DNA from: Candidatus Electronema aureum
GTDB taxonomy: Bacteria > Desulfobacterota > Desulfobulbia > Desulfobulbales > Desulfobulbaceae
Length of the DNA: 32,000 nucleotides
NCBI GenBank assembly: GCA_004284765.1
Contig: NQJD01000001.1
Coordinates: forward strand, 180,001-212,000
Direction of reading: 5' to 3'
The position numbers and the translations under genes are program-made. Below the pieces are notes generated by a model. That model did no database searches. It was not told the origin of the DNA and saw only the letters and a list, made by a program, of their open reading frames with translations. How positions within the stretch are numbered: the first letter of the stretch is position 1; every line of letters starts with the position of its first letter. Of this stretch, positions 1 to 32,000 are shown in pieces.

Positions 1-1
1 A

Positions 2-661
2 GGGGTGCCGCGCCGAAAGATTGTGGTGCAATCCACTGGCATTGACGAGGAACGTTTTTGTTTTTCCGCGCAAGACCGAGAGGAAGTACGGCAGCAGTAC
101 AATATAGGCGATCAGGATATCCTTGTCGGCAACGTAGCTTTTCTTCGCCATTACAAGGGACACGAGTTTATTGCTCGGACAGCAGCAGCACTGCCTGATC
201 GGTTCAAATTCATGATCGTCGGTGGCGGTAATGGTCGTGCAATCTTAGAGAAGGACATTGCCAAGGCAGGAGTGCAGAATCGTTTTATTCTCATCGGGCA
301 TCGCGAAGACCCAGAGCGTTTTTTCTCTGCCTTTGACCTCATCTTTTTCTCTTCCTATGAAACCGAAGGTATTTCTCAATCCTTCATTCAGGGTTTGCTT
401 TACGGCATTCCGCTCTTGACCTGCCGCACTCCTTCTCTTCTGGAACCACTGGAGTTTGTGCAAAAATACAAGCTGGTGGATTACGGAGATGTGGAGGCAG
501 CGAAAGCAGCTCTGCTGGAGTTAGCCACGCATACTGTCCATGATGAAGAGCACGTGCGACAACAACGCGAGGATATTGCCGGGAAATACGGCCTACGAAA
601 GATGGTGGAGAATATCGTCAGGGTATATGGCGAGCAAGGGGTGATGCTGAATCACCCCTGA
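2..661 (+). CDS. glycosyltransferase family 1 (GT4-like), C-terminal part; 5' end lies outside the window
   Basis: The frame is open back to the window edge (codon 2-4 is sense; the track start at 5 is only a GTG). The C-terminal GT1 signature is present: SYETEGISQSFIQGLLYGIPLLTC, which fits the E-x7-E region. Stop TGA at 659-661. Confidence 0.7.
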   Translation, partial: GVPRRKIVVQSTGIDEERFCFSAQDREEVRQQYNIGDQDILVGNVAFLRHYKGHEFIARTAAALPDRFKFMIVGGGNGRAILEKDIAKAGVQNRFILIGHREDPERFFSAFDLIFFSSYETEGISQSFIQGLLYGIPLLTCRTPSLLEPLEFVQKYKLVDYGDVEAAKAALLELATHTVHDEEHVRQQREDIAGKYGLRKMVENIVRVYGEQGVMLNHP

Positions 662-1666
662 CCCTACTACCTGATCATCCTCATATAAGACCGCAAACTG
701 ACCCGGCGTGATTGCCCGCTGCGGCTCCTTGAAGAAAACCCGCCAGCAACCGTTTTCCGTAGGTACAGCCTTTGCTTCAGCAGCTTGATGGCGCGAACGA
801 AGTTGCACTCTACCTTGCCATTGCTCCGATGGCTCGATCTGCCACTGCATATCGGCTAGCAACAGCTCACGCTGGAACAGCTCTTGGTTTTTGCCAACGA
901 TCACTACGTTCCGCTCCGCATCCAAGCCGGTCACATACCAAGGGGTTGCATCCGGCAAGCCCAGCCCACGCCGCTGCCCAACGGTGTAATTCCAGATGCC
1001 CTGATGCGAACCAAGCACCTTGCCCTGTTCGGTGATAATCTCACCGCTGCGGGCCTCTATCCCCTGTTGATCGAGAAAACCAGCTAAATCCTGACCGGCA
1101 AGAAAGCAAACATCTTGGCTTTCGCCGCCTTCTTCAAAATTGGAGAAGCCCATTGCCCGCGCACGCGCAAATACGTCTTGCTTCCGCCAAGTTCCTAGCG
1201 GTAGGATAAGCCGAGAAAGCTGCTTCGCAGTCAAGCGGCAGAGAAAATAAGACTGATCCTTAGCCGAATCAAGACCGCGCCGCAAGCTACCGCTCTCAAC
1301 CCGCGCATAATGGCCGGTGGCCATTGCGTCCATGCTCTTAGCGGCCATTGCTTCCAGTAGCAGGCCGAACTTGATCAGCCGATTGCAGATGATGCAGGGA
1401 TTGGGCGTGAGTCCCTGCCTGTAGGTGGCGGTAAATGAGGCAATAATCTGCTGCTGAAATTGCTCGCGCCGGTCAACAAGATGAAGCGGAATGCCGAGGC
1501 GATCTGCAATATTCTGCACCTTGCCGACCTGCTGCTCGCTGTCCGGCAGTAGGAGCATGAAAAAGCCTTGCACGGCAAAACCCTGCTCCAGCAGCAGCGC
1601 GACGGCGATCGTGGAATCAACGCCGCCGCTGAGGGCGATGCCGATATTTCGGGGAAAAAGTAGCAT
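593..1666 (-). CDS. mnmA: tRNA 2-thiouridine(34) synthase MnmA
   Basis: 357-aa ORF starting at ATG 1666. It has the N-terminal PP-loop IALSGGVDSTIAVALL, the conserved CN motif NPCIICN, and the KDQSYFL and GQFAVLY motifs typical of MnmA/TrmU. Confidence 0.9.
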   Translation of the reverse strand: MLLFPRNIGIALSGGVDSTIAVALLLEQGFAVQGFFMLLLPDSEQQVGKVQNIADRLGIPLHLVDRREQFQQQIIASFTATYRQGLTPNPCIICNRLIKFGLLLEAMAAKSMDAMATGHYARVESGSLRRGLDSAKDQSYFLCRLTAKQLSRLILPLGTWRKQDVFARARAMGFSNFEEGGESQDVCFLAGQDLAGFLDQQGIEARSGEIITEQGKVLGSHQGIWNYTVGQRRGLGLPDATPWYVTGLDAERNVVIVGKNQELFQRELLLADMQWQIEPSEQWQGRVQLRSRHQAAEAKAVPTENGCWRVFFKEPQRAITPGQFAVLYEDDQVVGSGVIQHHPLLAIYPDDILHHLS

Positions 1667-1680
1667 GGGATTATTTTCAA

Positions 1681-1857
1681 TTAACCTAGCCCTGCATAGT
1701 ATTCTTGATACTTCCTGTTGCCTTCAGGCGTGTTGTCATGATCCGGGCCGCGCCACCACTTGTCAGCAAGAAAATCTTCACGAGGCAGATAGCGGATATT
1801 GTAGGATTGCGGAACCGTGAGGGCGTTGACTTCGGGCCGCTATTGGATCGTTGCCAT
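1681..1857 (-). other. 5-codon mini-ORF (MATIQ-TAG) behind a strong Shine-Dalgarno, continued in frame by 53 sense codons ending 14 nt before mnmA
   Basis: The minus strand reads GGAGAACGATC-ATG GCA ACG ATC CAA TAG (ATG 1857-1855, TAG 1842-1840). The same frame then runs RPEVNALTVPQSYNIRYLPREDFLADKWWRGPDHDNTPEGNRKYQEYYAGLG to TAA at 1683-1681. All three minus frames are open here, so coding status is uncertain. Confidence 0.2.
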
Positions 1858-2032
1858 GATCGTTCTCCAAGGCAAAGGGAATGATGCGCCAGCATGGAAG
1901 GAAATTGCTTTCAGGCAGCGTAAGGCGATCCCCAGGCTTTGTCAAGGAATCTATTAAGGGTTGAATATGCAGCGATGCAGCTAGCTTCCCATCCCCCCAT
2001 TTAATAGAGATGGGAATCATGCAGCGGTAGAA

Positions 2033-2800
2033 TCAAGGAGCACATTTAGCAGTCATCGTGTTCACTTCCGATACCCAATAGCTCGGCAAAGTATCCCAAG
2101 GATTATCGAGCACATCATTGGTGATATAGATCATGCCAGCGTTTCTACTTCTTGACAGATTGATAGCATTGGTCAATTGTGTGGCATCTGAGGCTTTATA
2201 CACGAGATGGGTCAATTTCCCTGCTGGGTATTTGTACATCCAAGAAGGAGGTACCCATTTCTGGTAATCCGCATAGCTGTCCTCAAAGACAATGGTGGTA
2301 TCAGCCAGCTTGACATATCCTTCTGCTGGCACCATACCAGGGTTGAACATCACAAACCCACCCTTACTCCCTCTGGTGTAATTGGCAAGCATTTTGTAGT
2401 AGGGAAGATAGGCGGCATCGTAATGCACTTCGTCAAGGAAAATGCCATCCACGCCATACCATGATTTATAGGCGTTGATCTCGTTTTTAACATCCACTAC
2501 CGGGCGATTGCCATAATTAGTAGCGACATAGCCCAAAACTTTACCCCCTGCTGCTTGTGCCTTGGCTACCGCGCTGGCGTAATTCGCATCCTTGATCGTG
2601 CTTGGCCCTGAGTTAGGATTCATAATCATGAGCGTTGTTCGTGGTGCTGAACCAATGGCAGCAGTCCATAAGGAGCCAGGATAGAAATACGCAGGAACGG
2701 CAATTCCTTGGCACAGCCCAGCAGCTTGTGCTGATGGCGTGATAGAGAACCAAGAAAGAACAGCAACAATACTCGCTACTATAGATAGATGCAGATTCAT
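2033..2800 (-). CDS. secreted spherulation-specific family 4 (spherulin-4 / Sph3-like) protein
   Basis: I moved the start to ATG 2800 (track residue M89), which gives the signal peptide MNLHLSIVASIVAVLSWFSITPSAQA. The body matches the family pattern: VPAYFYPGSLW, MNPNSGP, VLGYVATNYGNR, GIFLDEV, FNPG, IVFEDSY. Confidence 0.75.
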   Translation of the reverse strand: MNLHLSIVASIVAVLSWFSITPSAQAAGLCQGIAVPAYFYPGSLWTAAIGSAPRTTLMIMNPNSGPSTIKDANYASAVAKAQAAGGKVLGYVATNYGNRPVVDVKNEINAYKSWYGVDGIFLDEVHYDAAYLPYYKMLANYTRGSKGGFVMFNPGMVPAEGYVKLADTTIVFEDSYADYQKWVPPSWMYKYPAGKLTHLVYKASDATQLTNAINLSRSRNAGMIYITNDVLDNPWDTLPSYWVSEVNTMTAKCAP

Positions 2801-2930
2801 AATCGTGTCTCCAAAGTATAATTTTTCCAGCGCATACTGCTTACCTCTCCCTTTATTAAAGCACCACAGAGTGGTTTGTGTCAACTGGTGATTAGAAGCG
2901 AGGATAAACGATGGAGGGCGGAGGGGATTG

Positions 2931-4289
2931 CTATCCCCGTTGTAGGGTAAGCTCCTCCACCGTCCTGTCCACAAGCGCAACCGCGCTGCCGACATAACAT
3001 TCCGGGCTGTCCAAGGGAGCAAGGTCCTCCGCCGTGAACAATGCGCCAAGCTCCGTGTCGGCAAGCACCGCTGCTTTCAGGCTGACGCGCTCTTCAGCGG
3101 CAGAGGTGGCGAGCGTGTGCAGCTTCTCCATTGCTTTGTTCTTGCCCATCAACTTGCCTAATCGGAAGAGCAGCCATTCAGTGGCAATCAGGTCTTTCTG
3201 ACGATGCAAGTTGGCCAGCATCTGTGCAGGTCGGACAATCAGACCATTGAGAATCTGGAGCAGAGAGGATGCAGATGCGCCGGTATAGATACATATTTGC
3301 GGCATGGCCAGCCATTCTGCCCAGAGACAGCGGGGGTCGCGTTCATGCTCATGGGCCATGCTCTCAATGACGGTGCCGCTCAATGCCCGCACGTGCCTGC
3401 TCAAGGCGACAATGCGCTGGCAGAGCACCGGGTTCTGCTTATGCGGCATGGTGCTGCTGGCCACTGCGCCGGACGGCGGCGGCTCGCGCAGCTCGTCCAG
3501 CTCAGTCTTTTGCAACTGATAGATTTCGTTGGCGATCTTGGCCAAGGTCATAGTCAGCAGGGCGAAGTCCGAAGCCAGCTCCGCGATGCGGTCACGGGCC
3601 GTGTGCCAGGACAGCGGATCGTGCGCCAGACCAAGCAGCTCCATCGTCTCCTTGGCGACTTCGATGCCCTGCTCGCCCAACGCTGCGTATGTGCCGACCG
3701 CGCCGCTCAATTGCCCGCAGCAGACAGTGTCTTGCAGATGCCGCAGCCGCTGCATATGCCGGTCAATCTCGGCCGCCCACACCGCAACCTTCAGGCCGAA
3801 CGTTGTCGGCAGAGCCTGCTGACCATGCGTGCGGGCGGCCATCGGCGTGGCCCGGTGCTTGACGGCAAGATCAAGGCAGACCTCTTCCAAGCGCAGCAAA
3901 TCGCGGAGAATAATCGCCAGCGTCTCTTTCAACGCCAGAACTTGGCCGGTGTCGAGCACGTCCTGCGTGGTCGCGCCGTAATGGACATACTCGCCCGCGC
4001 CATCCGCGCAGGCCCGGCGCAGGCCGCCAAGCAGCGGCACCACCGAATTGCGGCTCTTGCTGTAGCCCTGACGCACGCTGTCGAGATCAAGGCACTCGAG
4101 CTTGGCCTTGCTTTTGATCTCCGCCGCCGCCGCTGCCGGAATCAGGCCGCGCCGGCCCTGCGCTTCAGCTAAAGCCGCCTCAAAATCGAGCCAGCGTTGC
4201 AGCACGGCGCGCTCGTCAAACAGGGCCTCCAGCTCCGGCGTGCTGAAGACATGCGGGTTGATCTGATAATCAAAAGGATGAACAGGCAT
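2931..4289 (-). CDS. adenylosuccinate lyase / 3-carboxy-cis,cis-muconate cycloisomerase family protein (class II fumarase-aspartase superfamily)
   Basis: 452-aa ORF with the superfamily signature SSTMPHKQNPV. The TTQD and HGQQA segments are typical of PurB/PcoB-type lyases. Confidence 0.8.
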   Translation of the reverse strand: MPVHPFDYQINPHVFSTPELEALFDERAVLQRWLDFEAALAEAQGRRGLIPAAAAAEIKSKAKLECLDLDSVRQGYSKSRNSVVPLLGGLRRACADGAGEYVHYGATTQDVLDTGQVLALKETLAIILRDLLRLEEVCLDLAVKHRATPMAARTHGQQALPTTFGLKVAVWAAEIDRHMQRLRHLQDTVCCGQLSGAVGTYAALGEQGIEVAKETMELLGLAHDPLSWHTARDRIAELASDFALLTMTLAKIANEIYQLQKTELDELREPPPSGAVASSTMPHKQNPVLCQRIVALSRHVRALSGTVIESMAHEHERDPRCLWAEWLAMPQICIYTGASASSLLQILNGLIVRPAQMLANLHRQKDLIATEWLLFRLGKLMGKNKAMEKLHTLATSAAEERVSLKAAVLADTELGALFTAEDLAPLDSPECYVGSAVALVDRTVEELTLQRG

Positions 4290-4375
4290 GGAAGGCGATG
4301 GCGATGGTTCAGGTTAAGGGAGCGACAGAATCTTTTCTTCTACCCAGTTTGGTTAAGAAAGGCAAGGGATACTCG

Positions 4376-4405
4376 TTGACGGATAGGCTTTATTGGTGTT
4401 ATTTT
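4376..4405 (+). promoter_or_regulatory. candidate sigma70 promoter for the 4452 gene
   Basis: TTGACG (4376-4381), an 18-nt spacer, then TATTTT (4400-4405), about 47 nt upstream of ATG 4452. Pattern match only. Confidence 0.35.
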
Positions 4406-4451
4406 ACAGGGAAACTCGCCAAACTGTCCATTCCTATTACAGGTACAAATT

Positions 4452-5522
4452 ATGCTTAGAAAAGAAATTCTGCGGGCAACATCTAACGTGCTTGCAGCAC
4501 TTGAAGAGACTGGGTTCGTATTGCTGTTTGAATCTCTACTTCCTGGCAAAGAAAAGGACAAAAAAGACAAACTGCTTCCTGCCTTTAGTCACTATATTAA
4601 ACTGTATGAGCAGTTTGGTGATACAGAAAAAATGTTGTTATCTATTCTTGATCTTGATCGACTCCATAACACCGACTTCTGGACGAACTTAATGACCGTA
4701 GAAGGTAATAAGATGCTCAATGAGATCATCGATACTTTTCAGGCAATCCAATTCGCTCAAGAACATTTACCAAAGATATTAAAGCTGATTGAGAGGGAAA
4801 GCGACACAAAGGCTGCCGACAATAAGAAATCTGAAGCGAATGCTTCGGCAGATGAGCTGGGGCAATTGTGTGTCACGGTGATTGAAGACCGCGATAAGTC
4901 CACTCCAGAGCGGCTTGTGCTCGTGTTGCAGAGTATTGACGGACTCTATCGAGCCTGCGCTTTTCTTGCAGGAGAGCAAGAGACTGGGCTAAGTGTTGAG
5001 TCCTGCGATTCAGGAAGCGACAAGGCTTTTGATTTCCTTGGAGCAGCCAAAATCGTCGAATCTGTTAAAGAGATCATTCTGAGCTTTTGGGATCGTGTTG
5101 TCTATTTCCGCGAGGACAAGACAGGCCGCCGCCTTGAGCTTGTTGCCCAATCTCTTCCAATCCTTGACCAAATTGGTGCAATGAAGGAAGCTGGAAAACT
5201 GGAGCCAGAACGAGCGGAACTCCTTAAACGGCAGATCGTTGATTCTGTCACCAAGTTTGGCAAAGCGGGTGCGACTATTCCTGAGATTGATCGCGCCACG
5301 TTCCATAATCCACGCCAATTAATGAAGCCGGAACCCAAGCTGCTTGTTGAGCCAAAATATCCACAATCAGAACATCTAAGGGAGAAAAAAACTGAGGACG
5401 ATACTCCTTCGCAGATCGCAGACCCTGAATTTGAGAAATACATGGAGACGATGGCGAAAAAATTCCTGAAAAGCAGGGGGCAATCCTGCAACGACAACAA
5501 TAACCCGGATGGAATGCCATAG
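4452..5522 (+). CDS. hypothetical protein (356 aa), no domain recognised
   Basis: Clean ATG-to-TAG ORF in a visibly lower-GC block (sample line 4561: 22/60 G+C, against 39/60 at line 4141). Predicted cytoplasmic, helical and charged. I recognise no motif. Confidence 0.6.
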   Translation: MLRKEILRATSNVLAALEETGFVLLFESLLPGKEKDKKDKLLPAFSHYIKLYEQFGDTEKMLLSILDLDRLHNTDFWTNLMTVEGNKMLNEIIDTFQAIQFAQEHLPKILKLIERESDTKAADNKKSEANASADELGQLCVTVIEDRDKSTPERLVLVLQSIDGLYRACAFLAGEQETGLSVESCDSGSDKAFDFLGAAKIVESVKEIILSFWDRVVYFREDKTGRRLELVAQSLPILDQIGAMKEAGKLEPERAELLKRQIVDSVTKFGKAGATIPEIDRATFHNPRQLMKPEPKLLVEPKYPQSEHLREKKTEDDTPSQIADPEFEKYMETMAKKFLKSRGQSCNDNNNPDGMP

Positions 5523-5559
5523 CATCCGGGCTGCCTCATCTTACAGCCCGCTCCTCCCC

Positions 5560-5743
5560 CGAACGCTCGTTGTAGTAAATCTCGAACGCTCGTTTAAGTT
5601 TCCCTCCAACGCACATAGGTCTCCCGGACTTATACACGTAAGTCCGAAAGACTTATATATGTAAGTCCCGCAGACCTATATACGTAAGTCCGGCGGACTT
5701 ATATACGTTGGAGATTTCCTCGAACGTGCGTTGCAGGATTGCT
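5560..5743. repeat. eight tandem 23-bp units, each with a palindromic 12-bp core; the central units form 7-bp-stem hairpins
   Basis: Unit starts fall at 5560, 5583, 5606, 5629, 5652, 5675, 5698 and 5721. Their cores are cgaacgctcgtt, cgaacgctcgtt, ccaacgcacata, cttatacacgta, cttatatatgta, cctatatacgta, cttatatacgtt and cgaacgtgcgtt. The clearest hairpin is GGACTTA-tacacg-TAAGTCC at 5626-5645; two related copies follow at 5650-5667 (GACTTA-tatatg-TAAGTC) and 5673-5690 (GACCTA-tatacg-TAAGTC), and a half copy starts at 5696. The array sits between the convergent stops at 5522 and 5755. Confidence 0.85.
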
Positions 5744-5754
5744 GCCGCGTTCTT

Positions 5755-6936
5755 TCAGGCTGTTTGGGGATTCAGCTCGCCGTACGGCTTGGTGTCAGGA
5801 TAGAGCGGGGTCTCGGCGCAGATGCGCAGGGCGGCCTCGCGCGGAGAGATGCCCCCTTCGCGGCTGCGCTGGAGCATGTTTTTGACGATGCGGCGGGTCT
5901 TGCGGTCAACGTGATTGAGCACGTCCGGCACTGAGGGCAGCTCCTCCGGCCCAAACAGGCCCTGCATGGAGAGCGAGCCGCCGCAGCCTGCGACCATATC
6001 GGGAATGAGAAGAATGCCGCGCCGGTGCAGGACGTACTCGGCCTCGTCGGTCACAGCGAGATTCGCGCCGCAAGCAATGGCCTTGACCTGCATGGTTTCC
6101 GCCTCATGCACATCAACAGCGCGCTCTATCGCCGCAGGAACAAAGACATCGCAAGATATATTGTAGATGTCTTTCTTGTCACCATAATGAAATTTGCTTG
6201 CATCCTGCGCTGATGGAATCAGCCCTTTGCAGGCGGCGCCAGCCAGCAGCGCGGGCATGTCGAGCGGCGTGCCGTTGATGCTGCACAGGCTTCGTTCCCG
6301 GTCGGCCAAAGCGATGATGCGGACTCCCGCCTGATGGAGAAAATAGGATGCGCCTGCGGCCAGACCGCCAAAGCCCTGAATCACCACCCGCGCTTCCGGC
6401 AGGGGAATATTGAGGAATTCCAAAGCGGCCAAACAGGATGCGGCCAAGCCCGCGCCCGAACGCAGTCGGCTCAGAGTCGCATGACCAACCGGCTGCTTGA
6501 GGAGCTGCACCCGCTCGCTGAAGGCTTCAGGCGTGAAGCCCTGACACTTGGCAATCACCGCCTTGATCGAGGGAATGCCGATGCGGGCGCAGACCGCGTC
6601 TAACTCCGGCATGGTCGTGTTCAGGTCCGGCCCCATTGAATAGCGTTCGAGCAAATAGGGCTTGATCGCCCGGATGAAGCGGAACATTGCTTCGGACTTG
6701 CCCGGACTTGCAGGATCGTAGTCAATGCCGCACTTGGCCCCGTCCGCCCGGATGCCTGCGATGCGCATCTTCAGGGTCATGGTCGCGGCCAGTTCCTGCA
6801 CCACCTCGCGGGTCAGGCCGCGCTGCACTCTCATGCCGCCTGCGGCCATGCGGTGGGTCAACGAATCAATGACTAACCAGCCCTTGAATCCTTCCAGCGG
6901 GTCAGTGTATTCAACAATGAGTTCAGACTGTTTCAT
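5755..6936 (-). CDS. Glu/Leu/Phe/Val dehydrogenase family protein
   Basis: 393-aa ORF. The N-terminal dimerisation-domain pattern is GFKGWLVIDSLTHRMAAGGMRVQ, followed by the catalytic-Lys region DGAKCGIDYDP and the Rossmann segment VVIQGFGGLAAGA. Confidence 0.8.
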   Translation of the reverse strand: MKQSELIVEYTDPLEGFKGWLVIDSLTHRMAAGGMRVQRGLTREVVQELAATMTLKMRIAGIRADGAKCGIDYDPASPGKSEAMFRFIRAIKPYLLERYSMGPDLNTTMPELDAVCARIGIPSIKAVIAKCQGFTPEAFSERVQLLKQPVGHATLSRLRSGAGLAASCLAALEFLNIPLPEARVVIQGFGGLAAGASYFLHQAGVRIIALADRERSLCSINGTPLDMPALLAGAACKGLIPSAQDASKFHYGDKKDIYNISCDVFVPAAIERAVDVHEAETMQVKAIACGANLAVTDEAEYVLHRRGILLIPDMVAGCGGSLSMQGLFGPEELPSVPDVLNHVDRKTRRIVKNMLQRSREGGISPREAALRICAETPLYPDTKPYGELNPQTA

Positions 6937-6966
6937 TCCGCTGACGGACAGGGGGAGGTTTATTGG

Positions 6967-7521
6967 TTATTCTTCGATGCGAATGGGGGTCTCGGCGTGC
7001 AGCTCGCCTTCATAAAAGGCGCGGATGATCGGCTTTTCCGGGTCAACCATAGAAATGATGAAGGAATACATCTTGCTGCCTTTGACCAAGACGGCATCGA
7101 GGCCGGTCGGGGTGTCGCGCAACGGGTCGCCGGGCCACGGCACCACGTGAATGTGGTACGCGCCAAACATGGTCAGGCCCTCGCGCTTGCACAAGTCCAT
7201 GCACTGCTTGAACTCAAACGGGTCAGTCACCCAGCCGCGCTGATCCATCGGCGTGGTTGAAGGCACGGCGTGCTGCTCCATGAGCTTGTCCATGAAGCTC
7301 TTTAATGGCTCGACGTTGCGGGCGTTCTTCTTGACCGGCAAGACCTGACGCACGTGCAGCTCATCGCCCTCACGCAGTCCGGCCAGAATGCCAAAGGCCC
7401 TCTTGACCTCGCTCTCGCCAGGGAGAAACGCACCGGCCAGCTTTCTTCGGCAATGGGCGATGATGCTGTCCCAGACGGAACGGGGAAGCCGTATCAGGCG
7501 TATTTCGTGCTGCCAGCTCAT
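6967..7521 (-). CDS. JAB/MPN (Mov34) domain-like metalloprotease family protein
   Basis: I moved the start to ATG 7521 (track M53) because the upstream extension overlaps dgkA. Candidate JAMM elements are E-x-x-x-x-FGILAG near the N-terminus and YHIHVVPW...DTPTGLD, an HxH...(S/T)xxD arrangement. Confidence 0.5.
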   Translation of the reverse strand: MSWQHEIRLIRLPRSVWDSIIAHCRRKLAGAFLPGESEVKRAFGILAGLREGDELHVRQVLPVKKNARNVEPLKSFMDKLMEQHAVPSTTPMDQRGWVTDPFEFKQCMDLCKREGLTMFGAYHIHVVPWPGDPLRDTPTGLDAVLVKGSKMYSFIISMVDPEKPIIRAFYEGELHAETPIRIEE

Positions 7522-7546
7522 GAATGATGTACTTTTAAAAGGAAAC

Positions 7547-7933
7547 TTACCGCATCGCCTGCCAGACGTGGACGGCCTCCAGCGACAGCGTGACTCCCCA
7601 AACCAGAATGCTGATGCCCGCTGCCGCCGCTGCAATGTCTTTGATGACCCCGATCTTGGCGTTCTCCTGCGGCTCAAGGAAATCGCAAAGGGCCTCTATG
7701 GTCGTATTGAACAGTTCAGCAACCATCATCATTCCGGTTGCCAGAAAGACGATGCTGAAATCCAGCCATTGCCGGTACCAGAAGCACCAGAACAGAATCA
7801 CGGCGGACAGCACAACCTTGTAGGCGACTGCGAAATCATGCAGCACTGCATAACGCGCCCCGGACAGGGCAATCCGCATCTTGCGGAGCGGATGAAAGCC
7901 TTGATGACCGGTGCCGAGAAATTTGTTCTGCAT
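7547..7933 (-). CDS. dgkA: diacylglycerol kinase (prokaryotic DgkA family)
   Basis: 128 aa with three predicted TM segments. DgkA-like motifs: HFRIxx-type N-terminus (GFHPLRKMRIALSG), ELFNTTIEALCD and IKDIAAAAAGISIL. Confidence 0.85.
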   Translation of the reverse strand: MQNKFLGTGHQGFHPLRKMRIALSGARYAVLHDFAVAYKVVLSAVILFWCFWYRQWLDFSIVFLATGMMMVAELFNTTIEALCDFLEPQENAKIGVIKDIAAAAAGISILVWGVTLSLEAVHVWQAMR

Positions 7934-7936
7934 GGT

Positions 7937-8170
7937 TCAGTTGCTTGTCTTGACATGAAAAAGCTCTTCAGCCGAGACTTCTATGTCCTTGGCAATCTGC
8001 CGCAGGAGAATCGGAGATATATCCCTTCCCTGATGGAAGGGAACAGTCGTTGCCCGTCCGTCAGCGTGCCGTAACTGCTTGTGCGAACCCCGCTGCCGCA
8101 CTTCTTGGAAGCCGAGCAGCGCAAGCAGACGAATCACTTCCTGCGGTTTCAGCGGAGGAATCTTTGCCAT
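7937..8170 (-). CDS. hicA: type II toxin HicA (YcfA-like mRNA interferase)
   Basis: Motifs: KPQEVIRLLALLGFQEVRQRGSHKQLRHADGRATTVPFHQGRDISPILLRQIAKDI. ATG 8170 overlaps the hicB stop by 1 nt (TGATG). The track start at 8173 is a TTG. Confidence 0.85.
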   Translation of the reverse strand: MAKIPPLKPQEVIRLLALLGFQEVRQRGSHKQLRHADGRATTVPFHQGRDISPILLRQIAKDIEVSAEELFHVKTSN

Positions 8171-8388
8171 CAAGCTATTGCAACAATCTGCTGGGTGCCG
8201 ACAAACTCAGAAGCGAACGAAGGCTCACCATCTTCAAGCAGCATTTCGATGACTTCCTTCAAGTTCTTGTTCAACTCATCCAGCGTTTCCCCTTGCGAGT
8301 GCGCTCCGGGGAAATGTGGCACATAGCCTACATAAAGACTGGTGTCTTTGCAATATTCAACCACGGCGGTGAATTGCATCCGCTTCAT
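8170..8388 (-). CDS. hicB: type II antitoxin HicB (UPF0150 fold)
   Basis: 72 aa. The sequence FTAVVEYCKDTSLYVGYVPHFPGAHSQGETLDELNKNLKEVIEM matches the HicB-like antitoxin pattern. Its ATG (8388) overlaps the stop of the upstream kinase-like gene as ATGA. Confidence 0.8.
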   Translation of the reverse strand: MKRMQFTAVVEYCKDTSLYVGYVPHFPGAHSQGETLDELNKNLKEVIEMLLEDGEPSFASEFVGTQQIVAIA

Positions 8389-9251
8389 AGCCCCAGCTCC
8401 TTATGCACTTTCTCCAGAGCCTTGGGCAGGCAGCGGAGGATTTCCTCCACCTGCGTGGCTGGCGTGGGATTGGCTAATTCACCAGCGGCGCGGTTCACGC
8501 GGCCAGCAATGCGGCAGGCGAGCAGCGGGCTACGGCCTGCGTGCATTAAGCCGCTGATCATGCCGGTAATCAGGTCGCCCGTACCACCAATCGGCTCCAT
8601 TGTCTCAATGCTCGGCAGCCTGATGGTGTCAACAATCTCGCCGTCCTGACAGATGTAATCCACCGCCCCTTTGACAAACATGGTCTTGGTGGCGTTGCCG
8701 CCCGCGTAAGCCCGGCGGATCAGCTCCGGCACGTCGTCTTCCATGTTGAAAATGAAGCCGCGTGTGTAGGCCGGATGATCGGCTTTCTCATCAGCCAGAA
8801 AGGTGGCTTCGCCAATGTCCGGGGTGAAGACATCGTAATACTTGGCATCGCCGCCCGCCTTGGCCACATACATGCTGCCTGCGTCGGCGATCATCAGCGG
8901 CTTTTCACTCATGGTGGCAACGGTCGCCAGCACCTTTTTGTTCAGCTTGAGATCAGGCATGACGTAGTGCATGGTCATCACCTTGACCCCCATCGTCGGC
9001 AGGTTTGCGGCAAGATGATTGTAAATTGCCGTGCTGCCCTCGCGTTTACCAATGTCGCCCGCCACCATGCCGATCGGCATCTCCACGCCGTATTCTTGGC
9101 AGATCAGGCTGGCGGCCTTCATCATCGCCTCGTTGCCACGGTTAATGGGCAGCTCGTGACCGTCAATCTTGATGCCGCGCTCGCTCAATGAGACTGGGCC
9201 GATCAGCAGGGGAAGGCGGTCAGCAGGAACCGCACCGACTAAGAGCAGCAT
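8385..9251 (-). CDS. YjeF_C / ribokinase-superfamily carbohydrate-kinase-like protein (NAD(P)HX-dehydratase-like)
   Basis: 288 aa. The segments TPDIGEATFL, FVKGAVDYI and the C-terminal GGTGDLITGMISGLMHAG parallel the TPHxGE / KGxxxxI / GGxGDxLxG motifs of YjeF C-terminal domains. Confidence 0.55.
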   Translation of the reverse strand: MLLLVGAVPADRLPLLIGPVSLSERGIKIDGHELPINRGNEAMMKAASLICQEYGVEMPIGMVAGDIGKREGSTAIYNHLAANLPTMGVKVMTMHYVMPDLKLNKKVLATVATMSEKPLMIADAGSMYVAKAGGDAKYYDVFTPDIGEATFLADEKADHPAYTRGFIFNMEDDVPELIRRAYAGGNATKTMFVKGAVDYICQDGEIVDTIRLPSIETMEPIGGTGDLITGMISGLMHAGRSPLLACRIAGRVNRAAGELANPTPATQVEEILRCLPKALEKVHKELGL

Positions 9252-9254
9252 GAT

Positions 9255-9803
9255 TTACGCTCCAAGTTCCCGGATCATCTCTTCCCGGGCAGTGTTGAGG
9301 GAATAGGCGCAGAGGGAAAAGCCGACTTCGTCCGGCGCGGGTGCTTCGTCCAGCCGCTTGCCGATCATGGTCGTGGCGAGATAAGGCACGTCCGGGCAGC
9401 CGCCGCCGGAAATATTGACGATGATCTTGGTCTCTGCGTCAACGGTGATTTTCATGTTCGCCGCCCTGACCATCAGATACTTGCTGCCATACCACTTCTT
9501 GCGGACAAAGTGCAGTGGCTCCATGCCTTCAGTGGTGATCGGCACCACGTCAATCGGATGCAGCTTGGTCGCATTGAGCAGCTCGGTGATGGCCGCCTCA
9601 GCTTCCAGCGGGAATTCCACGCTCAGGTCGCAGCCGGTGCGGTAGGCAGGCGGCGGACTAACCACGCGGATTTTATAGCCCTCGTCACGCAGCAGCTCCT
9701 CCACCGCGATGACGGTGGTCGGATGGGCGAAGATCAGCAGACCGCGAGTGACGTTCTCGTGCTGCGGCTCTTGAGACGTTTCCTTTTTTTTAAACCAGTT
9801 CAT
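9255..9803 (-). CDS. DUF3343 (putative Se/S carrier-like) domain protein with a C-terminal Cys-Pro motif domain
   Basis: 182 aa. The N-terminal half LLIFAHPTTVIAVEELLRDEGYKIRVVSPPPAYRTGCDLSVEF fits the DUF3343/Se_S_carrier pattern with its conserved Cys. The C-terminal half has NISGGGCPDVPYLATTMIGKRL, which resembles the TusA/YedF CPxP loop (weak call). Confidence 0.55.
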   Translation of the reverse strand: MNWFKKKETSQEPQHENVTRGLLIFAHPTTVIAVEELLRDEGYKIRVVSPPPAYRTGCDLSVEFPLEAEAAITELLNATKLHPIDVVPITTEGMEPLHFVRKKWYGSKYLMVRAANMKITVDAETKIIVNISGGGCPDVPYLATTMIGKRLDEAPAPDEVGFSLCAYSLNTAREEMIRELGA

Positions 9804-9830
9804 GGGATAATTCAGGCAAAATGAAAAAAA

Positions 9831-10248
9831 TTATTTCAGCAAACGAAGAAAGCCTGCCTGTTCAAAATGATGATCCGTTGTCAATGCCTTGGTAATGCTG
9901 CGTTGTTTCATTAGAACAAAACTGGCGCAATCAACCAGACTCCAATCCTTGTCGGTCCGTTGCTGATACAGCCGCCATGCCTGCTCATCAAGGGCTTGAT
10001 CAACATGAATCACTTCAACATAGGGTGAAGTTTTGATGCCTTCAAGAAACTCGATGATTGATGGACGCGGCAGATGCAGCGGACTGCTCATCAACGCGGC
10101 AAGCTCGGTGATGATATAATTTGTCGTGATCAGCCTTGCCTGCTGCTGCCGGACGTTGCGGTATATTGCCGCAGCAAGAACATGGTGTTTCTGTGTCGCA
10201 TCAATTAAACAGCCCCCAGCCGGAAGTGTCTGCGAAAAGACTATTCAT
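9831..10248 (-). pseudogene. vapC: PIN-domain (VapC-like) toxin interrupted by a +1 frameshift in a G5 run
   Basis: ATG 10248 overlaps the antitoxin stop (ATGAATAG) and reads MNSLFADTSGWGLFN-TGA. The adjacent frame continues GCLIDATQKHHVLAAAIYRNVRQQQARLITTNYIITELAAL and joins the track ORF 9831..10094 (DKDWSLVDCASFVLMKQRSITKALTTDHHFEQAGF). Removing one G from GGGGG (plus-strand C run 10213-10217) restores a 138-aa PIN protein. Confidence 0.7.
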
Positions 10249-10477
10249 CGTCCTGCTGCGACTGCCCTATGTATTTGTCGTGATTATCCGTCCAGTCAGG
10301 ACAGCCGCTCCTAAATGCGCCAATGAATTTTTCCAGCGGATCGATGTCAACGCTGCGTGTGAACAACGAAAGCCATTGCGCAGCCAGCACTTCCGGCAAC
10401 TGGCCTGCCTGCTCCGCTGCCCGCCGAAGCTGGAGATAAACCTCCTCGGAGACATTCAATGTCAAACTTTGGCTCAT
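10241..10477 (-). CDS. antitoxin-like small protein partnered with the PIN gene
   Basis: 78 aa, acidic C-terminus. It lies immediately upstream of the PIN ATG and overlaps it by 8 nt. The N-terminus LTLNVSEEVYLQLRRAAEQAG looks like an RHH/CopG-type strand-helix. The family was not identified. Confidence 0.55.
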   Translation of the reverse strand: MSQSLTLNVSEEVYLQLRRAAEQAGQLPEVLAAQWLSLFTRSVDIDPLEKFIGAFRSGCPDWTDNHDKYIGQSQQDDE

Positions 10478-10496
10478 AACGTTCTCTCTTTTGCCA

Positions 10497-10524
10497 CACC
10501 GTCAGTAGGTCGCAAGTGACGGTG
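10497..10524. promoter_or_regulatory. 8-bp inverted repeat between the methyltransferase stop and the antitoxin start (operator or terminator candidate)
   Basis: CACCGTCA (10497-10504), a 12-nt loop, then TGACGGTG (10517-10524). There is no U tract on the minus strand, so it is not a canonical terminator. The position fits TA autoregulation. Confidence 0.25.
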
Positions 10525-10591
10525 GGTGTTACTGTTTTTCCTGTTTCTCAAACTATTTCATGAGTATTCTAACTCCTTGAGGAGCAAAAAG

Positions 10592-11503
10592 TTATTTTTC
10601 AGGCCAACCAAGATACACAATATATGCAGTTGGATATTTTTCAGAATCAATTCTTTCGTTATTGAAATTAGCATTTAAGAACATATTCATGTTCTCCCAA
10701 CCTGACTTTGAATATGATTTGCTAAAAAAATAGTCAGCGAACACCAAAGCCAGTGTTGTTGATGAAGTTCCATTTGGCTTTATGTTGATCTGTAGTCCTC
10801 TCTCGTTTGCATATTTTTTAATATCTTCAATTTTTGGCAGAGTGCATTCTAAATGTTCCTTTGCCCATTCAGCTCCGGTGATTTCCATCACGAGCTTTTC
10901 ACTCTCCTCTGTAAAACTTTTGTCTACATGGAACGGATTTAAAAGAATAATGCCATTTTTACTCTTGGATAATAGTTGATCTATAAATTTTATTCTGTTT
11001 GTAACAGGTATATGTTCAAGAACATGACAAGAGACAACATAGTCAAATGAATGGTCAGGAAATGGTAAATCTATCCCTGAAATACCGTTCATATTAGGTT
11101 CTGCTAAACAATAGTAAGCTTCAGGGATAAACGAAGCTAACCTTCCGTCACCTCCACCTACATCCAGTACACTATATTTACCTCCACTGTTCCTGCTCCT
11201 TAGCTCCAATGCAAGAGATTTAAGCCTGAAATACTGATTATGATTCATAATATCTATCCGAGGCATCTTGGATAAAATTATTTTTTTGTATCGCTGCACT
11301 TCTGCATCCGTTGCATCTAAAAATTCAGCTGTTTTGATCTCAGCTATTGATAAATAGTAATGCTTCTTTCCGAAAGCATAAACAGCATATTGGAAATGTA
11401 TTTTTGAGTTTAAAGGATCGCTTGAAATTTTATTCACGAATTCCCTGTAGCCTTTTTTATATCCAAATTGCCTCGCTATATTCAAAAGAGTTATTTTGAG
11501 CAT
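10592..11503 (-). CDS. class I SAM-dependent methyltransferase (Methyltransf_11-like), AT-rich
   Basis: 303 aa with motif I VLDVGGGDGRL and the post-I/II segment FDYVVSCHVLEHIP. SD AAGGA lies 7 nt before ATG 11503. Sample line 10621 has 15/60 G+C, against 36/60 in the neighbouring yedE line 11581. Confidence 0.8.
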   Translation of the reverse strand: MLKITLLNIARQFGYKKGYREFVNKISSDPLNSKIHFQYAVYAFGKKHYYLSIAEIKTAEFLDATDAEVQRYKKIILSKMPRIDIMNHNQYFRLKSLALELRSRNSGGKYSVLDVGGGDGRLASFIPEAYYCLAEPNMNGISGIDLPFPDHSFDYVVSCHVLEHIPVTNRIKFIDQLLSKSKNGIILLNPFHVDKSFTEESEKLVMEITGAEWAKEHLECTLPKIEDIKKYANERGLQINIKPNGTSSTTLALVFADYFFSKSYSKSGWENMNMFLNANFNNERIDSEKYPTAYIVYLGWPEK

Positions 11504-11530
11504 AATCTTATCCTTAATAAGGAATAATTA

Positions 11531-12595
11531 TTACCTGTCGATAATTTTCCTGCGATACGCCAGCACCACAGTCAAACAAAATATCAGCCCGGCCAGCGTG
11601 GCAATCTTGCCGTTGAATTCCGGGCCAGCTGAAGTGCTGCGGAGCTGCCAGCTCACGACAAAGGCCGCGCCGGTCAGCATTCCGAAGCAGGTCAGACCTG
11701 CGTCCACATCGCCTTGTCCTGCCTTGACGAGCTGGCGGAACGGGCAGCCGTCCACGATTACCGCAGCCAAGCCGACCAGCACCATCGCCAGAAAGCTCCA
11801 GAGGTTGTCGGAATGCGCGCCCGGCTGGTCATAAAAGCCGAGATTGAACTGGCCGCTGACCAAGGAGACCAGCAGGGCCGAGCCAAAGGCGGCGATGATG
11901 CCCATGAGCAGGGTTTTTTCCCGGAAAAGGAAGAAGTTGCGCAGGCCGCCGGTGATGCAGAGGCCAGACCGCTGCGATAGTGCGCCGATGAGCAGGCCGA
12001 CTGCTAACGAAACCAAAAGCGGCGCGTGCTGGGCTGCCGGGCCTGTGGCTCCCTGCTGAATGAAGCCGGGCTGAAGCAGGGCGAAGAGCAACAGAAGCAG
12101 GCCGATGCCGGGCAGAATGTAGCCGTTGATCTGCGGCAGCTCGCGGTCTCTGTCCAAGACCGAACCGGCGCGGATGTAACGACTGCCGAGCCAGATGCCG
12201 AACATCAGGCCAAGCACGGCGGCAATCGCGGTCAGATCGCCAGCGGCGAGGCGCAGAATCATCTTGATCGGGCAGCCGATGAAGACCCCGCAGCCGACGA
12301 TCATGAAAAAGCCGAGCAGAAAGCGGATCACTGGCGAGGAGCCGCCAGTCACCCGGAAGCGGCGCATCTTCTTGGCCATCAGGAAGGAGCCGAGGAGAAA
12401 GCCGATCAGCTCCGGCCTGATGTAGCTCATGCGGGTGACGTTGTGCATCTGGAGCGAGCCTGCCAAGTTCTCCAAAAAGCAGGAGATGCAGATGCCGGAG
12501 TTGGTCGGATTGCCGAGCAGGGTCAGGATGACCGCGCCCGCGCCGAGGACAATGCCGGTGGTCACGGCAAGATCAGGGAATTTCAGACGTGCCAT
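11531..12595 (-). CDS. yedE: YedE-family membrane protein (putative selenium/sulfur-compound channel)
   Basis: 354 aa and polytopic. The N-terminal GNPTNSGICISCFLENLAGSLQMH matches the GNPxNxGxCxxCF...H motif I associate with the YedE putative selenium-metabolism subfamily. A second-half repeat is SGLCITGGLRNF. Confidence 0.75.
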   Translation of the reverse strand: MARLKFPDLAVTTGIVLGAGAVILTLLGNPTNSGICISCFLENLAGSLQMHNVTRMSYIRPELIGFLLGSFLMAKKMRRFRVTGGSSPVIRFLLGFFMIVGCGVFIGCPIKMILRLAAGDLTAIAAVLGLMFGIWLGSRYIRAGSVLDRDRELPQINGYILPGIGLLLLLFALLQPGFIQQGATGPAAQHAPLLVSLAVGLLIGALSQRSGLCITGGLRNFFLFREKTLLMGIIAAFGSALLVSLVSGQFNLGFYDQPGAHSDNLWSFLAMVLVGLAAVIVDGCPFRQLVKAGQGDVDAGLTCFGMLTGAAFVVSWQLRSTSAGPEFNGKIATLAGLIFCLTVVLAYRRKIIDR

Positions 12596-13153
12596 TTATT
12601 CACATCCGCCAGCCAGCCGCCGCTGGACGTAAAGCAATTCATTCAATGCCCTTTTGATGTCGGGATCATTGGGCTTCAGCGTGACTTCGCGCTGCAATTT
12701 GTCTTTTGCTTCCAGCATGTTCTTCTTGATGTCCTTGCCGACAAAAAGGGGCGATTTCCGGTCGATATAGCCCGGCTCGCGGTCAATGGCCTGTCGATAG
12801 CTGGCCAACGCATCGGCAAGGTCGCCGTTGTCGTATTGGAGCTGGGCCTGCCAGAGGAACGAGCGGGGATTGTCCGGTTGCGCGGCCTGAATCAACTTCA
12901 GCTTGTCCATTGCCGCGCTGTGCTGCCGTTGCTCGGCCAAGGCGGCTACTTCCTGATACAGCACCTTGTCCTGAGCCAGCCGCTCCTCAATCCGGCGCAG
13001 CTCCGCCGCCACGCCGCTCATATTGGCGGCGTTCGGAGAAGCGGTTAACTGATGCTGCACCAGCATAACCAGCATAATCACTGCCAGCAGGCCCAGCGCG
13101 GCTTTGGTGAGCAAATCCAGCGGATCGCTGGTCAATGTCTGCGCGAAATTCAT
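12596..13153 (-). CDS. membrane-anchored TPR-like protein ending in GGCE
   Basis: 185 aa with one N-terminal TM (AALGLLAVIMLVMLV), a coiled region, and the TPR-like segment WQAQLQYDNGDLADALASYRQAIDREP. Its stop TAA (12598-12596) directly abuts the yedE ATG (TAAATG). Confidence 0.6.
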   Translation of the reverse strand: MNFAQTLTSDPLDLLTKAALGLLAVIMLVMLVQHQLTASPNAANMSGVAAELRRIEERLAQDKVLYQEVAALAEQRQHSAAMDKLKLIQAAQPDNPRSFLWQAQLQYDNGDLADALASYRQAIDREPGYIDRKSPLFVGKDIKKNMLEAKDKLQREVTLKPNDPDIKRALNELLYVQRRLAGGCE

Positions 13154-13168
13154 GAGGATCAGACTATA

Positions 13169-14128
13169 TCAGAGAATTCCGGCTCCGGCAACAGCGGCTG
13201 TATAAAAATTACTCAAATCCGCCTTACCGAGGACGCTATCGCCGATTTTATCCAAAACTTTCTCACGAATTTTCGACTCATCCGCAGTGCCCCACCAATT
13301 CTTGGGGAAGGCGAGGTCATTAGCCTGCCCTTCCAGCATGGACAGATTATAATCCTTGCTGTCGGTGATGTTGTTGTCGCTCAACAGCATGGCTTTGACC
13401 GCATACAGAATCACGCCTTTGCCGTTGCCGCTGATATTATTGAACTGCACCTTGCCGTCGGCAAGGTTCTTGCCATAAATTCCGAAGAACTCGTTCTTGC
13501 TGATCTCGTTGTGAGAAACAACCATGCCGTCGCCGACAACCACGCCGCCGCCGTTTTCAGTGATCAGGTTGTTCTCCACGAAAATTTCACACTTGATCGG
13601 ATTGTCCTTCAGGTTCTTGTTGCCGATGGCGGTGCCGTTGTGCTTGAACTCGTTGCTGGCAACTTTCACTTTGGAGGAATGCGCATGAACACCGGTGTCC
13701 GCATACAGGATCACGCAGTGTTCTAGCACATTGTCCACGCTGCTGTTGAAGTTGATGCCGCCCCAGTCGCCGGGCTTCGGCTCTTTTTCCGCGCTGGTGA
13801 AGGTTATTTTTTTTTCTCTACTGCCTTGAGCAAGTAATTTGCCTTGAATAAAAAGCTCTGCCCGAGGGAAATGGTTCTCCTTTTCTTTTTCCGGGAACAG
13901 CTTGTCCGGGCCAAAAGGCTCAACTTTGGCAAAACGGACTATGGTGCCGGGCATGATGGTCAAAGTGACATTTTTTGCAATCTGCACATCACCTTTGATT
14001 AGAATTTCCCCAGACCAAGCAGTGTCTTTGTCGATTACCCCTTTATTGACTACTGTTTCCGCGCTGAAAGCGGGCTGGAAACTCAGAAACATCGCCGCTG
14101 TAGCGGCAAAAAAAGACAGTATTTTCAT
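13169..14128 (-). CDS. secreted right-handed parallel beta-helix repeat protein (NosD/CASH-like)
   Basis: 319 aa with signal peptide MKILSFFAATAAMFLSFQPAFSA. It has repeated N-x-I/V-x-x-N turns (ENNLITENGGGVVVG, HNEISKNEFFGIY, FNNISGNGKGVILY, LSDNNITDS). SD GAGGA precedes ATG 14128. Confidence 0.7.
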   Translation of the reverse strand: MKILSFFAATAAMFLSFQPAFSAETVVNKGVIDKDTAWSGEILIKGDVQIAKNVTLTIMPGTIVRFAKVEPFGPDKLFPEKEKENHFPRAELFIQGKLLAQGSREKKITFTSAEKEPKPGDWGGINFNSSVDNVLEHCVILYADTGVHAHSSKVKVASNEFKHNGTAIGNKNLKDNPIKCEIFVENNLITENGGGVVVGDGMVVSHNEISKNEFFGIYGKNLADGKVQFNNISGNGKGVILYAVKAMLLSDNNITDSKDYNLSMLEGQANDLAFPKNWWGTADESKIREKVLDKIGDSVLGKADLSNFYTAAVAGAGIL

Positions 14129-14157
14129 TATATCCTCTTAGAATGAGAATGTTGCGC

Positions 14158-15090
14158 TTAGTGCTTGTCGTAGGGGGGCATATTGCAGCGTTTCAGCTTT
14201 TCCCGGATGATATCGTACTCGCTGTCCACTGCTGGGGCAAAGCCATCTAAGCCCATCCGCTTCAGCACCTTCAGCACCTCGCCATCGATCAACACGGTCT
14301 CATCTTTCTTCAGATTAAGAGCCAGATTTTTGACCTTCTCCTTCAAAGCCGGATCAACATGCGGGAGTGCGCCAATGGTGCAGTACGGCATCGGCTCGCT
14401 CTCAGCGATGATGTTGTAGTCATCCAGATTGATGATCTCACTTTTTGCCATCCGGTCAAGGTCAATGCGCGGCGCGGCACCGACATCATATTTGCCGTAT
14501 TCTACGCCGTACATGATCTTGTCATGCTTGAGCGAGCCAGGCGGAATGTCATAACGGGCAAGGTCGGTCTCCGGGTCTATGCCGTTTTCCAGCAGCATCG
14601 CATACTGGGCCATGTAGCCGAACGGAGCCAAGGCCGGGCCGAAGAGCACTGTTTTTCCCTTGATATCAGCGATGGTCTTGATACCGCTTTCCTTGCGGGC
14701 GATCAGGGTGCCTGTGGCTTTGTGGCCGTTGCGTCCCTGCATATCTACTCCCAAGAAATCGGCCTTGAGCCGCTCCTTCAGTACCACCGCAACGGCTGAG
14801 TTGACGTGAAAGAAATCGAACTCCTTGTTCTTCGCTGCCGCTTCTACATCAAAGGTATTCTTCAGTACCATTTCCACCTTCCGGCCCAGCTTTTCGCTGA
14901 GATAGGCGGTGAAGGGGGCAAAGCGCTCAGAGGACAGCTCGCGGCTATCACAAATCATATAGCAGAAGCGGAGCGGCGGTTCCGTGCTTTCCGCAGCGGT
15001 CTTTTTGTCCTGTTCACCGTTACAGGCCTGGAGCGAGAACAGAGCTGCGGCGAGTAAACAATATTGCGTAATTTTTTTCATTGTTTGCAT
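14158..15090 (-). CDS. PhnD-like (phosphate/phosphonate-type) periplasmic substrate-binding lipoprotein
   Basis: 310 aa with the lipobox LFSLQAC. It shows the type-2 SBP pattern (LRFCYMICDS..., FDFFHVNS, GKTVLFGPALAPFGY, YDVGAAP) typical of the PhnD/TAXI-like family. No permease or ATPase gene is adjacent. Confidence 0.65.
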   Translation of the reverse strand: MQTMKKITQYCLLAAALFSLQACNGEQDKKTAAESTEPPLRFCYMICDSRELSSERFAPFTAYLSEKLGRKVEMVLKNTFDVEAAAKNKEFDFFHVNSAVAVVLKERLKADFLGVDMQGRNGHKATGTLIARKESGIKTIADIKGKTVLFGPALAPFGYMAQYAMLLENGIDPETDLARYDIPPGSLKHDKIMYGVEYGKYDVGAAPRIDLDRMAKSEIINLDDYNIIAESEPMPYCTIGALPHVDPALKEKVKNLALNLKKDETVLIDGEVLKVLKRMGLDGFAPAVDSEYDIIREKLKRCNMPPYDKH

Positions 15091-15111
15091 TCAGATGGGA
15101 AAGGAGGGAGT

Positions 15112-15606
15112 TCAGGACTGGCTGATCAGTTTGATCTCGTTCTGGACAGCGGCAGCACCTTCTGGGCCGGGAGCTAACTCGCCTGCCTTCTTCAGGGCGG
15201 CTGTGGCTTGTTCAGCCTGCTTGAGCTGCTCATGAACGAGAGAAAAATGCACATGCAGCATGGCATCTTTGTCGTTGATCGCCAAGGCGCGTTCCAGATA
15301 TTTCAATGCCTCATCAGCCTTCTTTTGCTTGAGCAGGATGATGCCCATACCGTCCAGCGCATCGAAATTTGATGTATCCTTTTTTAGCACACCTTCTAAT
15401 TCCTGCACAGCCAAATCGAGCTGCTTGGTGCGAACATAGGCCATAGCCAAATTGTTTTTAGTTTCCGCATCATTGGCATCCATGTACAGCAGCATCTTGT
15501 ACTGCATGATCTGGACTGAATCCGGTAGTTTGGAAATATCGCCGTGTGCTGCCGCTGAACCTGCTGACATGGCCAGCAGGAAAAGGGCGAAAAGCAGTTT
15601 TTGCAT
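15112..15606 (-). CDS. secreted TPR-repeat protein
   Basis: 164 aa with signal peptide MQKLLFALFLLAMSAGSAAA. Three to four TPR units are visible (NNLAMAYVRTKQLDLAVQELEGVLKKD, DALDGMGIILLKQKKADEALKYLERALAIN). SD GAGAGG precedes ATG 15606. Confidence 0.75.
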   Translation of the reverse strand: MQKLLFALFLLAMSAGSAAAHGDISKLPDSVQIMQYKMLLYMDANDAETKNNLAMAYVRTKQLDLAVQELEGVLKKDTSNFDALDGMGIILLKQKKADEALKYLERALAINDKDAMLHVHFSLVHEQLKQAEQATAALKKAGELAPGPEGAAAVQNEIKLISQS

Positions 15607-15618
15607 TGTCTTTGCCTC

Positions 15619-16197
15619 TCAGATCAGTTTTTGAGCTTTCAAGATATCTTTAGCCGCAGCTGCTGGGTCACTGCCTTGGCTTTTCTGGATCATTTCTTGC
15701 ACCGTGGCATCATTGACCATGCCGCTCAGTTTGTTGATTACTCGATCTAAAACCGGAAATTTACCCAGCGCATCGCGGGGAGAAACCGGCACAGCTATGG
15801 AGGCTTCAGCCTGCTGCGCTGCTGGCCCCTTAAAAGCGAACGGCTTCAGCCAGACGATATTTTTGTTTTCCATATAGAATTCTTTAGCCTTGGTATAGGC
15901 TTCCTGCTCATCTTGGGGCTGCTCACCACCCATGCTTGCCAAGGCGGGCTTGAGGTACTGAATGCAGACATCAGTGGTGCAAGAACCGTCTTTGCTCTCT
16001 GGATTCTCAACCAAATTAACCGTAGTACCAGTGCGCTCGTTGATATAGGTGGCCATGAGCTGGCCGATTGCCTTTTGCTCCGCCGAGCCATCAATCGACA
16101 AATTGAGAATCCGACCCACACAACTGTAGCTGGGGGTGGCGGTCAATGCCGTCAGCAGAACAGTGCCTGAGAGCAGAGCCGCAAGTTTTTGTGCCAT
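15619..16197 (-). CDS. secreted OpuAC-like (glycine-betaine-type) substrate-binding-domain protein, short form
   Basis: I chose the start at ATG 16197 (SD GAGGA 8 nt upstream). Alternative in-frame starts are 16227 and 16251. Signal-like N-terminus AALLSGTVLLTALTA. The segments LNLSIDGSAEQKAIGQLMATYINERTG, VWLKPFAFKG and FPVLDRVINKLSGMVNDATVQEM resemble OpuAC-family segments. Confidence 0.45.
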   Translation of the reverse strand: MAQKLAALLSGTVLLTALTATPSYSCVGRILNLSIDGSAEQKAIGQLMATYINERTGTTVNLVENPESKDGSCTTDVCIQYLKPALASMGGEQPQDEQEAYTKAKEFYMENKNIVWLKPFAFKGPAAQQAEASIAVPVSPRDALGKFPVLDRVINKLSGMVNDATVQEMIQKSQGSDPAAAAKDILKAQKLI

Positions 16198-16369
16198 TTT
16201 TTTCCTCACTTTTTTATTGAACTTCATCAGGTGAAATGAGTATATGCTCATAACAAGGTATCCTGTTTTTGCTGAAAATAAAAGAAAAAGAGTCAGTCAT
16301 CCCAGCTCATGCTGGTCTGCCGCTGAAGCAGAGACGAAGCAACAACCATGTTCAGAAATAGCATATCAG

Positions 16370-17752
16370 TTACAGCCAGTCCAGCACTTTCCACCAAAAA
16401 AAATTGATTGGCAGAAGGACGAAGACTGTAACCAAGGCTAAAGGAACGCATATCTTGGCGGCACTGGACAATTTTTCACCGGCAAGCTGAAGGCCGACGA
16501 CAATCGGTGGCCCCTGATAGGGCAGCAGCACGGTGGCAAAACCTGTCACCTGCATCATAAGCAAGGATTCTGTTTTCAGACCTGTGGCTTGTGCCAAGCT
16601 ATCAGTAAGCGGAGTAAACACCGCAGGCACGGCAGGCAGGGTAGTGACAATGCCGGTGAGCGCAGAAGCTATGCTGATCGACATGTAGTTGATAAAATCC
16701 TGCTGCGGAGCCAAGGGCAGTAACTTGAGCAAAGCATCAGCAAAAATGCGATCCAAGCCTGTTTTGCCGATCATTCCGCCCAGACCGAGGATCCCGGCGG
16801 TGAAAAAAATTGAAGCCCAGTTGAGTTTCTGATTGAACTGCGCGGTGCTAACGATGTCGATGCCAGGCATCATCAAGAAAAATGCTCCGCCAAGAGCAAT
16901 CCACGCTGGGGAAATATGATGAAAAAAATCAGTGAGCCACAGCATAAGCATAAGCGGCAACACAGCCGAGAGAATCATCTCATTACGGGTCAATGGCCCA
17001 GCAACGTTTTGGTTCTGCTCAAGTCGTTCGACAGCTTTATCTGGATAAAAGAAAACAATCAGGGCGGCGATAATCACCGCTTTGGCTAAGGTCAGGAGCG
17101 GAAAATGCAGGAGCAGATAGGAACCGTAGAGCAGAGAAATTTTGTATTTGGTCTCAGCCATACCTGCCAGCACCACGTTGGGTACATTGGCAGGCAGGAT
17201 GCCAAAGGCCGGAATGTAGGTACCGAGAATAACTGCTAGCATGATGCCAGTGCGGCCTTTTGAGCCTTCTCTAAAACCGAAATGATCGGCGATAGAAAGT
17301 GCTATAGGGATCAGCAAAACAACCCTACCCATCGAAGAGGGCATCAAAAAGCTGAACAGCACCACTGCCGCTACTAAGCCGCCGATGATTTTCACATAAC
17401 TGCCGTGCAGCTGAGTTGCGGCATATCGTCCGATTCTGCCGCCCAAGCCGGTGGAGCTAATCGCCGCGCCGATCACAAGGCCGCCAAAGACTAACCAGAC
17501 CGCTGCCGAAAAAAAACCGGAAAAAACTATCTCTTTCGGCGCAACTGAAAAAAGCATTGCCAGCAGGAAAAAAAGCAGCGCAGTGAGATGTTCAGGAATC
17601 AGGGCAGTTGCCCAAAAAGCAAGAGTCAGGAGAGCAATGGACGAGGCCTTTGCTGCTGCTGAAATCGGAGCAAATTGGAGAAAGACAACTCCCGCAATGG
17701 ACAGAAGCAGGGTAAGGATCTGGAAGGCGTTTTTGCTGCTAGGCTGGCTCAT
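16370..17752 (-). CDS. SLC13/DASS-family anion permease (ArsB/NhaD superfamily)
   Basis: 460 aa and highly hydrophobic, with a two-fold internal architecture. It has hairpin-like SxxP/NVPN motifs (GILPANVPNVVLAG, TTLPAVPAVFTP) typical of DASS transporters. Confidence 0.7.
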   Translation of the reverse strand: MSQPSSKNAFQILTLLLSIAGVVFLQFAPISAAAKASSIALLTLAFWATALIPEHLTALLFFLLAMLFSVAPKEIVFSGFFSAAVWLVFGGLVIGAAISSTGLGGRIGRYAATQLHGSYVKIIGGLVAAVVLFSFLMPSSMGRVVLLIPIALSIADHFGFREGSKGRTGIMLAVILGTYIPAFGILPANVPNVVLAGMAETKYKISLLYGSYLLLHFPLLTLAKAVIIAALIVFFYPDKAVERLEQNQNVAGPLTRNEMILSAVLPLMLMLWLTDFFHHISPAWIALGGAFFLMMPGIDIVSTAQFNQKLNWASIFFTAGILGLGGMIGKTGLDRIFADALLKLLPLAPQQDFINYMSISIASALTGIVTTLPAVPAVFTPLTDSLAQATGLKTESLLMMQVTGFATVLLPYQGPPIVVGLQLAGEKLSSAAKICVPLALVTVFVLLPINFFWWKVLDWL

Positions 17753-17986
17753 GCGCTGAGAAAAGGTTTCAATTTAACGAAAAGCATCAAGTGGTTGAAT
17801 GCACCCTGCGCTGAGTATGAAAACGCGCTTGCAGAATACTACTACTTGCCGCAGGTGACGAGGTCAAGCAAAAATTGCAGCGCGGACAGACAGAAACAGG
17901 TTGCATGAACCGGGCATTATGATTTAGTAGTAATACAATCCTTGGCGGCAGCATCACTGCCTGCCTCTGAGAACAACCAAGAAGCA

Positions 17987-19177
17987 ATGAGAATCATGCC
18001 CAATTTTTCCAGCCGAATTAAAACGCATATCATCGGGATGTTTGCTATTTTTTTTCTGATCACCCTGCCCGTAACGGTCATCAGCTTTTTGCAAACCCCT
18101 GAGTATGAAGTAAGCTCCAGCATTTTGCTCCGACAGGGCAAACGCGGCAGCGCAGACCTAAAAACTGAGTTAGCTGTCCTGCAAGGCAATGTATTGGCCG
18201 AGCAGGTGTTAGCCGCAGTGGGTGCGGAGCAGCTTTTTCCTGAGCCGGGCGAGGTGGGAAGAGTGCGGCAATTTCAGCAGCGATTAGAGGCGCATCTGGT
18301 CCGTCGCTCTCGTATCGTGGAAATACGCTTCCGACATCCCGACCCTGAACTGGCTGTTAAAACAGTCACTACGGCAGTGAGGCTGTTCGGACTGGAGTTA
18401 GAAAAGCTCGATGATCCTCAGTCTGTGCTGCTGGAAGAAGAGCTGCTGCTGCGCAGGAAGCAACTTCAGCAGGCACAGAACGTCCTTTCGATGTTCCGGC
18501 AGAATAGCAGACTGCACACACCTGATGGACAAATGCGGCATCTATCGATTGAACGCGGGCGGCTTGAAGCAGTGGTGGCCGAAGAGAGCAAAAGGGAATT
18601 AGAGTTAGCCGGTGAACTGGATGAACTGCGGCGGCAGTTCGCTGCAGTGCCGGTTAAGACAGAAGCAAGCAGAAATGAATTTTTGGAGATGAAACTGTAC
18701 CGACACGAACTACTGCGCAAGTATGACGAGAAAAATCTATTAATTGCCTCAGTTGAAGAGCAGTTAGCAAAGATACGGCAACAGTTGCAAGGCGGCGATG
18801 CGTTGGAAGCACTTGCGGATTGGATTGTACTGGCTAATGCCGCGCACAGCAGGCAAAAGGAGGGCAAGGAAGTAGCGCAGCTCCAACTTAGTCAGCTGAC
18901 TGACCAGCAGCGGCAGCAAGTGGAGCAGGATGATCTCTTCAGCAGCTTAGAAGTTGAGGTGGATAAAAGCAGGGAGCTGTACGCCCAGCAGCTCAATAAA
19001 ATTGAAGCAAATCGGAAAGCTGGAGCGAAGGAAGGACAGGTAACGGTCATTGAACAGCCCCTGCTGCCCTTAGAGACAGTCAGGCCAAAAAAACTGCGCA
19101 ATATCTTAACTGCAGTTTTTTTCGGCCTGCTGTGCAGCCTGCTGTACGTTTTTTGCCGACAGCAGCGTAAACGGTGA
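17987..19177 (+). CDS. polysaccharide chain-length determinant (Wzz/GumC, PCP family) without a kinase domain
   Basis: I placed the start at ATG 17987 (the track start is a TTG). TM1 is IIGMFAIFFLITLPVTVISFL, followed by PEYEVSSSILL and a long coiled-coil periplasmic region. The Pro-rich segment EQPLLPLETVRPKK precedes the C-terminal TM ILTAVFFGLLCSLLYVF. Confidence 0.7.
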   Translation: MRIMPNFSSRIKTHIIGMFAIFFLITLPVTVISFLQTPEYEVSSSILLRQGKRGSADLKTELAVLQGNVLAEQVLAAVGAEQLFPEPGEVGRVRQFQQRLEAHLVRRSRIVEIRFRHPDPELAVKTVTTAVRLFGLELEKLDDPQSVLLEEELLLRRKQLQQAQNVLSMFRQNSRLHTPDGQMRHLSIERGRLEAVVAEESKRELELAGELDELRRQFAAVPVKTEASRNEFLEMKLYRHELLRKYDEKNLLIASVEEQLAKIRQQLQGGDALEALADWIVLANAAHSRQKEGKEVAQLQLSQLTDQQRQQVEQDDLFSSLEVEVDKSRELYAQQLNKIEANRKAGAKEGQVTVIEQPLLPLETVRPKKLRNILTAVFFGLLCSLLYVFCRQQRKR

Positions 19178-19181
19178 GGAG

Positions 19182-19207
19182 GGTGAAAAAGCCGCTACTT
19201 TTTCACC
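19182..19207. terminator. perfect 10-bp hairpin between convergent genes (bidirectional terminator candidate)
   Basis: GGTGAAAAAG (19182-19191), loop ccgcta, then CTTTTTCACC (19198-19207). It starts 5 nt after the Wzz-like TGA and overlaps the stop and last codons (EVKK-TAG) of the minus-strand gene. Confidence 0.5.
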
Positions 19208-19716
19208 TCTCCACTTGCCCCAGGTGCAATGCCATTGAACAAGAAATTTTGCTGCATCTCCTGCCTCATCTTTGGATCAGCAAATGTTTCCTGCATGGTC
19301 TGCTGCATGATTTTCAGCATTTTTTCATGAATAGCCGCTTGGACAGCCGGGTCAATTTTCAGCGACGCAATAGCGGCATCGATCTGGATTCCTCCAGTTT
19401 TTCCCTTCTGATCGTCTTGCGACTGGGCGGCGGTCAGGCCAAGCGTATTCTGTAGTTGAAAGCGTAAATTCTGCTGCATCGCTGCTGCATCGCCGGGTAA
19501 TGCTTGCTGCGTTTCATTTACGGTTGCTGTTTCGCCCTGAACAGAAGTCTGCAACTGATCATTCGCCGGAGGACTGTTTGCAGTGGAATCCTGTAGCGTT
19601 TCCTGCTCTCCGGCACCCAGCCCATCGTCTTGCTGCTGCGCTGCTGCTGAACCGGCCAGCAGTAAACAGCAAACAGCACTGAGAGCGAATTGGGCTACCG
19701 ATAATTTTTTCCTCAT
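19195..19716 (-). CDS. secreted Gln/Met-rich protein, paralogous N-terminus to the 19731 gene
   Basis: 173 aa with SD AAGGGAGAAAAAGC-ATG and signal peptide MRKKLSVAQFALSAVCCLLLAGSAAA-QQQ. The C-terminal segment is HEKMLKIMQQTMQETFADPKMRQEMQQNF. No known domain recognised. Confidence 0.65.
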   Translation of the reverse strand: MRKKLSVAQFALSAVCCLLLAGSAAAQQQDDGLGAGEQETLQDSTANSPPANDQLQTSVQGETATVNETQQALPGDAAAMQQNLRFQLQNTLGLTAAQSQDDQKGKTGGIQIDAAIASLKIDPAVQAAIHEKMLKIMQQTMQETFADPKMRQEMQQNFLFNGIAPGASGEVKK

Positions 19717-19730
19717 GCTTTTTCTCCCTT

Positions 19731-20384
19731 TCAGAAGCGCGGGTTTTGCTGCGCAGGCGCGGTAGGCAAAGGAACTGCCGAGGGTTGTATTTGATTCTGC
19801 ATTTGTCCGGTCATTTGCTGCATCATCTGTGCCTGCATTTTCTGCTGAACAGCAGTCATGTCAGGCATTCCCTGTGGCATCTGCCCACCCGTCTGCTGGG
19901 CTGCACCCTGCATTTGGTTAGCTGGGGAAGCGGCTTGCATTTGTCCGGTCATCTGCTGCATCATCTGCGCCTGCATTTTCTGCTGAATGGCAGTCATGTC
20001 AGGCATTCCTTGTGGCATTTGCCCGCCTGCTTGCTGGGCTGCACCCTGCATTTGATTAGCTGGAGAAGCCGCTTGCATTTGTCCGGTCATCTGCTGCATC
20101 ATCTGCGCCTGCATTTTTTGCTGAATGGCAGTCACGTCAGGCATTCCCTGTGGCATTTGCCCGCCTGCCTGCTGGGCAGCACCCTGCATTTGATTAGCTG
20201 GAGAAGCTGCTTGCATTTGTCCGGTCATCTGCTGCATCATTTGCGCCTGCATTTTTTGCTGAATGGCAGTCATGTCAGGCATTCCTTGGCTCGACTGCTG
20301 GGCATCTGCGGAGCCAACCAGCAAAAGGCAGCACGCTGTTGCTACCCCTATCGTCAATTTGCCTGCGGACTGTTTTCTGTTCAT
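19731..20384 (-). CDS. secreted Met/Gln-rich tandem-repeat protein (3.6 x 46 aa)
   Basis: I moved the start to ATG 20384 (track M23), behind SD AAGGGAGAATTAAGC. Signal peptide MNRKQSAGKLTIGVATACCLLLVGSADA-QQ. The repeat unit is MPDMTAIQQKMQAQMMQQMTGQMQAASPANQMQGAAQQAGGQMPQG, which by hand count has 9 Met and 14 Gln in 46 residues, and no His, Cys or aromatic residues. Confidence 0.7.
   Translation of the reverse strand: MNRKQSAGKLTIGVATACCLLLVGSADAQQSSQGMPDMTAIQQKMQAQMMQQMTGQMQAASPANQMQGAAQQAGGQMPQGMPDVTAIQQKMQAQMMQQMTGQMQAASPANQMQGAAQQAGGQMPQGMPDMTAIQQKMQAQMMQQMTGQMQAASPANQMQGAAQQTGGQMPQGMPDMTAVQQKMQAQMMQQMTGQMQNQIQPSAVPLPTAPAQQNPRF
19797..20288 (-). repeat. 138-bp tandem repeat, about 3.6 copies, inside the Met/Gln-rich CDS
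   Basis: (C/T)TGCATTTGTCCGGTCAT recurs at 19797, 19935, 20073 and 20211, an exact 138-nt period. Copies 2 and 3 differ at about 6 positions by eye. Confidence 0.9.
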
Positions 20385-20661
20385 GCTTAATTCTCCCTTT
20401 TTTTCATCAATGAGCTGCCGCGCCGCCCCCCGGCCCAGCAATGCGTTCATTTTGTTATATCGTAAAGGTTACCTGCCCGCAATTCTCTTTGTCAATTGGT
20501 TTTTCCCGGTCGTGAAGTTGTGGAAAAAGTAATTGGCATTTTCAGGTGCGCCAAGCAGAATTCAAACCAAAATTCTACGGCACAGAAAACCGTCTTTTTC
20601 TCTCTTGCCTCTCTTTTTTGTTGTTACAAAATAGGCTAATGTTACAGTGCAGTTACTCCTC

Positions 20662-20689
20662 TTGACTTTTTTGAATATGCTTGTATAGT
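20662..20689 (+). promoter_or_regulatory. candidate sigma70 promoter for the integrase
   Basis: TTGACT (20662-20667), a 16-nt spacer, then TATAGT (20684-20689), in an AT-rich intergenic region about 58 nt upstream of ATG 20747. Confidence 0.4.
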
Positions 20690-20746
20690 TCCACAAAAAA
20701 TGTGGGGAAGATTATGGGGAATAAAAAATACTGCGGAGAACGAACT

Positions 20747-21886
20747 ATGGCAAGTATGAAACGGTTTAAGACCAAATATGCCGGAGTGTTTTATATCGAA
20801 GGGACGGCAGCTAACGGAAAAAAGCCTGAAAGAATCTATTACATCCGCTACAGAAAGGATGGAAAACTTGTGGAGGAAAAAGCAGGCCGTCAGCATCAGG
20901 ACGACATGACCGCTGCCAAAGCTTCCGGTCTTCGCTCCGACAAAATAGAAGGCAGGCAACAAAGCAATCGAGAACGACGTAGAGCGGCGGAAGAGGTTAG
21001 CTCGCGATGGACAATAGGCCAGTTATGGGAAATATATCGCGCCAAATTATTTAACAGCGGGGCAACCAGAACCGATTCGGGTAGATATGAAAATCATCTC
21101 AAGCAGCTTTTCGGTGACAAAGAGCCGCATGAGCTTGCCAAGTTAGACATCGACCGGATACGGATCAGCCTGCTGAAAACCCATTCGCCACAGACCGTTA
21201 AGCATGTGCTGACCCTGCTGAAAAGAATTATCAACTACGGATGCGGCTTAGGGGTGATTGCCCCACTTTCATTCAAGATAGAAATGCCACCCGTTGATAA
21301 CATCAAGACCGAAGACCTTAGCCATGAGCAGCTACAACGCCTTTTCGAGGTGCTGGAGGCAAGTCGCCATGTTATGGCGGCAAATATGATGAAATTAGCC
21401 TTATACACGGGGATGCGGCGCGGTGAGCTGTTCAAGCTGGCATGGAATGACATAGATTTTGAGCGCGGCTTCATTCATATCCGGGAGCCGAAGGGGGGGA
21501 AGAGCCAGAAAATTCCGCTGAATAGCAGTGCGAGGAAGTTACTGCAATCCATCCCTAAGCAGGGCAGCGAATATATTTTTTCGGCCAGAAATGGCGGGCC
21601 GTGCAAGGATATTGCCAAGGAGGTGCGGGCCATCAAAGAGGCTGCCGGGCTACCTGAAGATTTCCGCCCGCTGCACGGGCTGAGGCATGTCTATGCCACC
21701 ATGCTTGCCAACAGCGGTAAAGTTGATATGTTTACCCTGCAAAAGTTGATGACTCATAAAAGCCCTCAGATGACGCAGCGTTACGCCCATTACCGCGATG
21801 AGGCGATGCAGCGGGCTGCAAACGAGGTTAGCGGGATATTGGAGGATGCGCTTTCAGTGCGGAGTGACGATAAGGGCGCTAACTAG
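20747..21886 (+). CDS. tyrosine-type site-specific recombinase / phage integrase
   Basis: I chose the start at ATG 20747 (SD GGAGAA 6 nt upstream; the track start is a TTG). Catalytic elements are TGMRRGEL (Arg I), HGLRHVYAT (His-x-x-Arg), LMTHKS (His) and the nucleophile region QRYAHY. Confidence 0.9.
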   Translation: MASMKRFKTKYAGVFYIEGTAANGKKPERIYYIRYRKDGKLVEEKAGRQHQDDMTAAKASGLRSDKIEGRQQSNRERRRAAEEVSSRWTIGQLWEIYRAKLFNSGATRTDSGRYENHLKQLFGDKEPHELAKLDIDRIRISLLKTHSPQTVKHVLTLLKRIINYGCGLGVIAPLSFKIEMPPVDNIKTEDLSHEQLQRLFEVLEASRHVMAANMMKLALYTGMRRGELFKLAWNDIDFERGFIHIREPKGGKSQKIPLNSSARKLLQSIPKQGSEYIFSARNGGPCKDIAKEVRAIKEAAGLPEDFRPLHGLRHVYATMLANSGKVDMFTLQKLMTHKSPQMTQRYAHYRDEAMQRAANEVSGILEDALSVRSDDKGAN

Positions 21887-21933
21887 CATATAGGCAACAA
21901 CAAAGCTTGCACTCTTCCTCAAATAATGAGCTT

Positions 21934-22227
21934 TTAACGGAGCGCATTGATTCTATGTTGCCAGTTGCAGATGCTGCGCTGCGGGCCGCGCCAGATGCGG
22001 CGGTCACGGAAAGCCGGGTTGAGGTCGCGGAGGATGATCCGCTGGCAGCGGCGCAGAGCCGCATCTTGCAGCAGCTCTTTTTCCGCATCGGTGAGCGTCA
22101 GACGCGGGCCGTCCGAGTCGCGGCAGAGCTGCCAGAGGGCGGCATGATAGGCCACCTCCGGCAGCTCGCCGGAATCCGCCAGCAGAAAAACTTCGTCTTC
22201 AATCAGGCGGGCGCGTTCATCAGCCAT
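21934..22227 (-). CDS. hypothetical protein (97 aa)
   Basis: The ATG-to-stop ORF has a more protein-like composition than the overlapping plus-strand ORF 21907..22254. There is no clear SD and I recognise no domain. Confidence 0.35.
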   Translation of the reverse strand: MADERARLIEDEVFLLADSGELPEVAYHAALWQLCRDSDGPRLTLTDAEKELLQDAALRRCQRIILRDLNPAFRDRRIWRGPQRSICNWQHRINALR

Positions 22228-22246
22228 GATGCATTAACAAACTATG

Positions 22247-22693
22247 TTATCTGAATCCCCTTAACCGTGTGAAAGATAACATCACCTCAATATCGTTAAT
22301 CAATTGGTTGTCAGGGCTATTTTCAGCATCAGCTGTGTTTCGCAGTTGAACTTCCACTGCGTGTTTAAATGATGTTCCAAAGTTAATGCTCAATGCGTGT
22401 TCACAGTAACTCTCTACAGCTTTTTTGAATTTGACCCTATGGTTATTTGCAAGTACAGCCGCAAATTTTTCTGCCGCTGTTTTCACCGTATTGATAGAAT
22501 TCTTTATCTTGACATACTGGCCACCAACATCACTCCAAGCTGTATCCTTTGGATACACTCCCTGTAACTCATGAAGAATAGTTTCCCTAAAGGCATCAGC
22601 GGATTCTACCCTTCTTTTCCATCTATGGACGGCAAAACCAAAAAGGATGACGAGCAGACAGCAAATCAACGTGACAGCGTAACTTATTTCCAT
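22247..22693 (-). CDS. hypothetical single-pass membrane protein, low-GC
   Basis: I set the start at ATG 22693 (MEISYAVTLICCLLVILFGFAV is a TM helix). The track start at 22720 is a TTG without an SD. Sample line 22381 has 22/60 G+C. No domain recognised. Confidence 0.45.
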   Translation of the reverse strand: MEISYAVTLICCLLVILFGFAVHRWKRRVESADAFRETILHELQGVYPKDTAWSDVGGQYVKIKNSINTVKTAAEKFAAVLANNHRVKFKKAVESYCEHALSINFGTSFKHAVEVQLRNTADAENSPDNQLINDIEVMLSFTRLRGFR

Positions 22694-22779
22694 TTTTTTA
22701 AAAACTTCCGAGATAATCAATGCAGATCAAGGCGATTCTTCCGGGACAAGAAGACGTGGCCTGTCCCGAAAGAAAAAAA

Positions 22780-23535
22780 TCAATCCGCTTCTGAGCAGCA
22801 GGATGGAGAAGATTGTTCCGCAGGCTCTTTCAACGCCGCCGCAACAGTCGCCAGCTCAATCAGCACGCCTAGCCCTTCCTGAACTTCCTTGCGTTTCAGG
22901 GCAGACATCATGCCGAAAATGCCGGTGACGGGTTTCGCATTGTTCAGGTCAATCGCCTTCATCTTCACGCTGACCCGCTCGCCAATTGCCAGCATCCGTT
23001 CAAAGTCATCAAACAGGCCGCGATGCTTGAGGCTGTCTAAACGTTCAATGATGTCGTTGAAAACCGGGCCGCTCAGGTGCGCGGCATCTCGTCGCATATC
23101 CATCATGGAACTGAGCATCTTCATCAGCTCGGCCATATTGCCCATGTTGACGATGAACTGCCCGATCAGCTCGCGGAGGTTCTCGCCCTCAAAGCCGTGC
23201 AGGGCGGTCTGGAGCTGGAGCGTCAGCTCATGGAACATGTCCTTGGCGTAGGGTGCGGCATCGCGCTTGAACTCCATGATGCTGTCCAGTGTCTTGACAG
23301 CGTCAGCGATGTTTCTGCTCGATGCCAGCGACTGGCCGATCATGTCGCCGACCTCCTCCAAATCCACGCGCTTGTCCAAGCCGCTCAAGCGCGCCGTGGC
23401 CTCCCGGACGATGGAGTGAATCAGCGGCTCCAGCTCCTGCTTCAGCTCCGCATAGGGCCTGACCGCCCGTTTGGCTTCCCGCACTTCCTCGGTGAGTTCA
23501 TCGAGGCGGGCGAGAATCTTTTCCTCATTGGTCAT
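22780..23535 (-). CDS. DUF1641 domain-containing protein
   Basis: 251 aa, helical. The C-terminal VTGIFGMMSALKRKEVQEGLGVLIELA is the DUF1641-type segment. SD GGGGG lies 7 nt before ATG 23535. It sits 11 nt downstream of the flavoprotein gene, the usual pairing. Confidence 0.65.
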   Translation of the reverse strand: MTNEEKILARLDELTEEVREAKRAVRPYAELKQELEPLIHSIVREATARLSGLDKRVDLEEVGDMIGQSLASSRNIADAVKTLDSIMEFKRDAAPYAKDMFHELTLQLQTALHGFEGENLRELIGQFIVNMGNMAELMKMLSSMMDMRRDAAHLSGPVFNDIIERLDSLKHRGLFDDFERMLAIGERVSVKMKAIDLNNAKPVTGIFGMMSALKRKEVQEGLGVLIELATVAAALKEPAEQSSPSCCSEAD

Positions 23536-23546
23536 GACACGCCCCC

Positions 23547-24776
23547 TTAGTCCTGAACCTTGCCCGCCAGAGACATCTGCGCCTCAAGCGGCAGCTCCTC
23601 GCCCGTCAGCAGTTTGTTCCAATACACCCATTTGAACATCATCTTGCCCCAGTGGTTGGTCTTGGATTCGCCGAGCAGAGAGAACGGCCCAAGACCAGGC
23701 AGCGGGAACTTGCCCGGTAGCGGCTCGTACTTGTAGTTGAAGTCAATCAGGGATGCCTTGCCGAAGCCGGTCTCGATGAAGCAGTTGGAATGGCCGTCGT
23801 AATCAGGACGGATCGGCTCGCCGTTGATCTCGCGCAGGAAGTTCTCCACCATGATTTCGGCGGAGAAATGGGCGACCGAACCGGCCTTGGAGGTGGGGAT
23901 GGTCGTGTTGTCGCCGAGTACGTACATGTTCTCGTGATGCTCTGCCTTCAGGGTGTGGTTGTTCGTCTTGACATACCCGACTTCATCCATCGAAACCTTG
24001 GAGTTGACCAAGTAGCGCGCGCCGACGTTGGGCGGAATGGACACCAGCAGATCCCACTCGATTTCATCCCCGGCTGCGGAAATCAGCTTGTTGTTGGCGC
24101 AGTCAACTTCGGCGAGAATGAACTCGGCGGTGACCCGGATGTTCTTCTCCTTCATCACCTTGGTGAAGTAGGCGGAGGCCTTGGGCTTGGTGAAGGCACC
24201 AGTCATCGGGGTGACAAAGTGAATATCTATCTTGTCACGCACGCCGCGCTCGGTGAAGTACCAGTCGGCAAGGTAAACGAATTCCAGCGGCGCAACCGGG
24301 CATTTGTAGGGAAATTCGGCAATATTGAGCACCATCTTGCCGCTGTTGAAGGTGCGCAGCCGCTTCTCCAGATTCACTGCCCCTGCCAAGGTGTAGAAAT
24401 CAAATATCTTGGTCTGCCAGCCGTCCATCATGCCGGGAATTTCCTGCGGCGCGAGGCTCACGCCGGTGCAGACAATGATCTTGTCATATTCATATTTGCC
24501 CGCTGTGGTTTCCACGGTCTGCGTCGCAGTGTCAACGCCGACAATCTCATCCACAACAAAGTTGATTCCTTTGCCGATGAACTCGCTGCGCGGGCGGACA
24601 AGCTCCTCCGCCTTGTACATGCCAAAGGGGACAAAAATCAGGCCGGGTTGATACACATGCCGGTCGTCTTTGTCAATGATTGTGATCGACCACTCGTTGC
24701 GGTCCAGCCGCTTGCGCAGTTTGTTGGCAACCATCGTCCCTGCGCAACCTGCGCCAAGAATCACTAACTTTTTCAT
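23547..24776 (-). CDS. NAD(P)/FAD-dependent oxidoreductase, sulfide:quinone-oxidoreductase-like
   Basis: I moved the start to ATG 24776 (track M23; SD GGAGAA). The N-terminal dinucleotide fold is KKLVILGAGCAGTMVANKL. It also has KCPVAPLEF and LGDNTTIPTSKAGSVAHF, as in the SQR/FCSD-type pyridine-nucleotide-disulfide oxidoreductase family. Confidence 0.75.
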   Translation of the reverse strand: MKKLVILGAGCAGTMVANKLRKRLDRNEWSITIIDKDDRHVYQPGLIFVPFGMYKAEELVRPRSEFIGKGINFVVDEIVGVDTATQTVETTAGKYEYDKIIVCTGVSLAPQEIPGMMDGWQTKIFDFYTLAGAVNLEKRLRTFNSGKMVLNIAEFPYKCPVAPLEFVYLADWYFTERGVRDKIDIHFVTPMTGAFTKPKASAYFTKVMKEKNIRVTAEFILAEVDCANNKLISAAGDEIEWDLLVSIPPNVGARYLVNSKVSMDEVGYVKTNNHTLKAEHHENMYVLGDNTTIPTSKAGSVAHFSAEIMVENFLREINGEPIRPDYDGHSNCFIETGFGKASLIDFNYKYEPLPGKFPLPGLGPFSLLGESKTNHWGKMMFKWVYWNKLLTGEELPLEAQMSLAGKVQD

Positions 24777-25005
24777 CTTGCCTTTCTCCGTTGAACATTC
24801 TGTAGAGCTGACCAATATAATTGCGCCTTTCACGCACGACATCTCACCTAAAGCTATCGTATATCACAAAGCAGCTTGCCCCGTCAAGGCTGATTTGCCA
24901 CGGCGTGGCATTGTTCGCTGCGAAGCATCCTGAAGCCTGGAGATTACAACTTGTTTATTTTACTTATTGTCTCAAGCTGAAGGCGTTTCAGTCTGCTGAA
25001 AAAAC

Positions 25006-25034
25006 AAAAAGGCAGACCAACGCCTGCCTTTTTT
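25006..25034 (-). terminator. Rho-independent terminator after the hicB-like gene (symmetrical A/T flanks, so possibly bidirectional)
   Basis: AAAAA-GGCAG (25011-25015), loop accaacgc, CTGCC (25024-25028), then TTTTTT (25029-25034). The minus-strand version also ends in a U run. Confidence 0.55.
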
Positions 25035-25130
25035 CGAGAGAGATACAAACAGTCAGCCTTGCTTTCTGAAACCCAACCTCCCTTCCGGCAATTCCAAGGC
25101 CAGCGGGTCTTCGATCTGCTTGTCAATCCA

Positions 25131-25346
25131 TCACGCAAAAGCTAAACGGCGGCCTTTGGGAACGGGAATCGGCTCATTGCATTCTTCGGCAGTTTTGAGC
25201 CACAAGTTCATTGCCTCTTTAACATTTGCCAAAGCTGAGTCGTATGTGTCGCCGTGCGCCATGCAGCCAGGAAGCTCTGGGATATCGGCAATAAATGCCA
25301 TGTCCTCATCGCTCCAGTAAATAATAACTTCATATTTAGCGATCAT
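25131..25346 (-). CDS. hicB: HicB-like antitoxin (UPF0150 fold)
   Basis: I set the start at ATG 25346 (SD GGAGAA; the track start is a TTG). The sequence YEVIIYWSDEDMAFIADIPELPGCMAHGDTYDSALANVKEAMNLWL fits the HicB_lk_antitox pattern. Confidence 0.8.
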   Translation of the reverse strand: MIAKYEVIIYWSDEDMAFIADIPELPGCMAHGDTYDSALANVKEAMNLWLKTAEECNEPIPVPKGRRLAFA

Positions 25347-25582
25347 TTTGTTCTCCAAGCCGGTATTTCAGGATGAGATTACGAATTTGCCTGACCTGAT
25401 ACGGTTTCGCCTTGCTGCCGTCTTTCTGTAAATTCGGCTTTTCCTCGATGCCATCTTTCCGAAAAATGTGGTGGCTGCCAAAGATGCGCAATTCAAAACC
25501 TAAGTAAAGCAGCAGGTTGACTAACTCTGAGAATGAAATGTTGGCATCGCTACTGGTTAAAGACCCTCAGAACAATTCTCAT
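25336..25582 (-). pseudogene. hicA: HicA-like toxin lacking an intact reading frame (probable +1 frameshift at a G run)
   Basis: Frame A (25566-25336, 76 codons) has no ATG, GTG or TTG. It reads GSLTSSDANISFSELVNLLLYLGFELRIFGSHHIFRKDGIEEKPNLQKDGSKAKPYQVRQIRNLILKYRLGEQNDR, which is the HicA GSHH / KPYQV pattern, and it is preceded by an in-frame TGA. Frame B has ATG 25582 and reads MRIVLRVFNQ-TAG. Deleting one G of AGGG (25567-25564) would join them into an 81-aa protein. Confidence 0.5.
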
Positions 25583-25606
25583 GGTACGCTGCTCCCGTCA
25601 GCCTGT

Positions 25607-25639
25607 CAAAACAAAATGGGGCAGACGCAAGGTCTGCCC
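25607..25639 (-). terminator. Rho-independent terminator downstream of the giant surface-protein gene
   Basis: On the minus strand: GGGCAGAC (25639-25632), loop cttgc, GTCTGCCC (25626-25619), followed by CATTTTGTTTTG. It lies about 92 nt after the stop at 25731. Confidence 0.6.
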
Positions 25640-25730
25640 ATTTGGGCGTGGCGAGAAAAAATCGACACCAGTCAAGTCTGTTTCAGCATCGCCGCGCAGG
25701 AGTTAAAGACTGCGTGAGCAAACAGCGATT

Positions 25731-28700
25731 TCAAGGAGATATTTCACCACAGGGCGTAACTGTTCCATCCCTGCCGATGATAACAGAATTCCCCGTTGCT
25801 GTTTCAGCAAGCACCAGCTTGTCGCCCGGCTCTGCAAAGCCTTGGAAGCTGCCGTCTCGGTCATAGACTGCGGCGCAGGAGGTGTTGCTTGTTGCGGTGT
25901 TTTCTGCTGCGTCGATGGTGAATGCCACTGGATATTGATTGCAGGTGCCGATAAACATTAGATTGCTGTCCTGATTAAAGCTCATGGCCCGGCCAAGATC
26001 ATCGGATACGCCGCCGCCTTGGCGCAGCCATTCTGGTGTGCCGTCGGCGTGGTATTTGATCATGAACAAATCACTCTCCCCGAAGCTGGTCAGGCTTTTA
26101 AAGACGGTATCTGCGTCATAAAAATCACAGGACTGGCGGAAGTCTCCGGCAACATAAACCTGTCCTGCATCATCCGCCGCAACAGCTCGGCCTGTGCAGT
26201 TGCTGGTGCCGTTTGCCTTCTGCGCCCAGCGGACATCACCGCTGTCCGCCCTGAATTCGGCAACGAAGAAGTTTGTTGCATCGCCGGTCGTCAGGGTGAT
26301 GGGAGATGTGCCGCTGAAGGTGATTGAGTCCTCGTAATAACCGGTTGCCAGCACAGAATCCGCGCCTTTTGCTGCGACAGACAAGACACTGCCTGACCCG
26401 CCGTCAACCTGTTTGGCCCAGACCAAAGTTCCGTCCAACGTGTATTGAGCAATAAATGGATCCGTATTGCCATCTATAGAATTCAAGGTGGTGGCCGATG
26501 CGCCGCTGCCCAAATTCAGGGTGCCGGTAAACATGCCGCCGATATGCAAACGGCCCGCCGCGCTGTCCACAGCCAGACTTTCTCCGTAGTCATCCCACTG
26601 TCCACCTGCCCGTTCCGCCCATGCCAGCGCACCGGCAGGAGTGTATTTGGCTACAAAAATGTCATGAGCGCAACCGGGTTCTCCGCTTAAAGTTTTAGCG
26701 ACAGCAGTTCCATTGAAGAAATTCATTTCAGAATAATACGAGCCGCTGAGATAGAGATTGCCTGTCGTGTCTACTGCGGCCTTGGACTCGATAATACCAT
26801 ACTCGCTTGAGATGGCCTTTCGTGCCCAGAGTAACTCACCAGAAGCGGTGTACTTTGCAATGTAGAGCGCATGTTTTTCGGTAGGTGCAGTCAGGGTGAC
26901 AGGTGCATCCGTTCCCAGCGTGATGCTGCTTTGGAAGGTACCCACCGCAAAAATATTTCCTGCGTCATCACGGGCTAACGCTTGGACACCTGGAGGCAGC
27001 GCCCATGAATCGCAGTTGACCTTCTCTTGCACCGTGACATACACGCTTGCAGAGGAGGTGCCACGGCTTGGACTTTTCACCGTGTACGTCAAGGAGTCTG
27101 AGCCGGTGAAGCCGAAGTCCGGCGTATAGGTCAGCGTGTTGTCTCCGTTGATTAAAGCCGTGCCGTGGGCTGGGTCGCTGACGGCAATGACCTCCAACGT
27201 TTCGCCTGCTGGCGGATTGTCATTTGTCAGCACCGCAATGAGCACTGCAACGTTTTCTTTTGTGACCGCCGCATCATCCACGGCCAGAGGCGTTTCCGCA
27301 TTTGCATCAGCAATGGTGAAATATCCGTCGCTCAGGTCAGTGGTTGCCGGATCTGCGGAATGCGTCACTCTGATTTGATAATCTCCGCCTTCGGAAAGAT
27401 CGGCTGGGACATGCCAAGAATAGCTGTTGTCGGATGCGCTGACTGTTTGAACGGCTTGCTCAATGCTTCGATAAAAGTTGCCCGCCTTGAGCAGGTCAAT
27501 ATTCACCGTGCCGTTGAAACTGCTTTTCCAGATGATGTTTCGATTTGTGCCAAAACCGAAGACATCGCCATTGACCGGAGAGAGCACAGTCAAAGTTTCT
27601 GGCCATGTGATGCTGAAGCGGTCGCTGTCATCAAAGATTGAACTGTCTGCATTGCTGGTGATCTTGATCCAGTAATGATCTTCCGGCTGAAGTTCCGGTA
27701 CAGTCCAAGTATAAGAACCAGTGTTCGCCGCCGCCGTCGCAATGGTTTGATTGAAGCTGACGCTCTTATACAGATCAATCTTGACTGTGCCGCCAATATT
27801 GCTGGTCCATTGAATGGTCTGCTGTCTGTCGGACAGCCAAGACGTTGCGGCATTGGGTGTGAGCACGGTCATGCTTTGATCAGCAGCAACCTGAATGCTG
27901 ACCGAAGCCTGGTTGTTGCTTTCGTTGGCTTCCAGCACATTGTCGGCATAATCGGCATAGAAGATGATATACTGCTGACCAACGGGCAGGTTTTTGGGAA
28001 GGGTCAGAGTTTGTGAAAAAGACTGGCTCTGGCCGGGCAGCAGGGAACCGAAATAATCTGTACTCAGCAGGATGTCTGCGCTGTCCCAAGCGGCATCAGC
28101 GGAGAGATAATAACCGATACGTGAGGCAGCCAAAGTGCCGGTGCCGCCGATGTTGGTCAGAGTTGCATTGACGGTGACGCTTTGACCGGGAGCGACATTT
28201 CCCGGAGAAACCCTCGGATTGCTGACAGCCAGATCAGCGCCCGTTCTCACCTCAATGCGGACAGCCGCCGCATTGTTGCCTTCATTGGCCTCAGCAACAG
28301 TGTTTTGGTCATCTGCCCGGAAGATCAAGTGATAATCCCCGGAAGCCAAGTGTGCCGGAATGGTGATTTCCTGTTCAACAAAGGCGTTGCGTCCGTCAAT
28401 GATGCTGCTGAACTGTTGCCTATACAGCAGAGTGTCTGCCGCATCCCACGTGCTGCCGTTAGTGGAAAGATAACAGGCTAATGCGGATGCGTCTGCCGGG
28501 CCGCTGCCGATATTGGAAACTCTGGCCCGTGTCAATGTTGTTGCGCCCGGCCCAAGCTGGAAGGGTTTGGCTTCAGCAGTGTCAACGATCAGGTCAGCGG
28601 CACCTTTGTTATGGTTGCCGGGGCCGGGGCAAGTGGCTTTCAGGAGCCAATCCACCAGCCATTTGCCATAGAGATCTTCGCGCTGTTCAATGCTGATGTT

Positions 28701-29453
28701 CTGATTTGTGCTGAAACCAGCGTTGAAGTAAATATCAATATTGCCGTATCCGGCATGATAAATTTCACTTTTTCCGATCAATCGGGTCAGGGCGGCATCT
28801 TTATAGATATTCACTGCCGTGCCGTTGACAAGGAGTCTGACTGTGCCGCTTGATTTCCAGAGCAGATTGCCGGTTGTTGGCTGGATGCTGACATGGCCGA
28901 CTGGCACAGCGTCAGCAGTTGTTTCTATTGTCAGGCGATAGGTGGCGTGGTATTTATTCTGCCAATCTTGGGGGCTGACTCTGTATGTGCAATTTTGGAG
29001 AACTGGGGGATTTCCTTTGCCGTTTGTTGCGCCGAGTACGGTGAGGGTGAATTTGTCGGTTCCCACGTAGCCGAGGGTATCGCCGACTTGGGCGGTGATG
29101 GTGACATCGCCCGGTGTGTTTGGGGCAGTGTAGGTGACGGTGCTGTAGTCGGGGTAGCTTGGGTGCAGGGTGAAGGTGCCTTGAGCAGCGTACCAATAGA
29201 AAAACGGCTCGCCGTTGTGTTTAGTATCTACTGTGGCGTAAGCGGTCAGGTCAACGGTTTCGCCGGGTTTGATTTTGTTGAGGCTTTCAATGCGTACTGA
29301 CGGGACCTTTACGCCGGGAACGGGCATTTGCTGTTCGTAATTATTGCCTATCCTATCAGCCAGACTCTCATTTCCAAGAAGTAGTGCAATCAATACGGTA
29401 ATGAGAGATATTGAAATTAACAAAAATTGTGTAGGATTTTTTCTATAATTCAT
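25731..29453 (-). CDS. giant secreted or anchored multidomain surface protein: 2x CARDB, 2x Kre9/GPI-anchored-like Ser-Thr-rich domains, a cadherin-like/VCBS domain, and a C-terminal SBBP beta-propeller
   Basis: I moved the start to ATG 29453 (track M19; SD AGGGA), giving 1240 aa. N-terminal anchor FLLISISLITVLIALLLG. Approximate domain coordinates: CARDB units at 28601-28248 and 28241-27885 (ADL-V..., NIG..., EANEGNN/EANESNN); paired beta-sandwich units at 27872-27606 and 27596-27312 (QTIQWTSNIGGTVKIDLYK / RNIIWKSSFNGTVNIDLLK); cadherin-like at 27296-27027 (PLAVDDAAVT...LTNDN...TYTP); and about 8 SBBP repeats at 26975-25818 (YIAKYTASGELLWAR, IFVAKYTPAGALAWA, FIAQYTLDGTLVWAK, FVAEFRADSGDVRWAQ, LFMIKYHADGTPEWL). 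Confidence 0.75.
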   Translation of the reverse strand: MNYRKNPTQFLLISISLITVLIALLLGNESLADRIGNNYEQQMPVPGVKVPSVRIESLNKIKPGETVDLTAYATVDTKHNGEPFFYWYAAQGTFTLHPSYPDYSTVTYTAPNTPGDVTITAQVGDTLGYVGTDKFTLTVLGATNGKGNPPVLQNCTYRVSPQDWQNKYHATYRLTIETTADAVPVGHVSIQPTTGNLLWKSSGTVRLLVNGTAVNIYKDAALTRLIGKSEIYHAGYGNIDIYFNAGFSTNQNISIEQREDLYGKWLVDWLLKATCPGPGNHNKGAADLIVDTAEAKPFQLGPGATTLTRARVSNIGSGPADASALACYLSTNGSTWDAADTLLYRQQFSSIIDGRNAFVEQEITIPAHLASGDYHLIFRADDQNTVAEANEGNNAAAVRIEVRTGADLAVSNPRVSPGNVAPGQSVTVNATLTNIGGTGTLAASRIGYYLSADAAWDSADILLSTDYFGSLLPGQSQSFSQTLTLPKNLPVGQQYIIFYADYADNVLEANESNNQASVSIQVAADQSMTVLTPNAATSWLSDRQQTIQWTSNIGGTVKIDLYKSVSFNQTIATAAANTGSYTWTVPELQPEDHYWIKITSNADSSIFDDSDRFSITWPETLTVLSPVNGDVFGFGTNRNIIWKSSFNGTVNIDLLKAGNFYRSIEQAVQTVSASDNSYSWHVPADLSEGGDYQIRVTHSADPATTDLSDGYFTIADANAETPLAVDDAAVTKENVAVLIAVLTNDNPPAGETLEVIAVSDPAHGTALINGDNTLTYTPDFGFTGSDSLTYTVKSPSRGTSSASVYVTVQEKVNCDSWALPPGVQALARDDAGNIFAVGTFQSSITLGTDAPVTLTAPTEKHALYIAKYTASGELLWARKAISSEYGIIESKAAVDTTGNLYLSGSYYSEMNFFNGTAVAKTLSGEPGCAHDIFVAKYTPAGALAWAERAGGQWDDYGESLAVDSAAGRLHIGGMFTGTLNLGSGASATTLNSIDGNTDPFIAQYTLDGTLVWAKQVDGGSGSVLSVAAKGADSVLATGYYEDSITFSGTSPITLTTGDATNFFVAEFRADSGDVRWAQKANGTSNCTGRAVAADDAGQVYVAGDFRQSCDFYDADTVFKSLTSFGESDLFMIKYHADGTPEWLRQGGGVSDDLGRAMSFNQDSNLMFIGTCNQYPVAFTIDAAENTATSNTSCAAVYDRDGSFQGFAEPGDKLVLAETATGNSVIIGRDGTVTPCGEISP

Positions 29454-29503
29454 ATCTGTATCCCTAATAGAAAGAAATAATCTGATAAAATTCCGAATAG
29501 ATC

Positions 29504-32000
29504 TCAATGGGTTATCGACCGATAGAGTGTATAGGCATCATAAACGGCTTTCACTGTTTCTTGTCGTGAAGCAGGAATTTCTTTATTCATCTCATCTACT
29601 ATATCGGAGACATTAGAGATAGATATGAACTTTAAACCATTATAAAATGGTTTAATTGTAAGCTGGTTGGCTTTGTCTATGTACCGATAAAACCAGTAGT
29701 ATTCGATTGATCTATGTGCGACTGTTCCTGGGCCTGTCATAGCAATTCCAAGAGCAGGACCTGTAGAAACTGGTTCTAATGGAAAAAAGGTTAATACAAC
29801 CATCTTGAGCATTTCAGCTCTACTTACAATTTTTCCCGGAAGAAATGGACCTGGTGAGTATCCCTCTGTTCCATCAGGATAGCCACTGACCGCGCCGTAA
29901 CCGAATAGTTTCCCAATGTATTTTTCATACCACTCTTCTGTACCAATTATATCACCGAACTGTTCGGATAATTGCTGGTGTGTTGTAGGCTTCAGTACCA
30001 GCTTTATTCCGGCTGCTTCTGCTGCCTCTACTATTATCTTGGAAGCTTCAGCTCTGTTGAGATGATCATGAGGTTTGAACGTCCCATCTGGATGACCTTG
30101 AATAATGCCTTTTTCGTATAAACTGGCTATTGCGTTGATGTACGGATTACGCTGATTAACATCAGGGAATATCTCTTTGTTAAGGCTGGATAGTAAGAAA
30201 TTAGATGGAGCGATTTGAGAAGCTATTGATAGAAATAGAGGTTCCAACCTGAGTTCGTTCCCCTCTAACTCCTGATCATCTGGCCAAAAACTTATTCCAC
30301 CAGTTGTTAATGCTGAGTTTATATAAGACTTGCGATCAGAATTATTCTCGAAGCCAGTTTCATGAGGCGAGTTGTATTCAAGTAAACTGTCGCTGCCTTC
30401 CTCAGAGTAAGCTCCACTCTTCATGCGGTCATGATGATAGTCCATAAAAAGCACATGAGTTGCATACCCATCGCCCTCGTATTCGTTGTCACTATATCGA
30501 AATATTTTTATGGTTGAGTTGCCATTATCAAGCCCTTCCTCTTTCCATGGGGCATACATAGTTACTTGGTTTGATTGTGACTGTTGTACCAATTCGTCAA
30601 ATGAATATCTTAAATCTAACAATTGTCCACTAATTGGTACCGGCCCATCGTTTAGGTATCCGTAATGTCCACGAAAGAGTGGGTTGAAATCAAAAAGCTC
30701 ACCAAGGTGCTGAACACCATCTTCTGCCACTCCCATTATAATATTACTCCAACCATCTGTTACATGGTTGTTTTCATTCCCGCCATTTGCATTAATAGCT
30801 CCAAAGAGTATCAGCTTACGTTTGTAATCATTTGGCATATCCTGATATTTTAAACTGATAATGGTAAGCCAAGGGTTTGGTGTTAAAGGTAAAACAGCAT
30901 CTATTGACCAATTTCTGTTTAATGGGCTTAGAGTTCCTATTAAATATTCATATTCAGCGTTTTCTCTTATTTTAAAAACTGGTAATGTTATATTTTTCCC
31001 CTTTTCTTTGAATCCCATTTTTAACTCACTTATTTCTTTTCTGAAAAACATATCAAAATTATATGTTTCATTTATACGAAAAGATGTTTCGTTAAAAAAT
31101 GGAGATGGCATTCCTTTAACCTTTATATTTCCATAAAAAAAATCTACAGAATCATCATTACTATTATATATATCCATCTGTTTAATACCCAATTCTCCTA
31201 CAAGATCGACATTTGCTACTCCAAAATTATTTGTAATATCTTCAAATACATTCCTACTTATTGCAGAATTGAATATAGCATCATAATTATCCCATTGAAT
31301 ATCGTTGGCACCTAATGTGTATAAATCTCTTCCAGCTATTGGATTTGTATTACCTGAAACCCATCCTGGAACAGCAGCAGGACTTCCATGATGAACTCCG
31401 TCCAAGAGAATTATCTTTTCTGCATAATCAGGGGAAAGCTTGTGTTCTTCAAAGGCAGACCTGACGAGAATGGTACCCATGCTATGCGCAACAAATATCG
31501 CACCATTTTTCTTTTTAAAGTGTTCTCTCAGCTCAGGGATTGCATTCTCAGAACGTAACATATTTTTCAATATTGCAGCATTGAACGTAACGTGCTTATA
31601 GCTTGGGTATTTATATACATATATTTTGAAGCGGCTTTTAAGGTTATGGTACTGTGTGAAAAATTCAATGAAGTTTTTCCAATATTCTTCAGGGCTCAAC
31701 TCAACATCAGTTTGTGCGTACGGGTTAGCGGTGTCGTTGGCCCCTTGCCACCCATGTACCAATATTATCGGAGTACGATCTCCCAATTTCTTGCCCGTCT
31801 CTGTCGGAAGAAGCTCCCCTTTTATTTTATCTGCTAACGTAGGGTGTTGATCTTTTAAGGAAAAATAATAGTAATCTTCAGGTGAATACAGATAGTGAGT
31901 CTTGGTGTTGGATATATATTTGTATTCTCCAGTTTTTTCAATTCTTTCATATTCTTCTGGTGGCCAGTTGTTAAAAATTCTGTAGTCATCTACCTCGTTA
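29504..32000 (-). CDS. alpha/beta-hydrolase (lipase/esterase-like) with two C-terminal SLH domains; 5' end lies outside the window
   Basis: The frame stays open from the track start (31786, a TTG) to the window edge (translated by hand: ...NEVDDYRIFNNWPPEEYERIEKTGEYKYISNTKTHYLYSPEDYYYFSLKDQHPTLADKIKGELLPTETGKKL-GDRTPIILVHGW). Oxyanion region IILVHGWQG and nucleophile elbow AHSMGT. SLH units: FPDVNQRNPYINAIASLYEKGIIQGHPDGTFKPHDHLNRAEASKII and YEKYIGKLFGYGAVSGYPDG...GKIVSRAEMLKMV. AT-rich (line 31141: 16/60 G+C). Confidence 0.75.
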   Translation of the reverse strand, partial: NEVDDYRIFNNWPPEEYERIEKTGEYKYISNTKTHYLYSPEDYYYFSLKDQHPTLADKIKGELLPTETGKKLGDRTPIILVHGWQGANDTANPYAQTDVELSPEEYWKNFIEFFTQYHNLKSRFKIYVYKYPSYKHVTFNAAILKNMLRSENAIPELREHFKKKNGAIFVAHSMGTILVRSAFEEHKLSPDYAEKIILLDGVHHGSPAAVPGWVSGNTNPIAGRDLYTLGANDIQWDNYDAIFNSAISRNVFEDITNNFGVANVDLVGELGIKQMDIYNSNDDSVDFFYGNIKVKGMPSPFFNETSFRINETYNFDMFFRKEISELKMGFKEKGKNITLPVFKIRENAEYEYLIGTLSPLNRNWSIDAVLPLTPNPWLTIISLKYQDMPNDYKRKLILFGAINANGGNENNHVTDGWSNIIMGVAEDGVQHLGELFDFNPLFRGHYGYLNDGPVPISGQLLDLRYSFDELVQQSQSNQVTMYAPWKEEGLDNGNSTIKIFRYSDNEYEGDGYATHVLFMDYHHDRMKSGAYSEEGSDSLLEYNSPHETGFENNSDRKSYINSALTTGGISFWPDDQELEGNELRLEPLFLSIASQIAPSNFLLSSLNKEIFPDVNQRNPYINAIASLYEKGIIQGHPDGTFKPHDHLNRAEASKIIVEAAEAAGIKLVLKPTTHQQLSEQFGDIIGTEEWYEKYIGKLFGYGAVSGYPDGTEGYSPGPFLPGKIVSRAEMLKMVVLTFFPLEPVSTGPALGIAMTGPGTVAHRSIEYYWFYRYIDKANQLTIKPFYNGLKFISISNVSDIVDEMNKEIPASRQETVKAVYDAYTLYRSITH

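Follow-up and report, generated by a model that had tools for sequence, protein, structure and literature searches.

Six adjacent minus-strand genes of Candidatus Electronema aureum, designated here G1 to G6, belong to a gene cluster that is conserved, expressed and undescribed. Our favored interpretation, held tentatively, is that G1-G6 are the envelope half of an ATPase-independent trafficking system for chalcogen (sulfur, possibly selenium) organized around a YedE-family membrane protein. The sequences and alignments indicate that the five non-channel products are secreted or membrane-anchored and rich in invariant cysteine and histidine residues.

Conservation and expression of G1-G6

Within the 32-kb window (the whole stretch of DNA that was analyzed), all six open reading frames described in the earlier note are present with the ends given there, and its intergenic gaps of 12, 21, 29, 15 and 0 nt were reproduced using the longest-ORF starts. 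G1 (15619..16197; longest ORF to 16251) probably begins at 16197 and would encode 192 aa, since its orthologues start there and a GAGGA lies 7 nt upstream. G3 (14158..15090) probably begins at 15081, as gene callers predict a product of 307 aa, and the G2-G3 gap is then 30 nt. Profile searches also bore out the domain assigned to each product, the OpuAC match of G1 and the TPR match of G5 being weak.

The same six genes were found in the same order in 37 of 49 related (type-1) loci, so that the co-occurrence on which the earlier proposal depended is indeed seen across genomes and the arrangement is far beyond chance. Nine of the 12 remaining loci are cut by a contig end or too short to judge, while three lack only a detectable G2. 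Carriers include Desulfobulbales, SEEP-SRB2-type and other Thermodesulfobacteriota, as well as Geobacter in variant form. At 38-43% identity, the most distant G1 homologues still lie inside the same type of cluster, and the homologue survey placed G1 and G3 only within it. In a second locus type, found in Desulfobulbales, Desulfurivibrionaceae and Geobacter, a beta-helix gene, G5, yedE and a beta-helix gene are kept together. The earlier note knew of no described system with this composition, and our literature search likewise found no published description of the cluster.

G1-G5 and a kinase-like protein encoded downstream were detected in cable-bacteria proteomes with iBAQ values from 3e6 to 4e7 (PMC13293266): 3.1e7 for G1, 9.9e6 for G2, 3.8e7 for G3, 2.8e7 for G4, 3.0e6 for G5 and 1.2e7 for the kinase-like protein. 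G1-G4, YedE and the downstream genes also belong to the seven-genome cable-bacteria core (PMC13293266).

G1 and G3 are atypical binding proteins

The small secreted protein G1 has a reduced OpuBC/EgtUC-like binding-protein fold. Its OpuAC match is weak (22.4 bits) and covers only the C-terminal 70 residues, and all 260 homologues are ~190-205 aa long. An AF2 model (pLDDT 84) gave Foldseek scores of TMq 0.69 and TMt 0.49 against ~270-aa substrate-binding proteins (SBPs); as modeled, G1 is a reduced SBP fold comprising ~60% of an SBP. Its signal peptide is followed by an invariant cysteine in a non-canonical lipobox, and the mature protein starts with an invariant C-V-G-[RK].

G3 is a lipoprotein (LQAC lipobox) of the PhnD/PtxB fold, matching Phosphonate-bd (PF12974) with E = 1e-44 and falling below the cut-offs of TIGR03431 (89 bits vs 261) and of the putative selenate SBP model TIGR04553 (54.7 bits vs 250). 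Its nearest solved relatives are PtxB, PhnD, HtxB and ArrX. When residues were mapped (PMC5700983), the capping Tyr208 of PtxB corresponded to the invariant C237 of G3, and the oxyanion-binding STS motif of PtxB and PhnD was lost, being APF in G3. The other invariant cysteine, C47, lies beside the latch Asp, and the remodelled pocket is lined by Cys and hydrophobic residues with no carboxylate-binding Arg. Thus, the earlier identification of two SBPs holds for the folds, but neither protein is typical of the class.

G5 carries an invariant cysteine tail and is translationally coupled to yedE

G5 (12596..13153) is a single-pass membrane-anchored, TPR-like protein with one hydrophobic anchor and weak TPR matches only. 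The protein ends in R-R-x-A-G-G-C-E, and across the family all 60 locus homologues share the tail R-[RK]-x-A-G-[GS]-C-[EG], with codons free to vary. The tail recurs in 44 or more additional clusters at 50% identity. This invariant AG[GS]C tail resembles the carrier arms of SoxY or DsrC. The charge bias around the anchor is ambiguous with respect to orientation; the cysteine arm may lie in the cytoplasm, which would make G5 an acceptor like TusA/TsuB instead of a donor like SoxY. G5 adjoins yedE in at least 60 loci; yedE starts 0-12 nt past the G5 stop across loci, the codons abut in E. aureum, and the two genes are translationally coupled.

The YedE assignment of G6 (11531..12595), a polytopic membrane protein, was confirmed, as G6 is a bona fide member of TIGR04112 (seleno_YedE; 398.7 bits, cut-off 200). 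It also matches Sulf_transp at 46.5 bits, while the TsuA model scored only 25 bits against a cut-off of 645. The GNPxNxGxCxxCF motif reported previously was confirmed in G6 and does not vary among 59 homologues, and six cysteines are invariant (C36, C39, C102, C108, C213 and C284). Taken together, the cysteine cap and STS loss in G3, the reduced fold of G1 and the cysteine tail of G5 point to covalent or thiol-mediated hand-over, instead of the TRAP-like SBP docking that was first proposed.

G2 and G4 present conserved histidines

G2 (15112..15606) is a secreted TPR protein (TPR_2, E = 8.7e-13) with an AxA-type signal peptide; the junction AxA/H-[GP] is kept in 34 orthologues, and an invariant His is predicted to begin the mature protein. 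G4 (13169..14128), a secreted right-handed beta-helix protein that also has an AxA-type signal peptide, matches NosD (43.6 bits) and Beta_helix (41.5 bits), with only 23.9 bits against TIGR04247 (cut-off 300). H148-x-H150 of G4 is kept family-wide and C138 is invariant in this locus type. The AF2 model of G4 (pLDDT 88.7) has AlgG, AlgE4 and PL6 alginate lyases as its best Foldseek matches, at TM 0.3-0.45.

A soft-metal cargo would fit equally well with the N-terminal residues of mature G1 (Cys) and G2 (His) and with the HxH of G4. Such a cargo would also fit the NicO/DsbD_2- and HupE/UreJ-type genes that neighbor the cluster in variant loci.

A secondary permease commonly flanks the cluster

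Profile searches detected no ABC, TRAP or TTT genes anywhere in the 32-kb window, and Walker A plus LSGGQ occurred in only 4 of 1366 neighbourhood ORFs, none of the four adjacent to the cluster. The claim that the operon lacks an ATPase or ABC permease therefore stands. Directly upstream of G1 on the same strand is a DASS/SLC13-type permease of 460 aa (16370..17752, minus strand; Pfam Na_sulph_symp, E = 3.9e-30, and CitMHS), which scored 113 bits, under cut-off, with TIGR00785. A DASS gene occupies this position and orientation in 32 loci. An MFS_1 gene follows yedE in loci L085 and L086 and in type-2 loci, and takes the place of DASS in some lineages. Because a secondary permease of one kind or the other is usually adjacent, YedE is not the sole candidate membrane partner, and the permease could be the true partner of G1 and G3. 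Five complete loci (L007, L030, L034, L045 and L046) keep G1-G6 with neither an upstream DASS nor a detected MFS gene.

G1-G6 are the front half of a larger cluster

The six genes had been viewed as a self-contained operon; instead, they form the front half of a cluster of ~15 genes. The genes found after yedE in most lineages encode DUF3343-DUF8182, a kinase-like protein, ThiS, a JAMM-like protein, an ELFV dehydrogenase, two adenylosuccinate-lyase-like enzymes and ThiF. This downstream half is a cytoplasmic carrier-protein and biosynthetic module.

The DUF3343-DUF8182 protein (9255..9803, minus strand; Se_S_carrier PF11823, E = 6.5e-16; PF26554 on record) is the best conserved of the cluster, with 76% mean column identity and invariant C58, C136 and C165, and it directly follows yedE in ~25 loci. 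Kept after it is a Carb_kinase/YjeF-C-like protein, a ribokinase-fold kinase or dehydratase relative (8385..9251, minus strand; PF01256, E = 2.8e-10). The JAMM/MPN-like protein (6967..7521, minus strand) has no Pfam match; a profile built from 15 orthologues aligned HxH and T-x-x-D in its matches to the MPN-family structure 2KKS (6.7e-6) and to P. furiosus JAMM1 (0.07), and in relatives its gene lies between ThiS and the dehydrogenase. The ELFV-family amino-acid dehydrogenase (5755..6936, minus strand) was assigned from PF00208, PF02812 and synteny. The adenylosuccinate-lyase-family enzyme (2931..4289, minus strand) matches Lyase_1 (E = 9e-42) and is XcbD-like (NF052536, 442.8 bits vs 600), and was placed by a tblastn synteny map. 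ThiS, JAMM and ThiF were identified in orthologous loci; the second lyase, ThiS and ThiF fall outside this window. The cytoplasmic module of Electrothrix is not adjacent to G1-G6, which counts against the proposed system.

On the opposite side, the conserved neighbor is a divergent GNVR (polysaccharide co-polymerase-like) gene (17942..19177, plus strand; PF13807, E = 1.6e-10), which adjoins the cluster in 30 loci and is co-directional in L085.

Discussion

In our proposal, the secreted proteins would act in the periplasm, capturing and processing S/Se species that are reduced or thiol-reactive. G3 would offer a cysteine-capped pocket no longer suited to an oxyanion and G4 a beta-helix platform carrying the HxH site, with G1 and G2 acting as accessory binders or scaffolds. 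The flexible C-terminal Cys of G5 would then receive the cargo, as an adduct held covalently or through a thiol, and G5 would present it to a YedE pore lined with cysteines. In the cytoplasm, the acceptor would be DUF3343-DUF8182, feeding a ThiS-type carrier-protein pathway that leads to a small thiol or selenol metabolite. The logic of this relay is closest to SoxYZ to SoxT to TusA, and unlike that of a TRAP transporter; transfer of sulfane sulfur from the SoxY cysteine through the YeeE-like SoxT1A has been proposed (PMC11582611). The weakest steps are the direction of import and the suggestion that sulfur is a likelier cargo than selenium.

Of the earlier suggestion of Se/S uptake through YedE, we keep the sulfur reading as a proposal; the selenium assignment, which came solely from family names and annotation, is retained only as a possibility. 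The names SelD, SelA, SelB and MnmH do not occur in the core-genome and expressed-gene lists published for cable bacteria, and there is no Sec/Cys exchange at any conserved Cys. In M. maripaludis, yedE is induced 5.3 log2-fold under selenium starvation and its deletion gave no clear selenium phenotype (PMC11097638).

The model of the earlier note, in which G1 and G3 are classical high-affinity SBPs for a Se (or S) oxyanion that dock non-covalently on YedE, giving a TRAP/TTT-like secondary uptake system devoted to selenium supply, appears unlikely. It accommodates the confirmed SBP folds, the seleno_YedE membership of G6, the downstream 'Se/S carrier', the missing ABC partner, the starvation response of yedE and a high SBP abundance, which is typical of scavenging systems. 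However, its link to selenate is a match far under cut-off, G3 lacks both the STS and the oxyanion-holding Tyr, G1 is only part of an SBP, the selenium-gene names are absent from the lists cited above, no conserved Cys shows Sec/Cys exchange, and G2, G4 and the Cys tail of G5 are left unexplained.

Outward traffic is improbable. Here the ThiS/ThiF/lyase module would produce activated sulfur or a ligand rich in sulfur for export by YedE (or DASS/MFS), and the secreted Cys/His proteins would assemble a periplasmic metal-sulfur cofactor, an assembly likened to the NosD-containing machinery that matures N2O reductase. In cable bacteria this cofactor might be the nickel bis(dithiolene) of the fibre. 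ThiS and ThiF chemistry serves molybdopterin dithiolene, the NosD-type domain of G4 and the possible metal sites and metal-related neighbors noted above are in keeping with this scheme, and in cable bacteria every component is abundant and belongs to the core genome. The cofactor of the cable-bacteria fibre has no known biosynthesis and still lacks a candidate Ni protein (PMC13534509; PMC11976967). Against export, the cluster occurs equally in non-cable Desulfobulbales, SEEP-SRB2 and Geobacter, whereas the Raman signature of the fibre is reported from cable bacteria only (PMC13534509). Characterized YeeE/YedE relatives are importers, NosF, NosY, NosL and NosZ are absent, the TIGR04247 score is far too low, and the metal sites are suggested by sequence position only.

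Of similarly low probability is a role in polysaccharide secretion, with G2, G4 and G5 (and G1 and G3) as a periplasmic scaffold or modification complex, likened to AlgK/AlgG/AlgX, for the exopolysaccharide of the GNVR/Poly_export genes, and YedE and the downstream genes unrelated or loosely linked. In ~30 loci the cluster is flanked by GNVR and Poly_export genes, EPS secretion systems typically include TPR proteins (PrsT, PgaA and BcsC gave weak matches), and the best folds for G4 are polysaccharide epimerases and lyases; both the folds and the conserved neighbors count against the thiol relay. Yet TM values in that range are generic for beta-helices, type-2 loci without GNVR keep beta-helix, G5 and YedE together, G5 is coupled to yedE, G1 and G3 are confined to this cluster, and the conserved residues are Cys and His and not the acidic ones typical of carbohydrate-active sites.

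Least probable is an SBP-dependent organic-anion transporter in which G1 and G3 work with the adjacent DASS (or MFS) permease to supply the carbon skeleton of the downstream pathway, with YedE-G5 separately supplying sulfur. DASS is a common same-strand neighbor that shares an ion-transporter superfamily with the TRAP DctM subunit, and the lyases encoded downstream belong to the fumarate/succinyl-adduct type, but five complete loci have no upstream DASS and no detected MFS, the G3 pocket has no carboxylate-binding Arg, and we know of no SBP-dependent DASS or MFS transporter.

Six genes belong to a larger conserved cluster

Candidatus Electronema aureum is a freshwater cable bacterium, and all six minus-strand open reading frames that the earlier note had placed in its contig are present; searches with Pfam and curated HMMs returned the domain content described there. 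The genes encode a small OpuAC-like substrate-binding protein (SBP; G1, 15619–16251), a protein identified as TPR by domain search (G2, 15112–15606), a PhnD/PtxB-fold lipoprotein (G3, 14158–15090), a beta-helix protein (G4, 13169–14128), an anchored protein with weak TPR matches (G5, 12596–13153) and YedE (G6, 11531–12595). For two genes the start probably lies inside the longest ORF: for G1 at 16197, as indicated by orthologue starts and upstream sequence, and for G3 at 15081, the start chosen by the gene caller. With these starts the successive gaps are 12, 30, 29, 15 and 0 nt. Directly upstream of G1 on the same strand is a DASS/SLC13 permease gene (16370–17752, minus), separated from it by a weak hairpin and a T-rich tract. 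Scanning for promoters and terminators between the six genes yielded nothing convincing, with no intrinsic terminator separating G1 to G6, and thus no evidence for independent units among them. A riboswitch or leader-RNA explanation was rejected, as an Rfam search of the whole window found no family at the gathering score; the leader regions gave only a chance miRNA-like match at E ≤ 1.

To compare gene neighborhoods, we retrieved 75 genome loci via an alignment of G4 homologues and added 11 by look-ups (86 in total), then analyzed them by tblastn mapping and all-against-all ORF clustering. The six genes clearly co-occur elsewhere, so the refuting condition that the earlier note had set, a lack of such co-occurrence, does not apply: 37 of the 49 loci with a close G4 (at least 44% identity) carry all six, in the order G1-G2-G3-G4-G5-G6 or G1-G3-G2-G4-G5-G6. 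Of the remaining 12, nine run into contig ends or are not long enough to assess, and in three G2 alone was not detected. The hosts are Electronema, Electrothrix, Desulfobulbus, Desulfocapsa, SEEP-SRB2-type and other Thermodesulfobacteriota. In homologue surveys G1 and G3 each form a tight, dedicated subfamily, and the most distant G1 homologues (38–43% identity) also lie within the same cluster. The lack of an ATPase partner held up as well. Domain searches detected no ABC, TRAP or TTT genes in the 32-kb window, and ABC-ATPase signatures occurred in only 4 of 1366 neighborhood ORFs, none of them adjacent.

While the six genes are indeed kept together, the real unit is larger than the earlier note described and continues 3′ of yedE. 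Outside Electrothrix, the downstream series encodes a DUF3343 (Se_S_carrier)-DUF8182 protein, a Carb_kinase-like protein, a ThiS-like carrier, a JAMM/MPN-like protein, an ELFV dehydrogenase, two adenylosuccinate-lyase-family enzymes and a ThiF/MoeB-type E1. The closest model for the two lyases is XcbD, with scores below its cut-off, and the JAMM/MPN-like protein has profile matches to 2KKS (6.7e-6) and JAMM1 (0.07). The ThiS-like protein (PF02597), the E1 (PF00899/MoeB models) and the MPN-like protein are encoded together in orthologous loci. In the window, the survivors of this module, all on the minus strand, are the genes for DUF3343-DUF8182 (9255–9803), the Carb_kinase-like protein (8385–9251), the JAMM/MPN-like protein (6967–7521), which is the sole member of the ThiS/ThiF/JAMM trio left, the dehydrogenase (5755–6936) and one lyase (2931–4289). 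The window lacks ThiS, the second lyase and ThiF, which relatives do have. In Electrothrix, the downstream genes are kept but scattered, according to the published core-genome table (PMC13293266).

Apparent insertions split the downstream genes in E. aureum. They comprise a low-GC (0.43) methyltransferase gene directly 3′ of yedE, a PIN-like ORF with a small partner ORF, a HicB/HicA pair, a diacylglycerol kinase gene and a 356-aa ORF without a family; insertion-related ORFs lie at 10592–11503, 9831–10094, 10241–10477, 7937–8388 and 7547–7933 (all minus) and at 4452–5522 (plus). Beyond the lyase gene are mnmA, for the tRNA 2-thiouridine synthase (593–1666, minus), and a gene for a Spherulin4-like protein (2033–3064, minus), whose TTG start is probably over-extended because the listed ORF overlaps the lyase ORF by ~130 nt. 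The linkage to MnmA was not seen in other loci.

A permease gene usually accompanies the cluster: in 32 loci it is the upstream DASS gene, and in L085, L086 and the divergent loci that we call type-2 (as opposed to the type-1 loci with G1 to G6) it is an MFS gene 3′ of yedE. Type-2 loci occur in Desulfobulbales, Desulfurivibrionaceae and Geobacter/Geomobilimonas and share a core of beta-helix, G5, YedE, beta-helix and MFS genes. Their order (L052–L083, for example L053 2975–12211 and L055 155–15968) is CarboxypepD_reg/OmpA, a ~830-aa beta-helix protein, another CarboxypepD_reg protein, G5, YedE, a ~330-aa beta-helix protein and the MFS permease. Those of Geobacter/Geomobilimonas add a multihaem cytochrome, a ResB-like protein, a NicO/DsbD_2-like protein and two radical-SAM/SPASM proteins, and a HupE/UreJ gene is found in L074, L075 and L083. 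Several variants have a NicO/DsbD_2-type membrane protein after G1 (L085 4000–4815; L037, between G1 and G2; L055 8491–9435), which could be a CcdA-like thiol-reductant conduit keeping periplasmic cysteines reduced, or a nickel permease.

GNVR/Wzz and Poly_export genes stand beside the cluster in ~30 loci (in the window at 17942–19177, plus), usually divergent and in L085 co-directional. Examples are the upstream genes of L004–L008, L084 and L085; L004 and L084 have a Pel9A-like beta-helix protein nearby, and L004 also multihaem cytochromes. Elsewhere in the window, a DUF1641 protein is encoded beside a Pyr_redox_2/FCSD-central flavoprotein (22780–24842, minus). Both are listed as cable-bacteria core genes, and the pair looks like a sulfide:quinone oxidoreductase or a flavocytochrome-c-like system. 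Further genes encode a tyrosine recombinase (20681–21886, plus), a 1258-aa CARDB/Big_9/cadherin-domain protein (25731–29507, minus) and a 760-aa SLH-domain protein (29504–31786, minus). GC content drops to 0.35–0.39 at the right end (30000–32000), which suggests that this stretch holds acquired cell-surface genes.

YedE is coupled to an anchored protein with a conserved tail cysteine

The assignment of G6 to the YedE family was upheld by TIGR04112 (YedE family putative selenium transporter), which it matched at 398.7 bits (cut-off 200) over model positions 3–336 of 337. The GNPxNxGxCxxCF motif noted earlier is real and invariant in 59 homologues, and the homologue alignment contains six invariant cysteines, including a CxxC. 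G6 scored 25 bits with the TsuA model NF041049, against a cut-off of 645, and a phmmer search against solved YeeE chains gave no match at E ≤ 1. Sequence searches of the PDB with G4, G6 and DUF3343-DUF8182 returned nothing. Additionally, no TusA/SirA domain was found among the neighbors in the window or the orthologous loci. DUF3343-DUF8182 is the most conserved protein of the cluster, with 76% column identity and three invariant cysteines.

The yedE start codon follows the G5 stop by 0–12 nt in the locus homologues, and the C-terminus of G5 reads R-[RK]-x-A-G-[GS]-C-[EG] in 60 of 60 of them, with the variants AGGCE, AGSCG and, in one homologue, AGGCGG. Synonymous codons vary freely within this tail. 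Since four Gly, both Cys and six Arg codons are all used, we rejected a nucleotide-level constraint, such as a ribosome binding site for yedE, as the cause of the conservation. Searching a library of 1.84 billion representative proteins, we obtained at least 44 additional clusters (at 50% identity) of G5-like proteins of 150–190 aa that have the anchor and tail in common, together with a P[DE][YF][VL]D[KR] motif. G5 defines a broad family of small anchored proteins for which no model exists. The family end can be written Y-[LIM]-x-R-[RKS]-x-A-G-[GS]-C-[EDGS] (window 12596–12622; proteins P0387–P0536). The charge bias of the anchor does not decide its orientation. A penultimate or near-terminal cysteine on a glycine-rich tail is a hallmark of the sulfur carriers SoxY, which ends in GGCGG, and DsrC/TusE.

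The secreted proteins depart from their families

G1 matches OpuAC (PF04069) at 22.4 bits against a cut-off of 21.2, over profile positions 186–256 only. Members of its family are ~190–205 aa long throughout, compared with ~270 aa for a full two-lobe SBP. Its AF2 model (pLDDT 84) aligned by Foldseek to the ~270-aa targets OpuBC and EgtUC with a TMq of 0.69 and a TMt of ~0.49. The model thus indicates a reduced SBP fold, short of a full two-lobe OpuAC/OpuBC protein. The predicted mature N-terminus of G1 is an invariant cysteine, and the predicted mature G2 protein begins with an invariant histidine.

G3 matches Phosphonate-bd (PF12974) at 152.8 bits (E = 1.3e-44), and its nearest solved chains are PtxB, PhnD, HtxB and ArrX. 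It falls below the equivalog cut-offs of TIGR03431 PhnD (89 bits against 261.1) and TIGR01098 (82.4 against 112.05), and scores 21 bits with TRAP_TAXI, against 84. No cognate ABC permease or ATPase was found in the window or beside the cluster in the 86 loci. To map the pocket, we aligned G3 to Te_PtxB, whose published ligand residues are Tyr55, Tyr100, Ser-Thr-Ser130–132, His160 and the capping Tyr208 (PMC5700983). In G3, Y55 is replaced by F80, S130-T131-S132 by A155-P156-F157 and the capping Y208 by an invariant C237, while only H160 (as H189) and the latch residue D22 (as D48) are retained, with an invariant C47 just before D48. These losses and replacements therefore argue that G3 does not bind phosphonate, phosphite or another hard oxyanion, and its predicted pocket cap carries two cysteines.

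G4 is a beta-helix protein (AF2 pLDDT 88.7) that passes the Pfam thresholds for the generic NosD/Beta_helix domains. H148-x-H150 is conserved across the two locus types, and type-1 also has an invariant C138. Foldseek matches to AlgG, AlgE4, PL6 lyases and tailspikes (TM 0.3–0.45) are generic. The protein is annotated as ‘NosD’ in E. aureum; with 23.9 bits against 300 for TIGR04247, we rejected it as a NosD orthologue. NosF, NosY, NosL and NosZ genes occur in none of the loci, and NosD is not among the top 50 fold matches of G4.

Cluster proteins are abundant in cable bacteria

Protein detection was taken from the iBAQ values for cable-bacteria proteomes in the supplementary tables of Plum-Jensen et al., ISME J 2026 (PMC13293266). 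G3 (3.8e7), G1 (3.1e7) and G4 (2.8e7) have values similar to those of ribosomal proteins in the same tables, followed by the kinase-like protein (1.2e7), G2 (9.9e6) and G5 (3.0e6) (PMC13293266). The 1215-gene core of seven cable-bacterium genomes includes YedE, G4, G3, G2, G1 and DASS, together with DUF3343, the kinase-like protein, the dehydrogenase, the JAMM-like protein and one lyase (PMC13293266).

A proposed thiol relay with sulfur as the favored cargo

Of the two cargoes suggested in the earlier note, selenium and sulfur, the hints at selenium are family names only: TIGR04112, Se_S_carrier and a below-cut-off LysR_Sec_metab match in one relative. Against these, no selD, selA, yedF or Sec-lyase gene was found by name or domain in the window or the 86 related loci, and no selenocysteine (TGA) replaces a conserved cysteine in any orthologue examined. 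SelD, SelA, SelB and MnmH have no entry by NCBI name in the published cable-bacteria core or expressed tables, an indirect absence, since the core excludes any gene that even one genome lacks. Deletion of yedE in M. maripaludis gave no clear phenotype, the selenium role of YedE is unproven, and no organism is known to have a dedicated selenium transporter (PMC11097638). We consider sulfur somewhat more likely than selenium. A soft metal is a third possibility, retained because of the N-terminal His and Cys residues, the HxH motif and the NicO/HupE-type neighbors.

The features of G1 to G6 and DUF3343 are more easily reconciled with a thiol-mediated relay than with a Venus-flytrap shuttle. Such a relay would start with the secreted proteins, which would trap or process sulfur (or selenium) in a reduced or thiol-reactive form, and the tail cysteine of G5, which we infer to be periplasmic, would present the cargo to the cysteine-lined YedE pore by covalent hand-over and for import. 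DUF3343-DUF8182 would then pass it to the ThiS-type carrier pathway, which with the kinase-like enzyme, the two lyases and the dehydrogenase may yield a small thiol or selenol metabolite. The nearest precedent is the proposed SoxYZ-SoxT1A-TusA/Rhd route of Hyphomicrobium denitrificans, in which sulfane sulfur on the cysteine of the Gly-rich C-terminal arm of a periplasmic carrier, SoxY, passes through the YeeE-like SoxT1A to cytoplasmic transferases (PMC11582611). In both, a cysteine-lined YeeE/YedE-family membrane protein would bring the cargo in and a cytoplasmic Cys carrier would accept it, without an ATPase; here G5 is encoded directly before yedE. Unlike SoxY, which has an Ig-like fold, G5 is membrane-anchored and TPR-like, with a putatively periplasmic tail. 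The cluster also lacks SoxXA, SoxB and SoxZ, its YedE belongs to TIGR04112 rather than the SoxT/TsuA branch, its putative acceptor is DUF3343-DUF8182 rather than TusA, and nothing in the Sox system corresponds to the beta-helix and SBP-like partners.

Other known systems share parts of this arrangement. TsuA(YeeE)-TsuB(YeeD) and the cable-bacteria YTD likewise have a conserved-Cys channel needing an adjacent Cys-bearing partner, and TsuA/TsuB-type/YTD systems occur in the same organisms (PMC13293266, PMC13047784). In contrast, G6 is a different paralogue with secreted or anchored partners and no TusA-like gene, and YTD lies elsewhere in the genome. We accordingly rejected identity with the published YTD cluster (YeeE-TusA-DsrEFH), which has another paralogue at another locus; there is no TusA or DsrE here. 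The YedE/YedF and DUF3343 selenium candidates of Lin et al. 2015 (PMC5322559; TIGR04112) resemble the cluster in that G6 is above cut-off and a conserved-Cys DUF3343 lies downstream. However, YedF, SelD and a Sec-lyase neighbor are lacking here, DUF3343 is fused to DUF8182, and the periplasmic partners and the ThiS/ThiF/lyase module fall outside that description (PMC5322559). The trio of ThiS-like, ThiF/MoeB-like and JAMM-like proteins recalls the protein-thiocarboxylate systems CysO-CysM-Mec+, HcyS-HcyF-HcyD and QbsCDE, here tied to a sulfur-import-type membrane protein. Instead of CysM/MetY, it is accompanied by two XcbD-like lyases (below cut-off), an ELFV dehydrogenase and a Carb_kinase-like protein.

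Alternative readings

TRAP-like selenium uptake, the model of the earlier note, is the alternative that survives best, and we regard it as unlikely. As in TRAP and TTT systems, extracytoplasmic binding proteins would serve a non-ATPase membrane component. However, no DctP/TctC-family SBP and no DctQM or TctAB was found in the window or related loci, and G1 and G3 are of ABC-type SBP families, with a reduced fold in G1 and a remodelled, Cys-capped pocket in G3.

Outward traffic with assembly of a periplasmic metal-sulfur cofactor is improbable. It has a parallel in NosDFY-NosL, where a periplasmic NosD-type beta-helix, a membrane component and a small lipoprotein chaperone act on a metal-sulfur site, but the membrane partner here would be YedE rather than an ABC-type complex. 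Just as improbable is a polysaccharide-modifying scaffold involving the GNVR/Poly_export neighbors. We give still less credence to the DASS or MFS permease as the partner that G1 and G3 serve.

Least probable of all is a reading in which the cluster synthesizes a metal-sulfur cofactor and assembles it in the periplasm. In cable bacteria this would be the nickel bis(dithiolene)/ethene-tetrathiolate units of the conductive fibres; nickel bis(dithiolene) units of the fibres have been described (PMC13534509). A sulfur-rich ligand of the dithiolene type, or activated sulfur, would come from the cytoplasmic ThiS/ThiF/JAMM-lyase module and leave via YedE-G5 (or the DASS/MFS permease). The abundant secreted proteins G1 (N-terminal Cys), G2 (N-terminal His), G3 (Cys-capped pocket) and G4 (HxH on the beta-helix) would load it with metal, and this ancestral machinery would supply the conductive-fibre units. 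We rate it low since non-cable relatives have the cluster to an equal degree. Papers on nickel homeostasis and conduction found no Ni-protein candidate for the fibres and do not mention these genes (PMC11976967), nor do the supplements of PMC11976967 contain any of these proteins.

Implications

The component families are known, while the architecture is undescribed: YeeE/YedE-family chalcogen trafficking with dedicated Cys partners. Our literature searches found no work pairing YedE with NosD or citing the locus tags or accessions of these genes, and the papers on cable-bacteria sulfur genes describe another YeeE paralogue, of the YTD / DsrEFH type II cluster (PMC13293266, PMC13047784). How sulfur passes the inner membrane in Desulfobulbales and cable bacteria is only partly understood. 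The cluster gives YedE-family channels a defined, conserved and directly testable set of partners: the tail-cysteine anchor G5, the Cys-capped PhnD-fold G3, the mini-SBP G1, the beta-helix G4 and a link to an uncharacterized carrier-protein pathway. In cable bacteria, whose conductive fibres contain a sulfur-rich nickel cofactor, its components belong to the core genome and are abundant as proteins. Even on a conservative reading, the cluster would represent a new ATPase-independent architecture for handing chalcogen from the envelope to the cytoplasm.

Follow-up and report, generated by a model that had tools for sequence, protein, structure and literature searches.

A split Met/Gln repeat gene of the cable bacterium Candidatus Electronema aureum encodes exported helical proteins of a small orphan family

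The stretch of DNA analysed here (32,000 nucleotides, hereafter the window) is an exact match to the closed long-read genome of Ca. Electronema aureum GS (OW818638.1), a freshwater cable bacterium. Two adjacent minus-strand genes lie within it, as an earlier note on this DNA had described. Gene A (20384..19731, stop codon 19731-19733) encodes a 217 aa exported Met/Gln repeat protein, and gene B (19716..19195) a 173 aa exported protein that is 100% identical to CAK8719737.1 / TAA76302.1 of Ca. Electronema aureum. In the deposited genome, the gene A call begins at an internal ATG (20273), giving a 180 aa product that lacks the signal peptide; the true start is the ATG at 20384. A longer open reading frame from ATG 20450 (239 aa) was rejected, as it corresponds to a conserved non-coding leader with an unconserved reading frame: locus L001 contains a frame shift and a stop, and L003 has no ATG. 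The two genes are separated by 14 nt, with the gene B ribosome-binding site TGAAAGGGAGAAAAAGCATG in the spacer region (19714..19733, minus strand). No terminator-like site was found between them on the minus strand, and from the sequence they are probably on one transcript.

Upstream of gene A, positions 20466..20507 (minus strand) contain an A-tract, a perfect -35 TTGACA, an 18-nt spacer and a -10-like TAACCT (TAnnnT). The same succession of A-tract, TTGACA, 16-18 nt and TAnnnT also precedes the homologous gene in L018, L014 and L019, while the promoter-region TTGACAAACAGAATTGC is conserved in L003 and L004. From this conservation alone, we regard the element as a putative sigma-70-type promoter; a consensus scan missed it due to the weak -10 hexamer. 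In the 5' leader, a GC-rich stem-loop UGCUGGGCCGGGGGGCGGCGCGGCA (20416..20440, minus strand) is nearly invariant across four freshwater Electronema loci, with nine predicted pairs and no covariation. For the 81-nt leader as a whole, the predicted fold has -20.7 kcal/mol (z=-2.2) and leaves the ribosome-binding site unpaired; an Rfam scan of the region returned nothing significant. A leader motif CATTGATGAAA, the ribosome-binding site AAGGGAGAA and the gene A ATG follow (20382..20412, minus strand); every orthologue, distant ones included, retains the motif, GGAG and ATG. The ribosome-binding regions of genes A and B (AAAGGGAGAATTAAGCATG and AAAGGGAGAAAAAGCATG, respectively) are near-identical, as previously noted, except that the gene B version is 1 nt shorter than the pattern given at the time.

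Both products carry homologous Sec-type signal peptides, in agreement with the earlier reading. These are MNRKQSAGKLTIGVATACCLLLVGSADA for gene A (20301-20384, minus strand) and MRKKLSVAQFALSAVCCLLLAGSAAA for gene B (19639-19716, minus strand), each predicted to be cleaved before QQ and consisting of a basic n-region, a hydrophobic core and an A-x-A preceding Gln. This layout is found in all relatives and, as read from the sequences, indicates soluble Sec/SPI export for the family. Lipoprotein export was rejected, there being no lipobox before Cys and the Cys being unconserved (absent in P0006-P0009), as was Tat export, since the signal peptides contain no twin arginine (RR). The mature gene A product comprises 190 aa, of which 57 are Gln (30%) and 33 Met (17.4%), together 47.4%; only 9/190 residues (~5%) are charged. 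The earlier statement that the protein is free of His, Cys and aromatic residues holds for His, Trp and Tyr, but two Cys occur within the signal peptide (the mature form has none) and a single Phe occupies the last position. The description of both genes as Met/Gln-rich applies to gene A only: the mature gene B product, 147 aa long, contains 6 Met and 25 Gln and is thus not Met-rich.

The gene A repeat array (19800..20282, minus strand) is composed of three 138-nt units (20145-20282, 20007-20144 and 19869-20006) with a half unit at its end (19800-19868). Tandem Repeats Finder places it at 19798-20285, with a period of 138 nt, 3.5 copies and 94% matches. The 46-aa unit MPDMTAIQQKMQAQMMQQMTGQMQAASPANQMQGAAQQAGGQMPQG contains exactly 9 Met and 14 Gln, confirming the original count, and consists of a 22-residue helix followed by a Pro/Gly/Gln/Ala linker. 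In the AlphaFold2 model of gene A, helices span residues 38-59, 84-105, 130-151 and 176-196 (pLDDT 70-80), the linkers are disordered and the helices do not pack together (pTM 0.22). The gene B model has predicted helices at 77-91, 123-146 and 148-161; both models are low-confidence (pLDDT 58 for gene A and 48 for gene B, pTM 0.21-0.22). A comparison of 36 units from 14 proteins reveals Met at unit positions 11, 15, 16 and 19 and Gln at positions 8, 9, 12 and 18 in every case (36/36). Positions 4 and 7 exchange V/M/I freely, and positions 10, 13 and 20 are variable. The invariance of the Met/Gln core persists despite near-saturated synonymous divergence between species (pS 0.8). Species also differ in the number of array copies, which ranges from 1 to 4. 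In the C-terminal domain, the homologous helix uses L/I/M. It had been proposed that the Met spacing lines one face of a helix. This was not borne out: the hydrophobic residues of the array helix (7 Met and 1 Ile) span ~180 degrees at 100 degrees per residue (shuffle p=0.07), and the hydrophobic periodicity peaks near 3.9 residues; at 3.6 residues per turn, an amphipathic helix with one clean face is not supported. The array helices are weakly hydrophobic.

In sister freshwater Electronema, a single gene carries the signal peptide and N motif together with 1-4 Met/Gln helices and, at the C-terminus, a helical domain. MAFFT alignment reveals that genes A and B of E. aureum together correspond to this single gene, gene A retaining the repeats and gene B the C-terminal domain. 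Alignment to the single-gene orthologues identifies in gene B, besides the N motif DDGLGAGEQETL, three minus-strand regions: repeats that persist as vestiges stripped of their Met (19492-19590), a helix in degenerate form (19432-19491) and, well conserved, the helical domain of the C-terminus (19198-19395). The gene A tail NQIQPSAVPLPTAPAQQNPRF (19734..19799, minus strand) is what remains, in decayed form, of the beginning of the C-terminal domain: in the MAFFT alignment its QIQPSAVPLPTAPAQQ falls opposite QIDAAIASLKIDPAVQ in both gene B and the orthologues. No DNA similarity is detectable here, indicating that the duplication is old; a recent duplication was also rejected because A and B have no DNA similarity beyond the ribosome-binding site. 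The alignments thus confirm the previously suggested paralogy, and show an old tandem duplication followed by complementary loss in the E. aureum lineage, whereby gene A kept and expanded the Met/Gln array, and gene B kept the C-terminal domain while its repeats decayed, Leu and other residues taking the place of Met. The same A/B split was seen again in a second lineage from an independent sample, with amino-acid differences.

The array is limited to freshwater Electronema. A short form without it occurs in the saltwater E. halotolerans and on metagenome contigs of more distant relatives, and this repeat-less form is ancestral; short and long forms have in common the sigma-70-type promoter and a strong ribosome-binding site. 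The family amounts to ~20 proteins among the billions searched, with 14 relatives among 5.8 billion clusters and 9 matches among 1.84 billion representatives. Comparison with Pfam, NCBIfam and the PDB identified no relative. Sub-threshold Pfam matches for gene A (HILPDA, DUF6489, RAC_head and EspA_EspE), none with a single stretch passing alone, were read as compositional. A search of full-text literature and supplementary files found no mention of the family proteins or their accessions. This is a tiny, undescribed orphan family, in keeping with the initial impression that it matches nothing described, and sequence matches place it in cable bacteria only, as far as named members go.

We also considered whether gene A is functional at all: it might be a low-complexity artefact, a decaying duplicate or a repeat misassembly, or the real gene might be on the other strand. 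An antisense frame of 214 aa, His/Leu-rich (19746..20390, plus strand), is open along the full length of the gene in every species, short-read assemblies are interrupted within the repeats, and the exact 217-aa product is missing from a collection of 15 billion proteins. However, the antisense frame is open in all orthologues as a result of the sense codons lacking TTA, CTA and TCA; it has no ATG, and gene callers selected the minus strand in this region. Among the 17 variable repeat columns, 14 are synonymous in the sense frame, against 18% synonymous sites (p=2e-8), and the other three are conservative changes; in the antisense frame nine columns alter the residue and eight do not. Furthermore, in 12 orthologues a single reading frame joins the Met/Gln repeats to the signal peptide and to an ordinary C-terminal domain. 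We therefore judged the antisense frame non-coding, and the earlier caveat that it might be the true coding frame falls away. Assembly artefact was rejected on the grounds that the window matches a closed long-read genome and that the second sample has the same split with amino-acid differences. Compared with that lineage, pN/pS is 0.16 for gene A and 0.32 for gene B, and the ribosome-binding site and leader are conserved. A non-functional origin is highly improbable and, on this sequence evidence, largely refuted already. The substitution patterns and signal peptides show genes A and B to be real genes under purifying selection, coding for what are predicted to be non-enzymatic, Sec-exported helical proteins.

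Convergent with gene B, with its stop 17 nt from the gene B stop, lies a gene for a polysaccharide-co-polymerase (PCP)-like bitopic membrane protein of ~396 aa (17987..19177, plus strand) with a GNVR domain and no kinase. Its hydrophobic segments (~14-35 and ~372-392) suggest two transmembrane helices around a large periplasmic helical domain, with the GNVR region before TM2. It matches Pfam GNVR at 1.6e-10, shows weak PCP/Wzc NCBIfam matches with scores far under the cut-offs, and aligns weakly with Wzc residues 289-446 (the periplasmic/TM2 region, E=0.01). No Wzz (PF02706) or kinase profile match was obtained, and no polysaccharide-synthesis genes (including wzx/wzy/wza) adjoin it in the window; we therefore refer to it as PCP-like and do not assign it as Wzz or Wzc. 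In at least 8 distinct loci (the window, L001, L003, L004, L012, L014, L018 and L019) the family gene converges on this partner at a distance of 0-26 nt, while the other flanks differ; partner orthologues are 38-40% identical in two confirmed comparisons. On the short contig P0017, the family gene is found without a convergent partner. The family gene is thus almost always paired tail-to-tail with a PCP-like inner-membrane protein, although convergent adjacency is weaker evidence than a common operon and all loci come from one clade. A loose parallel is provided by RmpD, a small membrane protein from the rmp locus rather than a secreted repeat protein. RmpD is described as binding Wzc and altering chain length in Klebsiella, and is likewise a small accessory protein tied to a member of the polysaccharide-co-polymerase family (PMC10294653), whereas an interaction between the present family and its partner is suggested by synteny alone.

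No dedicated regulator gene adjoins the family loci. The 32-kb window contains no msr (msrPQ/yedYZ), cop/cus/pco/sil, metal sensor or SigF/NrsF-type sigma/anti-sigma genes, and msr, cop/cus and sigma/anti-sigma genes are likewise missing from the flanks seen at the seven other loci. Within the window and these flanks, the search for such genes proposed in the earlier note was therefore negative. Ties to a nearby sulfide:quinone reductase operon and to a DASS/NosD-like/YeeE-like cluster were rejected, neither being conserved outside freshwater Electronema. A selenocysteine in the type III SQR was also rejected (the stop codon is TAA, with no in-frame TGA).

Taking these sequence features together, we tentatively favour an envelope-linked role, in which an exported array of thioether-faced helices binds something and the core job of the family is tied to the PCP-like protein. 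The core role would lie in the periplasm or cell envelope, coupled to the PCP-like membrane protein, with the C-terminal helical hairpin possibly acting as the docking module. The Met/Gln array would be a lineage-specific add-on of short helices on flexible linkers, each helix presenting an invariant Met thioether strip flanked by Gln. Such an array could offer a multivalent, uncharged and reversible binding surface that associates with itself or holds a partner or small soft ligand, its role being binding or scaffolding rather than catalysis. As gene A would function with no C-terminal domain covalently joined to it, the array may be regarded as a self-sufficient module. From sequence, we would rank possible ligands of the strip as self or partner association in an envelope matrix, then Cu(I)-type soft metals, then hydrophobic clients. 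A generic binding strip is, by its nature, hard to falsify. We know of no bacterial periplasmic example of Met-rich self-associating matrix proteins. The yeast Pbp1 Met-rich domain, abductin and mollusc shell-matrix proteins (PMC7591529) do contain Met-rich low-complexity repeats, some of them also Gln-rich, that self-associate or form matrices with polysaccharide; these are however eukaryotic, mostly non-helical and unrelated in sequence to gene A.

The leading specific alternative, less probable but possible on the sequence evidence, is a soft-metal sponge, in which the Met strips (MxxxM, MM, MxxM), together with the Met-bearing linkers QMQG and GQMPQGMPDM, would chelate Cu(I)/Ag(I) by thioethers alone, acting as a buffer for both ions in an oxidising periplasm. 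Once bound, the metal might make the helices fold or link them to one another, as is reported for SilE, and the array might be a freshwater adaptation, low chloride and sulfide leaving more free Cu(I). Copper handling often involves Met-rich periplasmic sequences, so that the prior for a metal role is high. Thioether-only Cu(I) sites are established in the Ctr1 Mets motifs and in CusA/B, and PcoE/SilE, CopA/PcoA, CopB and CueO likewise possess Met-rich periplasmic segments with i, i+3/i+4 spacing. The Met-rich segments of PcoE/SilE-type proteins are disordered and become helical once bound, as SilE does upon metal binding, and the gene A helices with their disordered linkers recall this behaviour; the strings MQG/QGM recall the DHS(Q/K)MQGM octapeptide. 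A metal role would also fit core positions that are Met only, never Leu, Ile or Val, an exported product with a Cys-free mature form, the presence of the array in freshwater Electronema and its absence from saltwater E. halotolerans, and a variable copy number suited to a capacity trait. In contrast, PcoE/SilE and the Cop/Pco proteins combine His with Met (and Asp/Glu), while gene A has no His and almost no acidic residue; His-Met motifs (HxxM/MxxH, DHSxMxGM) were not found, with 0-1 His in all orthologues. Those proteins also lie in cop/pco/sil/cus operons under metal sensors, and the window and the flanks seen at the eight loci contain no cop, cus, pco, sil or metal-sensor gene. The promoter is common to the Met-poor ancestral forms and has no MerR-type 19-20-nt spacer, no similarity to any solved metal-binding protein was found at E<=10, and the equally strict conservation of Gln would go unexplained.

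By analogy with MrpX of Azospira suillum, which works with YedY1Z1 under SigF/NrsF (PMC4436054), the exposed Met could instead act as an oxidant sink in the cathodic, O2-reducing cells, being converted to the sulfoxide and re-reduced by a periplasmic Msr, as in MrpX-YedY; we consider this unlikely. MrpX is also small, exported, non-enzymatic and plausibly solvent-exposed, with ~17-20% Met, O2 is reduced at the cable-bacterial cell envelope, and in the exported, largely unfolded gene A product (17% Met) Met is nearly the sole readily oxidised side chain, with no His, Trp or Tyr and no mature Cys. However, MrpX is 44% charged and is encoded within a yedYZ operon adjacent to a sigma/anti-sigma pair (PMC4436054), whereas the gene A product is ~5% charged and 30% Gln, consists of invariant helical repeats without sequence similarity to MrpX, and has no yedYZ/msrPQ or SigF/NrsF-type pair beside its gene within the flanks covered at each locus. 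The idea is further weakened by the very slow reaction of Met with H2O2 (~1e-2 per M per s, vs 3.8e7 with hypochlorite; PMC4436054), which would make a sink useful mainly against chlorine species, unexpected in sediment. A sink requires Met abundance, not fixed Met and Gln positions on a helix, and has no connection to freshwater habitats. Still a little less likely, and again drawn by analogy, is a holdase whose flexible Met-lined surfaces hold unfolded or hydrophobic periplasmic clients, which could include conductive-fibre subunits or cofactors. The Met-specific hydrophobic strip on amphipathic helices, the multivalency with flexible linkers and the periplasm as an ATP-independent location are in line with this. 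In the SRP54 M domain, calmodulin and Get3, flexible Met side chains likewise line a hydrophobic binding face; those methionine-bristle proteins are however folded domains with mixed Met/Leu/Phe grooves, while the array consists of isolated Met/Gln helices, and the likeness is an analogy of principle only. The CpxP/Spy/ZraP proteins are also small, exported and all-helical, and (L/V)(D/S)PxxQ...I/M strings in the family look superficially LTXXQ-like. Kinship with CpxP/Spy, suspected from LDPAVQ-type strings, was rejected: 13 members and 5 short relatives gave no match to LTXXQ (PF07813) or Metal_resist (PF13801) at E<=10, profile searches against PDB sequences (solved Spy/CpxP/ZraP included) returned nothing relevant, and the hairpin-dimer fold is not predicted for the family. 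Nor was there a profile match to Skp, SurA or other chaperones at E<=10, or any solved relative. The weak hydrophobicity of the array helices also argues against a holdase, as does their restriction to freshwater Electronema, given that all cable bacteria assemble such fibres.

A more specific extension of the envelope-linked reading, to which we likewise give little probability, is that the small protein and its PCP-like partner form a module specific to cable bacteria that builds or organises the basal sheath, with the array protein as an abundant matrix component. The basal sheath is the periplasmic protein/acidic-polysaccharide layer carrying the conductive fibres; in such a setting the sulfur-rich Met/Gln array of freshwater Electronema might have a part in handling the nickel cofactor with its sulfur ligands, or sense redox changes via reversible Met oxidation.

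The observation made in the earlier note is thus confirmed, and its interpretation is partly supported. Beyond it, the analysis identifies the cable-bacterium host, the PCP-like membrane protein as the one conserved neighbour, and genes A and B as two halves that complement each other and correspond to one gene in sister species. This division, with array and domain on separate genes, is a natural experiment, indicating that the modules can act as separate polypeptides. We found no described bacterial counterpart of a His-free, nearly charge-free Met/Gln helix with both residues invariant; it would provide a clean system for studying thioether-only surfaces in an oxidising compartment, with respect to metal, self-association and redox sensing. 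Centimetre-scale electron conduction by cable bacteria runs along periplasmic fibres with protein constituents yet to be named, which makes any periplasmic protein that is restricted to the lineage and probably well expressed a worthwhile candidate. The truncated gene A model and the repeat-broken short-read assemblies would hide the protein from secretome screens and, were the sheath reading true, the array protein would have been missed by secretome and metalloprotein screens for those same reasons. The conserved pairing with a PCP-like protein suggests a role for the family, and points to an unstudied envelope module of cable bacteria.

Two minus-strand open reading frames, separated by 14 nt, form the adjacent pair described in the earlier note: gene A (20384..19731, 217 aa, starting at the ATG that follows AAGGGAGAA) and gene B (19716..19195, 173 aa). 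Gene A contains a tandem array, identified by Tandem Repeats Finder at 19798-20285 (period 138 nt, 3.5 copies, 94% matches), in which each 46-aa unit MPDMTAIQQKMQAQMMQQMTGQMQAASPANQMQGAAQQAGGQMPQG carries 9 Met and 14 Gln. The mature A protein (190 aa) contains 57 Gln and 33 Met, or 47% of its residues. Of the 147 residues of mature B, 6 are Met and 25 are Gln; B is thus not Met-rich, so that the proposal of a tandem Met/Gln-rich pair holds for A only. The suggested lack of His, Cys and aromatic residues is likewise correct in part: mature A is devoid of His, Trp and Tyr, but has a single C-terminal Phe, while Cys occurs in the signal peptide only. The N-termini of both proteins consist of a basic n-region, a hydrophobic core and A-x-A followed by Gln. 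As neither signal peptide has a lipobox or twin arginine, and the signal-peptide Cys is not conserved among relatives, this layout suggests that A and B are exported via Sec and cleaved by signal peptidase I.

Gene B has a 100% match in CAK8719737.1 / TAA76302.1 of Candidatus Electronema aureum, and the 6.5-kb stretch around the gene matches OW818638.1, a closed 2.94-Mb genome, base for base. The OW818638.1 gene call for A is on the correct strand and uses an internal start (ATG 20273); the deposited model is 180 aa, begins MTAIQQKM and is without signal peptide. Short-read assemblies of E. aureum break off within the gene A repeats, and neither a 217-aa nor a 239-aa gene A product was found among 15 billion proteins. 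ATG 20450 was rejected as the start because 20450-20384, although conserved as a leader, does not keep its reading frame between species.

Gene A is preceded by an A-tract and a perfect TTGACA, with TAACCT after a further 18 nt; the same layout is found ahead of the short forms of the family. The leader (20385-20455, minus strand) contains a GC-rich stem-loop at 20416-20440, UGCUGGGCCGGGGGGCGGCGCGGCA, which hardly varies among four freshwater Electronema species, is better conserved than the coding sequence and matched no Rfam family. The 81-nt leader including this stem-loop folds with -20.7 kcal/mol, the ribosome-binding site staying unpaired; the stem-loop could serve to stabilise the mRNA or act as a regulatory element. 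From the promoter layout and the folded leader with its free ribosome-binding site we infer that expression may be strong and driven by a promoter of the housekeeping type, with no dedicated stress sensor involved.

An antisense frame (19746..20390, plus strand, 214 aa, His/Leu-rich) is open across all of gene A and every orthologue, and constitutes a trap for gene callers. This openness is expected given that the sense codons are never TTA, CTA or TCA: the frame is stop-free purely because reverse-complemented Met/Gln/Ala/Gly codons yield no stop. The substitution pattern among the gene A repeat copies was used as a strand test. Across 17 variable columns, 14 changes fell in the third codon position of the minus frame, three in the first and none in the second, corresponding to 14 synonymous and 3 conservative changes (M/V, I/V and A/T). 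As synonymous sites make up only 18% of the minus frame, this 14/17 excess has p=2e-8. The antisense frame, by comparison, has a changed residue in 9 of the 17 columns. The Met/Gln frame is furthermore joined to a signal peptide and an ordinary C-terminal domain in 12 relatives. These two observations rule out opposite-strand coding and bear out the minus-strand frame that the earlier note had made its proposal depend on. The minus strand is the coding strand.

A word-indexed search of 5.8 billion clusters yielded 14 relatives. Those that are named all belong to Electronema (aureum, PJ, VV and JC), with a further relative on contig DHWV01000112.1, 'Desulfobulbaceae bacterium UBA5173'. A filter-only HMM scan of 1.84 billion representatives returned just 9 proteins at E<=0.001, and the family searches recovered no Electrothrix-labelled protein. 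Pfam, NCBIfam and PDB contained no relative even at E<=10; sub-threshold Pfam matches to HILPDA, DUF6489 and RAC_head look compositional, with no stretch passing alone for gene A. The scarcity of relatives in such large collections and the empty Pfam, NCBIfam and PDB searches agree with the earlier impression of an unrecognised family. A and B belong to an undescribed orphan family of unusual two-letter (Met/Gln) helical design.

The other freshwater Electronema have one gene whose product comprises a signal peptide, an N motif DDGQGAGNYETL and 1-4 Met/Gln units, followed by a single degenerate helix and a conserved C-terminal domain (GGLQIDAAxxxLKxDPAVQAAINEKMMKIMEQTMRETFADPKMRQEMQQRF). The family also has a short form (125-169 aa), found in the saltwater Ca. 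E. halotolerans and in metagenome contigs, with the degenerate helix and C-terminal domain but without the Met/Gln array. One short-form contig (L012) derives from an Electronema-like organism, judged by its acetyl-CoA carboxylase genes. The array itself is limited to the one genus. Comparison with the single-gene form shows the A/B pair to be a split version of that gene. Gene A comprises the signal peptide and array followed by a decayed remnant of the C-terminal domain start (QIQPSAVPLPTAPAQQ vs QIDAAIASLKIDPAVQ), while gene B retains the signal peptide, N motif, degenerate helix and C-terminal domain. Vestiges of the array persist in B (SPPANDQLQ vs SPANQMQ; TVNETQQAL vs DVTAIQQKM), with Met substituted. 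DNA similarity between A and B is restricted to the ribosome-binding site, which places the duplication as an old event. An independent sample (L020), whose B copy is 89% identical, shows this arrangement of A tail, spacer and B again, with differences at the amino-acid level, and pN/pS between the two lineages is 0.16 (A) and 0.32 (B). Both genes are kept by selection, and the array would be functional without a covalently attached C-terminal domain.

An AlphaFold2 model of A, built with a 13-sequence alignment, predicts four separate 22-residue helices (38-59, 84-105, 130-151 and 176-196; pLDDT 70-80) connected by disordered Pro/Gly/Gln/Ala linkers, with tertiary packing absent (pTM 0.22). 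The B model is poor (pLDDT 48) and places helices in the degenerate repeat and C-terminal domain. Conservation was counted over 36 units from 14 proteins: Met is present in 36/36 units at positions 11, 15, 16 and 19 and in 32/36 at position 23, and Gln is equally invariant (36/36) at positions 8, 9, 12 and 18. Positions 4 and 7 interchange V/M/I, and positions 10, 13 and 20 are free to vary. In the C-terminal domain, the homologous helix has Leu, Ile and Met at equivalent positions. Despite a between-species synonymous divergence near saturation (pS about 0.8), not one core Met has changed to Leu, Ile or Val in these 36 units, which indicates that Met itself is selected for, and Gln no less so. 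The idea that Met lines one face of the helix is correct only in rough terms: hydrophobic periodicity has its peak near 3.9 residues, and on a helix of 3.6 residues per turn the hydrophobic residues (seven Met, one Ile) cover about 180 degrees (p=0.07).

The sole conserved neighbour is a convergent, polysaccharide-co-polymerase-like gene (17987-19177, plus strand), with a stop-to-stop distance of 0-26 nt. Its product of ~396 aa has two hydrophobic segments at its ends and a long helical periplasmic region, contains a Pfam GNVR domain and weakly resembles Wzc in its periplasmic/TM2 part; Pfam and NCBIfam profiles identified no kinase domain. The pairing is present in E. aureum, VV, PJ, UBA5173, E. 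halotolerans and the L012, L014 and L019 loci, the exception being one 1.6-kb contig. The partner orthologues compared have 38-40% identity, and the paired loci differ in their outer flanks. Directly upstream of gene A is a tyrosine recombinase of the phage-integrase family (20681-21886, plus strand), and the same flank in other Electronema genomes holds IS1 transposases, AlpA/DUF3987 or helicase genes (compare L001 1-6400 and L003 2758-9900), so that this side of the locus looks like a mobile-DNA hot spot. Divergent from the co-polymerase-like gene, a minus-strand cluster (9255-17752) is kept in three freshwater Electronema genomes and missing at the equivalent E. halotolerans position. It encodes, in order, a DASS symporter, a 210-aa OpuAC-like protein, a TPR protein, a PhnD-like binding protein, a NosD-like beta-helix, a second TPR protein, a YeeE-like sulfur-transport protein, a methyltransferase and a Se/S-carrier protein.

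Elsewhere in the window, a type III sulfide:quinone reductase (22780-24842, minus strand) matches the NCBIfam 'selenoprotein subtype' model with 628 bits, yet its ORF lacks any in-frame TGA and stops at TAA; a DUF1641 protein follows. Two large presumed surface proteins (25731-31786, minus strand), one of 1258 aa with CARDB, Big_9 and cadherin-like domains and one of 760 aa with S-layer homology (SLH) and PGAP1-like hydrolase domains, may be related to the cable-bacteria surface layer. Between two convergent genes, a 23-nt unit is repeated in 3.6 tandem copies (5627-5708), most with a 7-bp inverted repeat GGACTTA-N6-TAAGTCC, and could form a protein-binding array or REP-like element. The ORF at 2033-3064 (minus strand) has a strong Pfam match to Spherulin4 (spherulation-specific family 4, E=4.7e-48).

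With regard to function, the conserved synteny suggests that the family functions in the envelope alongside the co-polymerase-like protein, and we tentatively favour an envelope-linked binding or scaffold role. The C-terminal hairpin would be the likely docking module, and the Met/Gln array a freshwater-lineage add-on of variable length, presenting multivalent, uncharged thioether strips for reversible binding. A precedent for a small protein acting on a polysaccharide co-polymerase is RmpD-Wzc (PMC10294653), although RmpD is unrelated. The leading specific rival, a thioether-only Cu(I)/Ag(I) buffer, is possible if somewhat unlikely: the Met specificity of the core, the restriction of the array to freshwater and the precedent of Met-rich periplasmic copper proteins speak for it, but no metal genes or sensor were seen in the flanks at eight loci, His and acidic residues are lacking, and the conservation of Gln is left unexplained.

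An MrpX-like oxidant sink is improbable, given that the reaction of Met with H2O2 is slow (PMC4436054), that msrPQ/sigma context is missing and that Met is conserved by position; the window and flanks examined contain no msr, cop/cus or sigma/anti-sigma genes. What the gene A protein shares with MrpX, PcoE/SilE and the CopA-type Met-rich repeats is limited to export and a high Met content; their defining features (composition, His-Met motifs, operon context) are lacking wherever a comparison could be made, and an LTXXQ profile match is also absent for the family. A chaperone function, in the form of a methionine-bristle holdase, seems less probable again, and a non-functional or antisense reading is very improbable in view of the minus-frame substitution pattern. 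The leftover probability belongs to an explanation not yet imagined.

Overall, the observation in the earlier note is confirmed and its interpretation holds in part. These comparisons show an exported, selected, non-enzymatic helical family that is confined, as far as named members show, to cable bacteria, organisms of high current interest. The cable-bacteria fibre sheath is reported to consist of protein resting on a basal layer with abundant acidic polysaccharide (PMC8238962), a structure to which the co-polymerase-like partner might be relevant. It is thus tempting to speculate that the envelope-linked family may have a role in the fibre-bearing periplasmic sheath.
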